A stretch of 64,000 bases of DNA, from contig WGBU01000011.1 in the NCBI GenBank assembly GCA_015494155.1, positions 874 to 64,873 of the forward strand. Direction: 5' to 3'. Numbering within the stretch: position 1 is the first letter of the stretch; each line of letters opens with the position of its first letter. This stretch comes from Deltaproteobacteria bacterium. GTDB taxonomy: Bacteria; Desulfobacterota; Dissulfuribacteria; Dissulfuribacterales; Dissulfuribacteraceae. Below, in pieces: positions 1 to 64,000 of this stretch. Under the pieces are notes generated by a model. That model was not told where the DNA came from, ran no database searches, and worked only from the letters and a program-made list of their open reading frames with translations. A program made the position numbers and the translations under genes.

Positions 1-359
1 TCGAGAATGTCGTCTAGCCTGGACTGGGCACCCCGTTCATCGCGAAGCCTCTGGAAGAATAGAAGTGGGTCCTTAATGCGCCACCTGGCATATGTGTCTA
101 CCCATATAAAGCGTTTGTCTTTGGTGGGCACTTGGCTGGGTTCACCATCCCAGGCGAGGAATCGCTTCTCAAAGTAGTTGGCCTGCTGGATAAATGGGAC
201 CTTCAAGTGTAGTCCAGGTTCAGTGATGGGGGCACCCACAGGCTTTCCAAACTGGGTGATGACCACTTGCTCAGTCTCGTTTACAGTGTAAAAGGGCCCA
301 CCAATGAGCGAGATCGCCCCTATGATCACTATCAACAGTAGGATACTGAAGGCCTTCAT
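1..359 (-). CDS. hflC: HflC-like SPFH/band-7 protein, 5' part only (gene runs off the window start)
   Basis: Not in the ORF track because there is no stop in the window. The reverse strand from ATG 359 gives MKAFSILLLIVIIGAISLIGGPFYTVNETEQVVITQFGKPVGAPITEPGLHLKVPFIQQANYFEKRFLAWDGEP..., a TM anchor plus the SPFH start. The ATG overlaps the TAA of upstream hflK (TAATG). Confidence 0.8.
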   Translation of the reverse strand, partial: MKAFSILLLIVIIGAISLIGGPFYTVNETEQVVITQFGKPVGAPITEPGLHLKVPFIQQANYFEKRFLAWDGEPSQVPTKDKRFIWVDTYARWRIKDPLLFFQRLRDERGAQSRLDDIL

Positions 360-1348
360 TACTTGCCCCCCTTTTCGTCGTCGAGATTCAATAGGGGGAG
401 TATCCCCTTTATCTCGTGGTCTACGATGTACTTTTTCTTTAGCTTTGGATAGATGGTATCCATTGTCTCTAGGTACAGCCTCGTTTTCGTGATTTCAGGG
501 GCCTTTTCATATGCCTTCAACAGTGCCTCAAACCACAGGGTATCTCCCTTTGCCCTGTTTATGCGTTCAATGGCATAGCCTTCTGCCTGCTGGATGGTCT
601 TTTGGGCCTCACCCTTGGCCCTGGGAATGATACGGTTGTATTCTGCCATGGCCTGGTTTATGAGCTTTTCCTTTTCCTGTTGGGCCTGGTTCACTTCGTT
701 GAACGATGGCTTTACAGGGTCGGGTGGAGTGACGTTCTGTAGCACAATCTGGTCTATGGCGATCCCGGTCTCGTACTGGTTACAGAGCCTCTGAAGCTTG
801 CTCTTCACCTCCTCTGCCACACCCTGACGGCCTGTGGTGAGCACCTCATTCACAGTCCTATTGCCCACTACTTGGCGCATAACCGCCTCGTTCATGTCGC
901 GGAACGTACTCCTCATGTCCCTCACTTTGAAGAGAAATTTGTAAGGGTCCTTGATGCGGTACTGGGTGCTCCACTCCACTACCACGACGTTTAGGTCTCC
1001 TGTCAACATGAGGGACTCTGCACTGTAGTCACGTGTCTTATAAATGGTGCGCACGCCTGGCTTCTGGGTCCTGAAACCAAACTCCTCTTTCAATTGTCTC
1101 TGAACAGGGACTTTGATTACGCTTTCAATGGGAAATGGGAGCTTGAAGTTAAGACCAGGGGGGGCCTCTCTTACAAATTTTCCGAATCGCAATACCACCC
1201 CCACCTCTTCAGGTTCCACAGTGAACCATGAGTTCCACAGGAGGCTAGCCACTATGATGGCGCCAAAAAACAGCAGAAGATTTCTCCCAGCATTTCGAGG
1301 TGGTGTCAGCCTGATTAGGTTGGATGGGTCTGGGATGTGTTCTGGCAT
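359..1348 (-). CDS. hflK: HflK-like SPFH/band-7 modulator of FtsH
   Basis: 329-aa ORF with an N-terminal TM and an SPFH core (VVLRFGKF, LTGDLNVVVVEW). It has a C-terminal helical QQEKEKLINQAMAEYNRIIPRAKGEA region and is followed directly by hflC. Confidence 0.85.
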   Translation of the reverse strand: MPEHIPDPSNLIRLTPPRNAGRNLLLFFGAIIVASLLWNSWFTVEPEEVGVVLRFGKFVREAPPGLNFKLPFPIESVIKVPVQRQLKEEFGFRTQKPGVRTIYKTRDYSAESLMLTGDLNVVVVEWSTQYRIKDPYKFLFKVRDMRSTFRDMNEAVMRQVVGNRTVNEVLTTGRQGVAEEVKSKLQRLCNQYETGIAIDQIVLQNVTPPDPVKPSFNEVNQAQQEKEKLINQAMAEYNRIIPRAKGEAQKTIQQAEGYAIERINRAKGDTLWFEALLKAYEKAPEITKTRLYLETMDTIYPKLKKKYIVDHEIKGILPLLNLDDEKGGK

Positions 1349-1398
1349 GGATCGCCTCCTCTAATTAGTGGCCCATAAGGATACATGAAGTGCGATCC

Positions 1399-2034
1399 TT
1401 ATACAAGGTGTCTCAGCCTGCCCCTAGCCTTTTTCTTTAAGACATCATGAAACCCCCATTTTATCAAGAGTTGCTCTTCTAAGGCCTTTGGTATCTGTTT
1501 CACCGAGTAAAGCCCCTTTTCTTTCCTCTGCCTCTCTGCCTCATAGAGTATGAGTGCCGTTGCCACAGAGACATTCAGGCTCTGGACCATTCCGTGCATG
1601 GGGATCTTGGCAATCACGTCTGCCTGGTCCATCACCTCTTGTGTAACGCCCTCTAGCTCGTTGCCCATGACAATGAGCACTTTGTCCGTATAGTCTATCG
1701 CTCTAAAATCTACAGATTCACTAGACAGTGCAGTTACTACAATTTTGTAGCCCAATCGCTTCATCTCCTTCAAAAAGGTGGATTTGTCCTGGACCCTCTC
1801 CAACATCACCCACTTGTGGGCACCGCACGTGATGGAGTCGTTTATGGGGAGTCTCCCCTCTGATGTATAATAGACGTATAGTACACCTGTGGCATCTGCA
1901 GTGCGTATAATCGCACTTATATTGTGATAATTCTTTATATCTTCAAGAAACAACCTTAGGTCCATCTGCCTCTTTGAAAGGCATTCTTTGAGTCTTGAGA
2001 GCCGCTTTTCCTGTATGAGGAGTGGATCTTTCAT
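1399..2034 (-). CDS. SpoU/TrmH-family RNA 2'-O-methyltransferase
   Basis: 211 aa with SPOUT motifs: VMGNELEGV and IPMHGMVQSLNVSVATALILYE. Confidence 0.8.
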   Translation of the reverse strand: MKDPLLIQEKRLSRLKECLSKRQMDLRLFLEDIKNYHNISAIIRTADATGVLYVYYTSEGRLPINDSITCGAHKWVMLERVQDKSTFLKEMKRLGYKIVVTALSSESVDFRAIDYTDKVLIVMGNELEGVTQEVMDQADVIAKIPMHGMVQSLNVSVATALILYEAERQRKEKGLYSVKQIPKALEEQLLIKWGFHDVLKKKARGRLRHLV

Positions 2035-2125
2035 GAAAATTTTTATTGTCCTAATGTATTTATGCCTAAATTCCGAATAAGCACTTTGAGGGCTTCTAAT
2101 TTAATAGAAAGTGGAGGGTTAGAAA

Positions 2126-4552
2126 ATGAATTTCTTTAGGCGATTTTACTCTTTTAAAATGGCCATCCCAGGGATAGTCGGTGTCATGTTTTTAGGTAAT
2201 CTCTTGGCAATAATCACTGGAATCTTTCTAGACCACCACTTGAACCGCCTTTTTGGCACAGAAAGGAGGCTCTTACGGGAACTAGACCTGGTAGAGAGGA
2301 CTCGCTCCATAATTTCATCGGACCCCATTGGTACGGGAGAGATAGAAGGGCTCAGAGGTCTTATTCGAGGTTTCGATGATGGAGATCTGCTTAAGGCCAA
2401 TGGTTCTGTAGAAATCGATCAATTTTTAAAGAAACGGGCCAGTTTCTTGGATAAACTACGGGGATTATTGATGCGCTTAGAAGCTACGCCAAGTGATGGG
2501 GTAGGGCATGTGCAAAATGGTGTCAGTGATTTTCTAAGACAAATCATCCCTACCTTTAAACGCTCTCTTGAAGGGGCTATCAAAAGGGTCGAACGTGATA
2601 TTGAGGGCACAAGGTCTTATTATAAGAAATTATGGGCAGTTCTTTTGGCTGGTGGGATACTATTTATCATCTTCGTGGTATTTTTTAATCAGCGCTATGT
2701 AATCCATCCCCTTTCGTCTGTTATGAGTGCATTGAATGACGCCTCTAAAGGGATCTTTAGAACGGTACTCATCCCCCACGGCCTTAAAGAGGTCAAGGGT
2801 ATCATGACCCTCTACAATATATTTTCAAGCATGATGATGAACATATTCACCACCCTTCGGTCCCAGGAGGATATGATAGATCATGTGAGAGATGCGATTT
2901 CACATTCAGTAAAAAATATAGAGGACTTTAATGAGAAACTGGGTGGGGTTGCCAGTGGCCTTAGTGAGACCTCAGGCCATTCAAGTTTGAGTATAGAGGC
3001 AGTGAACAAGGCCATGCAGGATCTCTCCATAGCTGCCTCGGAGATAGCACATAATGTTCAAAAGGCAGCCGAAAGCGCCAATGGTGCCATGGAGTTGGGA
3101 ACTATGGCCTCGTCTGCCATTGAACGTCTCAATCAGAGCTCTGAAAGGATAGGGGACGTGATAAAGGTGATCAGCACCATTGCAGAGCAGACAAATCTTT
3201 TGGCACTTAACGCCACCATTGAGGCAGCAAGGGCAGGGGAGGCAGGCAAGGGATTTGCCGTAGTAGCCAATGAAGTGAAGGAGCTTGCAAAACAGACTGC
3301 CCAGGCCACCGAGGAGATCACCCAGATGGTAAAGACCATCCAAGGAGATACCCAAGGGGCAGTGGAGTCTGTGAATCAGATGACCCAATCTGTAGAACAG
3401 GTCACAGACCTGGCCAATACCATAGCCAGTGCCACAGAAGAACAGACTGCCACTATATCGGAGATAACAGGAAACGTAGAGCAGGTGAGCAACCTAGTCG
3501 GTGGTCTTGAAACCCAGGCAACAGGCCTAAAAGAGGAGATGGAAAGGCTAGAAGATATGAACCGCGACCTAGTAGTATGTGCAAAGGGTATGGACATGGT
3601 CAAGGAAGAGGCATCTAATCTCAATGCACAGATCATGGTGGACTCAGGCCTCACTCATGAGCTTATGGCGTTGATACCAGAAGAGCAAAGGGTGAATACA
3701 GTCCTATTTCAACACCTCCAGTGGCGTGAGAAGGTGGTGGGTGCCATTATCTCAAGGGTGCCTCCAGAGGTCGAGACAGATCCAACGCGTTGTGGGCTAG
3801 GGAGATTTCTCAAGTCCTACTCTCCCACTGAACATACAATAAAACAGATATTGGATCGTCTGATACCAGTGCACGAGACAATGCACCGCAGGGTAGTGGA
3901 GATACAGGACATGACAGTGAGGGGTGAAAGGCGTCAGACCATATTGAACTATTTCATAGAGAATGTTGAACCCCACTTCAATGAGGTCATCCTCCTCTTA
4001 AACAAGTGGAGTTCATTCTTAAGGGGACAGGGTAGCGATCTTGGGCTGGAAAATCCCAATGATAAGGTGAGAATGGCCGGAAATGTGGTTACACCACAAC
4101 AAACTAGCGGGAGCCCTCGATTAAAAAACAATGAAATCGCCCAGAGGAATTTCATTAAATGGGGACCAAATTTTTCAGTGGGTATAAGAGAGATAGATGA
4201 ACAGCACGAAAAACTCGTCTCAATGGTTAATCAGCTCTACGCAGCTTATCAAATGGGAAAAGACAGAGATGTGGCCTCAAAGCTACTGGATGAACTCATA
4301 AATTATACCATCTATCACTTTAATACAGAAGAAAGATATTTTGATCAGTTTGGCTATCCAGAGGCAGATTCACACAAGCGGATCCACGAAGAGCTTGCAA
4401 AGAAGGTACTCCGATTTAAAGATCGACTCGATAGAGGCGAGACAGGGGTTGCAAGGGAACTCCTCAATTTTTTGAAGGATTGGCTGTCCAATCACATTTG
4501 TATTACAGACAGGCGGTACTCCAGTTTTTTCCACGAGAAAGGATTAAAATAA
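2126..4552 (+). CDS. Methyl-accepting chemotaxis protein with cytoplasmic CZB (zinc-binding) and C-terminal hemerythrin domains
   Basis: 808 aa. Two TM segments flank a ~135-aa periplasmic region. The MCP signalling hairpin reads [37 protein letters not shown], and [10 protein letters not shown] is a canonical methylation site. The CZB signature is HLQW-x22-CGLGRF-x21-HETMH. The hemerythrin ligand pattern is [43 protein letters not shown] lies upstream of the ATG. Confidence 0.85.
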
Positions 4553-4560
4553 AAATAGTA

Positions 4561-4588
4561 TTGACTTTTAACTAAAAAAGATTATCAT
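4561..4588 (+). promoter_or_regulatory. Sigma-70-like promoter for the rubredoxin gene
   Basis: TTGACT (4561-4566), a 16-nt spacer, then TATCAT (4583-4588), about 25 nt upstream of the ATG at 4613. Sequence-pattern call only. Confidence 0.35.
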
Positions 4589-4612
4589 TCACAAAAAAAG
4601 TGGAGGTTAGCC

Positions 4613-4771
4613 ATGCAGAAGATGGAATGCCCTTGTGGCTACATCTATGACCCAGAGGTAGGAGACCCAGACAATGGCATAGAGCCAGGCACACCTTTTG
4701 AAGACCTGCCAGACGATTGGGTGTGTCCAAAGTGCGGGGCAGAAAAAGAGCACTTTTACCCAGCGGATTAA
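4613..4771 (+). CDS. Rubredoxin (52 aa, below the ORF-track length cut-off)
   Basis: Manual translation gives [52 protein letters not shown]. The signature is rubredoxin along the whole length, SD GTGGAGG lies 6 nt upstream, and a terminator lies downstream. The first knuckle is CxC rather than CxxC (see findings). Confidence 0.85.
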
Positions 4772-4790
4772 AGACTAAAAAACAGCCAAC

Positions 4791-4816
4791 GGCCCAGTGA
4801 TTGCTGGGCCTTTTTT
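4791..4816 (+). terminator. Intrinsic terminator after rubredoxin
   Basis: GGCCCAG-tgattg-CTGGGCC hairpin (4791-4810) followed by TTTTTT (4811-4816). It sits between convergent genes. Confidence 0.6.
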
Positions 4817-6023
4817 ATTGGTCATAATCCTTTAATGCAGGTAGTGAAAAATAGAATATAGTGCCGTCCTTGCGATTAGGTAAAGGACTAATTAGGCCAA
4901 TATTGCCCCCATGTGCCTGGATGATCTCTTTACAAAAGGATAGACCAAGCCCCACCCCAAAGAAACAACTCTTTTCTCTGTCTTTGTCGCCTTTTACGAA
5001 TGGATCAAAGATCTGGTCTTTCACCTCTTCTGGGATGGGAACCCCTTTATTTTCCACTGCACATAAAATCTCGCCCCTTTTCACGTCCTTCACCTTTAGT
5101 GGAAGGTCTCTTTCCGGCCTCTGGTAAAAGGCGTGGACAGTTATATTGGAGTCCATGGGCGAGTGTTTAATTGCATTGTCCATGAGATTTGTGAGCACGC
5201 GTCCTATAAGCCTTCGATCTGCTTTAATAATAAGACCTTCTTCCAATAGCCCCTTTTTAATCTCGATACCCTTTCTAGAGGCGCTGCCCTCCTCCAAAAA
5301 AATGGTCTCTTGGACTTGTTCGCCCAGGTCAAAGGCCTCCAGTTCTAGGTGGAGTCGCTTTTCCCTGGCCGCAGTAAGTGCCAGCATGTCTTCAAGGAGC
5401 TCAGATTCCTTTTGAATGGCGTTTTGCACTCTCGATATGATCTCCCTGTGCCTGTCCGTTAGACTATCATCCATAGCGAGGAGTGACAAAAATCCCATGG
5501 CACTGGTTAGCGGTGTCCTGAGGTCGTGGATCAGCATCCTGGTATGCCATTCACGTATCTCAAGTGCCTTTCGCGTCTGACAGCTCTCATGCCTCCACTT
5601 GTCTGTGGCCTGTTTTCTCCCGAGGATGGTCTGGAGTTTACTCGCCAAAAGCGTAGGGGTAACAGGCCGGCTTATATAGTCGTCTGCACCATATTGTAGG
5701 CCTTCTATGGCATGTTCATCATCCATGAGCTGGGCTGTCATGAGGACTACAGGTATGTCACAGGTCTTTTCATTTCCTTTTATCTGTTTACACAGTTCGA
5801 AACCGGTCATACCAGGCATCATCACGTCTGACAGCACTAGGTCTATGTCTCCAAGTTGGCTCTCGAGGATCTTTAGGGCCTCAATGCCACTCGTAGTGGA
5901 AATGACCCTGTAGCCCTCTCTTTTGAGGATTTCAGAAAAGACAAAAAGATTGTCCTCGAGGTCATCCACTAACAAAATTGTTGCCCTAACGGATTTTTCT
6001 CTCTCTGGCGTTGGCCTATTCAT
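4815..6023 (-). CDS. Receiver-histidine kinase (REC-HisKA-HATPase)
   Basis: 402 aa. The N-terminal REC reads ILLVDDLEDN..LVLSDVMMPGMTG. The H-box is IHDLRTPLTS, with N/G boxes LMDNAIKHS and GVGLGLSFCKEI. Confidence 0.85.
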   Translation of the reverse strand: MNRPTPEREKSVRATILLVDDLEDNLFVFSEILKREGYRVISTTSGIEALKILESQLGDIDLVLSDVMMPGMTGFELCKQIKGNEKTCDIPVVLMTAQLMDDEHAIEGLQYGADDYISRPVTPTLLASKLQTILGRKQATDKWRHESCQTRKALEIREWHTRMLIHDLRTPLTSAMGFLSLLAMDDSLTDRHREIISRVQNAIQKESELLEDMLALTAAREKRLHLELEAFDLGEQVQETIFLEEGSASRKGIEIKKGLLEEGLIIKADRRLIGRVLTNLMDNAIKHSPMDSNITVHAFYQRPERDLPLKVKDVKRGEILCAVENKGVPIPEEVKDQIFDPFVKGDKDREKSCFFGVGLGLSFCKEIIQAHGGNIGLISPLPNRKDGTIFYFSLPALKDYDQ

Positions 6024-6053
6024 GGTCCTCTGTCCCCTATCTAGCCGTGTGTA

Positions 6054-8783
6054 TCAAAGCCATTTTTCGAGAATAGAGAATAAGTCATTAGTATCAAAAG
6101 GTTTAGAGATATAATCATCCAGACCTGAATTTAGAATGAACTCCCTGTCGCCCTTCATGGCCTTTGCAGTAAGGGCGATTATTGGTGGAGGGCTACTACT
6201 TTTTATTCTTATCTCTCGAGTTGCACTTATACCGTCCATCTCTGGCATCTGTATATCCATGAGTATGAGGTCAGGCCGCTCCTTTAATGCGAGTTCCACT
6301 GCCTCTTTTCCATTGGAAGCATGAATGATCTCGAAACCCCTGGGTCTCAACATCTCATTCAATAGAAAGAAGTTGTCTGGATTGTCTTCTGCCACCAATA
6401 TTTTGGGCCTCCTTTCTCCCTCATCCGTAGCATCTCCTTTTCCACCAGCCTCTCTTTTGGCCCTGTCCATGATCTCCTTGGGGAGTAGTAGGGCATTTAT
6501 CTGGTTTTTAAGGTCCTCTTGTCTGATGTTTCCCTTCTGTAAGATGGACTTCACATTGGGGGGAAAGAGTCGCTTTGTATCGCTGTCCACATCTAGGCTA
6601 CTCAATACCAAGACTGGGATGTCCCTGGTGGCGTCGTCTCTCGTCATCTCTCGTAAAAATGCAAAACCATCCATTACTGGCATCTTGAGGTCGAGCAACA
6701 CGATGTCGGGCAATTGCTCCCTGAGTACCTTGAGTCCTACCAATGGGTTGCTACAATAGAGTACCTCAAAACCGGCCTGTTTTAGTGCTGTGCTGACCTC
6801 TTTTCCAACCAGTAGGTCATCATCTACCAAAAGGACCCTCTTTGAACTCTGGCGGTCATCCACCTCCTTAGGGGCGTCTTCGCCTGGAGAGGCGCTTTCT
6901 TGTGGGTAGAGAAGTGTATTTTTTAGCCTCTTTTTCCATTCCTCATCGGGCATCCTGTATTTGCTCCTGCGGTCCACAGGGATCAGGACCTTGAATGTGG
7001 TCCCCTTGCCTACCTCACTCTCTACACTAATCTCCCCTCCCAAAAGGGTGGAGAGCTTCTTGCATATGCTTAGTCCAAGGCCAGTACCTCCATATTTTCG
7101 GGTATATGACCCATCAACCTGTCTAAAGGGCTCGAAGATGAACTCTAGGGCATCCTCTGGTATCCCAATACCCGTGTCTGAGACGGTAAACCTGATAAAG
7201 TCCCTATCCTTTCCCTCTACTCCGTCTACTTTCAGTAGGACCATCCCAGATTCAGTGAACTTTATGGCGTTCCCTAGGAGATTGACCAGGATTTGGCGCA
7301 CCTTTTTTGAGTCTGAATAGATGGTCTTTGGGGCATGGTCTATGTCGCACTTGAATTCGAGGCCCTTTGACTCTGCGAGGGGAAGCATCGCCTTACATAC
7401 ACCTGTGACAAAGTCTGGCACATATATAATGTCGTAGTGAAGCTCTTCCCGCCCAGATTCGATACGTGTGAGATCGAGTATGTCGTTTATGAGGTCCAGC
7501 AGATTTTGTCCGTTTCTCAATACTATGTCCAGATACTCCTGTTGCCTTGGTGAGAGTGGGTGCTCTTGGTCCTCTTTGAGTAGCCGTACGAGGCCCAGTA
7601 TGGAATTAAGTGGGGTGCGGAGTTCGTGGCTCATATTAGACAGGAATACAGACTTCATCCTGTTGGCCTCTTCAGCCTCGATACTCTTTTGTTCAAGGGC
7701 GTCCTTCTGCGCAGCTAGCTCCTCTGCCTGTGCCTGTATCTCCTCTGTCTGGGCCATTAATTCTTCGCTCTGTGCCTGGAGTTCCTCGTTTTGTGCCTGG
7801 AGCCTTTCATTCTTTTCCTGCAGTTCCTGTTGAAGTCCCTTGAGCCGCTCTATGAAAAATGCATTCTGGATGGCCACTGCCAGTTGTCCGCAAAGTCCCT
7901 TGAAGAAAGGGCCATAGGGTTTTAGCGATTGAAGAGAAGAGAGTTCCAACATGCCAAGGCGATTTTCCTTTATAGTAAAGGGGAGGAAAACGAGGTGGAG
8001 GCGTTTGGCTTCGAAGAGGCCTGATTTCAACTTCATATAGTCAGGTGGTACATCCTCCAAGAAATAGGCCTCTTTTCTCTTGAAGACCTCACCGAAGAGC
8101 CCTTCTTTGCACCCTATAGGGGGTGGCGTGTGTGTTAGACCAATACCGTGGACACCTACTAGGGTCTCTCCATCGTCATGGCTCACCACATAAAAGGCAC
8201 CAGAGAGAATTGGTAGAAACTCTACAAGGGCTTCCAGTACGCGTTGCGCCATGGCCTCGATCTCCACCTCTTCATTCAAGATCTTGGAGATCTCATATCC
8301 AAGTTCCAACTCCTTTAGACGATGCTCTAACTCCCTGTTTTTCTTCTCAAGGCTCTTGGAGAAGGCCATGAGGTCGCTCTGATCTGTAATGGCCTCGATG
8401 ATCCCAATAATCTCACCCTTTTCATTAAAAAAAGGTGTCGCCCTGCATGTGGCTGGAAACGAAGTACCGTTCCACAATATGCATTCAAAGTGCTGTACCA
8501 CCTCCCTTTCACCATTGAGGATGAGCCTTACAGGGCATTCGTCTGTATTGCAGAGGGTATCGCTCCTGGCGATCTCATAGCAGCGTTTACCAATGATCTG
8601 TGGATCCAACACCTGGCACAACGAATTCATGGCCGGGTTGTGGGCGAGGATTGAAAAGTCTGTACCTACAATCCTTATGGGAGTAAGACCCTGGTGGTAC
8701 AACTGATAAACCGCCTCGTAGGTCAATATCCCATCGTCATCATATATGGAAATCGTGGGATTTTTGCGAGGAATGGGTATCAT
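6054..8783 (-). CDS. Hybrid sensor histidine kinase (Cys-rich PAS, GAF, Gln/Glu-rich coiled coil, HisKA, HATPase, two REC domains)
   Basis: 909 aa. The H-box is MSHELRTPLNS, with ATPase boxes LLGNAIKFT, DTGIGIP and GGTGLGLSICKKL. REC1 reads VLLVDDDLL..LLDLKMPVMDG and REC2 reads ILVAEDNPDN..LMDIQMPEMDG. Confidence 0.85.
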   Translation of the reverse strand: MIPIPRKNPTISIYDDDGILTYEAVYQLYHQGLTPIRIVGTDFSILAHNPAMNSLCQVLDPQIIGKRCYEIARSDTLCNTDECPVRLILNGEREVVQHFECILWNGTSFPATCRATPFFNEKGEIIGIIEAITDQSDLMAFSKSLEKKNRELEHRLKELELGYEISKILNEEVEIEAMAQRVLEALVEFLPILSGAFYVVSHDDGETLVGVHGIGLTHTPPPIGCKEGLFGEVFKRKEAYFLEDVPPDYMKLKSGLFEAKRLHLVFLPFTIKENRLGMLELSSLQSLKPYGPFFKGLCGQLAVAIQNAFFIERLKGLQQELQEKNERLQAQNEELQAQSEELMAQTEEIQAQAEELAAQKDALEQKSIEAEEANRMKSVFLSNMSHELRTPLNSILGLVRLLKEDQEHPLSPRQQEYLDIVLRNGQNLLDLINDILDLTRIESGREELHYDIIYVPDFVTGVCKAMLPLAESKGLEFKCDIDHAPKTIYSDSKKVRQILVNLLGNAIKFTESGMVLLKVDGVEGKDRDFIRFTVSDTGIGIPEDALEFIFEPFRQVDGSYTRKYGGTGLGLSICKKLSTLLGGEISVESEVGKGTTFKVLIPVDRRSKYRMPDEEWKKRLKNTLLYPQESASPGEDAPKEVDDRQSSKRVLLVDDDLLVGKEVSTALKQAGFEVLYCSNPLVGLKVLREQLPDIVLLDLKMPVMDGFAFLREMTRDDATRDIPVLVLSSLDVDSDTKRLFPPNVKSILQKGNIRQEDLKNQINALLLPKEIMDRAKREAGGKGDATDEGERRPKILVAEDNPDNFFLLNEMLRPRGFEIIHASNGKEAVELALKERPDLILMDIQMPEMDGISATREIRIKSSSPPPIIALTAKAMKGDREFILNSGLDDYISKPFDTNDLFSILEKWL

Positions 8784-8788
8784 GGACT

Positions 8789-9655
8789 TTAAGTCTCCTT
8801 GACGTAAATCTTGTGTTCTCTACTAAAGAGGGTGAATTTTTCCCTCATATGTCCTGAAAGACCTTCTGCCTTACCTAGAACGAGAAAACCCTTTGGCCTC
8901 AAGGCCTGATAGACCTTGTGGAGCATGCGCGCCTTCATCTGGTCGTCATAGTATATGAGCACATTTCTGAGAAACACCATGTCGAACTCTGCAAATACAC
9001 CGCTAGGGGGCGAAGTGAATTCCTGTGTGGTGCAGTCAAACTGGAGGAAGAACACCATTTCTTTGAGGGATGGGGCCACTGCATAGAGTTCTTCTTCACT
9101 CGATTGTAGTCTAGTAAAATATGAGGGATATTCTACAAGGGCGCTGGCCACTGATTCTGGCGAATAAATGCCCCGCTGTGCCATCTTTATGGCCACAGGG
9201 TCCACATCTGAGCCAATGATCGTTGCCTCCACACCGTTTGCCCATGGTCTTTCCCTTTTGAATTCGAGAATGAGTATGCCTACGGAATATGCCTCTTCCC
9301 CAGTGGCACATGCGGCACACCAGACCCTCACAGGCCCCCTCTGTCTAAAAAGTTCTGGCAACACAGCATCCTTTATGGTGTGGAACACCTTGGGATCTCG
9401 AAAAAATTTACTCACCTTTATTGTGAGAGAATCAAACAGTCTTTGATATTCGGTTGGTTCTCGTTTGAGGAGCCTCAGATAGTCCTGTAAGGTATGGCAC
9501 CTGGTGAGAATGAGCCTCCTGTTTATACGGCGAAGGAGGGTCGTCTTCTTGAAGTGGGAAAAGGGGCACCCAGACCACTTCTCCATTAGGGAGACGATCT
9601 CATCGAGGGCATTCCTCTCATCATTGGCCATGGGTGAACAATATTCTCGGTACAT
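8789..9655 (-). CDS. cheR: CheR-type protein-glutamate O-methyltransferase
   Basis: 288 aa. A CheR N-terminal helical domain is followed by the SAM-binding motif VWCAACATGEEAYSVGILI. The alternative start M9 (9631) would shorten the overlap with the upstream gene. Confidence 0.85.
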   Translation of the reverse strand: MYREYCSPMANDERNALDEIVSLMEKWSGCPFSHFKKTTLLRRINRRLILTRCHTLQDYLRLLKREPTEYQRLFDSLTIKVSKFFRDPKVFHTIKDAVLPELFRQRGPVRVWCAACATGEEAYSVGILILEFKRERPWANGVEATIIGSDVDPVAIKMAQRGIYSPESVASALVEYPSYFTRLQSSEEELYAVAPSLKEMVFFLQFDCTTQEFTSPPSGVFAEFDMVFLRNVLIYYDDQMKARMLHKVYQALRPKGFLVLGKAEGLSGHMREKFTLFSREHKIYVKET

Positions 9656-10967
9656 ATTCTATGATCTCAGTTACTGTCCCCTCATCCATTTTCAAGAGGG
9701 CAAGTGTGTCTGTATCTAATATGTTGGACATGGTGTCGCACCCAAGACCAATACCTAGCATGTTACATATATAATTTGACACATGGACAATACCCACGAG
9801 TTCTTTTGAGTCATCTGTCTTGTGTGGTTCGTGATGGTATGAAATGGCCCTTACTAGGGCATTGGGTAGGCCCCATTCTTGGGCCACAAATTTCCCCAAT
9901 TCAGCATGGTCTGTTCCAAGGCACTCCTTTTCTGCCAAAAAGAAGGGGATCCTCTTTATTGATGCACTCATCTTAACAGTAATAAAGGTATTGGTAAAAT
10001 TTTGTTCTACCAAAATCTTGCCTATATCGTGCATCAAGGCAGCCAGATACGCCTCTTCTGGGTCTGCAATTGCCAGTCTGTCTGCCAAAAATTGGGACAG
10101 TTCAGCACAGGCTACTGCGTGGTGAAAGAAGGCCTGGTCATCGAGCTCGTAGCCTTTAAATGGCTTGCTGTATAGCCCTTTTATGCACGCCTGCATGACG
10201 ATCTTCTTAAACGTAGTAGTGCCCAGTAGGTTAATGGCATGGGATAGCTTGGTGATCTGGCGCTGTAGTCCATAGCGTGCAGAATTGACAATTCCGAGGA
10301 TGCGGCCACAGAGTACCTGGTCCTTTAATATGAGTTCTTCCAATTCCCTGAAGCATATATCGTCACCCCTTACCAGTTGAAGCGCCCTTATGGCCACATT
10401 GGAGTCTGGCTTAAGTTCACTCGCCATCTTTCTAAGGCTATTTTCATCCAGTCTTGGGGCCTTGGGGCGTGGTTCGTCTTTGTCCCCTATAAGACCTCCT
10501 TTTGCCCCCCTTGATCGTTTTATCTCCACCTCTCCTGTGGGAAGAGTCAACTTGAGTCTTCTTCCCACAGAGCCACCCACATCCATGGAAATAATTGGGA
10601 TCGCGTATGCATCTAGGATTTCCTTGGCCTTAATGGTGTTTCGTTTGCCGATATTGAGGTCTTGGATAGCCCCCTTTGTTACGATGTGGGCTCCGCCTGC
10701 CATGTGGGCGACAATCCCAGACATAGTGGCACCCTTTTCGAGCAGAGCATCAATGAGTGCTGGTATTGCACTTTGTGCATAGTAAAGAGGGGTCTCCTCC
10801 ATCTTGTGTGTGGGGCCAGAGGGGAGTAGCACATGTACTACTCCACCTGCCTGTGCATCCTGATCATAAAGGGCAAGCCCAATACAGGAGCCAAGCAGTG
10901 TCTCAAGCACTGCCTCCTCCCGGCAGGATACTACCATGTCTCCGGGTTCGATAAGTGTGTATTTCAT
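9621..10967 (-). CDS. CheD (chemoreceptor glutamine deamidase) fused to an HDOD domain
   Basis: The N-terminal ~155 aa show the CheD pattern (MKYTLIEPGDMVVS..LETLLGSCIGLALYD..GGVVHVLLP..MAGGAHIV..IGKRN..MDVGGSVGRRL). The C-terminal ~280 aa show the HDOD pattern (ILGIVNSARYGLQRQITKLSHAINLLG..HHAVACAEL..LMHDIGKIL). I start at ATG 10967; the track ORF begins at GTG 10991. Confidence 0.8.
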   Translation of the reverse strand: MKYTLIEPGDMVVSCREEAVLETLLGSCIGLALYDQDAQAGGVVHVLLPSGPTHKMEETPLYYAQSAIPALIDALLEKGATMSGIVAHMAGGAHIVTKGAIQDLNIGKRNTIKAKEILDAYAIPIISMDVGGSVGRRLKLTLPTGEVEIKRSRGAKGGLIGDKDEPRPKAPRLDENSLRKMASELKPDSNVAIRALQLVRGDDICFRELEELILKDQVLCGRILGIVNSARYGLQRQITKLSHAINLLGTTTFKKIVMQACIKGLYSKPFKGYELDDQAFFHHAVACAELSQFLADRLAIADPEEAYLAALMHDIGKILVEQNFTNTFITVKMSASIKRIPFFLAEKECLGTDHAELGKFVAQEWGLPNALVRAISYHHEPHKTDDSKELVGIVHVSNYICNMLGIGLGCDTMSNILDTDTLALLKMDEGTVTEIIEYVPRILFTHGQ

Positions 10968-11009
10968 TTTTTGATGGGTGCACGCACCCAACTACCGTGA
11001 ACGCCGTGG

Positions 11010-11213
11010 TCACCCACAAGACTCGAGGTGCGCCATCTTCTTTTTGTATTCCTCGTAAGAGATTTCACCATTTATATATCTTCTATGCACCTTCTTTTTC
11101 GGATCTTCAAGGAATTTTTTTAAAAAATTTTTTTCTTTTGTGAGGAACAGTACAAAGATGATGACAACGAGTCCAAAGAACACTAAGACGCTCTGTAGAT
11201 CACTCATGGCCAA
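11010..11213 (-). CDS. Small membrane protein with a SHOCT-like C-terminal motif
   Basis: 67 aa with one TM (VLVFFGLVVIIFVLFL). The tail RRYINGEISYEEYKKKMAHL resembles the RYARGEI-EEEY SHOCT motif. Confidence 0.5.
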   Translation of the reverse strand: MAMSDLQSVLVFFGLVVIIFVLFLTKEKNFLKKFLEDPKKKVHRRYINGEISYEEYKKKMAHLESCG

Positions 11214-11338
11214 GACTCCATGTGGGATGCAAAATGATTCGTTATTGTACCAACTTTTAGGAGGTGTGGCAAACTTGTCAAACTCCTCTCTCTGGTGCTA
11301 TAAAAATGGTTAATAAAAATTTTATTGGGGGCGCTGGT

Positions 11339-11785
11339 ATGGTTCTCTCTGCAGGGGTCATTGTAGTTAGAAGGGAGGATGGAAAGTGGTATTACCTCCT
11401 CCTTCGGGCATTTGGGTATTGGGATTTTCCAAAGGGAATTGTGGAAGAGGGTGAAGATCCCCTAGATGCAGCCATTCGCGAGGTGGAGGAAGAGACTGGG
11501 ATAAACGACCTAACCTTCCACTGGGGACCTGTCTATAAGGAGAGTGCCCCTTACCTTGGTGGGAGAAAGAAGGCTAGGTATTATGTGGCAGAGACCAAGA
11601 CCAAAGATGTGGAGCTCAGGGTGAATCCAGAACTAGGACATCCAGAACACGACGCCTATAGGTGGGTAGATTTTGATGAAGCTATGGCCATGCTTGCAGA
11701 ACGGGTAAAGCCATGTATCACATGGGCCCGTGATCTGATCGAATCCCAGCCCCCAGGAGGCCAAGATATGGATGAAGGCAGATAA
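11339..11785 (+). CDS. NUDIX hydrolase (Ap4A-hydrolase-like)
   Basis: The Nudix box is GYWDFPKGIVEEGEDPLDAAIREVEEETGI. I prefer ATG 11339, which has GGGGG 8 nt upstream and a TTGTCA-18-TATAAA promoter-like element at 11273-11302. The track ORF starts at 11264. Confidence 0.75.
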   Translation: MVLSAGVIVVRREDGKWYYLLLRAFGYWDFPKGIVEEGEDPLDAAIREVEEETGINDLTFHWGPVYKESAPYLGGRKKARYYVAETKTKDVELRVNPELGHPEHDAYRWVDFDEAMAMLAERVKPCITWARDLIESQPPGGQDMDEGR

Positions 11786-12659
11786 AGACTGGGACCTCCC
11801 TTAAGACCTTTTTCATGCGCCCCTTATCTTCAAAAAAGTCTCGAAATCCAAGGTCCAAAAAGGCCTCTTTGATCTTTGGGGCAATGCCTCCAGCAATGTA
11901 CACACCACCAAAGGCGAGAGTCTTTAGGGCGAGATTTGCTGCCTCCCTGGCATAGGCCCTTATAAAGAGCCTCACGCACTTAAGTGCAGTGTCTTCTCCC
12001 CTTACAAGCGCCCTTTCTACCACCTCTTTTGGGGTAATGACTTCCCCCTTAAAGTACTCATACGTATGTTGGATGCCAGGCCCAGAGACCACCCTCTCCA
12101 CACTCACATGGCCAAACCTCTTCTGGAGGAACTTATAAAGGCCCCATTCATCCTCATCCATTGGCGAAAAGTCTGTGTGGCCACCCTCTGTGGGGAGGAT
12201 GTGAAACCCCTTTGTCTCACAAGGGACGATGATGGCCTCGCCAAGTCCTGTCCCTGCCCCCAACACGCACCGTGTGCCCTCTCTGGGCCTTACACCGCCC
12301 AACTCAAAGAGTTCCTCTTTTTTTAGGGCAGTGACCCCCCACGCCGCTGCCTCAAAGTCGTTCAATAGATAGACCCTGGCGCCCATCTCCTCTTTAAGGG
12401 CCTTTGCATCTATGGTCCAGGGAAGGTTGACACCTCGTGCCACACCATCCTCCACTGTTCCTGCTACCCCAATGGAAAGACAATTTACCTCGTTGCTCTC
12501 AAGACCACGTTCTCTTATATAGGTCTTTAGGATCGCCTCAAAACTCTCGAACCCAGACGATGGCCAGACACGCACTGCCTCAAGTTCCCTATTGGCGTAT
12601 TGGGCGAGTCTTGAGTTAGTCCCCCCTATGTCTGCCACAATGGTCAAGGCCATCTTCAC
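11718..12659 (-). CDS. glk: Glucokinase
   Basis: 313 aa. The N-terminus is ADIGGTNSRLA, followed by GAGTGLGEA and a GGIAPKI..LLGAG tail typical of the Glk family. Confidence 0.8.
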   Translation of the reverse strand: MKMALTIVADIGGTNSRLAQYANRELEAVRVWPSSGFESFEAILKTYIRERGLESNEVNCLSIGVAGTVEDGVARGVNLPWTIDAKALKEEMGARVYLLNDFEAAAWGVTALKKEELFELGGVRPREGTRCVLGAGTGLGEAIIVPCETKGFHILPTEGGHTDFSPMDEDEWGLYKFLQKRFGHVSVERVVSGPGIQHTYEYFKGEVITPKEVVERALVRGEDTALKCVRLFIRAYAREAANLALKTLAFGGVYIAGGIAPKIKEAFLDLGFRDFFEDKGRMKKVLREVPVFICLHPYLGLLGAGIRSDHGPM

Positions 12660-13729
12660 ATTCTAATATGCTCTGAAAGCCCCTTGGTCAGGTCGAGAAC
12701 CCGTTCTGCCAACTCCTCACTCAGAAGCCCTGTCCCGCAACTTGGCGTAATAAGGCTTGAGCGGACGATCTCCTCCCTTGTAAGGCCAAGGGCCTTTTGG
12801 GCCTCAAAGAATCTATTGGCGAGATCCTCCACGCTCGCATCCACTATATCGTCTTCCCTCTGGGTGGGGACGAGTCCCCATGCAATTACTCCACCCCGCT
12901 CAAGAAAGCCCAGTATCTCATCCTTAAATATGAGGAATCGGTCGAGGTATCCAAATGCATCGAAGCTAATAATATCTAGCTCAAGTACTGGGTCCAAGAG
13001 GAGGGACCACTCTGTATTGGCGCACACATGGATTCCACAAAGTGCATCTGCCTGGTGCACCTCGTCGATTACGGACTTTAAGTCCTTTTGTACCTCTTCA
13101 CGCTTCATTCCCACCATGGTGGACGAGCCAAAGCCGGCAAGTGCTGGTTCATCCAAAAAGACAATGGCACGATCGGCCCTTTCCCTGAGCTTCTTGGCCT
13201 GAAATGCCGCCTTTAGCCCCACCCCTTGGACAATGGCCTCTTTGAGCTGTGGGTTGTAGTAGGTGAGCCTTCCATCCTTCTCTTTTAGACCAGTTAGGAG
13301 GGTAAAGGGCCCTGTGATCTGGCCCTTGAGGGCATATGGAGGTGGGTTGAGCCCCTCAACCTTTTTCAAAAAGATGAAAAGACCCGGGGCGCGTTCCTTA
13401 GAGATGGCGAATATGGAGTCCTCAATGGCCTTAGCACCCTCTTTTACTGCAAGGTATTCCTCAAAAAAGGCGAGAAAGTCCTGTTCAAATGTGGGTGAAT
13501 TCGTGTCGAAATAGATGGACCCACCTTCTTCGTCCTCTACGAGCCCTGGAAAGCCCTCTACAAATTGGGTGAGCAGACGCTCTTTGGGATACTTGGGGAG
13601 TTGGACCCATATGGGGCAATCCTCCATATACTTTAGCACAAGGTCTTGGGCGGTCTCATGGTCTCTGTGGGGGAGGCTCCCTATGAGGGTGGCCATCGCC
13701 CCTGGTCTAAAATTATCTAAAGGTGCCAT
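12656..13729 (-). CDS. MetE-C-terminal-like (core-MetE type) zinc methyltransferase-family protein
   Basis: 357 aa. FLDEPALAG matches the MetE IDEPAL motif, and HVC...SCGTG matches the MetE HxC/C zinc ligand pattern. The function is not established. Confidence 0.5.
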   Translation of the reverse strand: MAPLDNFRPGAMATLIGSLPHRDHETAQDLVLKYMEDCPIWVQLPKYPKERLLTQFVEGFPGLVEDEEGGSIYFDTNSPTFEQDFLAFFEEYLAVKEGAKAIEDSIFAISKERAPGLFIFLKKVEGLNPPPYALKGQITGPFTLLTGLKEKDGRLTYYNPQLKEAIVQGVGLKAAFQAKKLRERADRAIVFLDEPALAGFGSSTMVGMKREEVQKDLKSVIDEVHQADALCGIHVCANTEWSLLLDPVLELDIISFDAFGYLDRFLIFKDEILGFLERGGVIAWGLVPTQREDDIVDASVEDLANRFFEAQKALGLTREEIVRSSLITPSCGTGLLSEELAERVLDLTKGLSEHIRM

Positions 13730-13763
13730 GCCTATTGCTCCTTTCTCGATGATGGCCCATTTG

Positions 13764-15284
13764 CTAGGGCTTGTAGACGATCTCGTACTGTTCTACGTGT
13801 AGTTCTGGCCTTGATACTATGGTGATGGACTTTTTCAAGAAGTCCTCCAGATACTCCAGATGGTGTGCCTCATGATTGAGCACGAGGTCGCCCACCCTGG
13901 GGTGAACATGGATCTCGATCTCAGAACAGTTTGCCCACCTTGCCTCGCTTTTAACACGCCTAAAGATGTCGTAGGCCATAGTGCGTCGCGACCGCAATAT
14001 GCCCTCTCCTTCACAGTAGAAACATGGTTCACTCATGATGCGCGACAGGCTGTCGCGATTTCGCTTTCTCGTCATCTGGATGAGGCCTATCTCCGACATC
14101 TTGAGTATGTTGGTCTTACACTTGTCCTTGCTCACGGCCTTTGAAAGGGCCTTGAAGACCTCTTCCCTGTGGGTGGGATTTTCCATGTCAATAAAATCTA
14201 TTATGATGATCCCACCTATGTTCCTGAGCCTCAACTGGTAGGCGATCTCCTTCACTGCCTCGAGATTGGTCTTTAAGATGGTGTCTTCTAGGTGGCGTTT
14301 CCCTACATATTTACCAGTATTCACATCTATTGCAGTGAGGGCCTCTGTGCTCTCTATTACGATGTAGCCCCCAGATTTGAGCCACACCTTTTTCCCCAGG
14401 ACCTTTGTAAGCTCCATCTCTATGCCAAAGGCCTCGAAGATGGGCTGTGGATAGTCGTAATACTCTACCCTTGGCCTGAGTTCATGGCAGAAGTTGTCCA
14501 CAAACTCTACGATCCTGGCATAGGCGGTCTCAGAGTCCACCACTAGGCGCTTTACATCCCCTGTGAATAGGTCCCGTACTGCTCTAAGCGTTATGTCCAG
14601 GTCCTCATATATGAGCCCAGGTACCTGGATGGAGGAGGCCTTTTTCTGGATATTTTCCCAGAGCTTTATGAGGAATTCCATCTCGCTCTGTATGTCTATG
14701 GCACTTGTACCCTCACTTGCAGTCCTAGCAATGAACCCGAGCCCCTGTGGCCTCAGGGCCTCAATGAGGTCCCTTAACCGCTTTCTCTCCTTTTCGTCCT
14801 TGATCCGCCTGGATATGCCCACGTGGTTCATAGTGGGCATGAGTACGAGATACCTCCCTGGAAGCGATATGTGAGACGTGACCCTGGCGCCCTTGGTCCC
14901 CAAAGGGCCCTTGGAGACCTGTACCAGGATCTCTTGGCCATTGTGAAGGAGGTCTTCGATGCGAAATGGGGGGGCCTCGTAGTGGAGCGGATGCTCTTCC
15001 TCCTCTTCCAGAAATTCATAGTCTGCTCGACCTAGCATCATCTCGAACTCTGGCAGGTGGTCGTATATGTCGGTGACATATAGGAAGGCAGTGCGCTGGA
15101 GCCCTATCTCTACAAAGGCAGCCTGCATCCCAGGTAGTACCCGTACCACCTTACCCTTGTAGATATTCCCCACATAGCCCCGCTCTGCCTCGCGTTCCAC
15201 ATGGAATTCCACTACAGTCCCATTTTCCAGCAGTGCCACCCGTGTCTCCCAGGGCTCTACATTTATGATGAGTTCACTTGCCAT
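13764..15284 (-). CDS. rng: Ribonuclease G/E family endoribonuclease
   Basis: 506 aa. The S1 domain reads GNIYKGKVVRVLPGMQAAFVEIG and the catalytic core reads GGIIIIDFIDM. The ATG overlaps the ftsK stop (ATGA). Confidence 0.85.
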   Translation of the reverse strand: MASELIINVEPWETRVALLENGTVVEFHVEREAERGYVGNIYKGKVVRVLPGMQAAFVEIGLQRTAFLYVTDIYDHLPEFEMMLGRADYEFLEEEEEHPLHYEAPPFRIEDLLHNGQEILVQVSKGPLGTKGARVTSHISLPGRYLVLMPTMNHVGISRRIKDEKERKRLRDLIEALRPQGLGFIARTASEGTSAIDIQSEMEFLIKLWENIQKKASSIQVPGLIYEDLDITLRAVRDLFTGDVKRLVVDSETAYARIVEFVDNFCHELRPRVEYYDYPQPIFEAFGIEMELTKVLGKKVWLKSGGYIVIESTEALTAIDVNTGKYVGKRHLEDTILKTNLEAVKEIAYQLRLRNIGGIIIIDFIDMENPTHREEVFKALSKAVSKDKCKTNILKMSEIGLIQMTRKRNRDSLSRIMSEPCFYCEGEGILRSRRTMAYDIFRRVKSEARWANCSEIEIHVHPRVGDLVLNHEAHHLEYLEDFLKKSITIVSRPELHVEQYEIVYKP

Positions 15285-17497
15285 CAGATATCGCTGTATC
15301 CTTTCACCAGCACCTGTCTACGTCCCATGGAGTCTGCGGGACTGACGATCCCGTCCCGTTCCATCTGTTCTATCATGCGGGCAGCGCGATTATAGCCCAC
15401 CCTGAGCCTCCTTTGTATCATGGAAATGGACGCCTGACCAGACTGGGTGACGATATCGATGGCCTGGTCATAGAGAGCATCCTTGAAGTCTCCCTTGCCA
15501 CCAACATGGTCTGAATCGTCCTCTTCCTGGTCTTTGGGCTCGGTGACGCTGAGATCGTAATTGGGGCTCCCCTGGCCACGCCAGAAGTCTGTAACTGCCT
15601 TTATCTCTTCTTCTGAGCAGTAGGCGCCATGGATGCGCTCTAGGTTGGATGAGCCTGGTGGGAGAAAGAGCATGTCTCCAAGGCCTAGTAGCCTCTCTGC
15701 CCCTCCAGTGTCGAGGATCGTGCGCGAGTCCACCTTGGACGACACCTTGAAAGACAACCTTGCAGGGAAGTTTGCCTTTATGAGCCCTGTCAACACATCC
15801 ACACTGGGCCTCTGGGTAGCCACTATGAGGTGTATACCTGCGGCCCTGGCCATCTGGGCGAGCCTTGCTATGGCGCCCTCTACCTCCTTTGAAGAGACCA
15901 TCATGAGGTCTGCAAGCTCGTCTATTATTATCACAAGATAGGGAAGCTCTCTCCTTTCTTCCTCCTCTCCATTTTTCAGTGCCCCCTCTTTACGGATCTT
16001 CTTGTTGTATGTGTTTATGTTTCTTGAGCCAGTGGACTCGAGTAGCTCGTAGCGCCTCTCCATCTCTTGGACTGCCCAACGGAGTGCCTGGGTGGCCTCT
16101 TTGGGATTACTCACCACAGGGTGGAGCAGGTGGGGTATCCCATCGTAGAGGGAGAGTTCAATCCTCTTAGGATCTACCATGAGGAGCCTCAGATCTGTGG
16201 GGAGGTGCCTAAAAAGGAGGCTACAGATCATGGCATTTAGACCAACGCTCTTCCCAGTACCTGTGGCACCTGCAATGAGAAGGTGTGGCATCTTTGCGAG
16301 ATCCGTTATCACTGGTTCGCCTATCACGTCCTTTCCCAGTGCCAGGGGCAGCACCCACCTCTTCTCTCTGAATATGTCTGAACTGAGTATCTCCTTTAGA
16401 TAGACAATGTGCCTCTTTTGATTGGCAAGTTCGATCCCTATTACAGACTTTCCAGGTATTGGGGCGACTATGCGAACACTATGAGACTTTAGGGCCAGGG
16501 CAATGTCGTCCTGTAACGAGGCCACCTTGTTGATCTTTACACCTGGGGCAGGGCTGAATTCGTACATGGTGACCACAGGCCCTGGACATATCTCTACTAC
16601 CTTGCCTTTGACCCCGAAATCGAGGAGTTTTTGTTCGAGCACCCTGGCATTTTCATAAAATTGTTCCTCGTCAAGCTCCATCTCCACATCTGGAGGGTCT
16701 TTGAGTAGGTCTAGGTGGGGGAGCACAAAGCTACCCTCAACGGCCTGTGTCACTGGAAAGTGCTCTGATTTTTGGTCGGTATCTCCTCCCTGCTGTCCTC
16801 GGTTTGCCCTGGACGATGTCCACTTGGGGTCTGCTATCCTGGGAAGCGTTTGATCTTCAATCTGTTCATCTCTTTCTTCCATCTCGGTCTTCTTACCTCT
16901 GGGGCGGCCTTTTTTGGTATTGATCCTATCCTTCTTTATAGAGAGCTCTTCCTCTTCTCTCCTTGTAAAGAGTGAAATCAGGTGCTCAAATTCAAGGGTC
17001 GTCCCAATCATTATGCCAGAGACCATTGAGAATATAGAAAGTAGTACCACCCCCCCAACGCCTATCCATGTGACGAAAAAGTCCTTTAAATGTCGGCCTA
17101 AAAGCCCTCCAGGGGCCTCCCCTAAGAAGGTGTCATTGAAGAAGGCGAGACCCGTGGCAGCCCCAACCATGAAGAGCACAAGGCCTGCCCACAGATGGAG
17201 GTTAGAGGGTATGAAGGCCCTTGAGGCCTCAAAGAGGCCAAAGGCCGAGAGGAGGAGCGCCAACGGGAAGGCCCACGCCACTAGCCCAAAGAGGCTTATG
17301 AGAAAATCTGCCATGCTCGCTCCCACAGGCCCCATGAGATTTTCGCTGGGGCCAAGGGGATATGCAGTGAGCGAAGGGTCCTTTGGTGTATATGTGGCAA
17401 GGGACAGGGCCAGGAAGATGGCCCCAACCACTAGGAGTAGGCAACTGAATTCACGCTTAATGAAATGCGGATTTTTTACATCCTGGCTATTGGCCAT
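15284..17497 (-). CDS. ftsK: DNA translocase FtsK
   Basis: 737 aa with N-terminal TM helices. Walker A is GATGTGKS and Walker B is IIIDELADLM. The gamma winged helix reads ISMIQRRLRVGYNRAARMIEQME. Confidence 0.9.
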   Translation of the reverse strand: MANSQDVKNPHFIKREFSCLLLVVGAIFLALSLATYTPKDPSLTAYPLGPSENLMGPVGASMADFLISLFGLVAWAFPLALLLSAFGLFEASRAFIPSNLHLWAGLVLFMVGAATGLAFFNDTFLGEAPGGLLGRHLKDFFVTWIGVGGVVLLSIFSMVSGIMIGTTLEFEHLISLFTRREEEELSIKKDRINTKKGRPRGKKTEMEERDEQIEDQTLPRIADPKWTSSRANRGQQGGDTDQKSEHFPVTQAVEGSFVLPHLDLLKDPPDVEMELDEEQFYENARVLEQKLLDFGVKGKVVEICPGPVVTMYEFSPAPGVKINKVASLQDDIALALKSHSVRIVAPIPGKSVIGIELANQKRHIVYLKEILSSDIFREKRWVLPLALGKDVIGEPVITDLAKMPHLLIAGATGTGKSVGLNAMICSLLFRHLPTDLRLLMVDPKRIELSLYDGIPHLLHPVVSNPKEATQALRWAVQEMERRYELLESTGSRNINTYNKKIRKEGALKNGEEEERRELPYLVIIIDELADLMMVSSKEVEGAIARLAQMARAAGIHLIVATQRPSVDVLTGLIKANFPARLSFKVSSKVDSRTILDTGGAERLLGLGDMLFLPPGSSNLERIHGAYCSEEEIKAVTDFWRGQGSPNYDLSVTEPKDQEEDDSDHVGGKGDFKDALYDQAIDIVTQSGQASISMIQRRLRVGYNRAARMIEQMERDGIVSPADSMGRRQVLVKGYSDI

Positions 17498-18041
17498 TTA
17501 CCTTTTTCTCAAAGCAGTTCCAGTCAAATTTTTCTGCCATCTTTAAGACCTCGTCGGGTTTCATCTTGGTACCCACAAAATTGAGCATGGCGCCGTTGGG
17601 GTCCTTCTCTCCCCCAGGCTGTTTAAGTATTATGCTTACGGTGCTGGCGTCCTCCTGTTTATCGTGGGCTATTGTCACGGTCTTGCCCTTTATGGTCTTC
17701 ATCTTCACAGAACCCTCTGAGGTCTCCATCTCAAAATCGCCCTCTAGGTTTGGCTGAGTCATGCCAGGGAAGGCCCCAGAGGTGAAGCTCACCTGTAACT
17801 CCTTTTCCCCTTTTGTATATTGTGTGTTCGCAGATACCATGTTCATGCCAGCATAGTTCATGCTCATGCCCTCCACCTTGCCCTTTTGCCAACCAGGGAG
17901 GTCTACAAAACAGGTCTTATAGACCTCAAATCCCCCAGCAGACGAGAGGGAGGGCATGAGAATGGAGAATGCCAACAGGGTTAAGACGAGATTTGCGATC
18001 TTTTTCTCATACCACTTGAACTTCATGCCAAATTTAATCAT
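17487..18041 (-). CDS. Exported protein of unknown function
   Basis: 184 aa with a signal-anchor (ANLVLTLLAFSILMPSLSSAGG) and no recognisable family. Its 3' end overlaps the ftsK start by 11 nt. Confidence 0.5.
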   Translation of the reverse strand: MIKFGMKFKWYEKKIANLVLTLLAFSILMPSLSSAGGFEVYKTCFVDLPGWQKGKVEGMSMNYAGMNMVSANTQYTKGEKELQVSFTSGAFPGMTQPNLEGDFEMETSEGSVKMKTIKGKTVTIAHDKQEDASTVSIILKQPGGEKDPNGAMLNFVGTKMKPDEVLKMAEKFDWNCFEKKVNGQ

Positions 18042-18132
18042 ATTGAACCTCCATTTTCATTTTTTAATTGGGGTAACTTTAGGGTCAAAGGACCTGTTCG
18101 TAAAGAGGAACATTATAGGAGAGTGACAATTT

Positions 18133-18882
18133 ATGAAGATCGCCATTTCCGGAAAGGGAGGGGTGGGAAAGAGCACTATAAGCGCCATCTTTTGTGAGGC
18201 GCTTAGAGAGTTGGGGAAGAGGGTGCTCGCCATCGACTCAGACCCAAGCCCACACCTTGCCCGTCTCTTGGGGTTCCCAGAACCAGAAAAGATTGTCCCC
18301 ATTGCCCAGATGACTGAACTCTTGGAAGAGAGGAGCGGGCGCCAGGGCCCCTTCTACAATCTCAATCCCAAGGTGGATGACCTGCCAGAGCGGTTCCTGC
18401 TAGAGCGCGACAGGATTAAGCTCATGGTGGTGGGGGCAGTGCAAAAGGGTGGTGGCGGGTGCGCCTGTGCAGAGAATACTGTATTGAGGAACCTTGTGAA
18501 TGCACTCCTCCTCGAACCAGAAGATGCCATTGTCATGGACATGGAGGCAGGGGTAGAGCACCTGGGGAGGGGGACCATCCAGAGTGTCGACCACCTGTTG
18601 ATCGTGGTTGAACCATACAAGGGAAGCCTCGAGACCGCAAAAAAGATCGAGAGGCTTGCCAGGGACATCGGGCTTGAGAATACGAGGATAGTGGCAAACA
18701 AGGTCTCCACAGACGAAGACCGTGAATTTATAGAAGAGGGCTTAGGTGTAAAGGTATTCCTCTCTATACCGTACGACCCTGAGCTTAGGGCAGCAGAGAG
18801 GAGGGGAGGGCGTTTGTATGAGTACTGCCCTGTTGCCATAAAAGAGCTAGTAAAGGATGCCATAAAGAGACTTGAGGGATGA
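18133..18882 (+). CDS. CooC-type (MinD/ParA-class) metallochaperone ATPase
   Basis: 249 aa. The deviant Walker A is ISGKGGVGKST, and GGGGCACAEN carries the CxC motif characteristic of CooC/AcsF Ni-insertion ATPases. No CODH gene lies nearby. Confidence 0.7.
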   Translation: MKIAISGKGGVGKSTISAIFCEALRELGKRVLAIDSDPSPHLARLLGFPEPEKIVPIAQMTELLEERSGRQGPFYNLNPKVDDLPERFLLERDRIKLMVVGAVQKGGGGCACAENTVLRNLVNALLLEPEDAIVMDMEAGVEHLGRGTIQSVDHLLIVVEPYKGSLETAKKIERLARDIGLENTRIVANKVSTDEDREFIEEGLGVKVFLSIPYDPELRAAERRGGRLYEYCPVAIKELVKDAIKRLEG

Positions 18883-19673
18883 AAGGAAGATTCACAGGGC
18901 TAAAGGACGTCCAGAGCCTACCAGACCATAGGAATATCCCACTAAACCGAGTGGGAATCAAAAACATCCGCTATCCCATAACGGTCCTGGATAAGGCCAG
19001 GGGTATGCAGCATACAGTGGCCAATATAAACATGTACGTCAACCTGCCCCACCAGTTTAAGGGCACCCACATGAGTCGTTTTGTGGAGATCTTAAACGAG
19101 TACAGGGGAAACATAAGTGTCAAGACCTTTCAAAAGATCCTCCAAGAGATGAAGGATAGGCTTTCTAGCGACGAGGCCCACCTAGAGGTGGAGTTCCCCT
19201 ACTTTATAGAAAAAAAGGCCCCTGTGACTGGGACCCCTGGACTTATGGAGTACTGGTGTGGATTACATGGGACTCTTCGGGAGCAACTGGACATGGTGGC
19301 ACTGGCCAAGGTGCCCGTTACCACAGTGTGCCCCTGCTCAAAGGAGATCTCAGACTTTGGGGCCCACAACCAGAGGGGAGAAGTGAGGGTCTGGGTGAGG
19401 TTCAGGGAGTTCATCTGGCTGGAAGACCTAATAGAGTGTGTTGAGTGCGCTGCCTCATGCCAGGTCTTTTCCATATTAAAGCGACCAGACGAGAAGTATG
19501 TCACAGAACTCGCCTACAGTAATCCCATGTTCGTGGAAGACGTGGTGAGAAACGTCTTTCTGGGGCTCAAGAAGTTGAAGGGCATCTCATGGTTTTACGT
19601 AGAGGCAGAGAACTTCGAGTCCATCCACAACCACTCTGCCTATGCGTGCGTCGAGGCGAGCAATGGCAAGTAG
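18879..19673 (+). CDS. folE2: GTP cyclohydrolase I type 2 (FolE2/MptA family)
   Basis: 264 aa. The motifs are LPDHRNIPLNRVGIKNIRYPI, HQFKGTHMSRF and VCPCSKEISDFGAHNQRG. There is an ATGA overlap with the upstream ATPase gene. Confidence 0.85.
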   Translation: MKGRFTGLKDVQSLPDHRNIPLNRVGIKNIRYPITVLDKARGMQHTVANINMYVNLPHQFKGTHMSRFVEILNEYRGNISVKTFQKILQEMKDRLSSDEAHLEVEFPYFIEKKAPVTGTPGLMEYWCGLHGTLREQLDMVALAKVPVTTVCPCSKEISDFGAHNQRGEVRVWVRFREFIWLEDLIECVECAASCQVFSILKRPDEKYVTELAYSNPMFVEDVVRNVFLGLKKLKGISWFYVEAENFESIHNHSAYACVEASNGK

Positions 19674-19698
19674 GCAGGTTAAGATGGAGGAGGTGTGA

Positions 19699-20775
19699 CT
19701 ATCTCCTGCCCACCTCGCTGCCCACTGCCACATTTGCACCAGAAAAGGTGGCCATCTCGAGATAGATCTTAAGACCTGCGTCGATGATGGTCATGGCAAG
19801 TGCTGCACCAGTCCCTTCTCCCAGTCTTAGATCGAGGTCGAGTACTGGTCTTAGCCCCAGTGCCTCCATCTGTATCCTGTGCCCTTGTTCCACAGACATG
19901 TGCGAGGCAAACATGTAGTCAACGCTTAAGGGGGCCAGGCCCTTTGCAATGAGCGCCCCTGCCGTACTGATGAATCCATCCACCACAACAGGTATCCCAG
20001 ATGCGGCACATCCTAGGATGAGTCCGCAGATGGCTGCAATCTCGTGGCCCCCCACCTTGGAGAGGCAGTCTAGGGCATCCATTGGGTCAGGTCTGTTAGT
20101 CTCAATGGCCCTCTTGATCACATCTATCTTCCTTTTGAGAGCCGCATCGTCTATGCCAGTACCCCTGCCAGTGACCACTTCTGGAGATTCACCAGTGATT
20201 ACTGCAGTGATGGCACTGGCTGGTGTGGTATTACCGATACCCATCTCACCAGTGGCCAATATGCCATAGCCCCTTCTAACGGCGTCCTGGGCGAGTTCTG
20301 CACCATTCAAGATCCCCTCTATGGCCTCTTCTCTGGTCATGGCAGGGCCCTTTGTCATGTTTCTGGTGCCACGTGCCACCTTTTTCACTATAAGGCCGTC
20401 TGTCTCCTGGAATTCATAGTCCACCCCTGCATCCACAACAAATACGTCTGCACCTGCGTGTCGGGCAAGTACGTTTATGCCAGCTCCACCTCTCAAAAAG
20501 TTGAAGACCATCTGATAGGTGACCTCCTTGGGAAAGGCGCTTATGCCCTCCTCGGTCACTCCATGGTCGCCGGCAAATACGAAGACGGCCTTTTTGGGGA
20601 TTTTGGGTGACAGATCTTGTGTGATGAGTATGTATCTCTTGGCGAGTTCTTCCAGTCGGCCAAGGCTTCCTTTGGGTTTTGTGAGATCGTCCAGGTGTGA
20701 CTGGATATCGTCCTCAATGGAGTGGTCAATGGGCCGGATGGAGCCAATGAGTTCATCAAGGCTGTGCGTGGACAT
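19699..20775 (-). CDS. cobT: Nicotinate-nucleotide--dimethylbenzimidazole phosphoribosyltransferase
   Basis: 358 aa. The motifs are [24 protein letters not shown] and LRLGEGTGA. Confidence 0.9.
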
Positions 20776-21298
20776 TCATCCCTCCAATCTCTTTTATATT
20801 TGTAGCTATGCCTGCCAATACGAAATATACGTCACTGGCAGCCTGGGCCATGCTCTGGTTTAGACTGCCGAGTAGGTCTCTATAGCGTCTGGAATAACTG
20901 TCCTGTGGGACTATGCCAAGGCCAATTTCATTTGTGACTACTATGACGTTTTGGGGGGTGGTGGAAAACCACTCGACAAGGCGCTCCATGTGCGATTCCG
21001 TCTCTTTTGGGGCCTGTTCCACCACATTTAAGAGCCACATGGTGAGGCAGTCTAGGAGGAGTACCCCATAGGGCAGTCCCTTTTGATCCCAGATCTGAAT
21101 GGGTTCATCGAGGGTGTCCCAGAGGTGTGAGCGTTCTGCCTGGTGGAGCCTCACCTTCTCCCTCATCTCATCATCCAGGGGAAGACAGGTGGCTATGTAG
21201 AGGCCACGCTCCCCTGGTCCCAAGAGGGATTCACCGAGAGTGAGTGAAAAGCGCGTCTTTCCACTCTTAGCCCCACCTATGACGAGTACCCTCTTCAT
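20756..21298 (-). CDS. cobU: Adenosylcobinamide kinase / adenosylcobinamide-phosphate guanylyltransferase
   Basis: 180 aa with P-loop GGAKSGKT and a CobU/CobP length and pattern. It overlaps the cobT start by 20 nt. Confidence 0.85.
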
Positions 21299-21358
21299 GG
21301 CATGGCTTTTTACACCAAAATGGCCTGGTGTGCACTATCAAAGAGCGCCATGCCCCAC

Positions 21359-22375
21359 TCACTGGGTCTTTGATTGGTCTCTGCCATCTTTTAGGATACA
21401 CCTGTTTTCACAGAGGCTGGTCTCTATCTGTATGGTGGCGTGTTCGATGCCAAAGCGCCTGTGGAGTTCTCGCTGGATGTTGCACAAAAAGTCGTTGTCG
21501 ATCCTCTCGTTGTCCACAACCAGGTGCACAGTCAAGGCCACCTGTGTTGTACTGAGCGGCCATATGTGTAGGTCGTGGATCTGTCGTACCCCCTTTAGGC
21601 CAGATAGGTATTCTCTGATCCCTGCGATATCGATCCGTGCAGGCACAGCATCTATTATGTAGTTTAGAGATTCTTTGAAGAGATCCCATGTGCTGATGAA
21701 GATTACCCCAGCAATCACAAGGCTTACAGCGGAGTCGATCCAGTTCCAGCCCCAGGCCCAAATGGCCAGGCCAGCCACCACTACACCTAGAGATACTGCA
21801 GCATCGGCGGCCATGTGTAGAAAGGCGCCGCGGATGTTGAGGTCGTGCCTCTGGCCCTTTAAGAATAGGAGGGCAGTGGCAGTATTGATAAATACCCCTA
21901 TGGCTGCCACTATTATAATGGTCTTTCCATAGAGGGGGTGTGGATGAATCAGGCGCACAATGGCCTCCCACGATATGCCACCTGTGACTGCAAGCAAGAG
22001 GATCGCACTGAGGAGAGAGGCCAGCACAGTGGTCTTTCCATATCCATACGTATGGCGTTCCGTGGTGGATCGCGTAGCAAGGAGGCTTGCACCCCATGCA
22101 AGTAGGAGGCTTAGGATGTCTATAAAGTTGTGGCCTGCATCTGCGATGAGGGCCAAGGAGCCCACAAGTGCCCCATATCCTGCCTCTACCACTACAAAGA
22201 TCCCATTTAGGAAGACCCCTATGGCAAAGATTCGATTGTAGTCGGTGTATTCGTGGCGATGGTGGTGTCGTTGGTCCATTTCAATAAAACTATAGATCGC
22301 CAATGGGCGATACTCAACGATAAAGGTCTCAATGGGGTCGGGGTCAGCCCAAAGTGATTCATCTCGGCGAAACAT
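21359..22375 (-). CDS. Cation diffusion facilitator (Co/Zn/Cd efflux, CzcD/ZitB-like)
   Basis: There are six TM segments with HxxxD-type motifs (IADAGHNFID, HMAADAAVS). The N-terminus is His-rich (MDQRHHHRHE) and a C-terminal cytoplasmic domain is present. The true start may be ATG 22279 rather than 22375. Confidence 0.8.
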   Translation of the reverse strand: MFRRDESLWADPDPIETFIVEYRPLAIYSFIEMDQRHHHRHEYTDYNRIFAIGVFLNGIFVVVEAGYGALVGSLALIADAGHNFIDILSLLLAWGASLLATRSTTERHTYGYGKTTVLASLLSAILLLAVTGGISWEAIVRLIHPHPLYGKTIIIVAAIGVFINTATALLFLKGQRHDLNIRGAFLHMAADAAVSLGVVVAGLAIWAWGWNWIDSAVSLVIAGVIFISTWDLFKESLNYIIDAVPARIDIAGIREYLSGLKGVRQIHDLHIWPLSTTQVALTVHLVVDNERIDNDFLCNIQRELHRRFGIEHATIQIETSLCENRCILKDGRDQSKTQ

Positions 22376-22447
22376 CCTATGGCCTTTGTCATACTTGACA
22401 TGGTCTTATAAACTTGTTAAGAGATTGATCTCCTAAAAGGTGCTAGT

Positions 22448-22522
22448 AGGCGCGTAGCTCAGGGGGAGAGCGCTACCTTGACGCGGTAGAAGTCGGCGGT
22501 TCGATCCCGCCCGCGCCTACCA
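22448..22522 (+). tRNA. tRNA-Val (anticodon GAC)
   Basis: A manual cloverleaf works. The acceptor is AGGCGCG/CGCGCCT, the D-arm is GCTC..GAGC, and the anticodon stem CTACC/GGTAG carries loop TTGACGC. The T-arm is GGCGG-TTCGATC-CCGCC, CCA is encoded, and TTTTTTTT follows. Confidence 0.9.
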
Positions 22523-22622
22523 ATTTTTTTTGTATTTAGGACGTAGAGCAAATGCGATTTTCCAATATCAGACATCACCTATTAACATCGTACGGAGAGA
22601 CTCCTCTCTTATAGAACCCTCC

Positions 22623-24584
22623 ATGGAAGAACAACTCATCTCAATCAAGGTACACTCTGGGGAAGAAAAGGATGTAGCTGTCCCCAAAGGGACAAGCGCC
22701 TTTAACTGTCTGGTGCAGGCCCTAGGTAAATCCAAGGCCAAAAAGGCCATCTTTGTTGCAATAAATGGTGACCTTAAGGATGTTTCAACACCCTTAGAGG
22801 GGGAGTGTGATCTAGAACCCATATTCCCAGGGGATGAGAGGGCGCTTTCGGCCTACAGGCACTCATGTGCACATCTCATGGCCCAGGCCGTAAAGGAGTT
22901 GTTCCCAGCGGCAAAACTCGCCATTGGCCCCTCCACAGATGCGGGTTTTTACTACGACTTTGATGTGGACCATGGCTTTGATCCAGATGACCTAAAGGAG
23001 ATCGAAAAGCGCATGAAGGCCCTTTCAAAGCGGGCCATACCCATAAGGCGCAGGGTCATGGAGATCGATGAGGCGATAGAATTCTTTAGGGAAAAGGGTG
23101 AGCAGTACAAGGTCGAACTCCTTGAAGAGTTGAAGGGACAGGGGGAAAGAGAGGTCTCCATCTATGAACAAGATGGTTTTTCCGATCTCTGCCGCGGCCC
23201 CCATGTACCCCATACGGGCCACTTAAAGGTATTCAAGCTCACCTCCCTTGCAGGTGCCTACTGGCGTGGAGATGAGAAGAACCCAATGCTCCAGAGGGTC
23301 TACGGCACTGCCTTTTTTACAAAAGACGAGTTGAAAGAGTATCTGGAGAGGCTAGAAGAGGCCAGGCGCAGGGACCACAGGCGGCTTGGAAAAGAGCTCG
23401 AACTCTTCTCCATCTCTGAAGATATTGGACCAGGGCTCATCTTGTGGCACCCAAAGGGTGCGCTCATAAGGAAGATGATCGAAGACTTCTGGCGCGATGA
23501 ACACCTCAAGAGGGGCTATGAGATGCTCATAACCCCGCACATTGCCAAGCGGGACCTCTGGAAGACCAGCGGTCACCTGGACTTCTATGCGGAGAATATG
23601 TATTCCCCCATGGAGATAGACGAGGTAAGCTACCAGATCAAGCCCATGAACTGTCCATTTCACATCGCCATCTATAACAGCAGACGAAGGAGCTACAGGG
23701 AGTTTCCCATCAGGTGGTGTGAGCTTGGGACAGTTTATAGATATGAGCGTACGGGCACACTCCACGGGCTCATGCGCGTTAGGGGCTTTACCCAGGACGA
23801 TGCCCACCTGTTCATACGGCCAGACCAACTGGACGAGGAGATAAAGGGCGTCCTGGACATGACACTCTATATGTTGAGGGTATTTGGCTTTGACAGATAC
23901 GACATCTACCTCTCCACCAGGCCAGAGAAGTTTGTAGGTACAGAGGAGAATTGGGAGAGGGCCACTGCGGCCCTTGAGAATGCCTTGAAGGGCATGGGGC
24001 TACCCTATGAAGAAGACCCTGGAGAGGGGGTCTTCTATGGCCCAAAGATAGACATCAAGATAAGGGACTGTCTGGATCGCTCTTGGCAGTGTTCCACCAT
24101 ACAGGTGGATTTTAATCTTCCAGAGCGATTTGATGTGAAGTATATTGGTGAAGATGGTGAACCACACACACCCATCATGGTCCACAGGGCACTTTTGGGT
24201 TCCCTCGAGCGTTTTTTCGGGGTCTTGATCGAGCACTACGGAGGGGCATTCCCAGTGTGGCTCGCCCCAGTACAGGCAATAGTGCTCACAGTGACAGATA
24301 GGCACAATGAGTGGGCCAAAGAGGTGAAAGAGGTCATGCGGGGCCATGGCATTAGGGCAGAGGCAGACCTGAGGAACGAGAAGCTTGGAAAGAAGATAAG
24401 AGAGGCCCAACTCAAGAAGATCCCCTATATGCTCATTGTTGGGGACAAGGAGGTAGAGTCTAGGACTGTGAGCCCCAGGACCAGGGATGGCGTGGAGCAC
24501 AGCGCCTTGGACATAGAGTCTATGGTGCGTCTCATTAAAGAGGAGGAAAAGAGGCCCTTTGAGGATGCCAGAGAGAGGGCCTAA
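22623..24584 (+). CDS. thrS: Threonyl-tRNA synthetase (bacterial type with TGS and N2 editing domain)
   Basis: The editing motifs HSCAHLM and CRGPH are present along with the class II core and an anticodon-binding domain. I prefer ATG 22623 (MEEQLISIKV); the track ORF extends to 22530. Confidence 0.95.
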   Translation: MEEQLISIKVHSGEEKDVAVPKGTSAFNCLVQALGKSKAKKAIFVAINGDLKDVSTPLEGECDLEPIFPGDERALSAYRHSCAHLMAQAVKELFPAAKLAIGPSTDAGFYYDFDVDHGFDPDDLKEIEKRMKALSKRAIPIRRRVMEIDEAIEFFREKGEQYKVELLEELKGQGEREVSIYEQDGFSDLCRGPHVPHTGHLKVFKLTSLAGAYWRGDEKNPMLQRVYGTAFFTKDELKEYLERLEEARRRDHRRLGKELELFSISEDIGPGLILWHPKGALIRKMIEDFWRDEHLKRGYEMLITPHIAKRDLWKTSGHLDFYAENMYSPMEIDEVSYQIKPMNCPFHIAIYNSRRRSYREFPIRWCELGTVYRYERTGTLHGLMRVRGFTQDDAHLFIRPDQLDEEIKGVLDMTLYMLRVFGFDRYDIYLSTRPEKFVGTEENWERATAALENALKGMGLPYEEDPGEGVFYGPKIDIKIRDCLDRSWQCSTIQVDFNLPERFDVKYIGEDGEPHTPIMVHRALLGSLERFFGVLIEHYGGAFPVWLAPVQAIVLTVTDRHNEWAKEVKEVMRGHGIRAEADLRNEKLGKKIREAQLKKIPYMLIVGDKEVESRTVSPRTRDGVEHSALDIESMVRLIKEEEKRPFEDARERA

Positions 24585-24613
24585 GGCTCTGTTTAGGGAT
24601 TGGGAGGTGTAGC

Positions 24614-25135
24614 ATCGCTAAACAACAGAGTGTAAACGTCAACGATGCCATTAGGGCAAGTGAAGTAAGGCTTATTGACGAGAATGGCAAGCAGGTGGGG
24701 GTCATGCCCTTGAGGGAGGCACTCGAAAGGGCCCAGGACGTGGGGCTCGACCTCGTGGAGGTGGCACCCCAGGCAAAACCACCAGTTTGCCGCATTATGG
24801 ACTATGGAAAGTACAAGTACGAGCAGAGTAAAAAGGCCCAGGAGGCGAGGAAAAAGCAGTCTTATATCCAGGTAAAAGAGGTCAAGATGAGGCCAAGGAC
24901 AGATGTCCACGACCTGGAGGTGAAGAAGAAGCAGATACGAAAGTTCATTGGAGAGGGCAATAAGGTGAAGGTGACTGTGAGATTTAGGGGCCGTGAGATC
25001 GTCCATGCAGATATGGGAGTTGATCTATTGAAGCGGGTGGCAGACGAGATGAGCGAGATCGCAGTGGTGGAGCAGATGTCAAAGTTTGAAGGCCGTACTG
25101 TAACTATGGTACTTGCACCTAAGAAGGAAAAATAG
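24614..25135 (+). CDS. infC: Translation initiation factor IF-3, probable non-canonical (ATC/ATT) start
   Basis: The conserved N-terminal sequence IRASEVRLIDENGKQ lies upstream of the first GTG/ATG of the frame (24695/24704). ATC 24614 sits 6 nt after GGAGG (24603-24607), and ATT 24599 is an alternative. Confidence 0.8.
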   Translation: MAKQQSVNVNDAIRASEVRLIDENGKQVGVMPLREALERAQDVGLDLVEVAPQAKPPVCRIMDYGKYKYEQSKKAQEARKKQSYIQVKEVKMRPRTDVHDLEVKKKQIRKFIGEGNKVKVTVRFRGREIVHADMGVDLLKRVADEMSEIAVVEQMSKFEGRTVTMVLAPKKEK

Positions 25136-25177
25136 TGATAAAAACTTCGCACTCTTAAGAGAGGAGAATAGAAGACC

Positions 25178-25372
25178 ATGCCAAAGATCAAGACAAAGAG
25201 GGCAGCAGCCAAGAGGTTCAAGAGGACAGGTACTGGGAAGTTTGTACACTTTAAGCCATGTAAAAGCCACCTTCTCACCCACAAGTCGAGAAAGAGGAAG
25301 AGAAATCTGAGAAAGGACAAGGTGGCAAGCGAGGCAATGACACCCCAGATAAAGCGGATGTTACCATATTAA
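25178..25372 (+). CDS. rpmI: 50S ribosomal protein L35
   Basis: 64 aa beginning [22 protein letters not shown]..., with SD GAGGAG upstream. Confidence 0.95.
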
Positions 25373-25405
25373 GATCAGCAGTAGATTACACGGAGGATTT
25401 CAATC

Positions 25406-25756
25406 ATGCCAAGGGTAAAAAGAGGATTCAAGGCGAGGCGCCGTAGAAAGAAGATACTGAAGTTGGCAAAAGGGTATTTTGGGGCACGTTCAAGGTGTTA
25501 CAAGCAGGCAAGGGCTGCTGTTGAAAAGGGCCTTACCTATGCATATCGCGACAGGAAGGTCAAAAAACGCCTATACAGAAGGCTCTGGATACAGAGGATC
25601 AATGCCGCATGCAGGATGCATGGCCTTTCCTATAGCAGGTTCGTGAATGGGCTGAAAAAGGCTGGGATAGCCTTAAATCGCAAGGTGCTCGCAGACCTTG
25701 CTGTAACAGAGCCCAAGGCATTCTCTGCCATTGTGGAGCGCGTCAAGGGCGCATAG
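25406..25756 (+). CDS. rplT: 50S ribosomal protein L20
   Basis: 116 aa beginning [29 protein letters not shown]... Confidence 0.95.
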
Positions 25757-26782
25757 GTGGGCCATGGCCTTATGAAAGAACGCCTTCACCAAATAAGACG
25801 AGAGGCCACAACCCTTATAGAAGAGGCAGAAGACGAGGAGTCCCTAGAGTCTTTACGCATAAAATATCTGGGTAGAAAAGGGGAACTCACTACCATCCTA
25901 AAGGGGGTGGGCACCCTTCCCCCAGAAGAGCGTCCACAGGTTGGTAAGCTTGCCAACCAGTTCAAGAAAGAGATAGAGGAGGCCATCAAGGCCAAGAAAA
26001 AGGCGCTCCTCGGCACGAGGCCTTTGAGGAAGGAGGGGTGGGTAGACCTCACTCTCCCTGGCCGTAATCTTCCTCTTGGAAGGCTTCACCCCATCACACA
26101 GGTGATGCGGGAGATCATCGAGTGTTTCACCAAGATGGGCTTCTCTGTTGCCACAGGCCCTGAGATTGAACTCGATTTTTTCAATTTCGAGGCGCTCAAT
26201 ATCCCGCCGGAGCACCCGGCCCGCGATATGCAAGACACCTTTTACATCTCCAAAGAGACACTCCTAAGGACCCACACGTCCCCTATCCAGATCCGAACCA
26301 TGACTGGTGCAAGGCCGCCCTTGAGGATCATAGCCCCTGGCAAGGTATATAGGTGCGACTCAGATGTGACCCACACACCCATGTTTCACCAGGTAGAAGG
26401 GCTCTTAGTGGATAGAGGTGTCTCATTTGCGCAACTCAAGGGTATCCTCACTGCCTTTGCCCAGGCAATCTTTCACAGGGATACGAGACTCAGGTTCAGG
26501 CCCAGTTTCTTTCCATTTACAGAACCTAGCGCTGAGGTGGACATAGAATGTGTCATTTGTAAGGGCGCGGGTTGTAGGGTCTGTTCAGACACTGGTTGGA
26601 TCGAGGTCTTGGGCTGTGGGCTCGTACACCCACAGGTGTTTAGAAACGTGGGGTATGACACAGAGGAATTTTCGGGTTTTGCATTTGGACTTGGGGTGGA
26701 GAGGATCACCATGTTGAAGTATGGAATTAATGATCTCAGGTTGTTTTTTGAGAACGACATCCGTTTCTTAGGGCAGTTTTAG
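25757..26782 (+). CDS. pheS: Phenylalanyl-tRNA synthetase alpha subunit
   Basis: Class II motifs are present ([38 protein letters not shown]). The start is either GTG 25757 or ATG 25772. Confidence 0.95.
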
Positions 26783-26784
26783 GT

Positions 26785-29229
26785 ATGTTGGTCCTAGGTT
26801 CTTGGCTAAGAGAGTTTGTACCCTTTAAGGAGAGCTATGAAGAGGTGGCGCATGCCCTCACCATGGCAGGCCTGGAGGTGGAGGGCCTTTATGAGGCGTT
26901 TAAGGATTTGAAGCAGGGCGTGGTCTCTGTGGTGGTGGAGTCTGTTGAGCCCATACCTGGAAGCTCAAAGCTCAAAAAGGTGGTCTGCTTCGACGGTGAG
27001 ACGAGGCGCACTGTAGTATGTGGTGCGCCCAATGTGAGGGAGGGGATGCTCTGCCCACTAGTCGTACCAGGTACTCCCCTTCCAGGTGGTGTCGTAGTGG
27101 AAGAAAAGGAGATCATGGGTGTTGCTTCGAGCGGGATGCTCGCATCTCAGCAAGAGATTTTGACAGGCGAGGATGGCTCTGGCATCTGGGACCTGGGCGC
27201 AATCGGCGTGGATGGTCCTGGCAAGCGGCTTGAAGAGTTTTTCCCCTTAGACGATTGGGTATTCGAGATTGGTATCACCCCTAACAGGGCAGACTGCCTT
27301 AGTGTATTGGGGGTTAGCCGTGAGGTCTCTGCCATATACAAGATCTCCATAGAACATACCATCTATCAGGATGGGGCCAGGGCTGGAAAGGGCAGAGAAA
27401 CAGAGTTCCCAGTAACTATAGAAGCCCCCCAATTCTGTATGCGCTACATGGCATCCATCATAAAGGGGGTGAGTGTAGGGGAGTCCCCTGTATGGCTGAA
27501 AAAGAGGCTTTTGGCCATGGGGGTGAGGCCAATCAACAATGTAGTGGACTGTACCAATTACTGTCTATTGGAACTTGGTCAGCCACTCCATGCCTTTGAC
27601 TTGGCCCTTCTTAAAGGGCCTGCCATCAGGGTGAGAACCGCCTTGGATGGCGAACGGCTAGTGACGTTGGACGGAAAAGAGCGTGAGCTTACCAAAGAGA
27701 TGCTCGTGATCGCAGACAGTGAGAGACCTGTGGCGGTTGCAGGTGTCATGGGAGGGGCAAACTCAGAGGTATCCCAGGAGACCAGAGACATACTCCTTGA
27801 AAGTGCCTGGTTTGAACCCAATCAGATAAGGCGCACAAGGAGGGCCTTAAAGCTCAATACAGAGGCCAGCTACAGGTTCGAGAGAGGTGTCGATCCTGTA
27901 ATGGTGGAGGTGGCACTCAGGCGATGTGCCCACATGATATGTGAACTCTGTGGAGGCACCATAGAGGGCGAGGTGGATATATACCCAAGGCCATATGAAC
28001 CAAGGAGTGTCGCATTTAGACCAGATCGGGTGAGTAGCCTCATTGGTCTGGATATACCAGGGCATGAACAGGTAGATATCCTGGGGGGCCTAGGACTCAG
28101 GGCAAAAGAGAATTCTCCTGTAGCCCAAGGTGATTACATCGAGGTAGAGGTACCTAGCTTCAGGCACGACATACGGGAAGAGATAGATATCGTAGAAGAG
28201 GTTGCCCGCTTGAAGGGTTTCTCCAAGATCCCCACCCTTTCACCCAGGGGAGAACTCATCCACTCCTTTACCCAGAATGAGGCAATAGATTTTATTAAAG
28301 GTCTCAAAGACATATTTTCTAGCCAGGGTGTTTTTGAGATCATATCTTATAGTTTTTGTTCAAAAAGAGAACTGGATGCCCTTGGATATCCAGCAGACCA
28401 CCCTACCCGGGACCCAGTGGAGATACTAAACCCCCTCACAGAAGACCAGGCTGTGATGCGGACGAACCTACTCCCCTCTCTCCTACAGGCAGTGAAGCGG
28501 AATTTTTCGCGCATGAACATGAACCTCAGGCTCTTTGAGATTGGGCGCCGCTTTTTGAAGGACAATGCCTCGCCCACGGGTGTCAGGGAAGAGGATTGGC
28601 TTGGCTGTGCAGTGACGGGCAAGAGGTTCGATGAACATTGGGCGTGGCAGGACCATGAGGTAGATGTGTTTGATGTAAAGGGGCTTGCTGAAAATTGCCT
28701 GAGACTCCTCAGGGTGGATGGCTGGAGATTCGTACAGGATACTGCCTTGCTGCCACCATATTTCCAGGAGCAAGTGGCATCTGTCTGCGTGGACAAGACT
28801 GGACGGACCCTCGGTGCCATTGGCGAGCTCAAGGGAGAGGTGTTGGATGCATGGGAGATCGAGAGACCCGTCTTTTACCTCGAGTTTGACGTGGCAGCGC
28901 TTATGGCCTCCCCTAAGAGGCCAAAGGAGATGGAGGGGCTTCCAAGGTATCCTGCCTCCTATAGGGACGTGGCAATGATATTGGATGAGTCTATTTCCTA
29001 TGGCGAGATAGCCCAATTTATAGCCTCTCGTAAAGAGGCACTCCTTGAAGACTTTTTCATATTCGATGTATATAGAGGTAAGCCAGTGCCCAAGGGGAAG
29101 AAGAGTATTGCACTCAGATTCATATATAGGGCAAAGGACCACACCCTTACAGACGAGGAGGTGGCTGAGGTTCACGAGAGGTTGGTTGGGTCTCTATTGG
29201 AACACTTTAAGGGAGAATTGAGGAGTTAA
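26785..29229 (+). CDS. pheT: Phenylalanyl-tRNA synthetase beta subunit
   Basis: 814 aa. The tRNA-binding, B3/4, B5 and FDX-ACB domain order is recognisable, and the gene follows pheS by 2 nt. Confidence 0.95.
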   Translation: MLVLGSWLREFVPFKESYEEVAHALTMAGLEVEGLYEAFKDLKQGVVSVVVESVEPIPGSSKLKKVVCFDGETRRTVVCGAPNVREGMLCPLVVPGTPLPGGVVVEEKEIMGVASSGMLASQQEILTGEDGSGIWDLGAIGVDGPGKRLEEFFPLDDWVFEIGITPNRADCLSVLGVSREVSAIYKISIEHTIYQDGARAGKGRETEFPVTIEAPQFCMRYMASIIKGVSVGESPVWLKKRLLAMGVRPINNVVDCTNYCLLELGQPLHAFDLALLKGPAIRVRTALDGERLVTLDGKERELTKEMLVIADSERPVAVAGVMGGANSEVSQETRDILLESAWFEPNQIRRTRRALKLNTEASYRFERGVDPVMVEVALRRCAHMICELCGGTIEGEVDIYPRPYEPRSVAFRPDRVSSLIGLDIPGHEQVDILGGLGLRAKENSPVAQGDYIEVEVPSFRHDIREEIDIVEEVARLKGFSKIPTLSPRGELIHSFTQNEAIDFIKGLKDIFSSQGVFEIISYSFCSKRELDALGYPADHPTRDPVEILNPLTEDQAVMRTNLLPSLLQAVKRNFSRMNMNLRLFEIGRRFLKDNASPTGVREEDWLGCAVTGKRFDEHWAWQDHEVDVFDVKGLAENCLRLLRVDGWRFVQDTALLPPYFQEQVASVCVDKTGRTLGAIGELKGEVLDAWEIERPVFYLEFDVAALMASPKRPKEMEGLPRYPASYRDVAMILDESISYGEIAQFIASRKEALLEDFFIFDVYRGKPVPKGKKSIALRFIYRAKDHTLTDEEVAEVHERLVGSLLEHFKGELRS

Positions 29230-29237
29230 AACACCAA

Positions 29238-29513
29238 GTGCCTACCCTCACCAAGAAAGACATTGCGGTCCAGATCAGTAATGAGATGGGGTTTTCGGTA
29301 AGGGAGAGCAAGAGGATAGTGGACTCTTTCTTCAATGCAGTAAAGGGGCTACTCCAAGAGGGGCAAGAGGTGAAGCTCGTCCGGTTTGGTACGTTCATGC
29401 CCACCACTCGTGCCTATAGGTTTAAGGCGGGGACCAAGACCACTGTGGCGTTTCATCCCAGCCGGTGGCTCAAGGGGCGCCTAAATGGCGGAGAAAAAGT
29501 ACTACAAGATTAG
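29238..29513 (+). CDS. ihfA: IHF/HU-family DNA-binding protein at the ihfA position, with a shortened beta-arm
   Basis: 91 aa with a GTG start. The helical N-terminus is TKKDIAVQISNEMGFSVRESKRIVDSFFNAV, followed by VKLVRFGTF. It sits directly after pheT as in E. coli. The arm lacks the GRNPxTG motif (see findings). Confidence 0.65.
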   Translation: MPTLTKKDIAVQISNEMGFSVRESKRIVDSFFNAVKGLLQEGQEVKLVRFGTFMPTTRAYRFKAGTKTTVAFHPSRWLKGRLNGGEKVLQD

Positions 29514-29802
29514 CGAGGTAAGCCGGATCACAGGAGTAGAACCCCACGTACTTCGCTATTGGGAACGGGAATTTGGTCAGATCAGGCCCCGCAGGGTCAG
29601 GGGCCAGAGACTTTACACAAAGAGACATTTAGATATCATCCTTGAGATCAAGCGACTCCTCTATGAGGAGGGCTTTACCATCTCTGGTGCGAGGAAGCGC
29701 CTTGAGGAATCGCCTGAAAAGAGGGGCATTACCCTCTCTGAGATTAGGCAGGAACTCTTAGAGCTATACACCATTTTAACAGACGGGAATCAAGATTCAT
29801 GA
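29485..29802 (+). CDS. MerR-family transcriptional regulator
   Basis: 105 aa. The HTH reads YKISEVSRITGVEPHVLRYWEREFG. It overlaps the ihfA-like 3' end by 29 nt. Confidence 0.8.
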   Translation: MAEKKYYKISEVSRITGVEPHVLRYWEREFGQIRPRRVRGQRLYTKRHLDIILEIKRLLYEEGFTISGARKRLEESPEKRGITLSEIRQELLELYTILTDGNQDS

Positions 29803-30887
29803 AGGATAAGGATGTAAAGAGGCTCATCGAACTCAGGGAAAAGATCGATGCTTTAGACAAGGAGATCGTAGGACTCCTTCAAAAGCGGCTCGAAGTAGCC
29901 AAGGAGATTGGTAAAGAGAAGAGGAAATTTTCACCAGACGCCCTGGATGTTACGCGGGAACGCGAGGTCCTCCACCACATCCTCGACATTAATAAGGGCC
30001 TCTTCCCAGAGGACGGCCTCAAGGTCATATACTCAGAGATCATCTCTGCCTGTAGAAATGCCCAGAGGCCCGCACGCATAGGATACCTCGGACCTGAGAC
30101 CACCTTTACCCACATGGCTGCCTGTAAATTCTTTGGTCACAGTCCAGACTTTATACCATTGCGTAACATAACAGAGGTATTCGAGGAGGTAGAAAGGCGG
30201 CGTACAGACTATGGAGTGGTGCCGTTGGAAAATTCAGTAGAGGGCACTGTGGCACTGACCCTAGATGGGCTACACGATTTTAAGGTGAAGGTGGTGGGCG
30301 AGGTCTATCTCCCCATATCGCACGATCTTATGAATCAGAGTGGTAGGATGGACAAGATAAAGCGCATCCTGTCTCATCCACACGCCCTGGCCCAGTGTAA
30401 GGGGTGGTTACAGAGAAATCTCCCTGCCGTACCCACAGAAGAGGTGGTGAGCACTGCACAGGCAGCAAGATGGGCGGCAGTGGACCCAGAGGTGGCAGCC
30501 ATTGCAAGCCCACTGGCTGCTCAGACATATGAGCTACAGGTGGTGGCCAAGAGTATAGAAGACTTTGCAGGTAACACCACCCGTTTTCTCGTGCTGGGCC
30601 ACTATTGTCCAAGGCCCAGTGGGAAAGACAAGACCAGTCTGTTGTTGAGCCTTGAGGATAGGCCTGGGTCCCTATTTAGGCTCTTGGAGCCTTTAGCAGA
30701 AAAAGGGATAAACCTCACTAAGATACAGTCACGACCAGTAAAAGACGAGCCGTGGCGCTACCTCTTTTACGTGGACATCCAGGGTCATATCGAAGACCCT
30801 GTTGTAAAGGAGGGGGTGGATGCCATCAGAAAAGGGTGCACATTCTTGGTGTGGCTGGGGAGCTATCCCATGGGGCTGCCCATTTAA
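29799..30887 (+). CDS. pheA: Bifunctional chorismate mutase / prephenate dehydratase (P-protein)
   Basis: 362 aa. An N-terminal CM helix bundle (LREKIDALDKEIVGLLQKRLEVAKEIG) is followed by a PDT domain (IGYLGPETTFTH, NTTRFLVLG) and a C-terminal ACT domain. Confidence 0.9.
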   Translation: MKDKDVKRLIELREKIDALDKEIVGLLQKRLEVAKEIGKEKRKFSPDALDVTREREVLHHILDINKGLFPEDGLKVIYSEIISACRNAQRPARIGYLGPETTFTHMAACKFFGHSPDFIPLRNITEVFEEVERRRTDYGVVPLENSVEGTVALTLDGLHDFKVKVVGEVYLPISHDLMNQSGRMDKIKRILSHPHALAQCKGWLQRNLPAVPTEEVVSTAQAARWAAVDPEVAAIASPLAAQTYELQVVAKSIEDFAGNTTRFLVLGHYCPRPSGKDKTSLLLSLEDRPGSLFRLLEPLAEKGINLTKIQSRPVKDEPWRYLFYVDIQGHIEDPVVKEGVDAIRKGCTFLVWLGSYPMGLPI

Positions 30888-30906
30888 AAAATGGGCGCAG
30901 GTGCCC

Positions 30907-31605
30907 CTAATCCTTTTTCTTTTCAGCCCTCTTTAGCTCTAGGATCTCAAATTTGACAAAGTCTAGCTCCCCTGAAGATGGGTCTTCGCTTAGGACCTTA
31001 TTGTAGGCCTCTAGGGCAACATCTGCCTTGCCAGCCCCTTTTGCCACCCTAGCCTTGTCGAGGAGAGCGATCTTTTCAAGCCCCTTTGATACCTTGATTG
31101 CATCATCAAATTTTTTTAATGCCTCTCCTAGGTCTCCCTTTTCTTCGAGGCAATATCCCCAGCCAAGGAGTGCACTCTGTTTGACCACAGTGTGATCCGG
31201 TGCCTTTTGGGCCGCCTTTTTGAAATATTCGAGTGCCTTTTCCTGTGCCCCCTGGTCATAGTAAGCCCTTGCAATGATGTTGAGGGCAAGGCGAGCAGCG
31301 TCTGTAGAGCCGTGGTCTCGTATCACCTCTTCTAATACAGAGATGCGTTTTTCTGGCGATTTTTCGTAGAGGGCCTGCCCCATGAGGGTGGCTGCCTGGC
31401 TCTCCTGGCTCTCTTTGTAGTGGGAGTATCCAGAGATCAAAATAATACCCAGTACTAGTGCCAATGCGCCGGCCAAGATCTCTCTTGAATAACGCTTAAC
31501 ATAATCCCTAGCCTTTGGTGGCAGTAGGGAGAGGAGTTGGTTTAAAAATTCCTTAAAGTCCTCTTGTGGTGCCTCTATAGGTTGTCTCTTAGCCTCTTCT
31601 GTCAT
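30907..31605 (-). CDS. Membrane-anchored TPR-repeat protein (YfgM-like)
   Basis: 232 aa. One TM (ILAGALALVLGIILISGY) is followed by TPR-like A/Y/G-spaced repeats. Confidence 0.55.
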   Translation of the reverse strand: MTEEAKRQPIEAPQEDFKEFLNQLLSLLPPKARDYVKRYSREILAGALALVLGIILISGYSHYKESQESQAATLMGQALYEKSPEKRISVLEEVIRDHGSTDAARLALNIIARAYYDQGAQEKALEYFKKAAQKAPDHTVVKQSALLGWGYCLEEKGDLGEALKKFDDAIKVSKGLEKIALLDKARVAKGAGKADVALEAYNKVLSEDPSSGELDFVKFEILELKRAEKKKD

Positions 31606-31630
31606 CTTGTGCTCCCCAAACTAATATATC

Positions 31631-32098
31631 TTAGTGTCCTCCAAAGAAATCGTCCCACCTGAATATAAGCGGTTGAGCCTCGGTGTCCAGTTCTTTTCCG
31701 TCTAGGATGGAGCCTATGAAAAGGGTGTGATCACCCACTTCAAAGTCATTTTCCACCTTACACTCGAGATATGCGTATGCATCTTTTAAGACTGGCGAGC
31801 CATTCTTGGCATATGTATGGGGTACATTCTCAAACTTATCCACCTTTCTACCAGACTTAAAACCAAAGTGCTTTGCCAGTTCCATTGCACCTTCTGGCAG
31901 TGCATTGATGCAAAATATGCCAGAATTCTTGATGAGTGAATAGGTGTAACGTTGAGGGGCTATGGCCACCCCCACAAGTGCAGGTCTGAATGATATCTGT
32001 GTTACCCAGGCGGCCGTCATACCATTGATCTTATCACCAGATTTTGCAGTTATAACATAGACGCCTGTAGGAGTTGCCCTGGATATTAAGGTCTGCAT
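31631..32098 (-). CDS. Flavin reductase-like (FMN-binding split-barrel) protein
   Basis: 155 aa. GVYVITAKSGDKINGMTAAWVTQISFRPALVGVAI is the typical Flavin_Reduct pattern. Confidence 0.75.
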   Translation of the reverse strand: MQTLISRATPTGVYVITAKSGDKINGMTAAWVTQISFRPALVGVAIAPQRYTYSLIKNSGIFCINALPEGAMELAKHFGFKSGRKVDKFENVPHTYAKNGSPVLKDAYAYLECKVENDFEVGDHTLFIGSILDGKELDTEAQPLIFRWDDFFGGH

Positions 32099-32479
32099 AG
32101 TCCCCTCCTTTCGCTATTCACTATAGTGATTTCTTTATACTATAGAGCTTGTCCCATGCCAAGAATTTGGAGTGCAAAGATCTCTTTCCGTAATTCACAA
32201 AAAGGCGATGGATGGCCCATGTAGAGTGATGATCAAATGGAACAATTTTAAACAAGTTTATGACTGATGGGTAAAATCAACGCTTCATTCTAATGTCTTG
32301 TTTTTTTTTAAAATTAGATTATACGTAAATTATTTAATCAAGCATTTTTGTATAGCCTCATAAAGGGGGACTACTAGGTCTAGATAAGACATCTAGGTCT
32401 AAGTTTACACAGACATGGAAGTATATTTCTTCCGAGATGAACCAATACTGACTAGAAAATAGGTGAAGGAGGACTAGTA

Positions 32480-33307
32480 GTGGAAAGAGGCATTATACGA
32501 CTGGTATTTTTGTTTACCATTGTTGCGTTGTCATCTTTTATTTCTATTTCGGCTTCGGCAGAGGATTGTACATTTGGTTACAGTTACTATGAGCCTAGTG
32601 ATAACAAGGTGATTTTGCCATGTATCGATGTGGACTCCCACTGTTATTATGCAGAGATCAGAATCACTCCAGACAACGAACTCGTCCTGGAAGAATTGAC
32701 AGATACACAACTTGAAGTCCCCCTCACAAATGAATCGAACATTGTGGCTACATATATTCAGGAGTTAAATACGCTGGAAATCCCTGAACTGAGAATAGGT
32801 GGTCCATCTGGGGCCCTTGCAGGCCCATTTAAGGTCTCGCTCATCCCATATCTCGAGGACCACACAGTGAAGTTTAAAGTAGAAGAAATCAGCCCTACGC
32901 CCATGAGCAATATCTGTGAACTCTATAATACTAAACAAATGAAAGCGGTCATGGAAATTTTCACACCGCCTGGTGAAATAGAACGTGTTATAGGCTGCGT
33001 TGAATTCACTGGACCAAAGGAGTTTGTTGATGGGTGGATTAATATATTTAAAGCGAGTGAAGCCAATACAGGCGGATATGTGGCGTTCCAATACCTCAAC
33101 TCATGCCCAAAAGCAGTGGCCGGTTGCCTTGCACACGAGGAGGAAAATGATCCAGAAAAGGGCCAGGTCTATATATACCATTACGAAGCTTCTACAGTGG
33201 ATCAATTCAATCAATTTTGTAATGGACTGGCCAAAAGTGAATTTGGGTGGGGCTCCCTATTCTTTGGTACATATGGTCTCGATGTAGTGTATGGGACAAC
33301 AAACTAA
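32480..33307 (+). CDS. Secreted protein of unknown function (AT-rich gene)
   Basis: 275 aa with a GTG start after AGGAGG. The signal peptide is LVFLFTIVALSSFISISASA and there are 8 Cys. The gene is visibly more AT-rich than its neighbours, and I recognise no family. Confidence 0.5.
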   Translation: MERGIIRLVFLFTIVALSSFISISASAEDCTFGYSYYEPSDNKVILPCIDVDSHCYYAEIRITPDNELVLEELTDTQLEVPLTNESNIVATYIQELNTLEIPELRIGGPSGALAGPFKVSLIPYLEDHTVKFKVEEISPTPMSNICELYNTKQMKAVMEIFTPPGEIERVIGCVEFTGPKEFVDGWINIFKASEANTGGYVAFQYLNSCPKAVAGCLAHEEENDPEKGQVYIYHYEASTVDQFNQFCNGLAKSEFGWGSLFFGTYGLDVVYGTTN

Positions 33308-33376
33308 GATCGCCAAACTAGTGCTAACAAAGACCAGTCTTGTCCCTTTAGGCTGAAATGGTATTCAGAACCCCGA

Positions 33377-33406
33377 GTAAAAAAGCATATCTTGTAAGAT
33401 ATGCTT
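33377..33406 (-). terminator. Weak intrinsic terminator downstream of tRNA-Leu (minus strand)
   Basis: The minus strand reads AAGCATATC-ttacaa-GATATGCTT followed by TTTTAC. The stem is AT-rich, so function is uncertain. Confidence 0.4.
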
Positions 33407-33485
33407 ATCTTAAAGGGATCTTTAAGGGTATCAAAAAGACGAATTTAGCTATGAGGCGTCTATGAGGTGTCCAACTGAAATTGTG

Positions 33486-33572
33486 TGGTGCCGGAGGCGA
33501 GAGTCGAACTCGCACGGCCCGAAGGCCACTGGATTTTGAGTCCAGCGCGTCTACCAGTTCCACCACTCCGGC
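33486..33572 (-). tRNA. tRNA-Leu (anticodon CAA), class II with long variable arm
   Basis: The reverse complement is GCCGGAGTGGTGGAACTGGTAGACGCGCTGGACTCAAAATCCAGTGGCCTTCGGGCCGTGCGAGTTCGACTCTCGCCTCCGGCACCA. The anticodon stem CTGGA/TCCAG carries loop CTCAAAA, and CCA is encoded. Confidence 0.9.
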
Positions 33573-33606
33573 ACTGGCAATGAAATACCAAATGAGGCCG
33601 AAAAAG

Positions 33607-34845
33607 TCAATTTAAAACCTCAGCCACCTTGTGGAGTATCCTTAGTGCCACATCCGCCTTATGCATGATGGGGAGTTCTTCTATCTCCTTGGTCTTTCCC
33701 ATTATCAATGTAACTTTATTGGTATCCACATCGAATCCGGCCCCTGGCTCTGTGACATTATTGGCCACCATGATGTCCACAGGCTTTTTCTCTATCTTTT
33801 TTAGGGCATTTTTAACAAGGTCTCCAGTCTCTGCAGAGAAGCCTACTATACACTGTTTGGTAGATCTATTTTTAAGGATATAGTCCAAGATGTCGGTAGT
33901 TTCTTGGAGGGAGAGGGCGAGCCCCATACCCCCTACGGCGTCTTTTTTTAATTTTTTTGCCAACCTTTCTCTAGGGGTGAAGTCTGCCACTGCTGCTGCC
34001 ATGATAATACAGTCCATGCGATCTTTATGCATTTTAACTGCATTAAGCATCTCCTCTGCCGTTTCAACACTTACAAATTCGTCGACCTTTGGAGGGCTTA
34101 GGCAGGTAGGGCCAGAGACCAACACCACTGAGGCGCCGAGAGATTTGGCCGCCCACGCCAACTCAAAACCCATCTTACCGGATGAACGATTAGAGATGTA
34201 GCGTACGGGGTCAATGGGCTCACGGGTCGGTCCTGCGGTTATGAGTACCTTTTTTTGCTTCAAGGGCTTTGGTAGCAAGGCAGATTGAATGGCATGGATA
34301 AAGGCATCGAACGAGACCAGCCGCCCTCTTCCCTCTTCTCCGCAGGCCATAGGGCCACTTTCTGGCTCTACCACTGTATGACCAAGGGAGGTGAGGGTCT
34401 CAATATTGCGTTTGACCGCTGGGTTCTCATACATGGCCCCATTCATGGCAGGAAAAAATATTGCCCCTCCTCTGTAGGCTAGGAGCATGGTGCTTAGGAG
34501 GTCATCTGCTATGCCAGCCGCTGCCTTTCCAATGAAATTTGCAGTGGCAGGACATATGACAAATAGGTCGGCCCACCTGGGGAGATCTATGTGGTGAAAG
34601 GGGTTCCCTGGGTCAAATGCATCTGCTCCTGTTGTGGCATGTACACCAGATAGGGCTGAAAATGTGAGCTCTGTCACAAAGCGTCTGGCGTTTTCCGTGA
34701 GAACTGGAGAGACCTCGGCCCCAAATCCCTTAAGACCACGGCAATAATAAGCGGCCTTATAGGATGCAATCCCCCCTGTTACCCCAAAGAGGATCTTTTT
34801 TCCGGCAATCCCTATTCCGTTGCCCCAAGGGGTTCGCTCAACCAT
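33607..34845 (-). CDS. coaBC: Bifunctional phosphopantothenoylcysteine decarboxylase / phosphopantothenate-cysteine ligase
   Basis: The motifs are KKILFGVTGGIASYKA, PAMNGAMYENP and ITAGPTREPIDPVRYISNRSSGKMG. I prefer ATG 34845 (MVERTPW...); the track ORF extends to 34962. Confidence 0.9.
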   Translation of the reverse strand: MVERTPWGNGIGIAGKKILFGVTGGIASYKAAYYCRGLKGFGAEVSPVLTENARRFVTELTFSALSGVHATTGADAFDPGNPFHHIDLPRWADLFVICPATANFIGKAAAGIADDLLSTMLLAYRGGAIFFPAMNGAMYENPAVKRNIETLTSLGHTVVEPESGPMACGEEGRGRLVSFDAFIHAIQSALLPKPLKQKKVLITAGPTREPIDPVRYISNRSSGKMGFELAWAAKSLGASVVLVSGPTCLSPPKVDEFVSVETAEEMLNAVKMHKDRMDCIIMAAAVADFTPRERLAKKLKKDAVGGMGLALSLQETTDILDYILKNRSTKQCIVGFSAETGDLVKNALKKIEKKPVDIMVANNVTEPGAGFDVDTNKVTLIMGKTKEIEELPIMHKADVALRILHKVAEVLN

Positions 34846-35285
34846 ATCTCTACCTTGGTGGTAAAGGGGGACTCTTTGATCTTGATGAGGCACTGTGCCC
34901 CAATGTCCTTTGAAAAGGCCAAGAATATACCCTTGCCTGTGAGGGAGCCCTGGAGGTTCCAACCATGCTTTGGCAGGTTCTCTAGAAAGAATTGTTCTAG
35001 GCTTGATGAGGTCACGCGCCCCTTATATGTGATGATCCCACCCTGATAGTTAGGGGTCCTTATGAGGGTGGATTCATCCAGTACCAAGTTCAATTCCACA
35101 GGTACAGGGAGGTCGGGGAACTGGTACTGAGTAGTCTGGGCCTGGGGGTTGGATATAGGGTTTTCATCTGAAATATTCGCCTCACTGGGGGTGCCTTCAT
35201 ATCTTGCACAACCACTAAATGCAAATATCGAACAGAGCATGATCAGCATTATTGCCCAATAACCGACAAATTTTTCAAACTGCAT
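34812..35285 (-). CDS. Lipoprotein of unknown function
   Basis: 157 aa. The signal peptide ends in the lipobox FAFSGC. Confidence 0.55.
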   Translation of the reverse strand: MQFEKFVGYWAIMLIMLCSIFAFSGCARYEGTPSEANISDENPISNPQAQTTQYQFPDLPVPVELNLVLDESTLIRTPNYQGGIITYKGRVTSSSLEQFFLENLPKHGWNLQGSLTGKGIFLAFSKDIGAQCLIKIKESPFTTKVEIWLSEPLGATE

Positions 35286-35299
35286 CTTCTCTCCCTCCT

Positions 35300-35806
35300 T
35301 TATTGTTTGAATACGATTAGGTCCTCAAGGGGAAGCCTCCTGGATTTTTGGTCCCTGTTTTTGGGCCATCCGAGGGCAATTACAGCCATGAGCTCAAGGT
35401 CCTCTGGGAGCCCTAGGAGTTCCCTGATCTCCTTTCCACTTTTTAGGATCTCCCCAAGCCATACTGCTCCAAGTCCAAGGGCATAGGCACTCAAAAGCAT
35501 GTTTTGTAAGCAGGCCCCAATGGCCTGGTGATCTTTTACCTCGTGGTACATTCTTTCCTTAGAAATGAATACCGGTATCAAACAGTTGGCAGACTTTATG
35601 ATCCTAGAATACCTTGTCAGCGGTTCAAATCTTTCCTTCAATTGAGGGTCCTTGACCACTGCAAAGCGCCATGGCTGGTTGTTTAGTCCAGATGGAGCCC
35701 ATGATCCTGACTTGAGGATCTCCATAATGAGTTCGTCTGGCACAGGTTCATCTGTGTACTCGCGCACACTCCTTCGTTCGTATATTGCCTTTAACACCTC
35801 GTTCAT
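35300..35806 (-). CDS. Nitroreductase-family protein
   Basis: 168 aa. The motifs are RRSVREYTDEPVP, APSGLNNQPWRF and LGLGAVWLG. Confidence 0.8.
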   Translation of the reverse strand: MNEVLKAIYERRSVREYTDEPVPDELIMEILKSGSWAPSGLNNQPWRFAVVKDPQLKERFEPLTRYSRIIKSANCLIPVFISKERMYHEVKDHQAIGACLQNMLLSAYALGLGAVWLGEILKSGKEIRELLGLPEDLELMAVIALGWPKNRDQKSRRLPLEDLIVFKQ

Positions 35807-35862
35807 TTGGTGCTTTTCACCCTCCTTTGATAGCGAATGGTCCTTGACAGACCCGTCATATA

Positions 35863-36351
35863 ATGGGAAACATATCTTATATGCGCTGCCTTTTCATAGT
35901 AGCTACTATTTTGCTTTTTGCAAAGCCCGCCTTCGCAGTCCAGGTCCATGGCCCACCCGAAGGACTTTATGTCCATATTATAGCCCACATCTTCTTTTCC
36001 TCGGCCATAATCTTCTTGCTCTTTCTTTTTAAGAGACACCCACCTGGAAGGGGTACACCATGGCGCTATCTCAGATGGAGCCTGTTCATGTTCCTACTCT
36101 GGAACATAGATACCCTGATAGTCCATATCCTCTCCATAGGCATACCTGAGGCCGCACTTCACATGCCAGAGGATATCTTTCAACACGCACTCCTCCCCCC
36201 TATTACTGCCAAGGAGATATTGTTTTATGTATTGAGAAACGACCATCTCCTGTGTGTACCTGCAATGCTATTCCTGGTGTTGAGCCTCCGCTCATTTTTG
36301 AGGGAGCCAGGTGGGGAAAACGATACATTCTATCCTGAGGGAAAAGGGTGA
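35863..36351 (+). CDS. Integral membrane protein translationally coupled to the sensor kinase
   Basis: 162 aa with about 4 TM helices. An alternative start at ATG 35881 gives the signal-like MRCLFIVATILLFAKPAFA. The stop TGA overlaps the kinase GTG start (GTGA). Confidence 0.5.
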   Translation: MGNISYMRCLFIVATILLFAKPAFAVQVHGPPEGLYVHIIAHIFFSSAIIFLLFLFKRHPPGRGTPWRYLRWSLFMFLLWNIDTLIVHILSIGIPEAALHMPEDIFQHALLPPITAKEILFYVLRNDHLLCVPAMLFLVLSLRSFLREPGGENDTFYPEGKG

Positions 36352-37916
36352 ATAGGCCACTACCACTCTTTCCAATATATCTAGTGGACTTCCTTGGTGC
36401 CATATTGATGGTGGTCCTCTCTATAATGGCACTGCGCTATGCTAAGCAGTTGAAAGACAGGCATCCTAAGAGTGTTCTCTTCTCATATCTCTTCTGGCTC
36501 TCCTTATCCTTTGTGGCCCTATCTATCTCCAGGAGCTTTGGCCATGCAGTGAGATTCATACTGGTATTCCTGGGAGAACCAGAACTCTGGCGAGTGATCA
36601 GGCCCTTGAGTGGTGGGCTCAATACCATGACATTTGTCTCTGTTGGGATTTTGACATTCTATTACCCCAATATAAGAGGGGTGATGAAACTTGTAAGGGA
36701 CGAGGCCCAGGCGGTAAAGCGTGCCAAAGAGGAGCTTGAGAAGGCACACAAGGAGCTTCGTGAATTAAACCGGACCCTTGAAGATAGGGTGCGCGAGCGC
36801 ACCCAAGAACTCATGCTCTCGCAGCAAAAGTTTAAACGCCTCTTTGAAAATTCAAAGGACGCCATCTTCTTTTGCGATGACATGGGGTGTATTTCAGACA
36901 TGAACAGGAGTGGTATAGAACTCTTGGGATATGAGAGAAAGGAAGATGTCCTGGGCCGGCCGATGAAGGCATTCTTTAGAGACCAGAATGACTGGAGGAA
37001 ATACTATACCAGTATTTGTAGGAACGGGTTCATCAAGGACTTCGAGACCGAGATCCTGAAAAAGGATGGCTCTACGATCAATGTGATAATCAGTGCTGCT
37101 GCAATTATAAATGAACATGGAGAGACCACTGGCTGCGAGGGGATCGCCAAGGATATCACATCGTTCAAGAAGATGACCGAAAAGCTTGTCTATTCTGAGA
37201 AGATGGCGGCCATAGGACAGCTCGCTGCTGGCGTGGCCCATGAGATAAACACACCACTTGGAATCATCTTGGGTTACACCCAGCTCCTAAAGGAGGACTT
37301 CGAAAAGGACCCCAATGTGCTCCAAGACCTGGAGATAATGGAAAAGCAGGCAAAGAACTGTAAACGCATTGTCTCTGACCTCTTGAGTTTTGCGAGGTCT
37401 ACGTCCAGTGGTACCAGTGAGGAGGTGGATGTGAATGAGTGTCTCATACAGACCACGGCGCTCATACGCCATTCCCTAGAGATGGATCAGATCGAGTTGG
37501 AGCTGAGGTTGGCCGAGTCTGTGCCAAGGATCGTTGGGGACAAAGACAGGATCAGCCAGGTGTTCCTAAACATATTGACAAATGCACACCAGGCCATTGG
37601 TGAAAAAGGACACGTTTTGATCGAGACCTACTATGACGATTCGGCCAAGTCTGTAATAGTGAGGATAGCAGATTCAGGACCAGGCGTCCCAGACGAGATT
37701 AAGCACAAGATGTTCGATCCATTCTTTACTACAAAGCCTGTGGGTAAGGGTACTGGACTGGGGCTTAGCGTGTCTTATGGTATAATTCAGGAATTAAAGG
37801 GGACTATTGAGGTCATATCACCTCCAAAGGACCCAGAGTATCTCAAGATGGGGTTGAATACCGAGTTTAGGATTCAACTCCCAGTGAGTGGGCTCACCAA
37901 GGGAAAGGAGGTGTGA
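36348..37916 (+). CDS. Membrane sensor histidine kinase (TM bundle, coiled coil, PAS, HisKA, HATPase)
   Basis: 522 aa. The H-box is [11 protein letters not shown], with N/G boxes [14 protein letters not shown] and [14 protein letters not shown]. Confidence 0.85.
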
Positions 37917-37919
37917 GCA

Positions 37920-38123
37920 ATGGCAGAAAAGAAGGTCACCAAACGCCCGTGGCGGAAGCATAAAGAATTTAAGTGCCATGTGTGTAATCGGGAGCTTCCC
38001 TTCTGCTGGAATTGCCCCTGTGGATTTCAGATATGCGATGATTGCCTAAAAGAGAATCTATGGGGTATGAGTAATGGCCCCACTTGGATCTGTCCAGACT
38101 GTGGTCGTGTAAGGATGTTTTAG
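37920..38123 (+). CDS. Cys-rich zinc-ribbon-like micro-protein inside the two-component operon
   Basis: 67 aa with 9 Cys arranged CxxC-x6-CxxCxC-x4-CxxC-x15-CxxC. It starts 3 nt after the kinase stop and is directly abutted by the regulator gene. Confidence 0.55.
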   Translation: MAEKKVTKRPWRKHKEFKCHVCNRELPFCWNCPCGFQICDDCLKENLWGMSNGPTWICPDCGRVRMF

Positions 38124-38129
38124 TTGGCC

Positions 38130-39542
38130 ATGAGCAAAGAGGCAAAGATACTCATTGTGGACGACGAAGAGGATCTCTGCACCATGTTGAAGCGGCTCTT
38201 TGAGAGAAAAGGGCCATATTCTGTGATCACATCCAATTCACCTTTTGAGGCACTTAAGATAGTCAAGGAATGGCGTCCTGATGTGGTGGTGACTGATGTA
38301 AAGATGGATGGGATGGACGGGATAGAACTCCTTAGGAGGATTCAAGACGTTGATTCTTATTGTTCCACCATTGTGATAAGTGGTTTTGGTACAGTGGAGA
38401 TGGCAGTGGACGCCATAAAGCTTGGGGCCTACGACTTTCTCGAAAAGCCCTTTGACAACACAAAGGTGCTCCATACTGTCAAACGTGCTGTGGAGCGCAC
38501 CAGGCTCCTCAGGGAGAATGCCAGGCTATCTCAGGCAGTGCGTACCGAGTATGACTTTTATGGTATTGTGGGGTCGTCGCCTGCCATCCAGGAGGTGAAG
38601 CGGCTCATCGAGCAAGTGGCAGCCTCTGATGAGACAGTGCTTATACAAGGTGAGAGCGGTACCGGAAAAGAGCTTGCAGCACGGGCCATACACGCCCTAA
38701 GCCCTCGCAGAAAAAAGAGGATGATCACCGTAAATTGTGCTGCCCTTCCAGAAAATATCTTGGAGAGTGAGCTCTTCGGCTATGAAAAGGGGGCATTTAC
38801 TGGGGCGCTTCAGAGGAAGAAGGGGCTTTTTTTTGAGGCACAGGGATCTACCATCCTCTTGGACGAAATAGGCGATATGCCCGTATCACTCCAGACAAAG
38901 CTCTTGAGGGTATTGCAGGAGAAGGAGATAAGGCCCCTTGGCTCTACACGCGACATCCCCATTGATGTCAGGGTCATCGCCTCCACAAATCAGGACCTAG
39001 AGGAGGGGATAAATAGGGGTACCTTCAGGGCAGACCTCTATTATCGGCTAAATGTTGTCACTATCACCATGCCCCCACTACGGGAGATGAGGGGGGACAT
39101 CCCCATACTCGCAAACCACTTCCTCAAGAAATTTTCAGTACAGTTCCAAAAAGAGGGCCTAAATTTTTCAGAAGATGCACTGGTCTGTCTCTCTGAGAGG
39201 GCGTGGCGCGGCAATGTCAGAGAGCTTGAAAACGCCATAAAGCGCGCGGTGTTACTCAACGAATCTGGTCTCATTGAGGCAAGGGACATAGTGGGTACAG
39301 GGGGCAACAATGGTGCCATCCCGTGTGGCGAGGGCTTTATGGATTTTCTCGTCAACAGACCCTATGGGGTTGCAAAAAAGGAGCTCGTAACAAGATTTTC
39401 CATTAGTTACTTGAAGCACGTGTTAAATAAGACTGGCGGAAACGTCTCTGAGGCAGCCAGGGTAAGCGGCATGGAGCGCCAGGCCCTACAACGTCTTATG
39501 AGGCAATATGGCATCCGGTCTGCCGATTTTAAATCCCATTAG
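38130..39542 (+). CDS. Sigma-54-dependent response regulator (NtrC/AtoC family)
   Basis: The REC reads ILIVDDEED..VVTDVKMDGMDG. The AAA+ domain has Walker A GESGTGKE and the GAFTGA loop (EKGAFTGAL), and a C-terminal Fis-type HTH is present. I use ATG 38130; the track starts at TTG 38124. Confidence 0.9.
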   Translation: MSKEAKILIVDDEEDLCTMLKRLFERKGPYSVITSNSPFEALKIVKEWRPDVVVTDVKMDGMDGIELLRRIQDVDSYCSTIVISGFGTVEMAVDAIKLGAYDFLEKPFDNTKVLHTVKRAVERTRLLRENARLSQAVRTEYDFYGIVGSSPAIQEVKRLIEQVAASDETVLIQGESGTGKELAARAIHALSPRRKKRMITVNCAALPENILESELFGYEKGAFTGALQRKKGLFFEAQGSTILLDEIGDMPVSLQTKLLRVLQEKEIRPLGSTRDIPIDVRVIASTNQDLEEGINRGTFRADLYYRLNVVTITMPPLREMRGDIPILANHFLKKFSVQFQKEGLNFSEDALVCLSERAWRGNVRELENAIKRAVLLNESGLIEARDIVGTGGNNGAIPCGEGFMDFLVNRPYGVAKKELVTRFSISYLKHVLNKTGGNVSEAARVSGMERQALQRLMRQYGIRSADFKSH

Positions 39543-39544
39543 AT

Positions 39545-39581
39545 TGCAATAATAATGTAGCACTGCAACATATATGTTGCA
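39545..39581. promoter_or_regulatory. Tandem 18-bp dyads, candidate enhancer (UAS) for the NtrC-type regulator
   Basis: TGCAATAATAATGTAGCA (39545-39562) and the perfect palindrome TGCAACATATATGTTGCA (39564-39581). They lie about 100-130 bp upstream of the sigma-54 promoter. Confidence 0.45.
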
Positions 39582-39676
39582 CTTTTCTTGTCTATCCCCC
39601 ATGTTTTGTTAGGTCTCTAATTATATAACACTCTGTTTTTACACAAGAATATCTTTTTGTGACTTTTCCCTCAATC

Positions 39677-39692
39677 TGGCACTCCATTTGCG
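39677..39692 (+). promoter_or_regulatory. Sigma-54 (-24/-12) promoter
   Basis: TGGCACtccatTTGCg matches the TGGCAC-N5-TTGCW consensus exactly. It is intergenic, 78 nt upstream of the rex ATG and directly downstream of a sigma-54 activator gene. Confidence 0.7.
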
Positions 39693-39769
39693 TAATCTCT
39701 AACAAAGCGCGCTTTTTTGGGGTTTTTATTCGTGCCCTGGGGCATCACATCACAAAGGGGGAACATTTT

Positions 39770-40480
39770 ATGGAAAAAGGCAAAAAGATCCCTGCTGCCA
39801 CCATCTTCCGGTTGTCTGTCTATAGGCAACACCTCTTGGAGATGAGGAAGCAGGGGAGGAGAACGGTGTCGTCGCTTGAGTTGGCATCGGCTGCACGGGT
39901 GAACCCTGCACAGCTCCGAAAGGATCTGTCCTATTTTGGTCGTTTTGGGGTGCGTGGGGTTGGATACAGTGTGGACGGGCTATTACAGGAGATTTCCACT
40001 ATCCTCGGGTTGAGGAGGCCATGGAATCTGTGCGTACTGGGTGGCGGCAAGGTGGGACGGGCCATAATTGTAAGTGGTCACCTGGAACAGAGGGGCTACT
40101 TCGTTGAGGCAGTCTTTGACTCAAGGCCAGAGATCATCGGACACTCTATTGGGCCAGGGCTTGTGGTGGAAGACATTAGAGGTGCAGGTATGAGCCTACC
40201 TCAAAAAGAGGTATTCCTCTGTATGATCACAGAGGAGGTGCCAGACTTAAACGGCTGTGTGCATAGGCTGCTCGATGCGGGCATAAGGGGATTTTTGAGC
40301 CTTGTACCTGTGAGTGCATCTATTCCTCCCACAATACCTGTCCAATACATGGACTTTACTACGCTCCTCGACACCTTGGCCTATACCCTGACGCACGGTG
40401 TTAACAGGGGAGGCCCAGATTTTTTGGAAGGTGAACCAGTCACAACGGAAAAACCGCCCATGGGGGCATGTCTTGTTTAA
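39770..40480 (+). CDS. rex: Redox-sensing transcriptional repressor Rex (with a ~30-aa C-terminal extension)
   Basis: The N-terminus is MEKGKKIPAATIFRLSVYRQHLLEM..VSSLELA..QLRKDLSYFGRFGVRGVGY, and the Rossmann motif is VLGGGKVGRA. I start at ATG 39770 because the track extension back to 39659 contains the sigma-54 promoter. Confidence 0.8.
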   Translation: MEKGKKIPAATIFRLSVYRQHLLEMRKQGRRTVSSLELASAARVNPAQLRKDLSYFGRFGVRGVGYSVDGLLQEISTILGLRRPWNLCVLGGGKVGRAIIVSGHLEQRGYFVEAVFDSRPEIIGHSIGPGLVVEDIRGAGMSLPQKEVFLCMITEEVPDLNGCVHRLLDAGIRGFLSLVPVSASIPPTIPVQYMDFTTLLDTLAYTLTHGVNRGGPDFLEGEPVTTEKPPMGACLV

Positions 40481-40501
40481 ATAGAGAAAGGAGGCCATTA
40501 A

Positions 40502-42193
40502 ATGTATAGGGCGTTTATGAAAAAGTTAATTTTCCTGGTCTTGGTTACAGTCTTTGGGCTCTTTTGGGGTAGCACACAGGGTTGGTCTGCTGCAGAAGTC
40601 ACCTTGGACAAGACTGAATATGGGGCAGGACAACCTATTACCATCAAGGGGAAGATAGATCCAGGTCAAGACCTCTTCCTAGTCTTGTGTACTGACAAGA
40701 TGTTCAGACCACAGGACTCCCCAGGAGAGAAGGAACGGGAAAAGCTCACCAAGAAATTTGGTGATACAGCGATTCCTCCCATTTACTATCTCATCACTAC
40801 AAAGCCAGACTATTTTGCCACACCTAAAGGGGTTGCCAAGGGACAGACCAAGGGTATCTTTGCCTTCCCACCCTTTAAGTTTATCGTGCGAGTAAACAAG
40901 CTTAAAAAGTGGGACGAAATACCATCTGAGGTGAAGGGTCTGCTTGGGCCAATTAACTCCAAGGCCCAGTGGGACTTTCTGATTTATACCCATGAAAAGA
41001 AGTTTGGTATAAACACCATTACCAAAGAGCGGCCCATTGGCGGCGGTAATGCCCGCATGGTATTGACAGACTACAACGTCCAGAAAGAGGCATGGAACAA
41101 GGGTGTGTCCATCGACCTCGACAGGAATACTGGTCGTTTCACAGTGGTAGTCACACCATATAAGAATATAGCCCCAGGGACCAAGATGGCCATCTGGGTA
41201 AATGGCCAAAAGAATGCAACCTATGTGGTTAAGCCCGCAGGTTATTTCTTTAAGACCGCCAATACATACATGAATCCCCTGGTGGTGCTCATCGGTGCAT
41301 TCATCATTGGTGTCTTATTCGTGATCATGGGAGCTGCAGGCGGGCTCTTTACTGCCGCATTCCAGATCACAGTCCTGGGCACCAAGGGGCCCATTGGTAT
41401 CAATGCTGCAAACACTGTGAAGCCTACAAACCTCTTTCTCACCCTATGTTCACCCATCACAGGGTTAATCAGCTATTTTAAAGACAAGCGCTTTGCCTGG
41501 CCAGTGGCCATATTCTTTGCCATCGGTATCTTTATCGGCGCATTCTTCCTTGGACCTACATTCTCGGCCAAGTATCTGCCCATGAAGGCATATAAGTTCT
41601 ATCTGGGTGTGATCTGTTTCTTCATTGGCCTCAAGTTGTTCCACGAGAGTCTACCCAGCACCATCGAAAAGAAGAAGGCCCTTAAGGCCATTGTCCAGAA
41701 GTTCAACCAGGCGGTCAAAGAGGCCAAAAAGACTGGAAAGGCGGCAGAGCTTGGGAAAGTGGAGTTCGACAAGTTCAACATTGTCAAATTTGACATGCGT
41801 TTCTGGGGCGAGACCTTTGTAGCAAGGCCGCTGGCAATGCTCATTGGCGGTATTCTCATGGGTATGATCGCTGCCTCCTTTGGTGTAGGCGGTGGATTTA
41901 TGTTCATGCCATTCATGACCTCCATTATGGGCTATCCCATGTACCTTGCTGTGCCCATTGCACTTTCAGGCACATTTGCCACTAGTGTTGGTGGTATTGG
42001 TAAGTACATACTCTTGGGTTATTCCCCTGACTGGCTCATGGCAGTATTGATCGCGGCAGGCGCAATTGGCGGTGGTATGGTCGGGCCCAAGATCCAGAAG
42101 AGACTACCAGAGATCTTCCTCAAGAGACTCCTGGCCCTGGCACTCATCATTGTGTTCATGAAGTACACAAAGCTCTTGTGGTTCATGAGGTAA
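40502..42193 (+). CDS. TSUP/TauE-SafE-like anion transporter with a ~250-aa N-terminal extracytoplasmic domain
   Basis: 563 aa. A signal peptide and soluble domain are followed by two TM halves carrying TauE-type Gly-rich motifs (MGAAGGLFTAAF, SFGVGGGFMFMPF). A charged loop separates the two halves. Confidence 0.65.
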   Translation: MYRAFMKKLIFLVLVTVFGLFWGSTQGWSAAEVTLDKTEYGAGQPITIKGKIDPGQDLFLVLCTDKMFRPQDSPGEKEREKLTKKFGDTAIPPIYYLITTKPDYFATPKGVAKGQTKGIFAFPPFKFIVRVNKLKKWDEIPSEVKGLLGPINSKAQWDFLIYTHEKKFGINTITKERPIGGGNARMVLTDYNVQKEAWNKGVSIDLDRNTGRFTVVVTPYKNIAPGTKMAIWVNGQKNATYVVKPAGYFFKTANTYMNPLVVLIGAFIIGVLFVIMGAAGGLFTAAFQITVLGTKGPIGINAANTVKPTNLFLTLCSPITGLISYFKDKRFAWPVAIFFAIGIFIGAFFLGPTFSAKYLPMKAYKFYLGVICFFIGLKLFHESLPSTIEKKKALKAIVQKFNQAVKEAKKTGKAAELGKVEFDKFNIVKFDMRFWGETFVARPLAMLIGGILMGMIAASFGVGGGFMFMPFMTSIMGYPMYLAVPIALSGTFATSVGGIGKYILLGYSPDWLMAVLIAAGAIGGGMVGPKIQKRLPEIFLKRLLALALIIVFMKYTKLLWFMR

Positions 42194-42199
42194 AAAGAG

Positions 42200-42883
42200 A
42201 TGTTGGATGTCACAAGCCGCATTTTAGACTGGCTCTGGCTGGGACTGGTGGTCCCAGCCGCGGCCACTGTGGGGGATCTAGTTGCCCGGGTTACCCTAGG
42301 CCCTATGAACGCCCTTTGTGTTCCACCTGTGATTCAGGTTGCCGTCATAGGGGCACTGACTGCTCTTTTGTCTATGGGGATTAAGAGGTTGCTACACATA
42401 GATGAAAAAGAGGCAGAGTTCCTTGGGGAAATAGAGGCAAGAAAAGAGGCCCGCGACCTTTTGAGGGACGTCTCCGATTGGAAGGTAAAAGAGGTGCTAC
42501 AAAATGCCACGGACAGCGATATCGATGAGGTGTACAATACCTACATATCGCATAAATTCGCCTGGTTTGGGATCTCATACCTCCTGCCAATATTCCTCAC
42601 ACTCTTTTGGCTGGATACCAGGGTGGAATTCGCTGGGGTGCGATTCGTGCTGGAATTTCCTCAGCGACCCTTTGGGATACCCGGGCTATCTGTGCCCATG
42701 ACATTTTTTATTGGGTATCTTGCCACCCTCTTTAGCTTACGGAAGGCCCTTGGGAAAAGGGACCTAGAGGGACGGCTGGTGGCACCCAATGGTGGCCTCA
42801 ACCAAAGTGCTGGACCAGGCAGTGGCAGGGGCCATCTAGGGGACGACCATAGGCAAAGGGCCGTTACCCCCACTACCATGTAA
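42200..42883 (+). CDS. Membrane protein of unknown function
   Basis: 227 aa. About 2 N-terminal TM helices are followed by a charged helix (EKEAEFLGEIEARKEARDLLRD), 2 more TM helices, and a Gly/Arg-rich tail. Confidence 0.45.
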   Translation: MLDVTSRILDWLWLGLVVPAAATVGDLVARVTLGPMNALCVPPVIQVAVIGALTALLSMGIKRLLHIDEKEAEFLGEIEARKEARDLLRDVSDWKVKEVLQNATDSDIDEVYNTYISHKFAWFGISYLLPIFLTLFWLDTRVEFAGVRFVLEFPQRPFGIPGLSVPMTFFIGYLATLFSLRKALGKRDLEGRLVAPNGGLNQSAGPGSGRGHLGDDHRQRAVTPTTM

Positions 42884-42905
42884 AATCGTTTTAAAAGGAG
42901 GCACT

Positions 42906-45020
42906 ATGGCAAAGACCGTTTGGAGTATGTGTGGAATGTGTTCTGTCCGATGCCCGATACGGGTAGAGGTAGATGATGGAGAGATAACCTGGATCGAGGG
43001 TAATCCCCATATCCTAAAGCATTCATTGTGTGCCAAGGGATCGGCAGGGATCGCCCTATATAAAGATAGTGAACGCCCCCAGACCCCCCTCATAAGGCGC
43101 GGGGGGCGCGGTGCTGGGCAATGGGACCCAGTGAGCTGGGAGACAGCCATAGACTATGTGGGGGAGAAGCTTGAAAAGATCATATCGAAGTATGGGGGCC
43201 GTTCTATCATGTTGAGTTGTAGAGGCGGGCCATTTATGGACCTTTTTAAGGCCTTTATACATGCGCTAGGCTCTCCCAATTTCACCAATCACGACAGCGC
43301 GTGTGGAAGAAACGTGCACCATGCAAGCCTCTCTCTCTATGGGGTTGGCCGCAAGGGGTTTGTATATGACATAAAGAATGCAAACCACCTCATCCTGTTC
43401 GGGCGTAATATCTTGTCGTCTCTTAGGGTTGCAGAGGTCCAACAGGTGATGGACATGCTGGACAAGGGTGGGAGCCTTACATACGTAGATGTGAGGCAGA
43501 CACTTACTGGTGTAAAGGCCACTAGATTTTTCCAGGTACGTCCAGGCACAGACTATGCCCTGGCACTGGGCATGATAAACGAGGTGCTCAAACAGGGTGC
43601 ATATGACCAGTCGTTCATAGATCGCTATACTACTGGGTTCGATGAACTAGTAAAATTCGTAGAACCCTATACTGCTGAATGGGCCGCCAAGGAGTGTGGT
43701 GTCAAGGCGAATAAGATAAAGGACTTTGTCAAAGAGATCAAAGATCAGATGCCCAGGGTGATCTTCCACCCAGGATGGATGCTCTCTAGATACAAGGATT
43801 CCTTCTATGCAAGCCGTGCACTACACATCTTGAATGTATTGATGGGGAATATTGAAGTTGAAGGGGGACAGATATTCCCCAAGGGACCAGGGGATTGTGG
43901 CGTCAAGGGCTTAAGGAGTCTGGACGCACAGGTCCCAAAGCCCGAAGAGAAGCGCGCCGATGGAGTGGGGTGGCGCTATAAGCACTTTGACAAGGGACCA
44001 GGCCTCTTCCACCTATTCTATGATGCCATGGTCACAGAAGACCCCTATCCCATAAAGGCCCTCATCTGCTATAGGCACGATCCTTTTAACTGCTTCCCAG
44101 ACCCGCAGGCGCAAAAAGAGGCCCTGGAAAATTGCGATCTACTCATATCCATAGATACCCACTACAGCGAGTTTGGGTGGTTTAGCGATGTGATCCTCCC
44201 AGAGTCCATGTATCTCGAAAGAGAATCCATCATTGCCACCCAGAAGGGGCCAAAGCCCAGGTTCATTGTGAGACAAAAGGCAGTGGAGCCGCGATTCAAC
44301 ACCAAGGCGGCATGGGAGATATTCAAACTCCTGGCAGATCGCATGGGAGTGGGCCAATACTTCCCCTATGAGACCATTGAGGACCTGTGGAAGTGGCAAT
44401 TGGAGCCCACCGGATTCAAGATAGAGGACTTTAATGCCAAGGGCTTTATCCCGCTCACAGACAAGCCCATCATGTATAACAGGGACGAACTGGAAGGGAA
44501 ATTTAAGACCCCCTCTGGTAAGATAGAGTTCGTGAGTCAAAAGCTCGAAGAGGTGGGCATTCCATCCCTCAAGCCCTATGAGTCCCCGCTCCATCCACCC
44601 AAGGGTAAATTTAGGCTGGTGTTTGGACGTTCACCAGTCCACGCCCATGGTCACACTATAAACAATCCAATGCTCCACGAATTGATGCCAGAAAACACCC
44701 TCTGGATCAACAGGCGTGCAGCAGACAAGCTGGGTATTAAGGATGGGGACCTCGTGGACGTAGTCTCAGACACACAAAAAGGTGTGGTGAGGGCACACGT
44801 CACCGAGTTCATCCATCCTGAGGCCGTTTATACGGTCCATGGTTTTGGCAGACAGATACCGCTACAGTCAAGGGCATATCATGCTGGCATGAGCGATCAG
44901 AAGCTCATGGAAGGACTGTTGCAGAGTATGGATCCAGCAGGGGGAGGGCTGTGTCTCTGTGAGAAATTCGTGACTGTACGAAGGAGCCCCAGAAATCCAA
45001 AAAGGAGGATCGAGCTATGA
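42906..45020 (+). CDS. Molybdopterin (bis-PGD) oxidoreductase catalytic subunit, no Tat signal (Psr/Phs/Ttr-like clade by motif)
   Basis: 704 aa. The 4Fe-4S motif C9-x2-C12-x3-C16-x25-C42 begins at residue 9, so no signal peptide is possible. HDSACGRN supplies a probable Cys Mo ligand. SD AGGAGG lies upstream. Confidence 0.85.
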   Translation: MAKTVWSMCGMCSVRCPIRVEVDDGEITWIEGNPHILKHSLCAKGSAGIALYKDSERPQTPLIRRGGRGAGQWDPVSWETAIDYVGEKLEKIISKYGGRSIMLSCRGGPFMDLFKAFIHALGSPNFTNHDSACGRNVHHASLSLYGVGRKGFVYDIKNANHLILFGRNILSSLRVAEVQQVMDMLDKGGSLTYVDVRQTLTGVKATRFFQVRPGTDYALALGMINEVLKQGAYDQSFIDRYTTGFDELVKFVEPYTAEWAAKECGVKANKIKDFVKEIKDQMPRVIFHPGWMLSRYKDSFYASRALHILNVLMGNIEVEGGQIFPKGPGDCGVKGLRSLDAQVPKPEEKRADGVGWRYKHFDKGPGLFHLFYDAMVTEDPYPIKALICYRHDPFNCFPDPQAQKEALENCDLLISIDTHYSEFGWFSDVILPESMYLERESIIATQKGPKPRFIVRQKAVEPRFNTKAAWEIFKLLADRMGVGQYFPYETIEDLWKWQLEPTGFKIEDFNAKGFIPLTDKPIMYNRDELEGKFKTPSGKIEFVSQKLEEVGIPSLKPYESPLHPPKGKFRLVFGRSPVHAHGHTINNPMLHELMPENTLWINRRAADKLGIKDGDLVDVVSDTQKGVVRAHVTEFIHPEAVYTVHGFGRQIPLQSRAYHAGMSDQKLMEGLLQSMDPAGGGLCLCEKFVTVRRSPRNPKRRIEL

Positions 45021-45469
45021 ATCGCTATCTCCTATATCTGAATTCCAAGAGGTGCATTGGATGTCATGGGTGTGAAGTACACTGTAAGACCAATAAACAT
45101 CTGCCAGTAGGACCACTTCTCTGTGAAATATCACATGAGCCCTTAAAGAACGTACGTGGGGTCCCCAAGACAGAGTACCACTTTAGGTCATGCTACCACT
45201 GTGAAGAGCCTTTCTGCGTACCCATCTGTCCCACTGGTGCCATGCAAAAGCGGGAAGATGGCATCGTGTTTGTGGACCAGGAAAAGTGTATTGGGTGCAT
45301 GGCCTGTCAAGGGGCATGTCCATGGCATATCCCCCAGTTTAATCCAGAGACTGGCAAGGCAATAAAGTGTGACTACTGTATGGATAGGATAGATGCAGGG
45401 TTAAAGCCCGCATGTGTAACAAAGTGTACTACACATGCCTTGAGGTTCGTTGAGCTAAAGGAGATCTAG
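45017..45469 (+). CDS. 4Fe-4S ferredoxin-type electron-transfer subunit (DmsB/PsrB-like)
   Basis: 150 aa. The motifs are CIGCHGCEVHC, CYHCEEPFCVPICP, CIGCMACQGACP and CDYC..C..C. There is an ATGA overlap with the catalytic subunit gene. Confidence 0.85.
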   Translation: MNRYLLYLNSKRCIGCHGCEVHCKTNKHLPVGPLLCEISHEPLKNVRGVPKTEYHFRSCYHCEEPFCVPICPTGAMQKREDGIVFVDQEKCIGCMACQGACPWHIPQFNPETGKAIKCDYCMDRIDAGLKPACVTKCTTHALRFVELKEI

Positions 45470-45509
45470 GCCAAGAGTATATAAAGGTCGGGTCCTAGGT
45501 ATTAACCGT

Positions 45510-45545
45510 GGCGCCTGGCCCCTTGAGGGGGCAGGCGCCTTTTTT
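45510..45545 (+). terminator. Strong intrinsic terminator after the oxidoreductase operon
   Basis: GGCGCCTGGCCCC-ttga-GGGGGCAGGCGCC (12 of 13 bp paired) followed by TTTTTT. The T-tract overlaps the stop of convergent pepF. Confidence 0.7.
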
Positions 45546-47313
45546 ATACGGCGATATTGTCCACCATTTCTTCTATCTTTTTGAGCCCCTGTTCCCAGAA
45601 CTTGGGTGAATCTAGGTCTATCCCAAAGGGCGAAAGGAGGGTATAGGGGTCTTCTTTTCCGCCTGACGAGAGGAGTTTGATGTATTTTTGGACAAAGTCT
45701 TTTCCTCCAGAATCTTCATACATGGCATAGAGTGCCAGGACCAGTAGCTCGCCAAAGGCGTATGCATATACATAGCCAGGGGCATGAATGAAGTGACTAA
45801 TGTATGACCACCAGTGTCTGTATTCTTGGGTGAGTTCAACAGAATCTTTGAACATTTCCCGTTGAGTCTTTATCCACAACTCTCCAAAGGCATCGGGCGG
45901 CAATTCGCCTTGTGTGCGCCTTGCTGTATGAATCGCATCTTCAAAGCGATTCATGGCTATCTGTCTGAATATAGTGGCAAAGATACTTTCCACCTTTTCA
46001 CAAATTAGCGCCCTTCTGGCCTCCTCGTCTTTGAGCCGCTTTAAAAGGGCCTTAAAGACCAGCATCTCCCCAAATACCGATGCTGTCTCTGCCAGGGGAA
46101 GTGGTGTGTGGGAGTTGAAATATCCCACCTCACGTGACAGGTATTGGTGTATGCCATGGCCCAGCTCGTGTGCCACTGTCTCCACGTCCCTGATCCGTCC
46201 AGTATAGTTTACCAAGAGATATGGGTGGCATGAGGGCACTGTGGGGTGTGCAAAGGCCCCACTAGTCTTGCCTGGGAGGACTGGGGCATGGATCCAGCCC
46301 TCGTCGAAGAATTTTTTACCAATGGTCCCAAAGGTATCTGAAAATTCAAAGTAGGCCTGAAGTACAATCTCCTTGCACTCGTCCCAATGGATCACCTCTT
46401 CAGAGCCTCCTGGGACAGGGGCGTAGCGATCGTAGTCGAAGAGGGTGTCAAGGCCCAAGAGCCGCGACTTTTTCTTGTAGTACTTCGCCACTATTTCGTA
46501 GTGGTCTGTTACTGTGTCCACTAGCACCTGGACCGTGTCGTCGCGCAGTTCGTTCGAGAGGTTCATGGAGCTGATCCAACTGGAATAGTGTCTGAGCCTA
46601 TCCTCGATGGCCTTTTCCATGAGCACTGTGTTAAAACAGTGGGTGAGTACGTGTTCTTCCTGCTTGAGCCCCTCGGTGAAGTCTTTGTGGGCCTTCTTTC
46701 TCACGTTGCGGTCTGGACTGTAGAGGTCTGATAGGACCTCCTCTTGGGTCCTCTCTTCCGCGCCAAAACGCAGGTGCGCCATGACTTTTTCAAAGAGAGT
46801 GATCCAACTCGACCTACCCACTGGGCTAAGATCTATGAGGAGTTTTTCTTGCTCTTCGCTCAGGGTATGTGGTGCAAGACGCCTTAAAAACGCGAGATAG
46901 TGTCTATAGTGTTCTATCGTCTTGTCTTTCAAGATGGTAGAGGCCAGATCTTCTGGGACCTTTTGCCACTCGAGATCGAAGAACACCAGATGTCTTTGGA
47001 TCTCTGCGCCTTCTTCCCTTATGCGCTGGAGAAAGGCACCCTTTTGGGGATCTGTGCAGTTGGTAGAAAAATCTAACTGTGCATAGGCAGCAATCCTGGC
47101 AAAGCGTTCATTAAGTGCCTCTAGTTCCCTTACGAGGTCGTGCAGCCCTTGGGGAGTGAGGTCTTTGACATGCCCCTTGTGGGTCTCTTCGATCTCCTTT
47201 GCCCGGGCCTTTACCTCGCCCAGGTCCTTTTCTATCTGTGGATCATCTGGCCCTTTGTAGAGATGTGAAAGGTCCCATATGACGCCTTCTGCACCAAGTG
47301 TCTTTTCCTGCAT
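45544..47313 (-). CDS. pepF: Oligoendopeptidase F (M3B metallopeptidase)
   Basis: 589 aa. The zinc motif is HELGHGIH, and the overall length and pattern match PepF. Confidence 0.9.
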   Translation of the reverse strand: MQEKTLGAEGVIWDLSHLYKGPDDPQIEKDLGEVKARAKEIEETHKGHVKDLTPQGLHDLVRELEALNERFARIAAYAQLDFSTNCTDPQKGAFLQRIREEGAEIQRHLVFFDLEWQKVPEDLASTILKDKTIEHYRHYLAFLRRLAPHTLSEEQEKLLIDLSPVGRSSWITLFEKVMAHLRFGAEERTQEEVLSDLYSPDRNVRKKAHKDFTEGLKQEEHVLTHCFNTVLMEKAIEDRLRHYSSWISSMNLSNELRDDTVQVLVDTVTDHYEIVAKYYKKKSRLLGLDTLFDYDRYAPVPGGSEEVIHWDECKEIVLQAYFEFSDTFGTIGKKFFDEGWIHAPVLPGKTSGAFAHPTVPSCHPYLLVNYTGRIRDVETVAHELGHGIHQYLSREVGYFNSHTPLPLAETASVFGEMLVFKALLKRLKDEEARRALICEKVESIFATIFRQIAMNRFEDAIHTARRTQGELPPDAFGELWIKTQREMFKDSVELTQEYRHWWSYISHFIHAPGYVYAYAFGELLVLALYAMYEDSGGKDFVQKYIKLLSSGGKEDPYTLLSPFGIDLDSPKFWEQGLKKIEEMVDNIAV

Positions 47314-47317
47314 CTTT

Positions 47318-47731
47318 TTAAAGCTCCTTAAATACCTTTGCCAAGGACTCGCCCCTTACATGGATGGACCACTCATTGAGATACCCATAAGGCGTCTCTG
47401 ATGTCAAGTAGCCACTACGCTCTAGGCGTTCACGAATCTCTTTTATCTTTGGAGGGGCGAATTCAGGTGGTGCCTTACTCGAGGAGAGGTGGTTGAACGA
47501 ATGAAAAACTACCTGTTTTGTGCCAAACTTTCCACAGATCCACTTGATGTTTTTTATGACCTTTCTGATTAGTTCAGGGCCCTTTGTCTGGTCCTCTTCC
47601 TCGAACTGAAAAAAGACCACAACTGAATCATTAAATGAGCTCCCCTCTTCATCCTGATGAGGGGCCTGGTCCAATACCTTCTTGAAGGGCCTGTAGGAGA
47701 AGTTTTCTGCAAAGAAGAGGAGGAGTTTCAA
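47318..47731 (-). CDS. Stand-alone homologue of the archaeal ThrRS N-terminal editing domain (DTD-like fold)
   Basis: 137 aa. MKLLLFFAENFSYRPF, VVVFFQFEEEDQ, VVFHSFNHLSSSKAPPEFA and PYGYLNEWSIHVRGESLAKV line up with the Pyrococcus ThrRS editing domain as I remember it. This is unverified without a search. Confidence 0.55.
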   Translation of the reverse strand: MKLLLFFAENFSYRPFKKVLDQAPHQDEEGSSFNDSVVVFFQFEEEDQTKGPELIRKVIKNIKWICGKFGTKQVVFHSFNHLSSSKAPPEFAPPKIKEIRERLERSGYLTSETPYGYLNEWSIHVRGESLAKVFKEL

Positions 47732-47737
47732 CGCTGT

Positions 47738-48043
47738 TCAGAGCGAAGGGCTTCCAGTCTGTGACGATCTCAGGGCAAATTCCAGGGCATTTCCATTTTC
47801 AATGGCAATCCAGTTACCATCCTTCAAAAACAGCCAATGGCCATGTTCAAACTTTGCCACTACTGCCCCATGATACTTCATCATGGTCTCCACCTGTTCA
47901 ACTGTATAGGGGGATTCTTTTCCCTCCATTATGCGTATCTCGCCACTTCTCTCCACATAAAAAACACCCAGGTAAATGGCAGATACCAGGCACAGGATAA
48001 GTGTGGTAGTGATTAAAATTTTTTTAAAATCTCTCTCTTTCAT
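47738..48043 (-). CDS. Small membrane-anchored protein of unknown function
   Basis: 101 aa with one N-terminal TM (ILITTTLILCLVSAIYLGVFY). It lies 6 nt upstream of the next gene. Confidence 0.4.
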   Translation of the reverse strand: MKERDFKKILITTTLILCLVSAIYLGVFYVERSGEIRIMEGKESPYTVEQVETMMKYHGAVVAKFEHGHWLFLKDGNWIAIENGNALEFALRSSQTGSPSL

Positions 48044-48113
48044 AAATTTATTTTATATCAGAGCAGGGTGAAGTAGTCAAGATTTTTTCGGCTCAAAGAT
48101 AAAGGCGACAGGT

Positions 48114-48719
48114 CTAACTGTATATTTTTACAGGGAAATTGGTGTCCTCAAGATATCTTATTGCCTCTATGAAGTCTCTCCTAGAGAGGACCTTTATTGG
48201 GAGTTCTGTCTTTACTCTACCCAACTCCTTTATGTTGTGGGCGTCGCTCCCACCTACGAGAGCGGTGCCATAGCGTGGTAGCCTCGTGAGTGCCACCTGG
48301 TTTTCATCTGAGTTATTTCTCCCATTCATTCCCTCGGCCACCTTTACGAATCTGGTCCTGAAGAGGTCTTCTCGAATAGAGCGGCCTCGTCTGAAGGGAT
48401 GGGCACCAATGGCAACACCCCCTGTAGCCCTTATATAGGCTAGGAGGTCCAAGGCATCCAGGCCCTTTGGGAGGTGTTGGTATGGACCAAAGATGAGAAA
48501 GTCCCCTTGGGTAGTAGAATACTCCATGCCAAAAATAACGCACACGCCATTTGACTGTGGCCCCTCTTTTACCTTTTCCATGCCGGCCATGGAATGATGG
48601 TCTGTGATGCAGATCCCGTCCAGCCCACACTCTTTGGCATGGAGGATTGCATCTTCTAGGGACATTTTACTACAGGGAGAGATATCAGTGTGGACATGAA
48701 GATCAAACAGCATGGCCAA
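48114..48719 (-). CDS. PHP-domain metal-dependent phosphoesterase
   Basis: 201 aa. The motifs are FDLHVHTDISPCS, ICITDHH, GAHPFR and GGSDAH. Confidence 0.75.
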   Translation of the reverse strand: MAMLFDLHVHTDISPCSKMSLEDAILHAKECGLDGICITDHHSMAGMEKVKEGPQSNGVCVIFGMEYSTTQGDFLIFGPYQHLPKGLDALDLLAYIRATGGVAIGAHPFRRGRSIREDLFRTRFVKVAEGMNGRNNSDENQVALTRLPRYGTALVGGSDAHNIKELGRVKTELPIKVLSRRDFIEAIRYLEDTNFPVKIYS

Positions 48720-48851
48720 AAATTAAGGTTAAACGCAATATTGGTCAAATTAGTATTTCTTATGGAATTATAAAAATAGATAGGTTTCGCCTATGATTGC
48801 CTTTAGGTTTTTGGTTTTCACCCCAAGTGGCATGGATTAATATGTCCTTTT

Positions 48852-50951
48852 ATGAGTTACCTCAAGAAGAAAGCACCTCAGAAGGTGTGTACCACCAGTG
48901 GCCCAAAGAGGCTGGGCCCAGGATTCCTCCTGTGGTCAATATGGGGTTGGGCCATATTCATCACCGCCATGGTCGTGGCTGGTTATGTGGGATACATCCT
49001 ACTTGATCTCCCTGAGGTCTCTAGCATCAACTCATACAGGCCCAAGCAGGTGACCGAGGTACTGGACAGGGATGGAAACCGACTGGCCTATTGGTACAAA
49101 GAGAAGCGGTGGGTAGTGCCCCTTAGTGTCATGCCAGAATATCTCAAAGACGCATTCTTGGCAGCAGAGGATGCGAGGTTTTACGAACACCCTGGCATCG
49201 ACTTTCTTGGCATCATTAGGGCCATGATAAAGAATATTGAGGCAGGGACCATAATCCAGGGGGCGAGTACCATCACACAGCAGGTAACTCGCGCCCTTTT
49301 GCTCTCTCCAGAGAGGAGTTGGAAGAGGAAGTTGAAAGAGGCCATCCTGGCCTGGCGCATAGACCACCTGCTCACAAAGGATGAGATACTAGAGATCTAC
49401 CTCAATCAGATCTATTTGGGGGAGGGGGCATATGGTGTAGAGGCAGCGGCACGTACATACTTCGACAAAAATGTATGGGACTTGACACTGGAAGAGGCAG
49501 CCATCCTTGCAGGTCTCACCCAGGCACCGAGCAAATACAACCCAAAGCGCCACCTAAAAAGGGCAAAGAGGCGACAGGCCTATGTGTTAAGGCGCATGGC
49601 CGAAGAGGGCTTTATCACAGAAGAAGAGGCAAAAAGGGCATTGAATGCACCCATTGTCATAAAGAGCTATAGTCTCAACCCCCCTCCAGGCGCTGAGTAT
49701 TTCCTAGAAGAGGTGAGAAAAGACCTTCTCCGGCGTTATGGCCCTGACGTACTATATACCAAGGGGTTGATCATAAAGACCACCCTCGACTCAAGGCTCC
49801 AGGAAAAGGCCTACAAGGAGGTAAAGCAGGGCATCGAGGCCATTCAGGCGAGGCATCCAGGGGATGAGGCACTCAAGAAGAATATAAGGGCGGCCCTCTT
49901 TGCCATGGATGCCACCACAGGCGAGGTATTGGCCGTTGTGGGTGGCATGGACTACAAAGAGAATAAATTCAATCTGGCAACCCAGGCGTTGATCCAGCCT
50001 GGATCGTCTTTTAAGCCCATAGTCTATTCCACTGCCATGGAAAGGGGGCTCATACTCCCCAATACACTCCTTGTGGACGAGCCAATCTCACTACCAGGTC
50101 AAGAACCCGGAATCCCATGGCGTCCCCAAAACTTCGACAAGACATACATGGGCCCCATAACTGTGAGGACTGCCCTCGAGTATTCCAGGAACGTAATAGC
50201 AGTAAAGATCGCTCGAATGGTAGGGGTGGATGCCATAAGATACGTGGCAAGGCGCATGGGGATTACCACACCAATTCCAAACAATCTATCCATAGCCCTT
50301 GGTTCGCAGGGTGTGAGACTCATGGAATTGGTGAGGGCATACAGTACCTTCCCCAATCTAGGAGAGAGCGTGCGCCCACAGTGGATAAAAGAGATAGAAG
50401 ATAGAGATGGGAATATTATCGAAAGAGAACAGGTGGAGCGCGTGAGAGCGCTCTCTAAGGTAACCGCCTATGAGATGCTTCACCTCTTGGAGGGGGTGGT
50501 GCAACATGGCACAGGCAGACGCGCACGTGTCCTTGGTGTGCCCGTTGGTGGGAAAACTGGGACTACAGACAATTACAGGGATGCCCTCTTTTTAGGATTC
50601 ACAAAACACGTAGTTTGTGGGGTCTGGATAGGCAGGGATGATAGATTGAGCCTTGGAAGGCTTGAGACAGGTGGCCGTGCTGCTTGCCCTGTCTGGACGG
50701 GGTTTATGAAAAATACCCTGGTGGGGAACAATAAAGAAGATATGGAATTCGAAGTACCCAAGGGCGTACTTATAGTACCTGTAGATAGAAAGACAGGAGA
50801 GATAATTGGCCGTGCTGCTGATCTGGCCAAGAAGGATGTGGTCTGGGAGGCACTACCAGAAGAGGTAGTGCCAGAACCTAAGGTACACCAGTGGCACATT
50901 GGGGTGCCTGGCTGGCTCAAAAAGATCGGCGGTTTTGTGCCGCACTTCTAA
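48852..50951 (+). CDS. mrcA: Class A penicillin-binding protein (PBP1A, transglycosylase/transpeptidase)
   Basis: 699 aa. The GT51 motifs are EDARFYEHPGIDF and RKLKEA. The transpeptidase motifs are SSFKP, SRN and KTGTT. Confidence 0.9.
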   Translation: MSYLKKKAPQKVCTTSGPKRLGPGFLLWSIWGWAIFITAMVVAGYVGYILLDLPEVSSINSYRPKQVTEVLDRDGNRLAYWYKEKRWVVPLSVMPEYLKDAFLAAEDARFYEHPGIDFLGIIRAMIKNIEAGTIIQGASTITQQVTRALLLSPERSWKRKLKEAILAWRIDHLLTKDEILEIYLNQIYLGEGAYGVEAAARTYFDKNVWDLTLEEAAILAGLTQAPSKYNPKRHLKRAKRRQAYVLRRMAEEGFITEEEAKRALNAPIVIKSYSLNPPPGAEYFLEEVRKDLLRRYGPDVLYTKGLIIKTTLDSRLQEKAYKEVKQGIEAIQARHPGDEALKKNIRAALFAMDATTGEVLAVVGGMDYKENKFNLATQALIQPGSSFKPIVYSTAMERGLILPNTLLVDEPISLPGQEPGIPWRPQNFDKTYMGPITVRTALEYSRNVIAVKIARMVGVDAIRYVARRMGITTPIPNNLSIALGSQGVRLMELVRAYSTFPNLGESVRPQWIKEIEDRDGNIIEREQVERVRALSKVTAYEMLHLLEGVVQHGTGRRARVLGVPVGGKTGTTDNYRDALFLGFTKHVVCGVWIGRDDRLSLGRLETGGRAACPVWTGFMKNTLVGNNKEDMEFEVPKGVLIVPVDRKTGEIIGRAADLAKKDVVWEALPEEVVPEPKVHQWHIGVPGWLKKIGGFVPHF

Positions 50952-51634
50952 TCTTTAGACCTAGTGGGCAGTGAAGAGAGATCCTCTTTTATCACATAGA
51001 GGAGCTTGTATGTCTTCCCCAGGGTCTCCTTTAGAGAGGCGAGGTCCTTTTCATCCATATCCTGTATCCTGATGTAGACCTCTCTGTATCCTGGCGGCAC
51101 ATTGTCCTTGGACGTGAGGACACTTACGATCCTTGCGCCACTTTCACGGATGGATGTGAGGAGTTCGTGGAGGGCACCACTCTTGTCCTCCAATTCCACA
51201 GCCAACTGAATGGGGCTGTGGTAGATGCCAGATATGCTTATCATAACCTTTAATATATCCGTCTGGGTGATGACACCCACTACCTCTCCCCTGTCATTGA
51301 TTACGGGCAGGCCAGAGATCTTGTTCTCCAGCATGATCACCGCCGCCCGCTCCACTGAGTCTGTCTCGACCAAGACCAGAGGGTTCGGTGTCATAATGTC
51401 CTTTACCTTGATCTCAGACAGGAGGTAGTAGAGTTCATGTACATCGAGGCTTGTGGCCTTTGAGGGTGCTGCCTCTTTTATATCCCTATCGCTCACTATT
51501 CCCACCAGCTTCCCATCTTTAACAACAGGGACACGTCGAATCCTGTGTTCCTTCATGAGCTGGGTGGCCTTCATTATGGAGGTATTTTCATCTACGACGA
51601 CGGGGTCTTTTGCCATCCATTCTTTGACAAGCAT
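50948..51634 (-). CDS. CBS-pair plus ACT domain protein (AcuB-like)
   Basis: 228 aa. Two CBS repeats (IRRVPVVKDGKLVGIVSDRDI, ISGLPVINDRGEVVGVITQTDI) are followed by a C-terminal ACT-like segment. Confidence 0.8.
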   Translation of the reverse strand: MLVKEWMAKDPVVVDENTSIMKATQLMKEHRIRRVPVVKDGKLVGIVSDRDIKEAAPSKATSLDVHELYYLLSEIKVKDIMTPNPLVLVETDSVERAAVIMLENKISGLPVINDRGEVVGVITQTDILKVMISISGIYHSPIQLAVELEDKSGALHELLTSIRESGARIVSVLTSKDNVPPGYREVYIRIQDMDEKDLASLKETLGKTYKLLYVIKEDLSSLPTRSKD

Positions 51635-51659
51635 ATTGCCTCCTTGATTGTGTGGTCAA

Positions 51660-52685
51660 ATGGAATACACTGAGTTTGAGTCATCTACTAAGCATATCGA
51701 GACGTGTCAAGATATTGTGAAGAAAAAAGCAAAAATTATAATAATAGGTCCTGGGGCTATAGGGTGTCTTCTCACCTCATATCTCTTTTTGTCTGGCGCA
51801 GATCCTATTCTAGTGGACTACGATCCTGGTCGTGTAACTCATATCTCTAAAAAAGGACTCTGGTTAGAAAGGGGCGGGTCGAATAGGGTCTGCATACGGC
51901 CTAGGATGATGACATTGGCGGAGCTCCCAGACGATGGATATGACTTTGTGGTCCTTTGCGTCAAGACCTACTCCCTAGAGTCGCTCATGCCAAGACTTGA
52001 AAGGATCGTTGGGCACGGGTGTGCCCTTGTAACCATTCAAAATGGTATTGGGTACTGGGAGACCATCAAGGGACACTTTAAAGATACCCCCCTTGTACTC
52101 TGTACAACCTCTCAGGGTGCTACGAAGAGTGGAGTGAATCGGGTATTTCATGCTGGCGAGGGTCCCACCTTTGTTGGGCCTTATGGGGCAGGTGACCTAA
52201 GAGAAGTGGAGGCAGCCCACCATCTCGTGGAGATACTCAATGAGACCTCTATTGAGGCAGCGTACAAGGAGGATATCTATCCACTCCTCTGGAGAAAGCT
52301 CTTGGTGAACTGCGCCATAAACCCTATTACTGCCCTCACTCGGCTCAAGAATGGGGAAATAGTAAGGGATCAAGGCCTCTTGGCCCTTCAGCGGAAGGTC
52401 ATCTATGAGGTACTCGCCCTTTCAAGAGAGGTGGGGGTGAACCTCGATCTCACAAGGGATGAGGCAGAAGGCCTTGTTTTGGATGTATGCAAGAAGACCA
52501 GGGATAACACCTCTTCCATGTTACAAGACGTTCTAAAGGGCTCCCAGACAGAGATAGACTATATAAATGGAGCAGTGGTGGAAATGGGCAAGAGATATGG
52601 TGTGGATGTGGAGACCAATCAGATCCTTACCTCTCTTGTAAAGGCACTTTCAAAAAAACATATTGACAAAACCCAGTCGTTATGA
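51660..52685 (+). CDS. panE: 2-dehydropantoate 2-reductase (ApbA/PanE family)
   Basis: The motifs are IIIIGPGAIGCLL, VLCVKTYSL and KLLVNCAINPITAL. The start is uncertain among TTG 51648, ATG 51660 and GTG 51717. Confidence 0.8.
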   Translation: MEYTEFESSTKHIETCQDIVKKKAKIIIIGPGAIGCLLTSYLFLSGADPILVDYDPGRVTHISKKGLWLERGGSNRVCIRPRMMTLAELPDDGYDFVVLCVKTYSLESLMPRLERIVGHGCALVTIQNGIGYWETIKGHFKDTPLVLCTTSQGATKSGVNRVFHAGEGPTFVGPYGAGDLREVEAAHHLVEILNETSIEAAYKEDIYPLLWRKLLVNCAINPITALTRLKNGEIVRDQGLLALQRKVIYEVLALSREVGVNLDLTRDEAEGLVLDVCKKTRDNTSSMLQDVLKGSQTEIDYINGAVVEMGKRYGVDVETNQILTSLVKALSKKHIDKTQSL

Positions 52686-52821
52686 CTAATTTGTACGCGT
52701 CTTCTCTGGTAGATTCAAAAGTCATCTAACTCCAGAGAATCAAACAAAAACCCATCGGCGGAAAGACCCATATTATTCTTATAGATTCCAGATTCGCACT
52801 AACATTAACGGAGTAAACAAT

Positions 52822-54141
52822 ATGGCCCAAGAGCTTGAAACTAACACTACCCAAAGAGAAACTGAAACTATACCCCTTAATGATCAGCCTTCATTAAACC
52901 TGTCTGATCTCAAACGAAAAAATGTAACAGAGCTGTACAACTTGGTTCAGGAGTTGGAGATAGACGTCCCTCCAGGGCTGAGGAAGCAGGAGTTGATCTT
53001 TGCCATCCTCAAGGAATTTACAAAGAAGGAGGGACAAGTCTTTGGTGAAGGCGTGCTGGAGGTGCTTCAAGATGGATTTGGTTTTCTGAGAAGCCCCTAC
53101 TACAACTATCTGCCAGGTCCTGATGACATCTATGTCTCCCCCTCACAGATCAGGAGATTCAACCTGAGGACTGGCGATACCATCTCAGGGCAGATCAGGC
53201 CGCCCAAAGATTCAGAGCGCTATTTCGCCCTTTTAAAGGTGGAGAGCATCAATTTCGAGCCGCCAGAAAAGAGCCAGAAAAAGATCTACTTCGACAACCT
53301 CACTCCACTCTACCCCATGGAGCAGATAAGGCTGGAGACAGATCCAGACAATTATTCTGCACGGATCATGGACCTCCTAACCCCCATCGGAAAGGGGCAG
53401 AGGGGACTCATTGTGGCACCACCAAGGACTGGAAAGACCATGTTGCTCCAAAACATAGCAAACAGCATAACACGCAATCACCCAGAGATATTCCTGATCG
53501 TGCTCTTGATCGACGAGCGGCCCGAGGAAGTTACCGACATGGAGCGAAATGTCCAGGCAGAGGTGGTTAGTTCTACCTTTGATGAGCCAGCCCAACGCCA
53601 TGTCCAGGTGGCAGAGATGGTGATCGAAAAGGCAAAGCGTCTGGTAGAACACAAGCGCGATGTGGTAATCCTGCTCGACAGTATCACCAGGCTTGCCAGG
53701 GCATACAACACAGTGGTGCCTCCCAGTGGTAAAATACTCTCTGGAGGTGTGGACTCCAATGCCCTCCATAGGCCAAAGCGGTTCTTTGGGGCTGCCAGGA
53801 ACATAGAAGAGGGAGGAAGCCTCACCATCATAGCCACTGCCCTTATAGATACTGGTAGTCGAATGGATGAGGTGATCTTCGAGGAGTTCAAGGGTACTGG
53901 GAACATGGAGATCCACCTAGACAGGAAGCTCACAGAAAAGCGCATATTCCCATCCATTGACATCAATAAGTCTGGGACCAGAAAGGAAGAACTGCTCCTT
54001 CCAAAAGAGGTCTTGAATCGTGTCTGGATCTTGAGAAAGCTCCTGTCTCCGCTCAATCCAATAGACAGTATGGAGTTTCTCCTTGACAAGATGCAAGGGA
54101 CGGAAAACAATGCCGAGTTCCTGGCAAGTATGAACAGGTAA
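52822..54141 (+). CDS. rho: Transcription termination factor Rho
   Basis: 439 aa. The Rho N-terminal and CSD-like RNA-binding domain reads [14 protein letters not shown]. Walker A is APPRTGKT, with the R- and Q-loop region following. Confidence 0.95.
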
Positions 54142-54169
54142 CCTTTAGACAAGGAGGATTAGATATATC

Positions 54170-54391
54170 ATGAAAGACAAGATACATCCGAAATACTATC
54201 AGGCAAAGGCGAGGTGTGCCTGTGGCAATGAGTTTGAGGTGGGGAGCACCAGAAAAGAGATCAAGGTAGAGATCTGTTCTGCGTGTCACCCATTCTTTAC
54301 TGGCAAGCAGAAGCTCGTGGACACGGCTGGTAGGGTGGAAAAGTTTGTGAAGAAATATGGCTGGGATGCCAATGCCCAAAACAAGGGTTAG
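54170..54391 (+). CDS. rpmE: 50S ribosomal protein L31 (Zn-binding type A)
   Basis: 73 aa beginning [10 protein letters not shown], with CACG...[10 protein letters not shown]. Confidence 0.95.
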
Positions 54392-54442
54392 GTCCGCGTC
54401 TCCACCAGATACTATTGTTCAATCTGTCTTGTGTGATCATAT

Positions 54443-55510
54443 ATGTTTGAAAGATTAGAGGAGATTGAAGAGCGATTTAATACCCTTGAAAGAGAACTTG
54501 GAGACCCAGAGGTCTTAAAGGACCAAAAGCACTATCAGGCCCTTGCCAAGGAACACGCAGAGCTCAACCCCATCGTAGAGACCTACCGTGAACTAAAAAA
54601 GGTGAGGGAAGAGATAGAAGAGAACAGGGCACTCCTCCAAGACCCTGACCCTGAAATCTCTGCCCTGGCAAAACAGGAGATTCAGGACCTCCAAAGGCGA
54701 GAGGAAGAACTCACATCCCAGCTCAAGCTCCTGCTCATACCAAAAGACCCAAATGATGAAAAGAATGTCCTGTTGGAGATAAGGGCAGGGACTGGTGGCG
54801 AAGAGGCAGCCCTATTTGCCGCAGATCTCTTCAGGATGTATTCGAGATATGCAGAACGAAATGGCTGGAAGATCGAGGTTCTGAGTTCTCATCCCACTGG
54901 AATAGGTGGATTTAAAGAGATCATAGCCCTCATCTCTGGGAAAGGGGTCTATAGCAGGCTAAAATATGAGAGCGGCACCCACAGGGTGCAGAGGGTCCCA
55001 GAGACAGAGGCACAGGGTAGGATTCATACCTCTGCATGTACAGTGGCAGTACTTCCAGAGGCAGACGAGGTAGACGTCCACATAGACCCATCTGAACTAC
55101 GGATCGATGTCTACAGGGCCAGTGGTGCTGGAGGGCAGCACGTAAACAAGACAGAGTCTGCCGTCCGTATCACCCACATCCCCACAGGTCTCGTGGTCCA
55201 GTGCCAAGACGAGAGGAGCCAACACAAGAACAAGGCCAAGGCCATGAAGGTGCTGTACGCACGTCTGCAGGAACTCAAGCAGAGGGAACAACAGGAAAAG
55301 ATTAGTGAAGAACGCCGCGCCCAGGTGGGTACAGGGGATAGGAGCCAGCGGATCAGGACCTATAATTTTCCACAGGGACGTGTCACAGACCACAGGATAG
55401 GCCTTACTCTATATCAGTTGGACCAGGTACTGGATGGTGAACTGGACCAGGTGATCGATCCACTCATTACACACTTTCAGGCAGAGGCGCTAAAGGGCAT
55501 GGAGGGGTAA
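54443..55510 (+). CDS. prfA: Peptide chain release factor 1
   Basis: 355 aa. The PET-type tripeptide region ([13 protein letters not shown]) and the GGQ motif ([11 protein letters not shown]) are present. Confidence 0.95.
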
Positions 55511-56379
55511 TCAGATCTCTCGTAAGAGAAGGGGTAGAACTCCTCTCCACAAGGCTTTCGATAGACGAGGCCCGTCTCGACTCAGAGTTACTGCTCGCCT
55601 ACACCCTTGGGGTGGATCGTTTTCACCTCTACACCCACGACCTTAATGAGCGTGTAGGTGCCAAGGAAGAGGAACGCTTTAGGGGATTTCTCAAAAGGCG
55701 CCTGGCTGGAGAACCCTTGGCCTACATAGTGGGCGAAAAGGAATTCTGGTCAAGGCCATTTAAGGTGGGAAGTGGCTGTCTCATACCAAGGCCAGAGACA
55801 GAGCTTGTGGTAGAGGAGGCATTGAACTTCCTCAGGGATTATCCCCGCAAAAGACCTCGGATATTGGATCTAGGTACTGGTAGTGGTTGTATAGCTATAA
55901 CCATAGCCCTAGAGCTCTCTGGCTGGGGGCGGGATATTGCGCCCCTTGTCCTTGCTTCGGACATCTCCTGGAAGGCACTGGCCTACGCCAAGGAAAATAC
56001 CCTACTTTTGGGGGCAGGTAGCTGGGTCACACCCATATTGTGCAACTGGATGGAGTGTTTCAGCAAAGACTCTTTGGACATCATCGTATCCAACCCACCA
56101 TATATTGGAGAAGGCGAAAGGGCCACTCTCCAAGAGGAGCTCGGATTCGAGCCCCAGGATGCGCTCTTTTCAGGAGATGACGGCCTATTTCATATAAAAA
56201 AGACCGTAAAAGAGGCCCATTCTCGTCTGGTCAAAGGCGGCATACTCGTTTTAGAGCTTGGTATTGGCCAGGCCAGGAGACTAATGGAGGAAGAACGCCT
56301 CCTCCTCGAGAGGTACCAGGGCTACTGGACGGCAAAGGACCTTTTGGGGATAGAAAGGGTAATTGTCCTACAAAAGTAA
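55510..56379 (+). CDS. prmC: Release-factor glutamine N5-methyltransferase PrmC/HemK (start codon unresolved)
   Basis: The motifs are NPPY (IVSNPPYI) and SAM-binding ILDLGTGSGCIA. HemK-like N-terminal coding (LDSELLLAYTLG) lies upstream of the first canonical start, GTG 55612. 55510 (ATC) is a tentative 5' limit. Confidence 0.8.
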   Translation: MRSLVREGVELLSTRLSIDEARLDSELLLAYTLGVDRFHLYTHDLNERVGAKEEERFRGFLKRRLAGEPLAYIVGEKEFWSRPFKVGSGCLIPRPETELVVEEALNFLRDYPRKRPRILDLGTGSGCIAITIALELSGWGRDIAPLVLASDISWKALAYAKENTLLLGAGSWVTPILCNWMECFSKDSLDIIVSNPPYIGEGERATLQEELGFEPQDALFSGDDGLFHIKKTVKEAHSRLVKGGILVLELGIGQARRLMEEERLLLERYQGYWTAKDLLGIERVIVLQK

Positions 56380-56538
56380 AATATTCATTCCCATAAAGTG
56401 GGTTTCTAGCAGTTTGATAAACCCTCCTTTACATTTAACCGTAAATTTGATAGATAGTTTTATATTAATATACAAATAAAATTGTAGAAAAAATTATATT
56501 CAACACTTCTCTTTTTATTGCTTTTGGAGACGATATAG

Positions 56539-57732
56539 GTGGGCGAAAGCGGGCCATTATCTCCTACAATCTTGACAATAGGTAGCCTCAAGGGAGGCAT
56601 AGGGAAGTCCACACTTGCCCTAAATCTGGCCCAGGGCCTCTCCCGTTTGGGGAAGAAGGTGCTCCTTATAGACCTCAACCCATCTAGCAGACACACCTTG
56701 GATCGTAGCGATAAGGGAGGTTCTCCCCAAGGTATGGTGCAGTTGTTGAAGGGCATGGCCACGCCCTCGTCTATTCTATGCCATGTGACCTTAGATGATG
56801 AATATGGATTTCACATGGTCTCCACCCGGGTATCCACACCAAATGAGGCGCTCTTTTTTGAGAAGCAAGCTATGGATCACAAGGTGCCTCCTCTCGTTGA
56901 ACAGCTTTCAAGGGGATTTGAAGTGGTGTTACTGGATGCGCCATCAGGGCTTGGTAGTGTGGCCAAGGCCGCTTTGGAATCGAGCCACTGGGCATTTGCA
57001 GTCTCTACGTGTGAGGCAGAGACCTTGAGGGCCCTGCCCTTGTATACCACCCTGATTTCATGGATCAGGGTGCACAGAAATAGGTTGCTCAACTTTGGCG
57101 GTGTCCTGATCCAGAAGTTCGATAATCATTCAAAGATACAAGACACCATTTGCACATCACTTACCAAGAGGTTGGGGACCATATTTTTGAACACCAAGGT
57201 CCCCTTGGATCAACGTTTCGAGGTGGCAGCACTCCGATCTATTCCTTTATGGAGATTGCCAAGGGCGGAGGACCTAGTCGGTGTATTTGAAGAACTGGCC
57301 CAGGAGATCCTGGACATCCTCTTCAATAAGGAGGCCCGTGATGCCCTATCGCAACAGATTGACCATATCTCAGGGCATACCCAATGGCTAGAATCGCAAT
57401 TGGGCGCCATATGCAGGGAGTATGGTCTGGAGTGCGCCATAGTGTCAGATGGTCTGGGGTTTCCCATTGTCCATTACAATATAGGAGAGGGTGCAGAGCT
57501 ATTTGCTGCCTTTGGTCCCTTGGCAGGAGATACCATGGGGAGGGCAGTAGACATGCTAGACCTCGGCCAGGTAGACCAGATGGTATTGGGAATAGGTGAT
57601 CTAAAGGTGCTCCTCGTAAAGAGGCTAGAGTCAGAGAAAGAAAACTATTATTTCTTGGCCCTATTGCCCAAGGGGTTTGAGTGGCGTCAAGGCTTAAGTG
57701 CGTCTATATCCCGTTTAGTGGACGGACTCTAG
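56539..57732 (+). CDS. ParA/MinD-class ATPase fused to a C-terminal Roadblock/LC7-like domain
   Basis: 397 aa with a GTG start. The deviant Walker A is GSLKGGIGKST and Walker B is VVLLDAPSG. The C-terminal ~110 aa (ECAIVSDGLGFPIV..GDLKVLLVKR..YYFLALLP) have a Roadblock-like pattern. Confidence 0.65.
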   Translation: MGESGPLSPTILTIGSLKGGIGKSTLALNLAQGLSRLGKKVLLIDLNPSSRHTLDRSDKGGSPQGMVQLLKGMATPSSILCHVTLDDEYGFHMVSTRVSTPNEALFFEKQAMDHKVPPLVEQLSRGFEVVLLDAPSGLGSVAKAALESSHWAFAVSTCEAETLRALPLYTTLISWIRVHRNRLLNFGGVLIQKFDNHSKIQDTICTSLTKRLGTIFLNTKVPLDQRFEVAALRSIPLWRLPRAEDLVGVFEELAQEILDILFNKEARDALSQQIDHISGHTQWLESQLGAICREYGLECAIVSDGLGFPIVHYNIGEGAELFAAFGPLAGDTMGRAVDMLDLGQVDQMVLGIGDLKVLLVKRLESEKENYYFLALLPKGFEWRQGLSASISRLVDGL

Positions 57733-57739
57733 GGGTGAA

Positions 57740-58375
57740 TCAGGCATTAAAGCCAGGGTGTTCAATGAGATAGCAACACATGTGAGTCTCAAGGATATCC
57801 ATGACAATGCCCTGGTCAACGCCTGCCTCCTCGATCCATCTTATTGCAAGGCCCAGTCGGCCATCACTCGACTTACAGCCCAACTGGTAGATCTTTAGGG
57901 GTCTGCCTGCAATCTCTATCTTTTTGCCAAGGGCACTCCGTATGGACTGGTGTACAGCACAAAATGGGCTCACCCCTGCACCTTCGCCAATCCTCAGCTT
58001 GTTGGATATGAGGGTGGGCTTGTTGAATTCTGATGTAATCTGCTGGAAACCCTCGGGTAGCCTGTTGAACACCTCAAGATAATCTTTGATGGAAGGTGCA
58101 AAGGGACAGCTCTTTAGTCCAAAGATCCCATCCTTCACGTGGAAAGAGACCCCTTCTACCCTGGCTATGGGATTTGACATCTCAGGGATTGACGCCAGAT
58201 ATTCCTCCACTGTGTCAAAATGGGTGCTTGCCACCATGTTCGCTGCATTAAGTGCATTTCTGATGAGTACACCCTTTGCGCTGGCAGCACCGTTTTGTCC
58301 AAGTATCACGTTTATCATGTCGAGAAAACTGATGTGTGCTATGTCCAAGATCTTCTGTGCCATGTTCTCCTCCAT
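57740..58375 (-). CDS. Cys-containing protein of unknown function (faint V4R-like flavour)
   Basis: 211 aa with Cys in KSCPF, SPFCAVH, LGCKS and HMCCYL. It lies 18 nt downstream of the DUF4388-Roadblock gene on the same strand. Confidence 0.45.
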   Translation of the reverse strand: MEENMAQKILDIAHISFLDMINVILGQNGAASAKGVLIRNALNAANMVASTHFDTVEEYLASIPEMSNPIARVEGVSFHVKDGIFGLKSCPFAPSIKDYLEVFNRLPEGFQQITSEFNKPTLISNKLRIGEGAGVSPFCAVHQSIRSALGKKIEIAGRPLKIYQLGCKSSDGRLGLAIRWIEEAGVDQGIVMDILETHMCCYLIEHPGFNA

Positions 58376-58393
58376 GTAGATGTTTTGATTTGG

Positions 58394-59203
58394 CTAAATG
58401 GCCGCTACTTCCTGGATCTCTTTTGCGTGTTTCCTGATCTTCAACCTGATAAGCCCCAGGTTGGAATCTGGGTCAGCCACAATCACCAGAAATGCCTCGT
58501 CTCCCACTGGGGCGAGCATGACAGGTCCCTTCTCATACTCGATCATGCTCAATGACATGGGGCCCTTGCCCAGTTGTTGACCCATGCTTTCCGAGGCGCC
58601 AAACCCACTCGATGCAATGGCGCCTATCATCTCCACGTCCAGGCCACTGGTGGCAATGCTCTCTACCAAAAATCCATCCCTGCCAACGAGACATGCGGTG
58701 TTGACCCCTGGGATCTCTGTAAAGTGGTTAAGTAGTTTCCTGATCTCAGACATGCCTTCGTCCTCCTTTTTATTATGGTTTGAGTCCCAATTAGGGACCA
58801 TCTCGCGCGGCGTGCACTCCTTGGGGCGTGTTTCCTTTAGGTTGAATTCGATCTTTTCGATGTCCATTAAGAGCTCTTCTGCGGGACGACTCTCTTCGTC
58901 CCGCCTCCTGGCCGCCTCTATCAAGATGGCAGACACATTGGTCTTTATGGTGTGTGGCACAGATTGGGGGAGTCCAACATTTTTCACCTTTCCATCTTTA
59001 AATTTGAGGATTTCATACATGGCCTCTTCACCTTGAAGACCTTCGAATTCTGCATGTATTACCTCTCCCCCTAAAAAGTAGATGGTCCCTTGCCTGCCTT
59101 CGGAACTCACCTCCAAGGCACAGTTGGCCAGAGAAAGTGTCTGTAGCTGAATGAGGTCGATAAGGTCTATGCCAGATATTAAGCCATCAAATTTTTTTGT
59201 CAT
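58394..59203 (-). CDS. DUF4388 (PATAN-like) domain fused to an MglB-type Roadblock/LC7 domain
   Basis: 269 aa. The N-terminus is GIDLIDLIQLQTLSLANCALEV..GTIYFLGGEVIHAEFEGLQGEEAMYEILKF. The C-terminus is ACLVGRDGFLVES..LVIVADPDSNLGLIRLKIRKHAKEI, close to the MglB tail SLGLVRLRIKKASDEL (from memory). Confidence 0.7.
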   Translation of the reverse strand: MTKKFDGLISGIDLIDLIQLQTLSLANCALEVSSEGRQGTIYFLGGEVIHAEFEGLQGEEAMYEILKFKDGKVKNVGLPQSVPHTIKTNVSAILIEAARRRDEESRPAEELLMDIEKIEFNLKETRPKECTPREMVPNWDSNHNKKEDEGMSEIRKLLNHFTEIPGVNTACLVGRDGFLVESIATSGLDVEMIGAIASSGFGASESMGQQLGKGPMSLSMIEYEKGPVMLAPVGDEAFLVIVADPDSNLGLIRLKIRKHAKEIQEVAAI

Positions 59204-59445
59204 TTTTTATGTGCTTGCCGCTAAGACCTATTGCCAACTAAAAGCGGTAGTCAAAACGCAATATCTGTCTTTATTCATCGGTAATGAATCAAGATTACTT
59301 TAATAGATAATGGATTGTACCAGTTAAGATTTGTTAATAATTATTTTTTATCTAAGTAATGAGTAGGTCAAAAAATGGATCTTTTGGATGAGGTGGAAGG
59401 TATTTACTGAGATGTTGGGGTTTTTTAGGGGCATATAGTAGGCAA

Positions 59446-59469
59446 TAAAAAAAGGGGGCTAAGCCCCCC
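59446..59469 (-). terminator. Intrinsic terminator after rpsU
   Basis: The minus strand reads GGGGGGC-tta-GCCCCC followed by TTTTTTT, 8 nt after the rpsU stop. Confidence 0.7.
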
Positions 59470-59476
59470 TTTTGTC

Positions 59477-59671
59477 TTAACCTCTTCTACGTCTGGCCTT
59501 GCGACGCCTTCTTTCAGCCTCTTGCATCTTGCGACGACGCTTTACGCTGGGCTTTTCATAAAAGCGTCTCATCTTTAGCTCTTTCTGCAGGCCATCAAGC
59601 TGCATCTTCTTCTTGAGGGCCTTAAGAGCCTTTTCCAGGTTGTCATCCTGGACCTCTACGACGATAGCCAA
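59477..59671 (-). CDS. rpsU: 30S ribosomal protein S21
   Basis: 64 aa with a TTG start. The middle is [24 protein letters not shown], followed by a very basic C-terminus. Confidence 0.9.
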
Positions 59672-59704
59672 GGGAATCCCCCCCTTCTTTGTTGGATTTT
59701 CTTG

Positions 59705-59734
59705 ACTATACTTTTATTTTCAGTGAAATGTCAA
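59705..59734 (-). promoter_or_regulatory. Sigma-70-like promoter for rpsU
   Basis: The minus strand reads TTGACA (59734-59729), an 18-nt spacer, then TATAGT (59710-59705), about 35 nt upstream of the start codon. Confidence 0.4.
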
Positions 59735-59849
59735 TAAAAAATTGGATATAATACTGTGTGTCCATATCCTACCACGTGGACCCAAAAAAAGAGACCTATG
59801 AGGCGATCTAAGCGGCCCTCTTCCATATTCCATCTCGGTAATTATGCGC

Positions 59850-60362
59850 CTAGAAGTATTCGGCGCTAAGAATGGTGTTTAACAATTCGTCCATGGACAT
59901 TGTTTCAGAACCCGAGCTCCTACAAATAAACTGAGAAGAGTGTTGTGCGTTAACTTGTCCATTAATGACAGTACCAGTAACACTTAAAGTGCCAGAGCAT
60001 GTGACCGAACGGGTGTTGGCCTCCCCTTCAGAATAAGTTACTGAGAGGCCGCTAGTGATGATAGAGAGGTTCAGTGTCCCATTGGTAAGGGGTAAGGCGC
60101 CACTCAGATCAGTTGTACCAGAAATGGTCTTGGTTTCATCAGAATCGATGTAGCTACAATTTTCAAACGAAATGGCTGCATCTATTGCAGAGCTAAGTGT
60201 CTCATAGGTCCCCTTGATAGCCAACTGCCCTCCACCAGGGCATGGAATGGTAAAATCCAATGGAATTGTGCCTGGGGTTGACTGGGCCATGGTCGAGTCT
60301 TGCCAGGACATAAGTCCAAAAAATACGAGTGCAAAGATCGTTATTAGCTGCTTCATCTCCAC
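59850..60362 (-). CDS. Secreted Thr/Ser/Gly-rich protein of unknown function
   Basis: 170 aa. The signal peptide is LITIFALVFFGLMSWQDSTMA, and the mature part looks beta-rich with 5 Cys. I recognise no family. Confidence 0.5.
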   Translation of the reverse strand: MEMKQLITIFALVFFGLMSWQDSTMAQSTPGTIPLDFTIPCPGGGQLAIKGTYETLSSAIDAAISFENCSYIDSDETKTISGTTDLSGALPLTNGTLNLSIITSGLSVTYSEGEANTRSVTCSGTLSVTGTVINGQVNAQHSSQFICRSSGSETMSMDELLNTILSAEYF

Positions 60363-60555
60363 ACCTCCTTCCAGGGGTTATCTTTAGAAGGGCCGCTAAA
60401 ATCAGTATAGGATTTGGACCGTCTCCAGTCAAATGGTTAACAATGTGCCAATTCCATTCCAATGATGGCCGTTTATGCCCCTTGACGCCTTTAAACGGCC
60501 CTAATATGTTGAACCCTTGACAAAATCAACTCATTGGGAAGGGAGAGTAGATGCC

Positions 60556-62634
60556 ATGGACTGCACCAAGGTAAGAAACATCGCCATTGTATCACAAAAC
60601 GGTAGCGGTAAGACTTCACTGGCAGAGGCCATGCTGTTTACAGCCAAGGCCACCAAGAGGTTGGGCAGGGTGGATGACAAGACCTCTTGTCTCGACTTTG
60701 AGCCAGAGGAGCAGAAGAGGGGGCTCACCATCTCCACGGCCTTTCACGATCTAAAGTGGCAGAAGAACCATGTCTTTCTCATGGACACCCCAGGCGAAGA
60801 CAACTTCATTGCCGAGGCCAAGATTGCACTCAGGGTGGCAGACAATGTGGTATTTGTGGTGGATGCAGTGGACCCAGTCAAGCCCCAGACGCTCAAGGTA
60901 TGGTCCATGATCAAGGAGGCTGGTATCCCTGTGATGTTTTTTGTCAACAAGATGGACAAGGAGAGGGCAGACTTTAAGAAGTCACTCGATGCAATACAGG
61001 AGGCCCTTGGGGTCCGCACCGTGCCCCTTGCGCTGCCCATTGGCAAGGAGGCCTCGTTTAAGGGTGTTGTGGACCTCGTAAAGATGAAGGCCTTTGAGTT
61101 CAAGGACGAATCAGGGAATCCACAGCCCATAGACATCCCGTCTGATGTGGCTGATGAGGCAGAGGAGTTGAGGAACAACCTCATAGAGTTTGCCGCTGAG
61201 TCAGAGGATGAATTGCTGGAGAAATTCCTCGAGGGAGGTGAACTCACCCAGGAAGAGATACTGAGCGGTCTAAAGAGCGGTGTAAACGAGGTGCGTTTTG
61301 TCCCAGTGGCCGTGGGCTCTGCCCTTAAAAATATGGGGGTCTCCACACTCTTAGACCTCATAGTAGGGCTTTTGCCATCGCCTGTAGAGCGTGGTGCAGT
61401 CACAGGAAAGAATCCCAAGACAAATGAGGAGGAGACCAGGGAGCCATCGCCAGATGCACCCTTCTCAGGCCTGGTCTTCAAGACCATGATAGACCCTTAT
61501 GCAGGGAGGTTGTCCATCCTCAGGGTCTATTCTGGTACGCTCACACCAGATGGTACCATCTACTGTCCCAACAAGGATTCTCAAGAGCGATATTCTCAGA
61601 TATTCATCCTAGAGGGCAAGGAACAAAAGCCTGTGGAAGAGGCGGGTCCAGGCATGATCGTTGCCATCCAGAAGCTAAAGGAGGTCTCTACTGGAGACAC
61701 CCTCTGCTCACCCCAGGAGCCCATTGTCTATGATTTTGTGGAACTCCCCACACCAGTGCTCACCTATGCCCTCAAACCCAAGTCCAGGGGTGATGAGGAG
61801 AAGATCAATCAGGCACTTTCAAGGTTACAGGAGGAAGACCCCACCCTGGTGGTCTCAAGGGATCAGCAGACCAACGAGCTGCTCATCTCTGGGAATGGTC
61901 AGATCCACATAGATGCCACAGTGTCCAAGATGAAGGAGAAGTTTGGTGTAAATGTGGACCTCACACTCCCCAAGATCCCCTACAGAGAGACCATAAAGGG
62001 GGTAAAGAAGGCCGTGATCTACAGACACAAGAAGCAGACCGGTGGGGCAGGCCAGTTTGCAGAAGTCCACTTCGACATCTCACCACTTAAGCGCGGAGAG
62101 GGCTTTGAGTTCGAAGAGGCCCTCGTAGGAATGAACGTACCCAGAAACTTCGTGCCAGCAGTAGAGAAGGGTATCCAGGAGGCCATGCAATCAGGGCCTT
62201 TGGCAGGTTTTCCAGTGGTGGACGTGAAGGTGCGTTTCTATGACGGTAAGAGCCACGAGGTGGATTCCTCTGAAATGGCCTTTAAGATTGCGGCGATCCA
62301 GTGTTTCAAGAAGGGGGTATTGGAGGCCAAGCCCACCCTGCTTGAACCCATCTATAAGCTCACCATATATGTTCCAGACGAAAACGTAGGTGATGTGATC
62401 GGTGACCTCAACTCCAGGAGGGGCAAGGTCATGGGCATGGAACCAGCAGGTGCTGGGATGCAGGTTGTACAGGCACTAGTACCGCTGGCCGAAGTACAGC
62501 GATATGTACTTGACCTAAACTCCATGACCCAGGGACGCGGTACCTTCCAGATGGAGTTCTCACACTACGATGAGGTCCCGCCCAACATAGCGGAAAAGAT
62601 CATTCAGCAGGCAAAGGAAGGGGATGAGGAATAG
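60556..62634 (+). CDS. Elongation factor G paralogue with a divergent G domain
   Basis: All five EF-G domains are recognisable (RNIAIV..GSGKTS, RGLTIS, DTPGEDNF, VNKMDK, domain IV/V motifs). I use ATG 60556 (MDCTKVRNIAIV); the track starts at 60517. Confidence 0.85.
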   Translation: MDCTKVRNIAIVSQNGSGKTSLAEAMLFTAKATKRLGRVDDKTSCLDFEPEEQKRGLTISTAFHDLKWQKNHVFLMDTPGEDNFIAEAKIALRVADNVVFVVDAVDPVKPQTLKVWSMIKEAGIPVMFFVNKMDKERADFKKSLDAIQEALGVRTVPLALPIGKEASFKGVVDLVKMKAFEFKDESGNPQPIDIPSDVADEAEELRNNLIEFAAESEDELLEKFLEGGELTQEEILSGLKSGVNEVRFVPVAVGSALKNMGVSTLLDLIVGLLPSPVERGAVTGKNPKTNEEETREPSPDAPFSGLVFKTMIDPYAGRLSILRVYSGTLTPDGTIYCPNKDSQERYSQIFILEGKEQKPVEEAGPGMIVAIQKLKEVSTGDTLCSPQEPIVYDFVELPTPVLTYALKPKSRGDEEKINQALSRLQEEDPTLVVSRDQQTNELLISGNGQIHIDATVSKMKEKFGVNVDLTLPKIPYRETIKGVKKAVIYRHKKQTGGAGQFAEVHFDISPLKRGEGFEFEEALVGMNVPRNFVPAVEKGIQEAMQSGPLAGFPVVDVKVRFYDGKSHEVDSSEMAFKIAAIQCFKKGVLEAKPTLLEPIYKLTIYVPDENVGDVIGDLNSRRGKVMGMEPAGAGMQVVQALVPLAEVQRYVLDLNSMTQGRGTFQMEFSHYDEVPPNIAEKIIQQAKEGDEE

Positions 62635-62672
62635 CACACAGGGCCAAGGGCCCTTTGAGAAGAGGCTTTAAG

Positions 62673-63173
62673 GCCATGGGCTTTCGCGTGGGGATCGTTA
62701 CACTCAGTGATTCTGCATATCGTGGTGAACGCGAAGATAAAAGTGGCCCTGAGATAGAGGCCATCCTGGGGGAGGCAGGCGACTTTGAGATCGTAGAGAA
62801 GAGAATACTGCCAGACGATCTCGGCATGATAAGTGCGGCCCTAAAGGAAATGGCAGACAGCCACAGGTTCCACCTCATACTCACCACTGGTGGTACAGGC
62901 CTCTATCCCAGGGACGTGACACCAGAGGCCACAAGAGAGGTGATCCAGAGGGAGGTCCCAGGCCTACCAGAACTCATGCGTATGGAGGGTGGAAAGAGTA
63001 CACCAAAGGCCTACCTCTCCAGGGCTGTTGCCGGTATAAGGGGGGAGACGCTCATAGTCAATCTGCCAGGAAGTAAACGGGCTGTCAGAGAGTCCCTCGG
63101 TGCCATATTGCCTATCCTTAGCCATGCACTGGAAAAGGTCATGGGCGATAGCACCCCTTGTGGCGGTGGATGA
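62673..63173 (+). CDS. mog: Molybdopterin adenylyltransferase MogA/MoaB family
   Basis: The motifs are VGIVTLSDSAYRGEREDKSGP, ILTTGGTGLYPRDVTPEAT and VNLPGSKRAV. I use ATG 62673; the track starts at 62655. Confidence 0.8.
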   Translation, partial: AMGFRVGIVTLSDSAYRGEREDKSGPEIEAILGEAGDFEIVEKRILPDDLGMISAALKEMADSHRFHLILTTGGTGLYPRDVTPEATREVIQREVPGLPELMRMEGGKSTPKAYLSRAVAGIRGETLIVNLPGSKRAVRESLGAILPILSHALEKVMGDSTPCGGG

Positions 63174-63238
63174 TGGTTACGGATCTCACGTGAAGATTGG
63201 GATTATGAGATAGATATAGATCATAGTGGGGTGAAGAG

Positions 63239-64000
63239 ATGAAGATCGGGATAGTGGGACTCCCATCCAGTGGTAAGACCACGATATTTAACTGTCTTAC
63301 TGGTGTAGGCGCTGAACTTGATGCTCAAAGGTCTCATGGCAAGGGCCAAGAGGCGAATCTTAGGCAGGTACCTGTACCAGATAGGCGCCTAGATGTATTG
63401 ACCAAGATGTATGAACCCAGGAAGACCACCCATGCTCAGGTCCAATATGTGGACGTGGCAGGCGAACTCAAGGCAAGGGATGGTGAAAGCAAGGGGCTAG
63501 ACGAGCTCTTGAGGCACCTTCGACCAGTGGATGCGCTGCTCCATGTGGTGAGGGCCTTTGAGTGGGCCGGTACTCCACCAACCCCCAGGGAAGACTATGA
63601 GAGACTGGAGGAGGAGATCGTCTTTGCAGACCTCATGATCGTGGAAAGGCGTCTTGAGCGCATGGAACAGGAACACAAAAAGGGAAGGAAGTATGACCCA
63701 GAAGAGCACGATCTCCTCAAAAGGGCCCAGGCGCTTCTTGAGGCAGGAAGGCCCCTCAGGGTGGACCCAGAGCTCAGGGAGGCGCAGAAGCTTCGGGGAT
63801 ATGCCTTTTTGTCTGCCAAGCCTGAGATCGTCTGTCTCAACCTGGGAGAGGGTATGGAGGAGGGGGAGATTGACCTCGAGTTGGAGCAAGGCATCCCTCT
63901 CGTTGGAATAAAAGGGGCTGTGGAACAGGAGATTCTAGAACTCTCCCCAGAGGAGCAAGAGGCCTTTAGAGAGGAGATGGGTATTGAAGAACCTGCAATG
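63239..64000 (+). CDS. ychF: YchF/OLA1-like P-loop NTPase, 5' part (runs off the window end)
   Basis: Not in the ORF track because there is no stop in the window. The ATG at 63239 gives MKIGIVGLPSSGKTTIFNCLTG...VQYVDVAGE...LLHVVRAF..., which is the YchF G1/G3 pattern with the helical insertion. Confidence 0.7.
   Translation, partial: MKIGIVGLPSSGKTTIFNCLTGVGAELDAQRSHGKGQEANLRQVPVPDRRLDVLTKMYEPRKTTHAQVQYVDVAGELKARDGESKGLDELLRHLRPVDALLHVVRAFEWAGTPPTPREDYERLEEEIVFADLMIVERRLERMEQEHKKGRKYDPEEHDLLKRAQALLEAGRPLRVDPELREAQKLRGYAFLSAKPEIVCLNLGEGMEEGEIDLELEQGIPLVGIKGAVEQEILELSPEEQEAFREEMGIEEPAM

Follow-up and report, generated by a model that had tools for sequence, protein, structure and literature searches.

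A CheD-HDOD and CheR operon with two histidine kinases in a deltaproteobacterium, and a candidate methyl-accepting kinase

Gene content of the locus

The window analyzed here, a 64-kb stretch of deltaproteobacterial DNA, carries between positions 4815 and 10967 of its minus strand four tightly packed genes, which ORF calling resolved as a CheD-HDOD fusion, a CheR, a hybrid histidine kinase, and a REC-kinase (Table 1). The fusion gene and cheR share 35 nt (9621-9655), and gaps of 5 nt and 30 nt separate CheR from the hybrid kinase and the hybrid kinase from the REC-kinase, respectively. The Pfam matches of all four genes exceed gathering cutoffs, and the window is free of frameshifts. The ORFs, coordinates, and Pfam matches thus bear out both the tight operon and the domain assignments of a preliminary description made from the sequence alone. 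For the fusion gene, an alternative start at an upstream TTG (10991) would give a protein of 456 amino acids.

Upstream of the module lies a sigma-70-like promoter match, which is a consensus match only; promoter-like matches around the module are no more numerous than in shuffled sequence. The small ORF between this site and the fusion gene could be the leading gene on the module transcript, and a 66-aa ORF with a weak SHOCT match occupies the corresponding position in Dissulfuribacter thermophilus. At the other end, the hairpin has six GC pairs in its 8-bp stem and a T-run on the plus strand. As the preliminary description had it, the nearest MCP gene is on the opposite strand, and partners of the cheA, cheW, cheB, and cheY type are absent within the 64-kb window. 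Searches by tblastn with Syntrophales and Escherichia coli Che queries found no CheA, CheW, CheB methylesterase, CheX, or CheZ in the 64 kb.

The same description spoke of a two-kinase phosphorelay. Both kinases are indeed present, but none of the four proteins has an Hpt domain by Pfam, and a classical His-Asp-His-Asp phosphorelay was rejected for that reason; the operon instead pairs a hybrid kinase with a REC-controlled kinase. The latter consists of REC (residues 16-130), HisKA (163-217), and HATPase (269-396) domains, with no other sensor domain found by Pfam and no methylation-type motif found in a pattern scan.

Table 1. Features of the operon and its surroundings, in window coordinates
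Feature	Position	Strand	Details
Sigma-70-like promoter match	11244-11272	-	TTGCCA-17-TACAAT with TG; upstream of module
Small ORF	11010-11213	-	67 aa; one TM helix plus SHOCT-like tail; between promoter-like site and cheD-HDOD
CheD-HDOD fusion gene	9621-10967	-	448 aa; ATG start; Pfam CheD, HDOD, HD
CheD domain of CheD-HDOD	about 10512-10967	-	Pfam, AF2 model
Disordered linker of CheD-HDOD	about 10461-10511	-	residues 153-169; AF2 model
HDOD/HD domain of CheD-HDOD	about 9648-10415	-	Pfam, AF2 model
CheR-family protein-glutamate methyltransferase (predicted), kinase-associated clade	8789-9655	-	288 aa; Pfam CheR_N + CheR
Hybrid histidine kinase, PAS (4 Cys)-GAF-EE-heptad helix-HisKA-HATPase-REC-REC	6054-8783	-	909 aa; Pfam
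Four in-phase heptads	7710-7796 (aa 330-358)	-	AQNEELQ AQSEELM AQTEEIQ AQAEELA; pattern match
REC-HisKA-HATPase kinase, REC-controlled	4815-6023	-	402 aa; Pfam
GC-rich hairpin, likely terminator	4791-4810	.	8-bp stem; between converging REC-kinase and rubredoxin gene ends
MCP	2126-4552	+	Pfam MCPsignal + hemerythrin; CZB slightly under cutoff

The CheD-HDOD fusion and CheR

Pfam E values for the fusion protein were 1.3e-23 for CheD (83.7 bits against a cutoff of 25; PF03975), 2.9e-47 for HDOD (161 bits; PF08668), and 5.8e-14 for HD. An AF2 model (pLDDT 82.6) has two domains and a disordered linker. In Foldseek searches, the CheD part matched Thermotoga maritima CheD (2f9z_C; TM 0.85, rmsd 1.9 Å), and the HDOD part, with an all-helical HD-related fold, matched the Geobacter sulfurreducens HDOD protein 3HC1 (TM 0.70). 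The CheD equivalog score, 98.9 bits, is below the NCBIfam cutoff of 240; among NCBIfam models, the Thermotoga "glutamine deamidase/glutamate methylesterase CheD" matches best. Catalytic Cys28 and His45 are invariant across nine fusion proteins, with Thr at the third catalytic position in six of the nine and Ser in one. The HDOD residues H283, H313, D314, H354, H378, and H379 are likewise invariant among the fusion proteins and identical in 3HC1, in which five His and one Asp bind two Fe ions (PMC12075610, which gives no residue numbers). Matching these di-iron ligands in number and kind, the window residues probably correspond to them one to one. The fold is also common to Pseudomonas aeruginosa SadB, Xanthomonas campestris GsmR, and the REC-HDOD protein DVU0330 of Desulfovibrio vulgaris; SadB is a protein adaptor without metal ligands, whereas the window HDOD domain keeps them. 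Our literature search found no described HDOD protein fused to CheD. The fusion, which had been called unusual from the outset, is rare: of 5.8 billion proteins searched, those carrying both CheD and HDOD make up at least 10 clusters (90% identity), a lower bound because the search relies on a word index.

The window CheR scored 140.6 bits against the Pfam CheR model (5.5e-41; PF01739) and 38.9 bits against CheR_N (PF03705), the cutoff being 27 for each, and it keeps the SAM-binding motifs FFRD and WxAACATGEE (WCAACATGEE); SAM motifs and the Arg53 position are likewise retained in the kinase-linked CheRs as a group. It also conserves the Arg equivalent to R53 of E. coli CheR, at a position where kinase-type CheRs have RR; this α2-helix Arg reportedly contacts the methylation helix. 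From these features, the protein is predicted to be a protein-glutamate methyltransferase. Its NCBIfam score as a CheR equivalog, 116 bits, falls short of the 435 required for equivalence to chemotaxis CheR. In a tree built by neighbor joining only, all 100 bootstraps placed it with 37 kinase-linked CheRs and apart from E. coli CheR and the CheRs of che clusters.

EE heptads and the distribution of the module

Pfam resolved the hybrid kinase into PAS_9/PAS_4, GAF_2, HisKA, HATPase_c, and two Response_reg domains and found no MCPsignal domain (PF00015). The H-box His and the receiver Asp and Lys are present, with H386, D655/D656, D698, and K750 invariant among seven orthologues. Between the GAF domain and phospho-His386 sit the heptads, of the form A-Q-x-E-E-L/I-x, the last of them ending 28 residues before the histidine; a low-confidence single-sequence model renders the segment as a single long helix. 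The pattern [ASTG]xx[EQ][EQ]xx[ASTG] gave four in-phase matches in this protein (aa 330, 337, 344, and 351) and no others, and in E. coli Tar it gave seven, including all four known methylation sites, Q295, E302, Q309, and E491. The spacing in the kinase is seven residues, as in Tar sites 1 to 3. The heptad segment is the most conserved part of the hybrid kinase, at 83% versus 52% overall and above the catalytic domains, and its sites are identical in the D. thermophilus kinase. We propose E333/E334, E340/E341, E347/E348, and E354/E355 as candidate methyl-accepting sites. Their likeness to MCP sites is partial, in that the kinase motif and the 10-residue MCP consensus agree at the inner positions only, Gln replacing the outer small residues. 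The MCP methylation region is an antiparallel four-helix bundle, whereas the heptads of the kinase would pair as a parallel coiled coil of two helices.

The gene neighborhoods of CheD-HDOD homologues, a check put forward in the preliminary description, revealed the module with unrelated flanks in at least nine other lineages, including the cultured and sequenced D. thermophilus, a thermophile that is not pathogenic. Gene order was identical at L001, L002, L003, L009, L010, L011, L098, and L173, and its recurrence with unrelated flanks argues that the arrangement is not due to chance. The taxa comprise Dissulfuribacter, Syntrophobacteraceae, Desulfobulbia, and Nitrospiria as well as further lineages known from metagenome-assembled genomes (MAGs), with hybrid kinases of 33 to 61% identity; in the Nitrospiria modules, CheD and HDOD are separate genes. 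The REC-kinase is conserved as the last gene, and CheA and CheW are absent from the modules at L001-L003, L009-L011, and L173. All nine distinct module copies with both CheR and kinase genes have the repeat in the kinase; eight were reached via CheD-HDOD and one, L098, via the repeat itself. In both the window and D. thermophilus, an MCP carrying one consensus site is the module's neighbor; none is found beside the module in L001, L002, L003, L009, L010, or L011. The hemerythrin-MCP was rejected as a conserved partner, being syntenic only within Dissulfuribacter relatives and missing from all more distant copies.

Unfused CheD and HDOD genes occur in a complete che cluster, L073 (CheR-CheD-HDOD-CheY-CheX-CheD-CheB-CheA), and similar che arrangements with CheD and HDOD pairs were found at L026, L030, L065, and L079. 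Because unfused pairs sit in complete che clusters, the pair is plainly of chemosensory origin, and it is the likely ancestor of the fusion. Geobacter "group alpha" che clusters also contain an HD-domain gene (PMC2577667). In these Desulfobacterota and Geobacteraceae clusters, CheR, CheD, and HDOD are adjacent, as in the window, and the HDOD metal-ligand set is the same. However, L073-type clusters have CheA, CheB, CheY, CheX, and a che-type CheR, whereas the window has classical kinases instead and CheD-HDOD as one polypeptide.

Proteins defined by the repeat A-Q-[NSTAG]-E-E-[LI]-Q are mostly GAF/PAS/HAMP histidine kinases. We surveyed 80 metagenome loci chosen by the repeat alone and ranked by similarity to the window's repeat. 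A CheR lay within 1.2 kb of 23 of the 61 repeat-bearing kinases versus 0 of 35 kinases without the repeat, a small control set (Fisher p = 8e-6). Nearly all of these CheRs directly adjoin the kinase gene and share its strand, and 21 of 21 methyltransferases tested beside repeat kinases are Pfam CheR proteins. With a median pairwise identity of 29%, the kinase-linked CheRs represent many lineages. About 60% of the repeat-bearing kinases, including a whole Reg_prop/Y_Y_Y family, have no adjacent CheR, and for this reason the repeat may be mainly structural; EE repeats also occur in SpoIIE phosphatases. The repeat kinase is followed by CheR and a stand-alone CheB methylesterase at L161 and by CheD-HDOD at L094. 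A Rhizobium sp. N621 protein (WP_064812453) has the layout CheB_methylest-CheR_N-CheR-[7 heptads S-T-N-E-E-L-x]-PAS_10-PAS-HWE_HK in a single chain. It belongs with the "CheB/CheR fusion protein" kinases (KEGG K13924-type), which join methylesterase, methyltransferase, EE-heptad helix, and kinase in one unit. Its repeat departs from the A-Q-x-E-E-L-x of the window and precedes PAS_10, whereas that of the window directly precedes the DHp domain, and its eraser is CheB, with everything in cis, where the window's eraser would be CheD-HDOD. In the literature searched, we found no paper testing the function of CheB/CheR fusion kinases.

A possible methyl-accepting histidine kinase

The preliminary description had envisaged that covalent modification forms a layer either acting on a kinase system outside chemotaxis or under the control of one. 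The comparative evidence supports such a layer and favors the first of these branches, because the hybrid kinase has four conserved in-phase motifs of the MCP type and because its CheR falls in a clade specifically linked to repeat kinases. Our best reading, to which we give a probability of roughly 0.55, is that the hybrid kinase is a methyl-accepting histidine kinase, tuned by reversible covalent modification much as chemoreceptors are. The PAS(4-Cys)-GAF kinase would sense a signal, possibly redox or metal, and CheR, using SAM, would methylate the exposed Glu-Glu pairs in the helix joining GAF to His386, removing up to eight negative charges per kinase chain. Loss of charge would alter the stability or register of the dimeric signaling helix and thereby shift the kinase/phosphatase balance. 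The CheD domain would reverse the methylation or prepare the sites. CheD of the Thermotoga type deamidates glutamine and also hydrolyzes glutamyl methyl esters, so CheR and CheD alone could switch the sites on and off, with no need for CheB. In the regulatory place that REC has in CheB, the HDOD domain would couple CheD activity to a second input, which might be a small ligand, the metal or redox state, or a phosphorylated REC to which it docks. Phosphotransfer would presumably run from the hybrid kinase both to its two internal REC domains and to the N-terminal REC of the downstream REC-kinase, a kinase that would then signal to an unlinked regulator.

Chemoreceptor adaptation, as in E. coli Tar and Tsr or with CheD-CheC in T. 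maritima and Bacillus subtilis, draws on the same enzyme families, whose catalytic residues are intact in the window. The motif core (small-x-x-E/Q-E/Q-x-x-small) and its heptad spacing are shared, as would be the logic of neutralizing charge on a signaling helix adjoining the kinase. In contrast, the window module is without an MCPsignal domain, CheA, CheW, or CheX, its CheD is fused to HDOD, and its CheR groups apart from the che-cluster CheRs. In the proposed scheme, the enzymes would act on the input helix of a class I HisKA kinase, which unites receptor and kinase in one protein. In domain layout, the two kinases resemble Leptospira LvrA/LvrB, a hybrid PAS kinase followed by a REC-HisKA-HATPase kinase, with the window hybrid kinase scoring 247 bits, below the cutoff, against the NCBIfam LvrA model. 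LvrB activity is switched by REC phosphorylation via coiled-coil formation (PMC13269768). Unlike the window, the Lvr system has no methylation enzymes.

The CheD and HDOD pairs inside complete che clusters (L073 and its like; Geobacter) would also suit a different, rather unlikely account, in which CheR and CheD-HDOD work in trans and their targets are ordinary chemoreceptors, the hemerythrin-MCP or others. The kinases would then only control both enzymes, for example through HDOD-REC contacts, and a PAS/GAF signal would set the chemotaxis methylation state. The MCP beside the module in the window and D. thermophilus is consistent with this, as is the retention of Arg53. However, no MCP adjoins the six module copies named above, and the window CheR is not of the che-cluster type. 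Action in trans also leaves unexplained why the linked kinase always has highly conserved EE heptads and why CheR tracks repeat kinases in many lineages, to the point of a CheB-CheR-repeat-kinase fusion.

Salmonella CheR methylates the response regulator PhoP at EE/ED pairs in its receiver domain (PMC8546571), so that a two-component protein is modified at paired acidic residues, as we propose for the window; there, a chemotaxis CheR moonlights, with no dedicated clade, operon link, or repeat, unlike here. By this precedent, the enzymes could modify two-component proteins elsewhere than at the heptads, for instance at acidic pairs in REC, and the EE helix could simply dock or tether CheR, or be purely structural. 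The many repeat kinases without a neighboring CheR and the repeats in SpoIIE phosphatases would agree with such a scheme, but we hold it improbable, since the heptads agree exactly with MCP sites in pattern and spacing, surpass the catalytic domains in conservation, and in the Rhizobium fusion directly follow CheB-CheR. That the genes are neighbors without functional coupling, or that CheD and CheR survive from a lost che cluster and are decaying, is scarcely credible: the NCBIfam equivalog scores far below cutoffs would fit decay, but gene order, overlaps, and catalytic residues are kept across several classes and two phyla, counting Nitrospiria, the window reading frames are intact, and the one fusion gene split across two frames (L011) comes from a single MAG contig.

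The methyl-accepting reading may extend beyond this locus. We suggest tentatively, as slightly short of an even bet, that there is a widespread and undescribed class of methyl-accepting histidine kinases, with tandem E-E heptads before the DHp domain, an ancient CheR clade of their own, and CheB, CheD-HDOD, or no eraser, among which the window operon would stand out as the most complete stand-alone form. In textbooks, it is sensory adaptation by methylation that distinguishes chemotaxis from ordinary two-component signaling. If such a class is real, reversible glutamate methylation is not confined to chemoreceptors, and two-component systems gain chemotaxis-like memory and adaptation. Methylation of the input helix of a classical sensor kinase would make gain control and short-term memory possible in the gene-regulatory two-component systems of many bacteria. 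It would also provide a function for hundreds of "CheB/CheR fusion" kinases, for stand-alone CheRs outside che clusters, and, in part, for the HDOD domain, and the E-E heptad helix would lend itself to tuning engineered kinases as a simple and portable handle.

A CheD-HDOD locus and its relatives

The preliminary description had proposed four tightly packed same-strand genes at 4815 to 10967, and the ORF coordinates agree: the first two genes overlap by 35 nt and are followed by gaps of 5 nt (genes 2 to 3) and 30 nt (genes 3 to 4). Every domain named there was also supported by the Pfam scan. The reported lack of cheA, cheW, and cheB partners held for the 64-kb window, in which tblastn with Syntrophales che-cluster proteins and E. 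coli Che proteins found no CheA, CheW, CheB methylesterase, CheX, or CheZ. The remainder of the window consists of chromosomal housekeeping genes, and a mobile or defense island is ruled out because the flanking genes (FtsK, RNase G, glucokinase, ThrRS, PheRS, and EF-G) are of that kind.

Features of the CheD-HDOD module on the window
Feature	Positions	Strand	Length	Basis
Gene 1, CheD + HDOD/HD	9621-10967	-	448 aa from ATG	Pfam, above curated cutoffs
Gene 2, CheR_N + CheR	8789-9655	-	288 aa	Pfam, above curated cutoffs
Gene 3, PAS-GAF-HisKA-HATPase_c-REC-REC hybrid kinase	6054-8783	-	909 aa	Pfam, above curated cutoffs
Gene 4, REC-HisKA-HATPase_c kinase	4815-6023	-	402 aa	Pfam, above curated cutoffs
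Promoter-like site upstream of module	11272-11244	-		Consensus match only
GC-rich hairpin just beyond last module gene	4791-4810			Pattern match only

Three further features of the window were recorded. The interval from the promoter-like site to cheD-HDOD contains a 67-aa ORF (11010-11213, minus strand) with one transmembrane helix and a SHOCT-like tail, and Dissulfuribacter thermophilus has a 66-aa ORF with a weak SHOCT match in the same place (locus L173, 9760-9960). A 357-aa ORF (12656-13729, minus strand) has no Pfam match and a weak, subthreshold NCBIfam match to methionine synthase; the D. thermophilus counterpart (359 aa) likewise lies between RNase G and glucokinase. Farther along the plus strand, at 36348-39542, an NtrC-type sigma-54 activator gene comes after that of a PAS-HisKA-HATPase kinase, and the two form another, ordinary two-component system.

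The CheD half of the fusion protein retains the catalytic Cys and His in an alignment with Thermotoga maritima CheD. Its AlphaFold model (pLDDT 82.6) has a disordered linker between the two domains and superposes on 2f9z_C (TM 0.85, rmsd 1.9 Å) and on 3hc1, an HDOD protein of Geobacter (TM 0.70). Five His and one Asp of the HDOD half are invariant in 9/9 fusion proteins and identical in 3HC1, whose pair of iron ions is bound by the same number and kind of residues (PMC12075610); since that paper gives no residue numbers, we only infer the one-to-one match of the ligands. Both CheD and CheR of the window score far below the NCBI equivalog cutoffs; they belong to their families but are not the standard chemotaxis enzymes. 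The fusion had been called unusual, and it is indeed rare, with at least 10 clusters among 5.8 billion proteins and, beyond these, about ten species when species-representative genomes were scanned. No mention of CheD together with HDOD was found in open-access papers and preprints.

CheD and HDOD were found together in three contexts. The first is the complete module, which recurs with entirely different flanks at the genome or metagenome loci L001, L002, L003, L009 (Syntrophobacteraceae), L011 (Desulfobulbia), L098, and L173 (D. thermophilus, GCA_001687335.1, contig MAGO01000011.1), with an additional stand-alone REC gene in L003, L009, and L011; in a Nitrospiria module (L010), CheD and HDOD are separate adjacent genes. 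A MAG protein labeled D. thermophilus falls within the 90%-identity cluster of the window fusion protein, and the cultured type strain of that species carries an orthologue, WP_067619871, that is 58% identical and lies in a fully syntenic locus, so the window DNA belongs to a Dissulfuribacter relative (Thermodesulfobacteriota) and the module has a culturable host. The L011 cheD-HDOD gene (3798-5128, in a MAG) runs over two frames, 3798-4019 and 4004-5128, owing either to a frameshift or to an error of assembly, and an unrelated, complete type I-C CRISPR-Cas set (Cas3, Cas5d, Csd1, Cas7, Cas4, and Cas1) adjoins the module at positions 1-7619 of L001, a metagenome scaffold.

The second context is that of orphan fusions (L012 to L019), which are 27 to 31% identical and lie among housekeeping genes. 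No CheR or kinase is nearby in these loci, one of which is from the cultured Desulfatitalea alkaliphila (L017), or in L006, where a second HDOD gene follows the fusion. The third is that of unfused, adjacent CheD and HDOD genes within complete che clusters, with the order CheR-CheD-HDOD-CheY-CheX-CheD-CheB-CheA-CheY-CheX in L073 (Syntrophales) and similar orders in L026, L030, L065, and L079. L073 has two CheD paralogues, at 6716-7126 and 8850-9359, of which one neighbors HDOD and the other CheB, and its cluster is also doubled for CheY and CheX. An HD-domain gene in Geobacter che clusters was noted in 2008 (PMC2577667). The three contexts thus make CheD and HDOD a conserved functional pair that arose in chemosensory systems, and in the window this pair is seen relocated to a two-component setting.

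Glutamate-pair heptads of the kinases

The hybrid kinase carries four in-phase heptads with Glu pairs between its GAF domain and the phosphoacceptor His386, and we propose these as methyl-accepting sites. In an alignment of seven orthologues, the GAF-HisKA stretch is nearly invariant (LQ-AQNEELQ-AQSEELM-AQTEEIQ-AQAEELA-AQKDALE), and column identity, taken against the window sequence, is 83% in the four heptads, compared with 73% in HisKA, 66% in the ATPase domain, and 52% over the whole kinase; the four sites of the D. thermophilus kinase are identical to those of the window. The methylation-site pattern [ASTG]xx[EQ][EQ]xx[ASTG] has seven matches in the E. coli chemoreceptor Tar, including all four known methylation sites (starts 291, 298, 305, and 487). 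In the window hybrid kinase it matches only the four heptads (starts 330, 337, 344, and 351), with a 7-residue spacing identical to that of Tar sites 1 to 3, and it has no match in the REC-kinase encoded by gene 4. If L/I sits at position d of the heptad and N/S/T/A at a, both members of each Glu pair would lie on the exposed face, at b and c. The helix-DHp-CA fragment, modeled by AF2 from a single sequence, gave a poor result overall (pLDDT 51.6); the model has one long helix running from the GAF end via the heptads toward His386, which is confident only for kinase residues 296 to 355.

The N-terminal PAS domain of the same kinase has four cysteines, C68, C78, C83, and C101 (aa 68 to 101; window 8481-8582, minus strand), which are kept in five cytoplasmic orthologues and in D. 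thermophilus and are absent from two membrane/HAMP-type orthologues. They may form a metal or Fe-S (redox) sensing site.

Queried against a word index of proteins, a 65-aa helix gave no matches, probably since the segment was masked, and an exhaustive phmmer search with a 60-aa helix against 1.84 billion representative proteins gave 118, about 85 of them with three to eleven in-phase A-Q-[NSTAG]-E-E-[LI]-Q heptads. The 59 longest are mostly kinases (HisKA in 48, GAF in 33, HAMP in 15, and SpoIIE in 7). One repeat protein has a very different sensor (4HB_MCP-CHASE3-GAF), and a CheR gene overlaps its start. Seven of the 59 (set P0021 to P0138) end in SpoIIE rather than in a kinase. The repeat also occurs in Reg_prop/Y_Y_Y hybrid kinases of about 1420 to 1470 aa (L109, where the assignment was Pfam checked, L119, L121, L123, and others), with no CheR nearby.

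Eighty metagenome loci, chosen by the repeat alone and ranked by likeness to the window repeat, were annotated with local HMMs, that for CheB covering the methylesterase part only. CheR lay within 1.2 kb of 23/61 repeat-bearing kinases, usually directly up- or downstream on the same strand, and near 11 of the 33 that had at least 1 kb of flank on each side, compared with 0/35 among the repeat-free kinases of these loci, a small control set (Fisher p = 8e-6 versus 23/61). All 21 methyltransferases tested near repeat kinases were confirmed as CheR by Pfam. The association is not one lineage counted repeatedly, because the median pairwise identity of these CheRs is 29%. For about 60% of the repeat kinases, CheR is missing from the adjoining genes. 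As an independent check, in loci reached via CheD-HDOD the kinase carries the repeat wherever CheR and a kinase are present.

Candidate erasers occur in this setting as well. In L161, the genes after a repeat kinase encode CheR and a free-standing CheB methylesterase, and in L094 a repeat kinase is followed by CheD-HDOD. Among the in-phase pairs, about 7% read EQ, QE, or QQ, including the third heptad of the L009 kinase, from a CheD-HDOD locus; such pairs are the kind of site on which a deamidase acts in MCPs. Neighbors of 380 aa considered as CheB proved to be REC-SpoIIE. Such a REC-SpoIIE (PP2C phosphatase) gene lies beside CheR on the opposite strand in L115 (8653-9792; Pfam checked) and, going by size and REC match, in L117, L124, L155, and L162, and it may be the output of that subgroup of repeat-kinase and CheR systems.

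CheR type and the neighboring chemoreceptor

A neighbor-joining tree of 48 CheR sequences, the only tree method used, split in 100/100 bootstraps into 10 che-type CheRs, including those beside unfused CheD and HDOD, and 37 kinase-linked CheRs plus that of L009, where the "CheA" context label arises from an HMM cross-hit. Of the 10 che-type sequences, one is that of E. coli, seven come from loci that have a CheA match, and two are without detected context. The window CheR and the entire module group fall on the kinase-linked side. Kinase-type CheRs retain the SAM motifs and Arg53 of helix alpha2, usually with a second Arg beside it; Arg53 reportedly contacts the substrate.

Writer and kinase can also share one chain. 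WP_064812453, a 1,323-aa protein encoded on a Rhizobium plasmid (CheB_methylest-CheR_N-CheR-[[52 protein letters not shown]]-PAS_10-PAS-HWE_HK), combines eraser, writer, E-E heptads, and kinase. Short proteins with this type of repeat and PAS_10 often bear the JGI name "CheB/CheR fusion protein." CheR or CheB was expected within the same protein as the A-Q-type repeat and was found in 0/59; that repeat is tied to CheR by gene neighborhood, and cis fusion is found only for the S-T-type repeat.

The nearest MCP (2126-4552) is on the plus strand, opposite to the module, as previously noted. It is a membrane protein with MCPsignal and a C-terminal hemerythrin domain, a CZB domain scoring just below cutoff, and it is followed by a rubredoxin gene (4613-4771, plus strand), both converging on the module. 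The pair looks like an O2/redox-sensing chemoreceptor, in a class we take to be of the DcrH kind. That an MCP adjoins the module, and that CheD and HDOD have che-cluster ancestry, favors the main rival reading, namely that CheR and CheD-HDOD have MCPs as their targets and are simply under the control of the kinases. However, the MCP is missing from distant copies of the module, the window CheR is of a different type from that of che clusters, and the conserved heptads and the cis fusion are left unexplained. The hemerythrin-MCP itself is ruled out as a conserved substrate, being syntenic in Dissulfuribacter relatives only (no rubredoxin gene was called in D. thermophilus) and absent elsewhere.

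A proposed methyl-accepting input helix

We propose that the kinases themselves are the substrate, with CheR methylating the Glu pairs exposed on the input helix and with CheD taking off methyl groups, deamidating, or both. Thermotoga CheD reportedly has this dual activity, which the NCBIfam name fits. CheD would be regulated by HDOD, in the place that REC holds in CheB. Because the di-metal site residues are intact, a redox, metal, or small-ligand input to HDOD is suggested; SadB is a case of an HDOD domain serving as a protein adaptor. Charge neutralization on the helix leading into DHp should shift the kinase/phosphatase balance, and LvrB is switched on by coiled-coil formation in the equivalent helix (PMC13269768).

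The preliminary description had proposed a modification layer on, or under the control of, a non-chemotaxis phosphorelay. The direction of that reading was right; the phosphorelay was not, a classical one being ruled out because Pfam found no Hpt in the module proteins. For the same reason, His386 would likely pass phosphoryl groups to the RECs of its own protein and to that of the gene 4 kinase, which would in turn signal to an unlinked partner.

A search of open-access papers and preprints for methylated or methyl-accepting histidine kinases, and for the repeat sequence, found nothing. The CheD-HDOD/CheR/two-kinase locus is real, and it appears to represent, in stand-alone form, a wider and apparently undescribed pairing between a special CheR clade and histidine kinases with MCP-like methylation heptads.

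Follow-up and report, generated by a model that had tools for sequence, protein, structure and literature searches.

The hybrid sensor kinase encoded on the minus strand at positions 6054..8783 of the window (the whole 64-kb stretch of DNA that was analysed) is probably an RsbK-like methyl-accepting protein of the MAC2 type, a placement judged from the description of that class; the CheR-type enzyme encoded upstream would methylate the second glutamate of each of its Glu pairs, and a CheD-HDOD fusion protein would oppose this modification. The idea of a methyl-accepting kinase is itself already known, from the MAC2 class and from the methylatable S-helix of RsbK. What differs from the known systems is that CheD-HDOD occupies the place where a CheB esterase is usual.

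Translation of the kinase gene gives a protein of 909 residues, to which a Pfam scan assigned the architecture PAS-GAF-coiled coil-HisKA-HATPase-REC-REC, with the HisKA match at residues 377-444 and with no match to PF00015 (MCPsignal). Among homologues this architecture is common from the GAF domain onward and the N-terminal sensor domains vary. Residues 330-358 of the coiled coil, translated from 7710..7796 on the minus strand, read AQNEELQAQSEELMAQTEEIQAQAEELAA and consist of four heptad-spaced A-Q-x-E-E-[LI]-x-A units. Four consecutive A-x-x-E-E-x-x-A units in heptad register had been reported for this segment in an earlier note made from the sequence, and retranslation reproduced them exactly. 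When the whole protein was scanned, the eight-residue core [ASTG]xx[EQ][EQ]xx[ASTG] was found at residues 330, 337, 344 and 351 only, and the full ten-residue consensus of chemoreceptor methylation sites, [ASTG][ASTG]xx[EQ][EQ]xx[ASTG][ASTG], was found nowhere, which agrees with the claim that the kinase matches the core but not the longer consensus. Two further details of the note required adjustment. The outer positions, described there as Gln, are Q/Q, Q/Q, M/Q and Q/Q in the four units, so that the description holds on both sides of three units and gives way to Met on the N-side of one; and the Gln said to precede each Glu pair is present in every unit, two residues ahead of the pair (A-Q-x-E-E) rather than directly adjacent to it. 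All four pairs are Glu-Glu. Of 200,000 shuffles of residues 306-375 with their composition kept, none gave four heptad-spaced cores in a chain and 74 gave three. Methylation is predicted on the second Glu of every pair, namely E334 (7782-7784), E341 (7761-7763), E348 (7740-7742) and E355 (7719-7721), all on the minus strand.

An AlphaFold2 model of kinase residues 160-460, built with 42 homologues, places this array within a continuous predicted helix of 117 residues reaching from the GAF domain into the H-box (residues 288-404, positions 7572..7922 on the minus strand; residues 129-245 of the modelled segment). Within it the C-terminal GAF helix is continued by the S-helix and by DHp helix 1; the phospho-accepting His386 (codon 7626-7628, minus strand) lies on it. 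Block-mean pLDDT was 94-97 in the repeat array and 82-97 for the helix as a whole; a structure search with the model returned GAF domains and kinases only and added nothing on the coiled coil. The Glu pairs fall at the b/c heptad positions, and the conserved Gln residues fall at e and g, outside the pair. Across 119 homologues, an EE pair was found at distances of 31, 38, 45 and 52 residues from the histidine in 101, 103, 112 and 91 sequences, respectively, and the second residue of the pair is almost always E. The exposed pair positions are among the invariant columns of an alignment of 42 sequences in which identity per column averages 39%.

The kinase gene lies immediately downstream of cheR and cheD, as had been noted earlier: the genes for CheD-HDOD, CheR and the kinase are all on the minus strand and abut or overlap. 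The CheR-type protein-glutamate O-methyltransferase (8789..9655, minus strand) has CheR_N and CheR domains scoring above the Pfam cut-off of 27 bits each (PF01739, 140.6 bits, E=5.5e-41; PF03705, 38.9 bits, E=6.9e-10), has PDB relatives 5FTW, 5XLY and 1AF7 (E about 1e-23), and its stop codon is 5 bases ahead of the kinase start. The CheD-HDOD fusion (9621..10991, minus strand; PF03975, E=1.3e-23; PF08668, E=2.9e-47) likely starts at the ATG at 10967, which is M9 of the mechanical open reading frame. Its motifs LGSC and HVLLP align with those of T. maritima CheD (PDB 2F9Z chain C), and these catalytic Cys and His motifs are kept in the CheD proteins of homologous cassettes. The protein falls below all NCBIfam equivalog cut-offs, its best model being the Thermotoga-type deamidase/methylesterase. 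Downstream of the hybrid kinase, a Pfam scan identified a REC-HisKA-HATPase protein (4815..6023, minus strand), whose gene is conserved as the fourth of the cassette and which is probably the partner of the hybrid kinase in a phosphorelay. Other neighbours encode glucokinase, RNase G and FtsK, and the scan of neighbouring genes turned up no PP2C, anti-sigma or sigma gene; no CheB homologue was found within the 64-kb window.

The earlier note had proposed that the coiled coil is both methylated and deamidated. Methylation by the adjacent CheR has gained in plausibility from gene linkage, from co-variation and from the RsbK/RsbM precedent, all described below, while the deamidation half of the proposal fared badly: the pairs in this kinase leave no Gln to convert, and since Gln occupies pair positions in at most 2% of the 119 homologues, deamidation is, judged from these sequences, unlikely to be a general feature. 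We also considered deamidation of the conserved Gln of the A-Q dipeptide and rejected it, because that residue sits at e/g and not in the b/c pair targeted by CheD or CheB. Given the poor support for deamidation, CheD more likely acts as a methylesterase (demethylase) or as a binding regulator than as a deamidase.

The closest studied parallel is RsbK of B. cereus, which is methylated on its S-helix by the adjacent CheR-type enzyme RsbM (PMC4574943, Chen et al. 2015). RsbM is an orphan without a cognate esterase, and its authors argue that RsbK is not relieved through demethylation; the cassette described here, in contrast, includes CheD-HDOD. Both kinases combine a GAF domain, an S-helix, HisKA and HATPase domains and a C-terminal receiver with an adjacent CheR-type methyltransferase. 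They differ in the sensor (CHASE3-HAMP in RsbK, PAS here), in the number of REC domains (one versus two), in gene order (kinase then methyltransferase in B. cereus; CheD-HDOD, CheR and then kinase here) and in the partner, which for RsbK is the PP2C regulator RsbY within a sigB/rsbV/rsbW cluster and here is the REC-kinase. The methylated residues of RsbK are reportedly E439 and E446, with H505 as the catalytic histidine; a literature search for Glu439 or E439 together with RsbK found no mention. We compared Bacillaceae orthologues, taken as the best 120 relatives of a Planococcaceae RsbK-like kinase and not including B. cereus RsbK itself, and in 115-117 of these 120 the residues 66 and 59 before the histidine lie in consecutive QxEELQ heptads, each as the second E. 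We take these two positions to be the equivalents of E439 and E446 relative to H505. The RsbK-like sites and those of the window kinase are in phase, their distance to the histidine being congruent to 3 mod 7 in both, whereas the repeat lies farther from the histidine in the RsbK-like proteins (52-80 residues, versus 31-53 in the window kinase), and the Ala/Ser flanks that are regular in the window kinase are irregular there.

The cassette is conserved. Among seven homologues looked up in their genomes (the closest contexts), CheR is encoded directly upstream of the kinase in all seven, and in at least five a CheD-HDOD gene precedes CheR and a gene for a REC-kinase comes after the kinase; the gene after the kinase encodes a REC-HisKA(-HATPase) protein in five of the loci inspected. 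A wider genome scan found CheR in 26 of 80 loci, always abutting the kinase gene or within a few hundred bases of it. Chains of at least two EE[LIMV] heptads were present in 20 of the 26 CheR-adjacent kinases versus 3 of 32 unlinked ones (Fisher p=1.3e-7), and after dereplication in 20 of 25 versus 3 of 20 (p=1.5e-5). Co-variation of the repeat with cheR linkage, which the earlier note had set in advance as a test capable of refuting its idea, is thus observed when EE[LIMV] heptads are counted. The strict eight-residue core separates the two groups poorly, with means of 1.04 per kinase when CheR-linked and 0.59 when unlinked, and two kinases bear the repeat with no CheR within 10 kb.

CheB and CheD-HDOD are distributed in a mutually exclusive manner. 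Of 34 CheR-linked kinase loci, 15 encode CheB, 8 encode CheD-HDOD, none encodes both and 11 encode neither; the esterase-only CheB lies right after CheR in its 15 loci, CheD-HDOD lies right before CheR in its 8, and no CheB was found in these 8 cassettes. This distribution bears on the alternative that survives best, itself rather improbable, in which methylation is constitutive and serves as a fixed lock in the "off" state, the role proposed for it in RsbK with its orphan RsbM, while CheD-HDOD is unrelated to it and signals through its HDOD domain. The 11 loci with neither enzyme would accord with such a lock, as would the lack of an esterase and of relief by demethylation in the RsbK system, and CheD-HDOD does occur elsewhere without CheR, with two fusions found away from any CheR or kinase gene. 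A metagenome scan with a CheD-HDOD alignment was dominated by the generic HDOD pattern and gave at least six full-length fusions among the matches listed. Against an unrelated role for CheD-HDOD stand its retention in every examined cassette of the window kinase's clade, never together with CheB, and its intact catalytic motifs; we prefer CheD-HDOD as the arm that opposes CheR.

The residues that flank the pairs show a second pattern. Small residues at frame positions 2 and 9, which give the A/S-x-x-E-E-x-x-A/S core, are the rule in CheD-HDOD cassettes (87% and 97% of units) and less frequent in CheR-only cassettes (46% and 36%); small flanking residues track CheD and not CheR, and it is the EE[LIMV] heptad that tracks cheR. 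Since the kinases with CheD-HDOD form one clade, the association between CheD and small flanks may reflect a single evolutionary event. The same pattern could be expected if the A-x-x-E-E-x-x-A helix were a docking site rather than a substrate, bound by CheD and/or CheR with allosteric consequences and without covalent turnover, an explanation to which we give slightly less weight than to the fixed lock. In B. subtilis, chemotaxis depends on the binding of CheD and not on deamidation (PMC3513319), and the pairs of the window kinase, being Glu-Glu already, offer nothing to deamidate. Yet pure docking would leave little role for a SAM-binding CheR domain that is intact and far over its Pfam cut-off, or for catalytic Cys and His residues of CheD that are conserved across the cassette; methylation of RsbK is covalent (PMC4574943), and the CheB esterases that stand in the equivalent place in 15 related cassettes imply methyl turnover. 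Covalent methylation of the kinase helix, opposed by CheD-HDOD, accounts better for these enzymes.

On the strand opposite to the cassette and 260 bases away, at 2126-4552, a Pfam scan identified a transmembrane MCP-CZB-hemerythrin protein (PF00015) with one canonical ten-residue methylation site at residues 434-443. This receptor could be a substrate of CheR and CheD, alongside the kinase or in its place. We rejected it as a member of the cassette, as it is absent from the other contexts examined. The least probable explanation of the locus, that CheR and CheD-HDOD serve conventional chemoreceptors, that the EE repeat is ordinary S-helix composition and that adjacency reflects co-regulation, draws on this canonical site, on the failure of the kinase repeat to match the same consensus and on the frequency of Q/E-rich coiled coils upstream of H-boxes, but it is opposed by the absence of any MCP near the cassette in the five closest contexts with Pfam-annotated neighbours, in varied genomic settings, by EE heptad chains that follow cheR adjacency, by conservation of the exposed second Glu beyond what coiled-coil composition would lead one to expect, and by the direct methylation of RsbK by RsbM (PMC4574943).

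A methyl-accepting kinase also finds a place among classes already described. As later sources describe it, MAC2 of Wuichet and Zhulin unites receptor and kinase in one protein, has a methylation-like coiled coil and is associated with CheB and CheR (bioRxiv 10.1101/2022.05.07.491037; MiST3, PMC6943060). As far as that description goes, MAC2 proteins and the window kinase share a histidine kinase, a coiled coil with heptad-spaced Glu pairs and a separately encoded CheR, and they differ in that MAC2 is associated with CheB whereas the window clade has CheD-HDOD and no CheB, the 15 related loci with a kinase-CheR-CheB arrangement being closer to the described form. The remark in the earlier note that a NEELQ-type coiled coil follows CheR in CheB-CheR-PAS-kinase fusions was borne out on one example, a Nostoc fusion protein of the MAC1 class with AANEEILSSNEELQSTNEELETAKEEIQATNEELNT directly after its CheR domain. 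Like the window kinase, this protein has an xNEE[LI] heptad array, here of five units that all match the eight-residue core; unlike it, the modifying enzymes are fused in cis, the array lies after CheR and before PAS rather than beside the H-box, and the flanks are nearer the MCP consensus, of whose four small positions three hold small residues. The adaptation helices of MCPs likewise have heptad Glu/Gln pairs at b/c and a small residue at f, and employ the CheR and CheD enzyme families, relying in the same way on neutralising charges along a signalling helix. The window kinase departs from MCPs in having no MCPsignal domain, no coupling to CheA/CheW and Gln in place of the outer small residues, and its helices would be expected to pair as a parallel two-helix coiled coil, where MCPs build an antiparallel four-helix bundle.

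Along the following lines we infer methylation, the residues that carry it, the sense in which it shifts the kinase and what CheD does. One long helix would couple the GAF domain to the catalytic DHp domain and would expose the four Glu-Glu pairs, one per heptad, at b/c positions that share one helical phase with respect to His386. CheR, from the gene just upstream, would methylate the second Glu of the pairs, so that a chain could carry as many as four methyl groups and a dimer eight. Neutralisation of charge may then change how the signalling helix packs or rotates and shift the kinase/phosphatase balance of DHp, and, by analogy with RsbK, docking of the C-terminal receiver domains might change too. 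CheD-HDOD, encoded by the first gene of the operon, would form the opposing arm, most likely by hydrolysing methyl esters, as CheB does elsewhere, or alternatively as a regulator that binds the A-x-x-E-E-x-x-A motif. Output would be relayed to the REC-kinase encoded downstream. More tentatively, and with the balance tipped a little against it, it is conceivable that CheD-HDOD has replaced CheB as the demethylating arm in this Thermodesulfobacteriota clade, that the substrate helix, which shows in each heptad the A/S-x-x-E-E-x-x-A/S motif recognised by CheD, co-evolved with it and that the HDOD domain gates demethylation by a second input. If true, this would amount to a complete reversible methylation system for a two-component kinase, with eight sites per dimer and without MCP, CheA, CheW or CheB.

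Adaptation by methylation is commonly presented as something that chemoreceptor arrays do, and MAC-type kinases suggest that this memory device has also been joined directly to ordinary two-component kinases. According to a 2022 preprint (bioRxiv 10.1101/2022.05.07.491037), no aspect of MAC proteins has been characterised experimentally, RsbK/RsbM is the one studied case and has no known demethylase, and a full-text literature search with the repeat strings of the kinase array gave no relevant match. The cassette described here is compact: it has four genes, its kinase is soluble, and the array of four sites is very regular. With its candidate CheD-type demethylase it is suited to asking whether S-helix methylation tunes a kinase reversibly, whether CheD alone can serve as esterase and what role HDOD plays. 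Counting the CheR-linked kinases that have CheB, CheD-HDOD or neither also provides a simple comparative framework for this neglected class.

The hybrid histidine kinase is encoded on the minus strand at 6054–8783, and Pfam places within its translated ORF of 909 residues a PAS domain (residues 35–137), a GAF domain (174–305), HisKA (377–444), HATPase (491–604) and two receiver domains, the second of which spans residues 795–905. Residues 330–358 (7710–7796 of the window) read AQNEELQAQSEELMAQTEEIQAQAEELAA. When the whole protein was scanned, the eight-residue chemoreceptor core [ASTG]xx[EQ][EQ]xx[ASTG] was found to start at residues 330, 337, 344 and 351 only, and the ten-residue chemoreceptor consensus gave zero matches. 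None of 200,000 shuffles that kept the composition of residues 306–375 reproduced a heptad-spaced chain of four cores; the repeat, which an earlier note had read as four in-register cores, is therefore exact and not an effect of composition. As read from the sequence, position d of the register is Leu or Ile, position a is Asn, Ser, Thr or Ala, the exposed b and c positions carry the Glu pair, f is Ala, and e and g are two conserved Gln. AlphaFold2 modeling of residues 160–460 with 42 homologues predicted an uninterrupted helix over residues 288–404, with a block-mean pLDDT of 94–97 in the array, so that in this model the array is placed on the helix joining GAF to the phospho-accepting His386.

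The 120 relatives obtained in a protein search have in common a core of GAF, coiled coil, HisKA, HATPase and REC-REC, with varying sensor domains N-terminal to it; most have three to six of the same repeat units immediately upstream of the H-box. Pairs were scored in 119 homologues by the distance of their second residue from the catalytic His, and EE was present at distance 31 in 101, at 38 in 103, at 45 in 112 and at 52 in 91. The second residue was almost always Glu, while Gln was present at the pair positions in at most 2% of homologues. The exposed Glu and flanking Gln were invariant or nearly so, matching the H-box, in a 42-sequence alignment with a mean column identity of 39%; such conservation of exposed positions would not be expected from coiled-coil packing alone. 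We conclude that the array is a real feature under functional constraint, not a chance pattern.

The kinase belongs to a run of four head-to-tail genes on the minus strand: CheD-HDOD (9621–10991, probable start 10967), CheR (8789–9655), the kinase and a REC-HisKA-HATPase protein (4815–6023). The mechanical CheD-HDOD ORF (9621–10991) has a TTG start and 456 aa, and the 429-aa product of the public record would truncate the CheD fold; the ATG at 10967 (448 aa) is favored by alignment to 2F9Z and to homologues. No CheB homologue was detectable across the 64-kb window. A transmembrane MCP encoded on the plus strand (2126–4552) is convergent with the operon; its C-terminal domains are CZB (zinc-binding) and bacteriohemerythrin, and it has a single canonical ten-residue methylation site (residues 434–443). 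It is followed by a rubredoxin ORF of 52 aa with CxxC...CPKCG motifs (4613–4771, plus strand), and the pair resembles a chemoreceptor unit that senses oxygen or redox state. Between the genes for glucokinase and RNase G, an ORF of 357 aa (12656–13729, minus strand) had no Pfam match at E ≤0.001. In all seven relatives for which context was retrieved (33–48% identity), CheR is directly upstream of the kinase, and in the five closer ones CheR is in turn preceded by CheD-HDOD and the kinase followed by a REC-kinase gene. Outside the cassette, the flanks are unrelated from one relative to the next, and no MCP lay near it in the five contexts whose neighbouring genes carried Pfam annotation; the window MCP is therefore not a conserved cassette member.

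Scanning a single genome for each species with the helix and H-box alignment as query yielded 80 diverse kinase loci. A CheR homologue was present at 26 of them, always abutting the kinase gene or no more than a few hundred bases from it, and mostly downstream, as in rsbK-rsbM. Kinases without CheR whose loci extended at least 3 kb to either side served as controls. Chains of at least two EE[LIMV] heptads occurred in 20 of 26 CheR-adjacent kinases versus 3 of 32 without CheR (Fisher p=1.3e-7), and in 20 of 25 versus 3 of 20 after dereplication (Fisher p=1.5e-5). The repeat and cheR linkage, whose relationship had been named beforehand as a refutation test, thus co-vary. The strict core with small flanks separated CheR-adjacent from unlinked kinases far more poorly; it is the EE-hydrophobic heptad as such that follows cheR. 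Two exceptions, loci L024 (8633–11449) and L063 (6752–12295), have EEL heptad chains but lack CheR within 10 kb; a methyltransferase gene for them may lie elsewhere in the genome, or these kinases may keep the repeat without having one. One such chain, from a Paenibacillus taichungensis kinase without CheR within 10 kb, reads EELQVYTEELQTQSEELQMQ.

RsbK of B. cereus is a CHASE3-HAMP-GAF-S-helix-kinase-REC hybrid kinase whose signalling helix is methylated by the adjacent CheR-type RsbM, which keeps sigma B off, and its authors counted 127 RsbK-like kinases across ten phyla (PMC4574943). Among 120 Bacillaceae RsbK-like proteins, consecutive QxEELQ heptads place their second Glu at His-66 in 115 and at His-59 in 117. 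We take these positions to be Glu439 and Glu446 relative to His505; Glu439 is reportedly the preferred methylation site of RsbK, Glu446 a minor one and His505 the phospho-acceptor. The window kinase has its four second Glu at His-52, -45, -38 and -31, and these distances, like those of the RsbK-like sites, are all congruent to 3 modulo 7, as are 80 of 91 EE units at CheR-adjacent loci. Two classes of methyl-accepting coiled-coil proteins are described, MAC1 incorporating CheB and CheR and MAC2 associated with both (bioRxiv 10.1101/2022.05.07.491037), and MiST3 holds profiles for both (PMC6943060). A chance find in a Nostoc genome (L042) bore out the earlier note's statement that NEELQ-type coiled coils follow CheR in CheB-CheR-PAS-kinase fusions: in this MAC1 example, five NEEL-type units follow the CheR domain. 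The 1424-aa CheB-CheR-coiled coil-PAS-kinase-REC fusion (13056–17327, minus strand) adjoins a convergent 2162-aa GAF-coiled coil kinase (5876–12361, plus strand). On the RsbK/RsbM precedent and the MAC description, we assign the window kinase to the MAC2-type, RsbK-like proteins, a known but little-studied class. The earlier note had proposed that the kinase is both methylated and deamidated on its own coiled coil. Methylation is a sound hypothesis, given the co-variation and the RsbK precedent, and the idea is not new, being covered by the RsbK/RsbM and MAC work. Deamidation is unlikely to be general, because each pair consists of two Glu and the conserved Gln flank the pairs from outside.

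The 34 CheR-linked kinase loci that we assembled fall into three groups: in 15 the gene immediately following CheR encodes an esterase-only CheB, in 8 (those of the window and its clade) CheD-HDOD immediately precedes CheR, and 11, including Bacillales RsbK-like loci, have neither. CheB and CheD-HDOD occur together in none. This mutual exclusion suggests that CheD-HDOD provides the function given by CheB elsewhere. The 15 loci with a CheB-like methylesterase (L004, L006, L009, L011, L015, L019, L021, L038, L039, L041, L043, L044, L056, L069 and L079) span many phyla; their stop-to-stop ORFs of ~190–270 aa are too short for a receiver domain, so the products would be esterases free of the usual phosphorylation control. 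Alignment to T. maritima CheD (PDB 2F9Z) shows that the CheD moiety has kept the motifs of the catalytic Cys and His. Its best NCBIfam model, scoring below the cut-off, was the Thermotoga-type 'glutamine deamidase/glutamate methylesterase'. T. maritima CheD reportedly hydrolyzes glutamyl methyl esters and also deamidates Gln, and is said to recognize A/S-x-x-E/Q-E/Q-x-x-A/S. At frame positions 2 and 9, the residue is small in 87% and 97% of the 30 units from 8 kinases in CheD-HDOD plus CheR cassettes, and in 46% and 36% of the 78 units from 26 kinases in CheR-only cassettes. This excess is consistent with that recognition motif; since the eight CheD-HDOD-linked kinases form one clade, the association may reflect one event in their evolution. 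Further CheD-HDOD fusions, ~30% identical to that of the window, occur remote from CheR or kinase genes, in L091 (6968–8335, between GDP-mannose dehydratase and SelA) and L093 (2846–4228, between dihydroorotate dehydrogenase and a HAD hydrolase). The literature searched contained no mention of HDOD together with CheD and CheR.

From the anatomy, conservation, linkage and exclusion pattern observed here we infer modification of the kinase, its sites, the direction of its effect and the activity of CheD. In each chain, CheR would methylate as many as four pairs at their second Glu. With the exposed acidic stripe neutralized, the signalling helix would change in stability or rotation, and the DHp domain would move to a different kinase/phosphatase state; receiver-domain docking might also change, as proposed for RsbK (PMC4574943). 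CheD-HDOD would remove the modification or bind the same motif, and the signal would exit via the downstream REC-kinase. Possibly the helix is instead a docking site without covalent turnover, a reading with precedent in B. subtilis, where CheD binding outweighs catalysis (PMC3513319). Methylation may also serve as a static lock, which is how the RsbK authors read it for their kinase (PMC4574943), although the conserved CheD, with its catalytic motifs intact, favors turnover. Action of CheR and CheD on MCPs only is disfavored, since cassettes occur without an MCP and the EE heptad repeat co-varies with cheR. The transcriptional output of the system may be indicated by small HTH_17-REC response regulators beside the cassette in L085 (5184–5753, before CheD-HDOD) and L086 (3650–4255, between CheR and kinase), and by sigma-54 activators downstream in L086 and L087. 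What is novel here is the CheD-HDOD partner and the highly regular four-site array, rather than a new principle, and these make the cassette a good experimental system.

Follow-up and report, generated by a model that had tools for sequence, protein, structure and literature searches.

A signal-less PhsAB-like enzyme of a Dissulfuribacter-like bacterium and the linked genes for an atypical TauE-family transporter and a sigma-54 two-component system

The window analyzed here is a 64,000-nucleotide stretch of a Deltaproteobacteria bacterium contig (WGBU01000011.1, positions 874 to 64,873); the host is a hydrothermal-vent sulfur bacterium that is Dissulfuribacter-like. The locus comprises the following features, in window coordinates:

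35863-36351, + strand: c5, a membrane protein of 162 aa (signal peptide, about three TM helices)
36348-37916, + strand: membrane PAS histidine kinase (Pfam PAS, HisKA, HATPase_c)
37920-38123, + strand: 67-aa Cys-rich (zinc-ribbon-like) ORF between kinase and activator
38124-39542, + strand: sigma-54 enhancer-binding response regulator (REC, AAA+, HTH_8)
39564-39581, no strand: palindrome TGCAAC-N6-GTTGCA, a candidate activator site (UAS) 115 nt 5' of the promoter
39679-39694, + strand: sigma-54 promoter TGGCACTCCATTTGCG (-24 GG, -12 GC; TGGCAC-N5-TTGC)
39770-40480, + strand: rex, first gene of the operon, 21 nt from the TSUP gene
40502-42193, + strand: TSUP/TauE permease gene (563 aa), 6 nt from the next ORF
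42200-42883, + strand: ORF of a 227-aa membrane protein, 22 nt from the phsA-like gene
42906-45020, + strand: phsA-like Mo-bisPGD catalytic (A) subunit (704 aa), overlapping the phsB-like gene by 4 nt
45017-45469, + strand: phsB-like ferredoxin (B) subunit (150 aa) with four [4Fe-4S] motifs
45509-45546, + strand: intrinsic terminator, a GC-rich hairpin (45509-45539) followed by T6 (U6)

An earlier, sequence-only reading of this DNA had placed five genes behind a sigma-54 promoter, with gaps of 21, 6, and 22 nt and one 4-nt overlap; all of these spacings proved exact, and a Shine-Dalgarno sequence precedes each of the five ORFs. The strong terminator that it had set at the operon end is likewise borne out, with a hairpin of -31.4 kcal/mol (z = -5.2; 0 of 200 shuffles equally stable) ahead of the U6 tract. 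The -24/-12 element in front of rex, also part of that reading, recurs with its relative position unchanged in about 30 related loci, where it lies 5' of tauE or rex, 2.3-3.2 kb ahead of phsA; no sigma-54 promoter is present immediately 5' of phsA in those loci. L025 and L031 share the TGCAAC-N6-GTTGCA palindrome, at -100 to -115; L034 and L053 have a TGCATC-N6-GATGCA form further out, at about -147 to -155; and Dissulfuribacter thermophilus carries an imperfect copy. We infer from the DNA that the five genes are co-transcribed as a single sigma-54-driven operon.

The conserved regulators, c5 with the PAS kinase and the sigma-54 activator, are encoded upstream of the coordinates covered by that reading. 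The 3' end of c5 overlaps the kinase start by 4 nt, and c5, which matches no Pfam family and is 71% identical in D. thermophilus, occurs in 26 of 74 loci, each time adjoining the kinase. Of the 36 well-flanked loci, meaning those with 4 kb or more of sequence on either side, 24 include a kinase homolog of at least 40% identity; the kinase probably senses the inducing signal. The activator matches Sigma54_activat (1e-70), Response_reg, and HTH_8 in Pfam, and its gene is found immediately 5' of tauE in many loci. The 67-aa Cys-rich ORF between them gives only weak RING-like matches in Pfam; it is 82% identical in an uncalled D. thermophilus ORF and is also present in L004, L062, and L063.

The first gene of the operon encodes a member of the redox-sensing repressor family, with a Rex subfamily NCBIfam score of 179.7 bits (cutoff 126), a Pfam Put_DNA-bind_N match, and a GGGKVG Rossmann motif, but rex is not a core part of the system. 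Only the window, the almost identical MAG copies of it (L080-L082), D. thermophilus (L074), and L003 have rex beside the PhsA-anchored cluster, and a rex-tauE pair apart from phsAB occurs in one Thermodesulfobacteria MAG (L076/L077). As a part of the locus, rex is confined to few lineages; a look for a conserved Rex operator at the operon promoter came up empty, which leaves the suggestion that Rex ties expression to NADH/NAD+ unproven.

The FS0 cysteines of the A subunit are C9, C12, C16, and C42. Because the Fe-S motif begins at Cys9 and the upstream gene ends only 22 nt before the A subunit, there is no space for a Tat signal, and all 73 orthologs likewise have none; these features place the Mo enzyme in the cytoplasm, as the sequence-only reading had argued. 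The A subunit matches Molybdop_Fe4S4, Molybdopterin, and Molydop_binding in Pfam. The Cys of HDSACGRN, assigned in that reading to the Psr/Phs Mo-ligand position, is Cys133 and aligns with Cys173 of Thermus thermophilus PsrA, whose role as Mo ligand was reportedly described by Jormakka and colleagues in 2008. Its expected partner, a small ferredoxin, carries 17 Cys in four cluster motifs (Pfam Fer4_11) and is encoded directly after phsA in every locus. The operon contains no NrfD-type gene, and the syntenic loci with recorded Pfam calls have none within about 10 kb, in line with the absence of a quinol anchor noted earlier.

PhsA is the best NCBIfam family for the A subunit at 517 bits, below the equivalog cutoff of 694, and all other models score 232 bits or less among the matches listed. 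The enzyme shares its domain set, Cys-ligand column, and four-cluster B subunit with Salmonella-type PhsABC (NF012032), whereas that system has a Tat-exported, periplasmic PhsA and a PhsC (NrfD type) anchor, and uses menaquinol. The residues from the ligand onward, CGRNVHHAS, are clade-specific and unlike the C-P-x-x of true PhsA, so the chemistry may differ. SoeABC of sulfur oxidizers is a cytoplasm-facing, sulfite-oxidizing relative of Psr/Phs whose A subunit also lacks a Tat signal; it keeps a membrane subunit of the NrfD type and uses quinones, whereas the window operon encodes no such subunit, and no Soe-named model is among the 25 best NCBIfam matches of the A subunit. When the catalytic subunit was placed in a neighbor-joining (NJ) tree, a check proposed with the original reading, it fell in a signal-less subclade that is sister to Tat-bearing proteins passing the PhsA cutoff at about 1000 bits, and this clade is closer to true PhsA than to Thermus PsrA.

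The best solved relative of both subunits is the T. thermophilus polysulfide reductase PsrABC (PDB 2vpw; 3.9e-105 for A and 2.2e-28 for B with 2vpw_B, aligned over 1-146 of 195), which lends some support to a cytoplasmic Psr-like polysulfide/zero-valent-sulfur reductase. The transporter would then import S0-derived polysulfide or persulfide sulfur, and sulfide formation would be the reductive branch of S0 disproportionation. Consistent with this, obligate S0 disproportionators such as Dissulfurimicrobium, Desulfocapsa, Thiovibrio, and Desulfurivibrio carry orthologs. Polysulfide is also easier to reduce than thiosulfate on thermodynamic grounds, and in some loci the cluster has genes for a secreted rhodanese and a porin on its flanks, an arrangement that resembles Psr operons (PMC12142623). 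Identity to PsrABC is about 35%, however; PsrA falls in a separate Tat-bearing clade, PsrB has about 49 C-terminal residues that the window B subunit lacks, and the Psr complex sits on PsrC facing the periplasm. We regard polysulfide as a somewhat unlikely substrate, given the PhsA model score, the position in the NJ tree, the induction of the D. thermophilus ortholog on thiosulfate (PMC13490349), and the low expression on S0 of the lone PsrA-type gene, likened by type only, of Desulfurivibrio dismutans (PMC12142623). The periplasmic domain of the transporter, moreover, contains no conserved Cys that could carry persulfide sulfur.

The TauE/TSUP transporter with a large extracytoplasmic domain was correctly recognized from the sequence: a signal peptide (aa 1-29) is followed by a periplasmic DUF8269 of about 225 aa (~aa 30-255; PF26800 is called on transporter orthologs), then by 4+4 TM helices with a TauE Pfam match at aa 263-554 (1.5e-28, 100.5 bits) and a conserved cytoplasmic insert at ~aa 384-442 (AlphaFold model pLDDT 72). 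The Pfam match and 4+4 TM layout are those of TauE/SafE, TSUP permeases (PF01925); in contrast to these, the window protein adds the signal peptide, the periplasmic domain, and the ~55-aa insert, and has a small membrane protein as its dedicated partner. We found no described function in the literature for any TSUP member with the DUF8269 architecture. Across loci, the membrane part of the transporter is 77-91% identical where PhsA is only 68-88% identical. The co-occurrence check showed a TauE-family gene within the locus in 22 of the 36 well-flanked loci and in at least five gene orders, among them a split-gene, 28%-identical version that retains the periplasmic domain (the transporter is split into two genes in Desulfurivibrionaceae). 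About 40% of the well-flanked loci have no transporter gene nearby, which counts against thiosulfate uptake. The conserved transporter-enzyme linkage makes an uptake-coupled cytoplasmic reductase, the idea put forward from the sequence, the best reading.

TauE-family members are usually annotated as exporters, which speaks against uptake and, with the Pfam family name, favors a different role: the transporter would export sulfite (or sulfide/sulfate) from the AB enzyme and so protect the cell, the substrate entering elsewhere, for example by YeeE/YedE. Export of sulfur compounds by TauE-family proteins, with thiosulfate entry via YedE, has been proposed (PMC13490349). We judge export distinctly unlikely. 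In an exporter, it would be hard to account for a signal peptide followed by so large and so highly conserved a periplasmic domain, and AprAB/Sat need sulfite inside the cell in the disproportionation model. Some variant loci, furthermore, have a secreted rhodanese gene 5' of the cluster (L023, L024, L028, L058, L064) and an outer-membrane porin gene 3' of it (L023, L028, L064), neighbors that fit flux from outside to inside.

The dedicated partner of the transporter, whose gene lies directly 3' of tauE in 18 loci, is a fast-evolving 227-aa protein in which a helical/TM region at the N terminus leads into a long coiled coil on the cytoplasmic side and then two more TM helices. It had been described as a protein of unknown family; the window copy indeed has no Pfam or NCBIfam match, and a sequence-profile search of the PDB found nothing, but its homologs carry a weak signal. 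PF01956 EMC3_TMCO1 is weakly matched by 6 of 10 homologs (best E 2.8e-5), the D. thermophilus ortholog is labelled DUF106 in UniProt, and the top two Foldseek matches are TMCO1 (E only 0.035). The protein is possibly a very distant DUF106/TMCO1-like (Oxa1-superfamily) member: the layout of TM, cytoplasmic coiled coil, and two TM helices is common to DUF106/EMC3/TMCO1/GET1, whereas the window protein is bacterial and tied to a transporter rather than to ribosome-linked insertion.

The locus is fully syntenic with that of D. thermophilus S69T from c5 to the convergent peptidase gene, and the A and B subunits are 86% and 84% identical to UniProt A0A1B9F387 and A0A1B9F2R9. A 2026 proteomics study found these "cytoplasmic PhsAB-like" proteins among the most increased in thiosulfate disproportionation (PhsA*/PhsB* up by log2 2.45 and 3.51, thiosulfate vs H2/sulfite) and proposed that the enzyme, without Tat signal or C subunit, likely catalyzes the first step, cytoplasmic thiosulfate cleavage (PMC13490349). 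A PhsAB of two subunits, likened here by description only, is reported as well from Desulfolithobacter dissulfuricans (PMC9751629) and from Ca. Desulfobulbus rimicarensis (PMC7117923). The statement that this gene combination is not a described system therefore falls for the AB pair, which is orthologous to the D. thermophilus proteins, and holds for its context: the accessible portions of the papers on PhsAB-like enzymes treat A/B only and make no mention of the adjacent DUF8269-TauE, 227-aa protein, rex, or sigma-54 system. What we found no description of is the conserved linkage that ties the PhsAB-like enzyme to this unusual transporter of the TauE family and to a two-component switch acting through sigma-54. 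In lineages of the Desulfobulbales type, phsAB is repeatedly accompanied, in several different gene orders, by the periplasmic-domain TSUP, c5/histidine kinase, sigma-54 activator, and promoter.

The earlier guess of a sulfur oxyanion has become the leading substrate candidate. A substrate other than thiosulfate (tetrathionate, sulfite, a selenium or arsenic oxyanion, or an organosulfonate), with the rise on thiosulfate being indirect, would agree with the clade-specific CGRNVHHAS motif, the sub-cutoff PhsA score, the membership of sulfonate transporters in the TSUP family, and the finding that substrates of CISM enzymes are not readable from sequence (PMC12998232). We consider it quite improbable: the clade occurs almost exclusively in disproportionators of inorganic sulfur and in organisms related to them, the loci have no genes for desulfonation or a C-S lyase nearby, and the induction by thiosulfate took place in defined medium (PMC13490349).

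The best reading, which we hold with moderate confidence, is that a sulfur disproportionator takes up thiosulfate by an inducible system and then cleaves it reductively in the cytoplasm; we infer the substrate, transport direction, electron donor, and sensed signal as follows. The membrane PAS kinase with c5 would sense a sulfur signal and phosphorylate the sigma-54 activator, which would bind TGCAAC-N6-GTTGCA and fire the -24/-12 promoter, giving a single rex-transporter-227-aa-phsA-phsB transcript that ends at the terminator. The permease would capture the anion through DUF8269 and, with its 227-aa partner, bring it into the cytoplasm, where the PhsAB-like enzyme, soluble or docked to the transporter, would cleave it reductively to sulfide and sulfite using Mo-bisPGD with the Cys133 ligand, the FS0 cluster, and the four B-subunit clusters. 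Because there is no quinol anchor, electrons would have to be supplied by a cytoplasmic carrier of low potential, for example ferredoxin; the sulfite would pass to AprAB/Sat running in reverse.

Several observations count against this thiosulfate reading. Thiosulfate reduction has an E0' of about -402 mV (quoted in PMC13490349) and needs a low-potential donor, for which no gene is encoded nearby, and on thiosulfate the PhsA-type proteins of Desulfolithobacter were present at low levels (PMC9751629). In D. thermophilus, the TauE/TM pair with the reported increase is the paralogous A0A1B9F8M2/F8H6, located elsewhere, not the A0A1B9F2X2/F2S0 pair adjoining phsAB. The PhsA score under the equivalog cutoff and the divergent post-Cys motif also weigh on this side. 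The -402 mV couple falls in the right range for a reversed enzyme that would form thiosulfate from sulfite and sulfide, or oxidize reduced sulfur, and feed ferredoxin for Wood-Ljungdahl CO2 fixation, with the product exported. The missing quinone anchor and ferredoxin-like B subunit would suit such a role, and the hosts are Wood-Ljungdahl autotrophs that need reduced ferredoxin (PMC9751629, PMC12142623). Reversal is reached purely by deduction, however, and appears highly improbable to us: the enzyme was induced with thiosulfate as the supplied substrate (PMC13490349), which fits consumption, not production.

Five ORFs make up the operon, separated by gaps of 21, 6, and 22 nt and one 4-nt overlap, and a Shine-Dalgarno sequence precedes each of their start codons:

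39679–39694, + strand, sequence motif: sigma-54 promoter TGGCAC-N5-TTGC (-24 GG / -12 GC)
39770–40480, + strand, ORF: rex
40502–42193, + strand, ORF: TauE-family protein, 563 aa
42200–42883, + strand, ORF: 227-aa membrane protein, no Pfam or NCBIfam family
42906–45020, + strand, ORF: molybdopterin A subunit (phsA-like), 704 aa, three molybdopterin-oxidoreductase Pfam domains
45017–45469, + strand, ORF: ferredoxin-like B subunit (phsB-like), 150 aa, Fer4_11

The layout proposed by the sequence-only reading holds for the ORFs and their spacing, for the sigma-54 promoter ahead of them, and for the strong terminator 3′ of phsB, a GC-rich hairpin followed by T6 (-31.4 kcal/mol, z = -5.2, with no shuffled sequence as stable). 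A perfect palindrome, TGCAACATATATGTTGCA, lies 115 nt upstream of the promoter. Judged from this arrangement, the five genes are probably co-transcribed. The operon is flanked by housekeeping genes, and GC content is even. The window population comes from a hydrothermal-vent metagenome, with near-identical copies in MAG GCA_027022945.1, and the sequencing runs that contain the locus are exclusively hydrothermal-vent DNA metagenomes.

The A subunit matches the Molybdop_Fe4S4, Molybdopterin, and Molydop_binding domains of Pfam (PF04879, PF00384, and PF01568), and at least 126 of 131 aligned relatives retain the four cysteines (C9, C12, C16, and C42) of its FS0 [4Fe-4S] motif. With this motif starting at residue 9 and no RR motif, the protein has no Tat signal and is cytoplasmic; a wrong start call cannot conceal a signal because only 22 nt separate the gene from the upstream stop codon. 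For each of the 73 orthologous loci, taken from GTDB species genomes, the alignment to the A subunit begins at residue 1–3. Cys133, in the sequence HDSACGRN, aligns with Cys173 of Thermus thermophilus PsrA (2vpw_A), which is the Mo ligand in the published structure; 116 of the 131 relatives have Cys in this column, and Cys133 is the predicted Mo ligand here. That PsrA, a polysulfide reductase, is also the closest solved structure (3.9e-105), and the top NCBIfam model is PhsA (NF012032), at 517.3 bits versus 232 for the runner-up, Fdh-alpha, and below the 694-bit PhsA equivalog cutoff. Reduction of polysulfide, the activity of the closest structure, is a rival to thiosulfate cleavage, to which the best-scoring family model corresponds.

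The B subunit is a small ferredoxin (Fer4_11, 4e-26) whose 17 cysteines form four cluster motifs; its best PDB match, PsrB, is covered over residues 1–146 of 195, so the last ~49 residues of PsrB have no counterpart in the B subunit. The operon contains no NrfD-type gene, and none turned up within ~10 kb in those syntenic loci for which Pfam calls are recorded; nor does one adjoin phsAB in the 73 loci. The enzyme thus shares a four-cluster ferredoxin B subunit with respiratory PhsABC and PsrABC, but lacks both the Tat signal on A and the NrfD-type, quinol-oxidizing C subunit of those systems. The enzyme first read from the sequence, with a signal-less A subunit, a Cys at the Psr/Phs ligand position, a small ferredoxin partner, and no quinol anchor, is therefore borne out in each of these parts.

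When cluster representatives at 50% identity were searched, the whole ortholog group was covered by one representative (1370 bits) and the next scored 664 bits at 44% identity, a fall that marks the PhsA-like clade of the window as tight and well separated. The nearest neighbors outside the clade (38–44% identity) are signal-less, with Cys motifs beginning at residues 8–26, and Tat-bearing relatives appear from 39% identity downward. In a neighbor-joining tree of 131 sequences, which carries no support values and is therefore approximate, the signal-less proteins group together, with the window clade among them as a long-stemmed branch. Their sister group includes three Tat-bearing proteins (P0287, P0297, and P0300) identified as true PhsA by scores of 998–1058 bits on the PhsA equivalog, and Thermus PsrA falls in another Tat-bearing clade. 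The 704-aa subunit, for which a phylogeny had been proposed, is thus placed by this tree inside a signal-less group whose sister group contains true PhsA. The residues that follow the ligand Cys read C-G-R-N-V/T-H-H-A-S in the window clade versus C-P-x-x in true PhsA; because this motif is clade-specific and unlike that of true PhsA, substrate assignment needs caution, and action of the AB enzyme on another substrate is a rival reading.

Homologs 68–95% identical occur in Dissulfurimicrobium hydrothermale, Desulfurivibrio, Desulfocapsa sulfexigens, Thiovibrio, and Desulfolithobacter, and in many Desulfobulbales, Dissulfuribacterales, and Thermodesulfobacteria MAGs. The named isolates among these hosts are known sulfur disproportionators. 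A contig of Dissulfuribacter thermophilus S69T is gene-for-gene syntenic with the window, in the shared order nitroreductase, c5 (a 162-aa membrane protein), PAS histidine kinase, activator (a sigma-54 enhancer-binding response regulator), rex, DUF8269-TauE, small membrane protein, 704-aa Mo subunit, 150-aa Fe-S subunit, convergent M3 peptidase, and tRNA-Thr-ED. Identities between window and D. thermophilus proteins are 86% for PhsA and 84% for PhsB (both full length), 87% for TauE, 79% for the kinase, 74% for the activator, 66% for Rex, and 48% for the 227-aa protein. By sequence, the AB pair is orthologous to PhsA* and PhsB*, the "cytoplasmic PhsAB-like" proteins of a 2026 D. thermophilus proteomics study; an exact-sequence look-up gave UniProt A0A1B9F387 for the Mo subunit and A0A1B9F2R9 for the Fe-S subunit. 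In that study, these two proteins are among the most increased in thiosulfate disproportionation compared with H2/sulfite (log2 2.45 and 3.51; PMC13490349), a rise that would point, though only indirectly, to thiosulfate or polysulfide reductase activity of the AB pair. Two further systems can be set beside the window clade by description: the two-subunit PhsAB of Desulfolithobacter dissulfuricans, which has no C subunit and was detected at low abundance on thiosulfate (PMC9751629), and the likewise two-subunit PhsAB of Ca. Desulfobulbus rimicarensis, whose phsAB was among the most abundant transcripts (PMC7117923).

The sequence-only reading, an uptake-coupled cytoplasmic reductase module in a gene combination not previously described, is therefore largely sound, with its claim of novelty true of the operon partners and not of the enzyme, which is the ortholog of a published candidate (PMC13490349). 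The partners require one correction. The TauE/SafE protein and the "transmembrane protein co-occurring with TauE" that the study reports as increased on thiosulfate are A0A1B9F8M2 and A0A1B9F8H6 (PMC13490349). The pair adjoining phsAB in D. thermophilus is A0A1B9F2X2 (TauE) and A0A1B9F2S0 (small membrane protein), and since the UniProt entries differ, the published pair is a paralog of the operon pair. The exact-sequence look-up thereby rules out the paper's TauE (DITHS69_1990) as that of the operon and corrects the operon's TauE partner in this species. A literature search for DUF8269 or the TauE-co-occurring membrane protein gave nothing beyond the same paper.

The TauE protein matches Pfam PF01925 with 100.5 bits (gathering threshold 32.6) over aa 263–554. 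Its AlphaFold model (mean pLDDT 72; most of the N-domain 84–92) predicts a signal helix with cleavage after GWSA, a periplasmic domain (aa 30–255) of two β-sandwich lobes with helical inserts, and eight TM helices arranged as 4+4 around a conserved cytoplasmic insert (~aa 384–442) that is modeled as one long helix and a β hairpin, in keeping with the TSUP transporter with a large extracytoplasmic domain recognized at the outset. Against the PDB, Foldseek returned only generic Ig-like sandwiches for the DUF8269 domain (E ≥ 0.1), which point to no particular ligand. The N-domain has many invariant residues and no conserved cysteine, a pattern that speaks against a role in carrying persulfide and fits anion binding better. 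The membrane part is 77–91% identical among orthologs whose PhsA is 68–88% identical.

The 227-aa partner is fast-evolving (39–55% identity among most homologs) and comprises a TM region, a long cytoplasmic coiled coil, and two more TM helices. It had been described as of no known family, which is accurate for the window copy, with no PF01956 match even at E = 10; among its homologs, 6 of 10 match PF01956 weakly (best 2.8e-5). UniProt labels the D. thermophilus ortholog as DUF106, and the best two Foldseek hits are TMCO1 (E 0.035, with a hit probability of 0.96, and E 0.38). A family sequence profile searched against the PDB gave noise only. The weak PF01956 matches, the UniProt label, and the TMCO1 hits tentatively suggest a very distant DUF106/TMCO1-like relative (Oxa1 superfamily).

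The genes phsA and phsB are always found together (73/73 genome loci). Thirty-six loci have 4 kb or more of sequence on either side of the pair; of these, 22 contain a TauE-family gene, 24 the kinase, and 27 at least one of transporter, kinase, and activator. The orders in which these genes occur vary: (1) activator, tauE, tm227 (the 227-aa protein gene), in some a stand-alone REC gene, and phsAB; (2) tm227 and tauE divergent from c5, kinase, and phsAB; (3) c5, kinase, REC, and phsAB, then farther on tauE, tm227, PPDK-like, DSP-phosphatase-like, and activator; (4) in Desulfurivibrionaceae, a transporter version 28% identical and encoded by two genes, with the break at the cytoplasmic loop, the signal peptide kept, and a periplasmic domain opening with the shared ITLDKT...G..ITV.G; and (5) secreted rhodanese, tauE, and phsAB, with an outer-membrane porin next in some loci. 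A transporter that does not adjoin phsAB can still be encoded in another part of the genome: in Thermodesulfobacteria MAG GCA_013154175.1, phsAB is on one contig (L013) and a rex-tauE pair on another. Because the linkage persists through rearrangement and deep divergence, there is good evidence that transporter and enzyme are functionally coupled. Of the five genes proposed for a co-occurrence test, then, transporter and enzyme do so in several orders and rex in few lineages.

Several of these loci have features of their own. In the split transporter (e.g., Hydrosulfovibrio ferrireducens, L040:5632-7065 and 7087-7476), one gene encodes the periplasmic domain and first four helices and the other (129 aa) the last four; these loci have no tm227 homolog. 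The stand-alone receiver-domain response regulator (~120 aa), absent from the window, lies directly 5′ of phsA in L026, L034, L040, L078, and many other loci, where it separates phsA from the transporter (or kinase) genes. The secreted rhodanese, upstream in L023, L024, L028, L058, and L064, is single-domain, and L023, L028, and L064 also carry a Porin_5-type outer-membrane protein downstream of phsAB and a second Mo-enzyme gene or fragment (538 aa) on the opposite strand.

We consider thiosulfate uptake followed by cleavage in the cytoplasm the most likely mechanism. The c5/kinase pair would sense a sulfur signal and the activator would fire the sigma-54 promoter; the permease and its partner would bring thiosulfate into the cytoplasm, where anchor-less PhsAB, supplied with electrons by a low-potential donor of the cytoplasm, would split it into sulfide and sulfite, and the sulfite would be oxidized via AprAB/Sat. 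The TauE family has a reputation for export, which is a weakness of uptake and the basis of a rival in which the permease acts as an exporter. The couple of -402 mV, with no evident donor gene nearby, is a second weakness. A further rival has the AB enzyme operating in reverse. Thiosulfate cleavage is further weakened by an active-site motif unlike that of true PhsA and by the low abundance of Desulfolithobacter PhsAB on thiosulfate (PMC9751629). A bolder arrangement, which we regard as unlikely, would make the DUF8269-TSUP permease, its DUF106/TMCO1-like partner, and anchor-less PhsAB one physical machine, with the cytoplasmic insert of the permease docking PhsAB in place of PsrC/PhsC and thiosulfate or S0-derived sulfur reduced on entry. 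If true, it would supply the entry step that is still missing from the disproportionation of sulfur compounds by Desulfobulbales and Dissulfuribacterales, and a dedicated sigma-54 two-component sensor would turn it on.

How bacteria disproportionate thiosulfate and elemental sulfur has long been a gap in knowledge of the sulfur cycle, and recent reviews find no settled molecular marker for the process (PMC12998232). The AB enzyme is an already-named candidate; what is new is its conserved module, which adds a TSUP transporter with a periplasmic domain, a small partner membrane protein, the kinase/c5 pair, and a sigma-54 activator with promoter and binding site, and which turns a proteomic correlation into concrete tests of transport, activity, docking, and induction. 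Because transporter, sensor, and enzyme are conserved as a module, the entry step of thiosulfate disproportionation becomes directly testable, and the tight, separate PhsA-like clade could serve as a metagenome marker gene if the substrate is confirmed.

A -24/-12 element is conserved in ~30 loci, always just 5′ of tauE (or rex) and 2.3–3.2 kb before phsA; none of these loci has one directly 5′ of phsA. With a strict sigma-54 pattern, 17 of 21 matches in 2 Mb of searched sequence fell at the conserved pre-tauE position. The palindrome TGCAAC-N6-GTTGCA lies at -100 to -115 in L025 and L031, a variant (TGCATC-N6-GATGCA) lies farther upstream in L034 and L053 (about -147 to -155), and D. thermophilus has an imperfect copy. 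In the window, the activator gene adjoins both promoter and palindrome, and the pattern, with the palindrome as candidate UAS, is consistent with control by this neighboring enhancer-binding protein. The c5 protein (35863-36351; 162 aa) has a signal peptide, ~3 TM helices, several conserved His, and no Pfam family; its gene overlaps the start of the kinase gene (36348-37916) by 4 nt and accompanies it in 26 loci, and c5 may be a co-sensor of the kinase. A 67-aa Cys-rich, zinc-ribbon-like ORF (37920-38123) between kinase and activator is 82% identical in D. thermophilus (L074:7430-7630, where no gene is called) and also occurs in L004, L062, and L063.

The head gene does belong to the Rex family, as first assigned: it scores 179.7 bits on NCBIfam subfamily NF003995 (cutoff 126), with equivalog models below their own cutoffs, and has the winged-helix N-domain (PF06971, 4.6e-16) and a GGGKVG Rossmann motif. 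At E ≤ 0.01, the window protein matches the N-terminal DNA-binding Pfam model alone and its D. thermophilus ortholog CoA_binding as well; the GGGKVG motif indicates that this is probably divergence and not loss of function. The gene lies beside the cluster only in the window lineage, D. thermophilus, and L003, in addition to the rex-tauE pair of GCA_013154175.1, and the word "Rex" is absent from the available text of the proteomics paper (PMC13490349). Rex had been thought to tie operon expression to NADH/NAD+. A search of the window for the operator consensus TTGTGA-N6-TCACAA with up to 2 mismatches gave 3 sites versus 2.9 expected by chance, and the one 2-mismatch site beside the -24 element (39657-39674) is not conserved in D. 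thermophilus. With a chance-level count and a non-conserved site, we found no evidence that Rex regulates the promoter and dropped that claim; from its position, Rex is predicted to be co-expressed with the operon.

A second type of DUF8269-TauE and small-TM pair occurs in L075:7001-14241 and L078:222-14352, and also in L032, L047, L054, and L059. On its 3′ side are a ~820-aa PPDK_N/PEP-utilizers protein, laid out like rifampicin phosphotransferase but with no C-terminal domain recognized, a dual-specificity-phosphatase-like protein, and a sigma-54 activator. In the D. thermophilus study, the paralogous TauE (DITHS69_1990), the TM protein (DITHS69_1989), and a "PEP synthase" all increased on thiosulfate, the last tagged DITHS69_1988 in the table and DITHS69_1161 in the text (PMC13490349). 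Finally, L004:8001-13000 and L063:6807-11500 each contain two phsAB pairs close together on one strand with two small reverse-strand genes between them, which suggests that some MAGs have duplicated the cytoplasmic enzyme.
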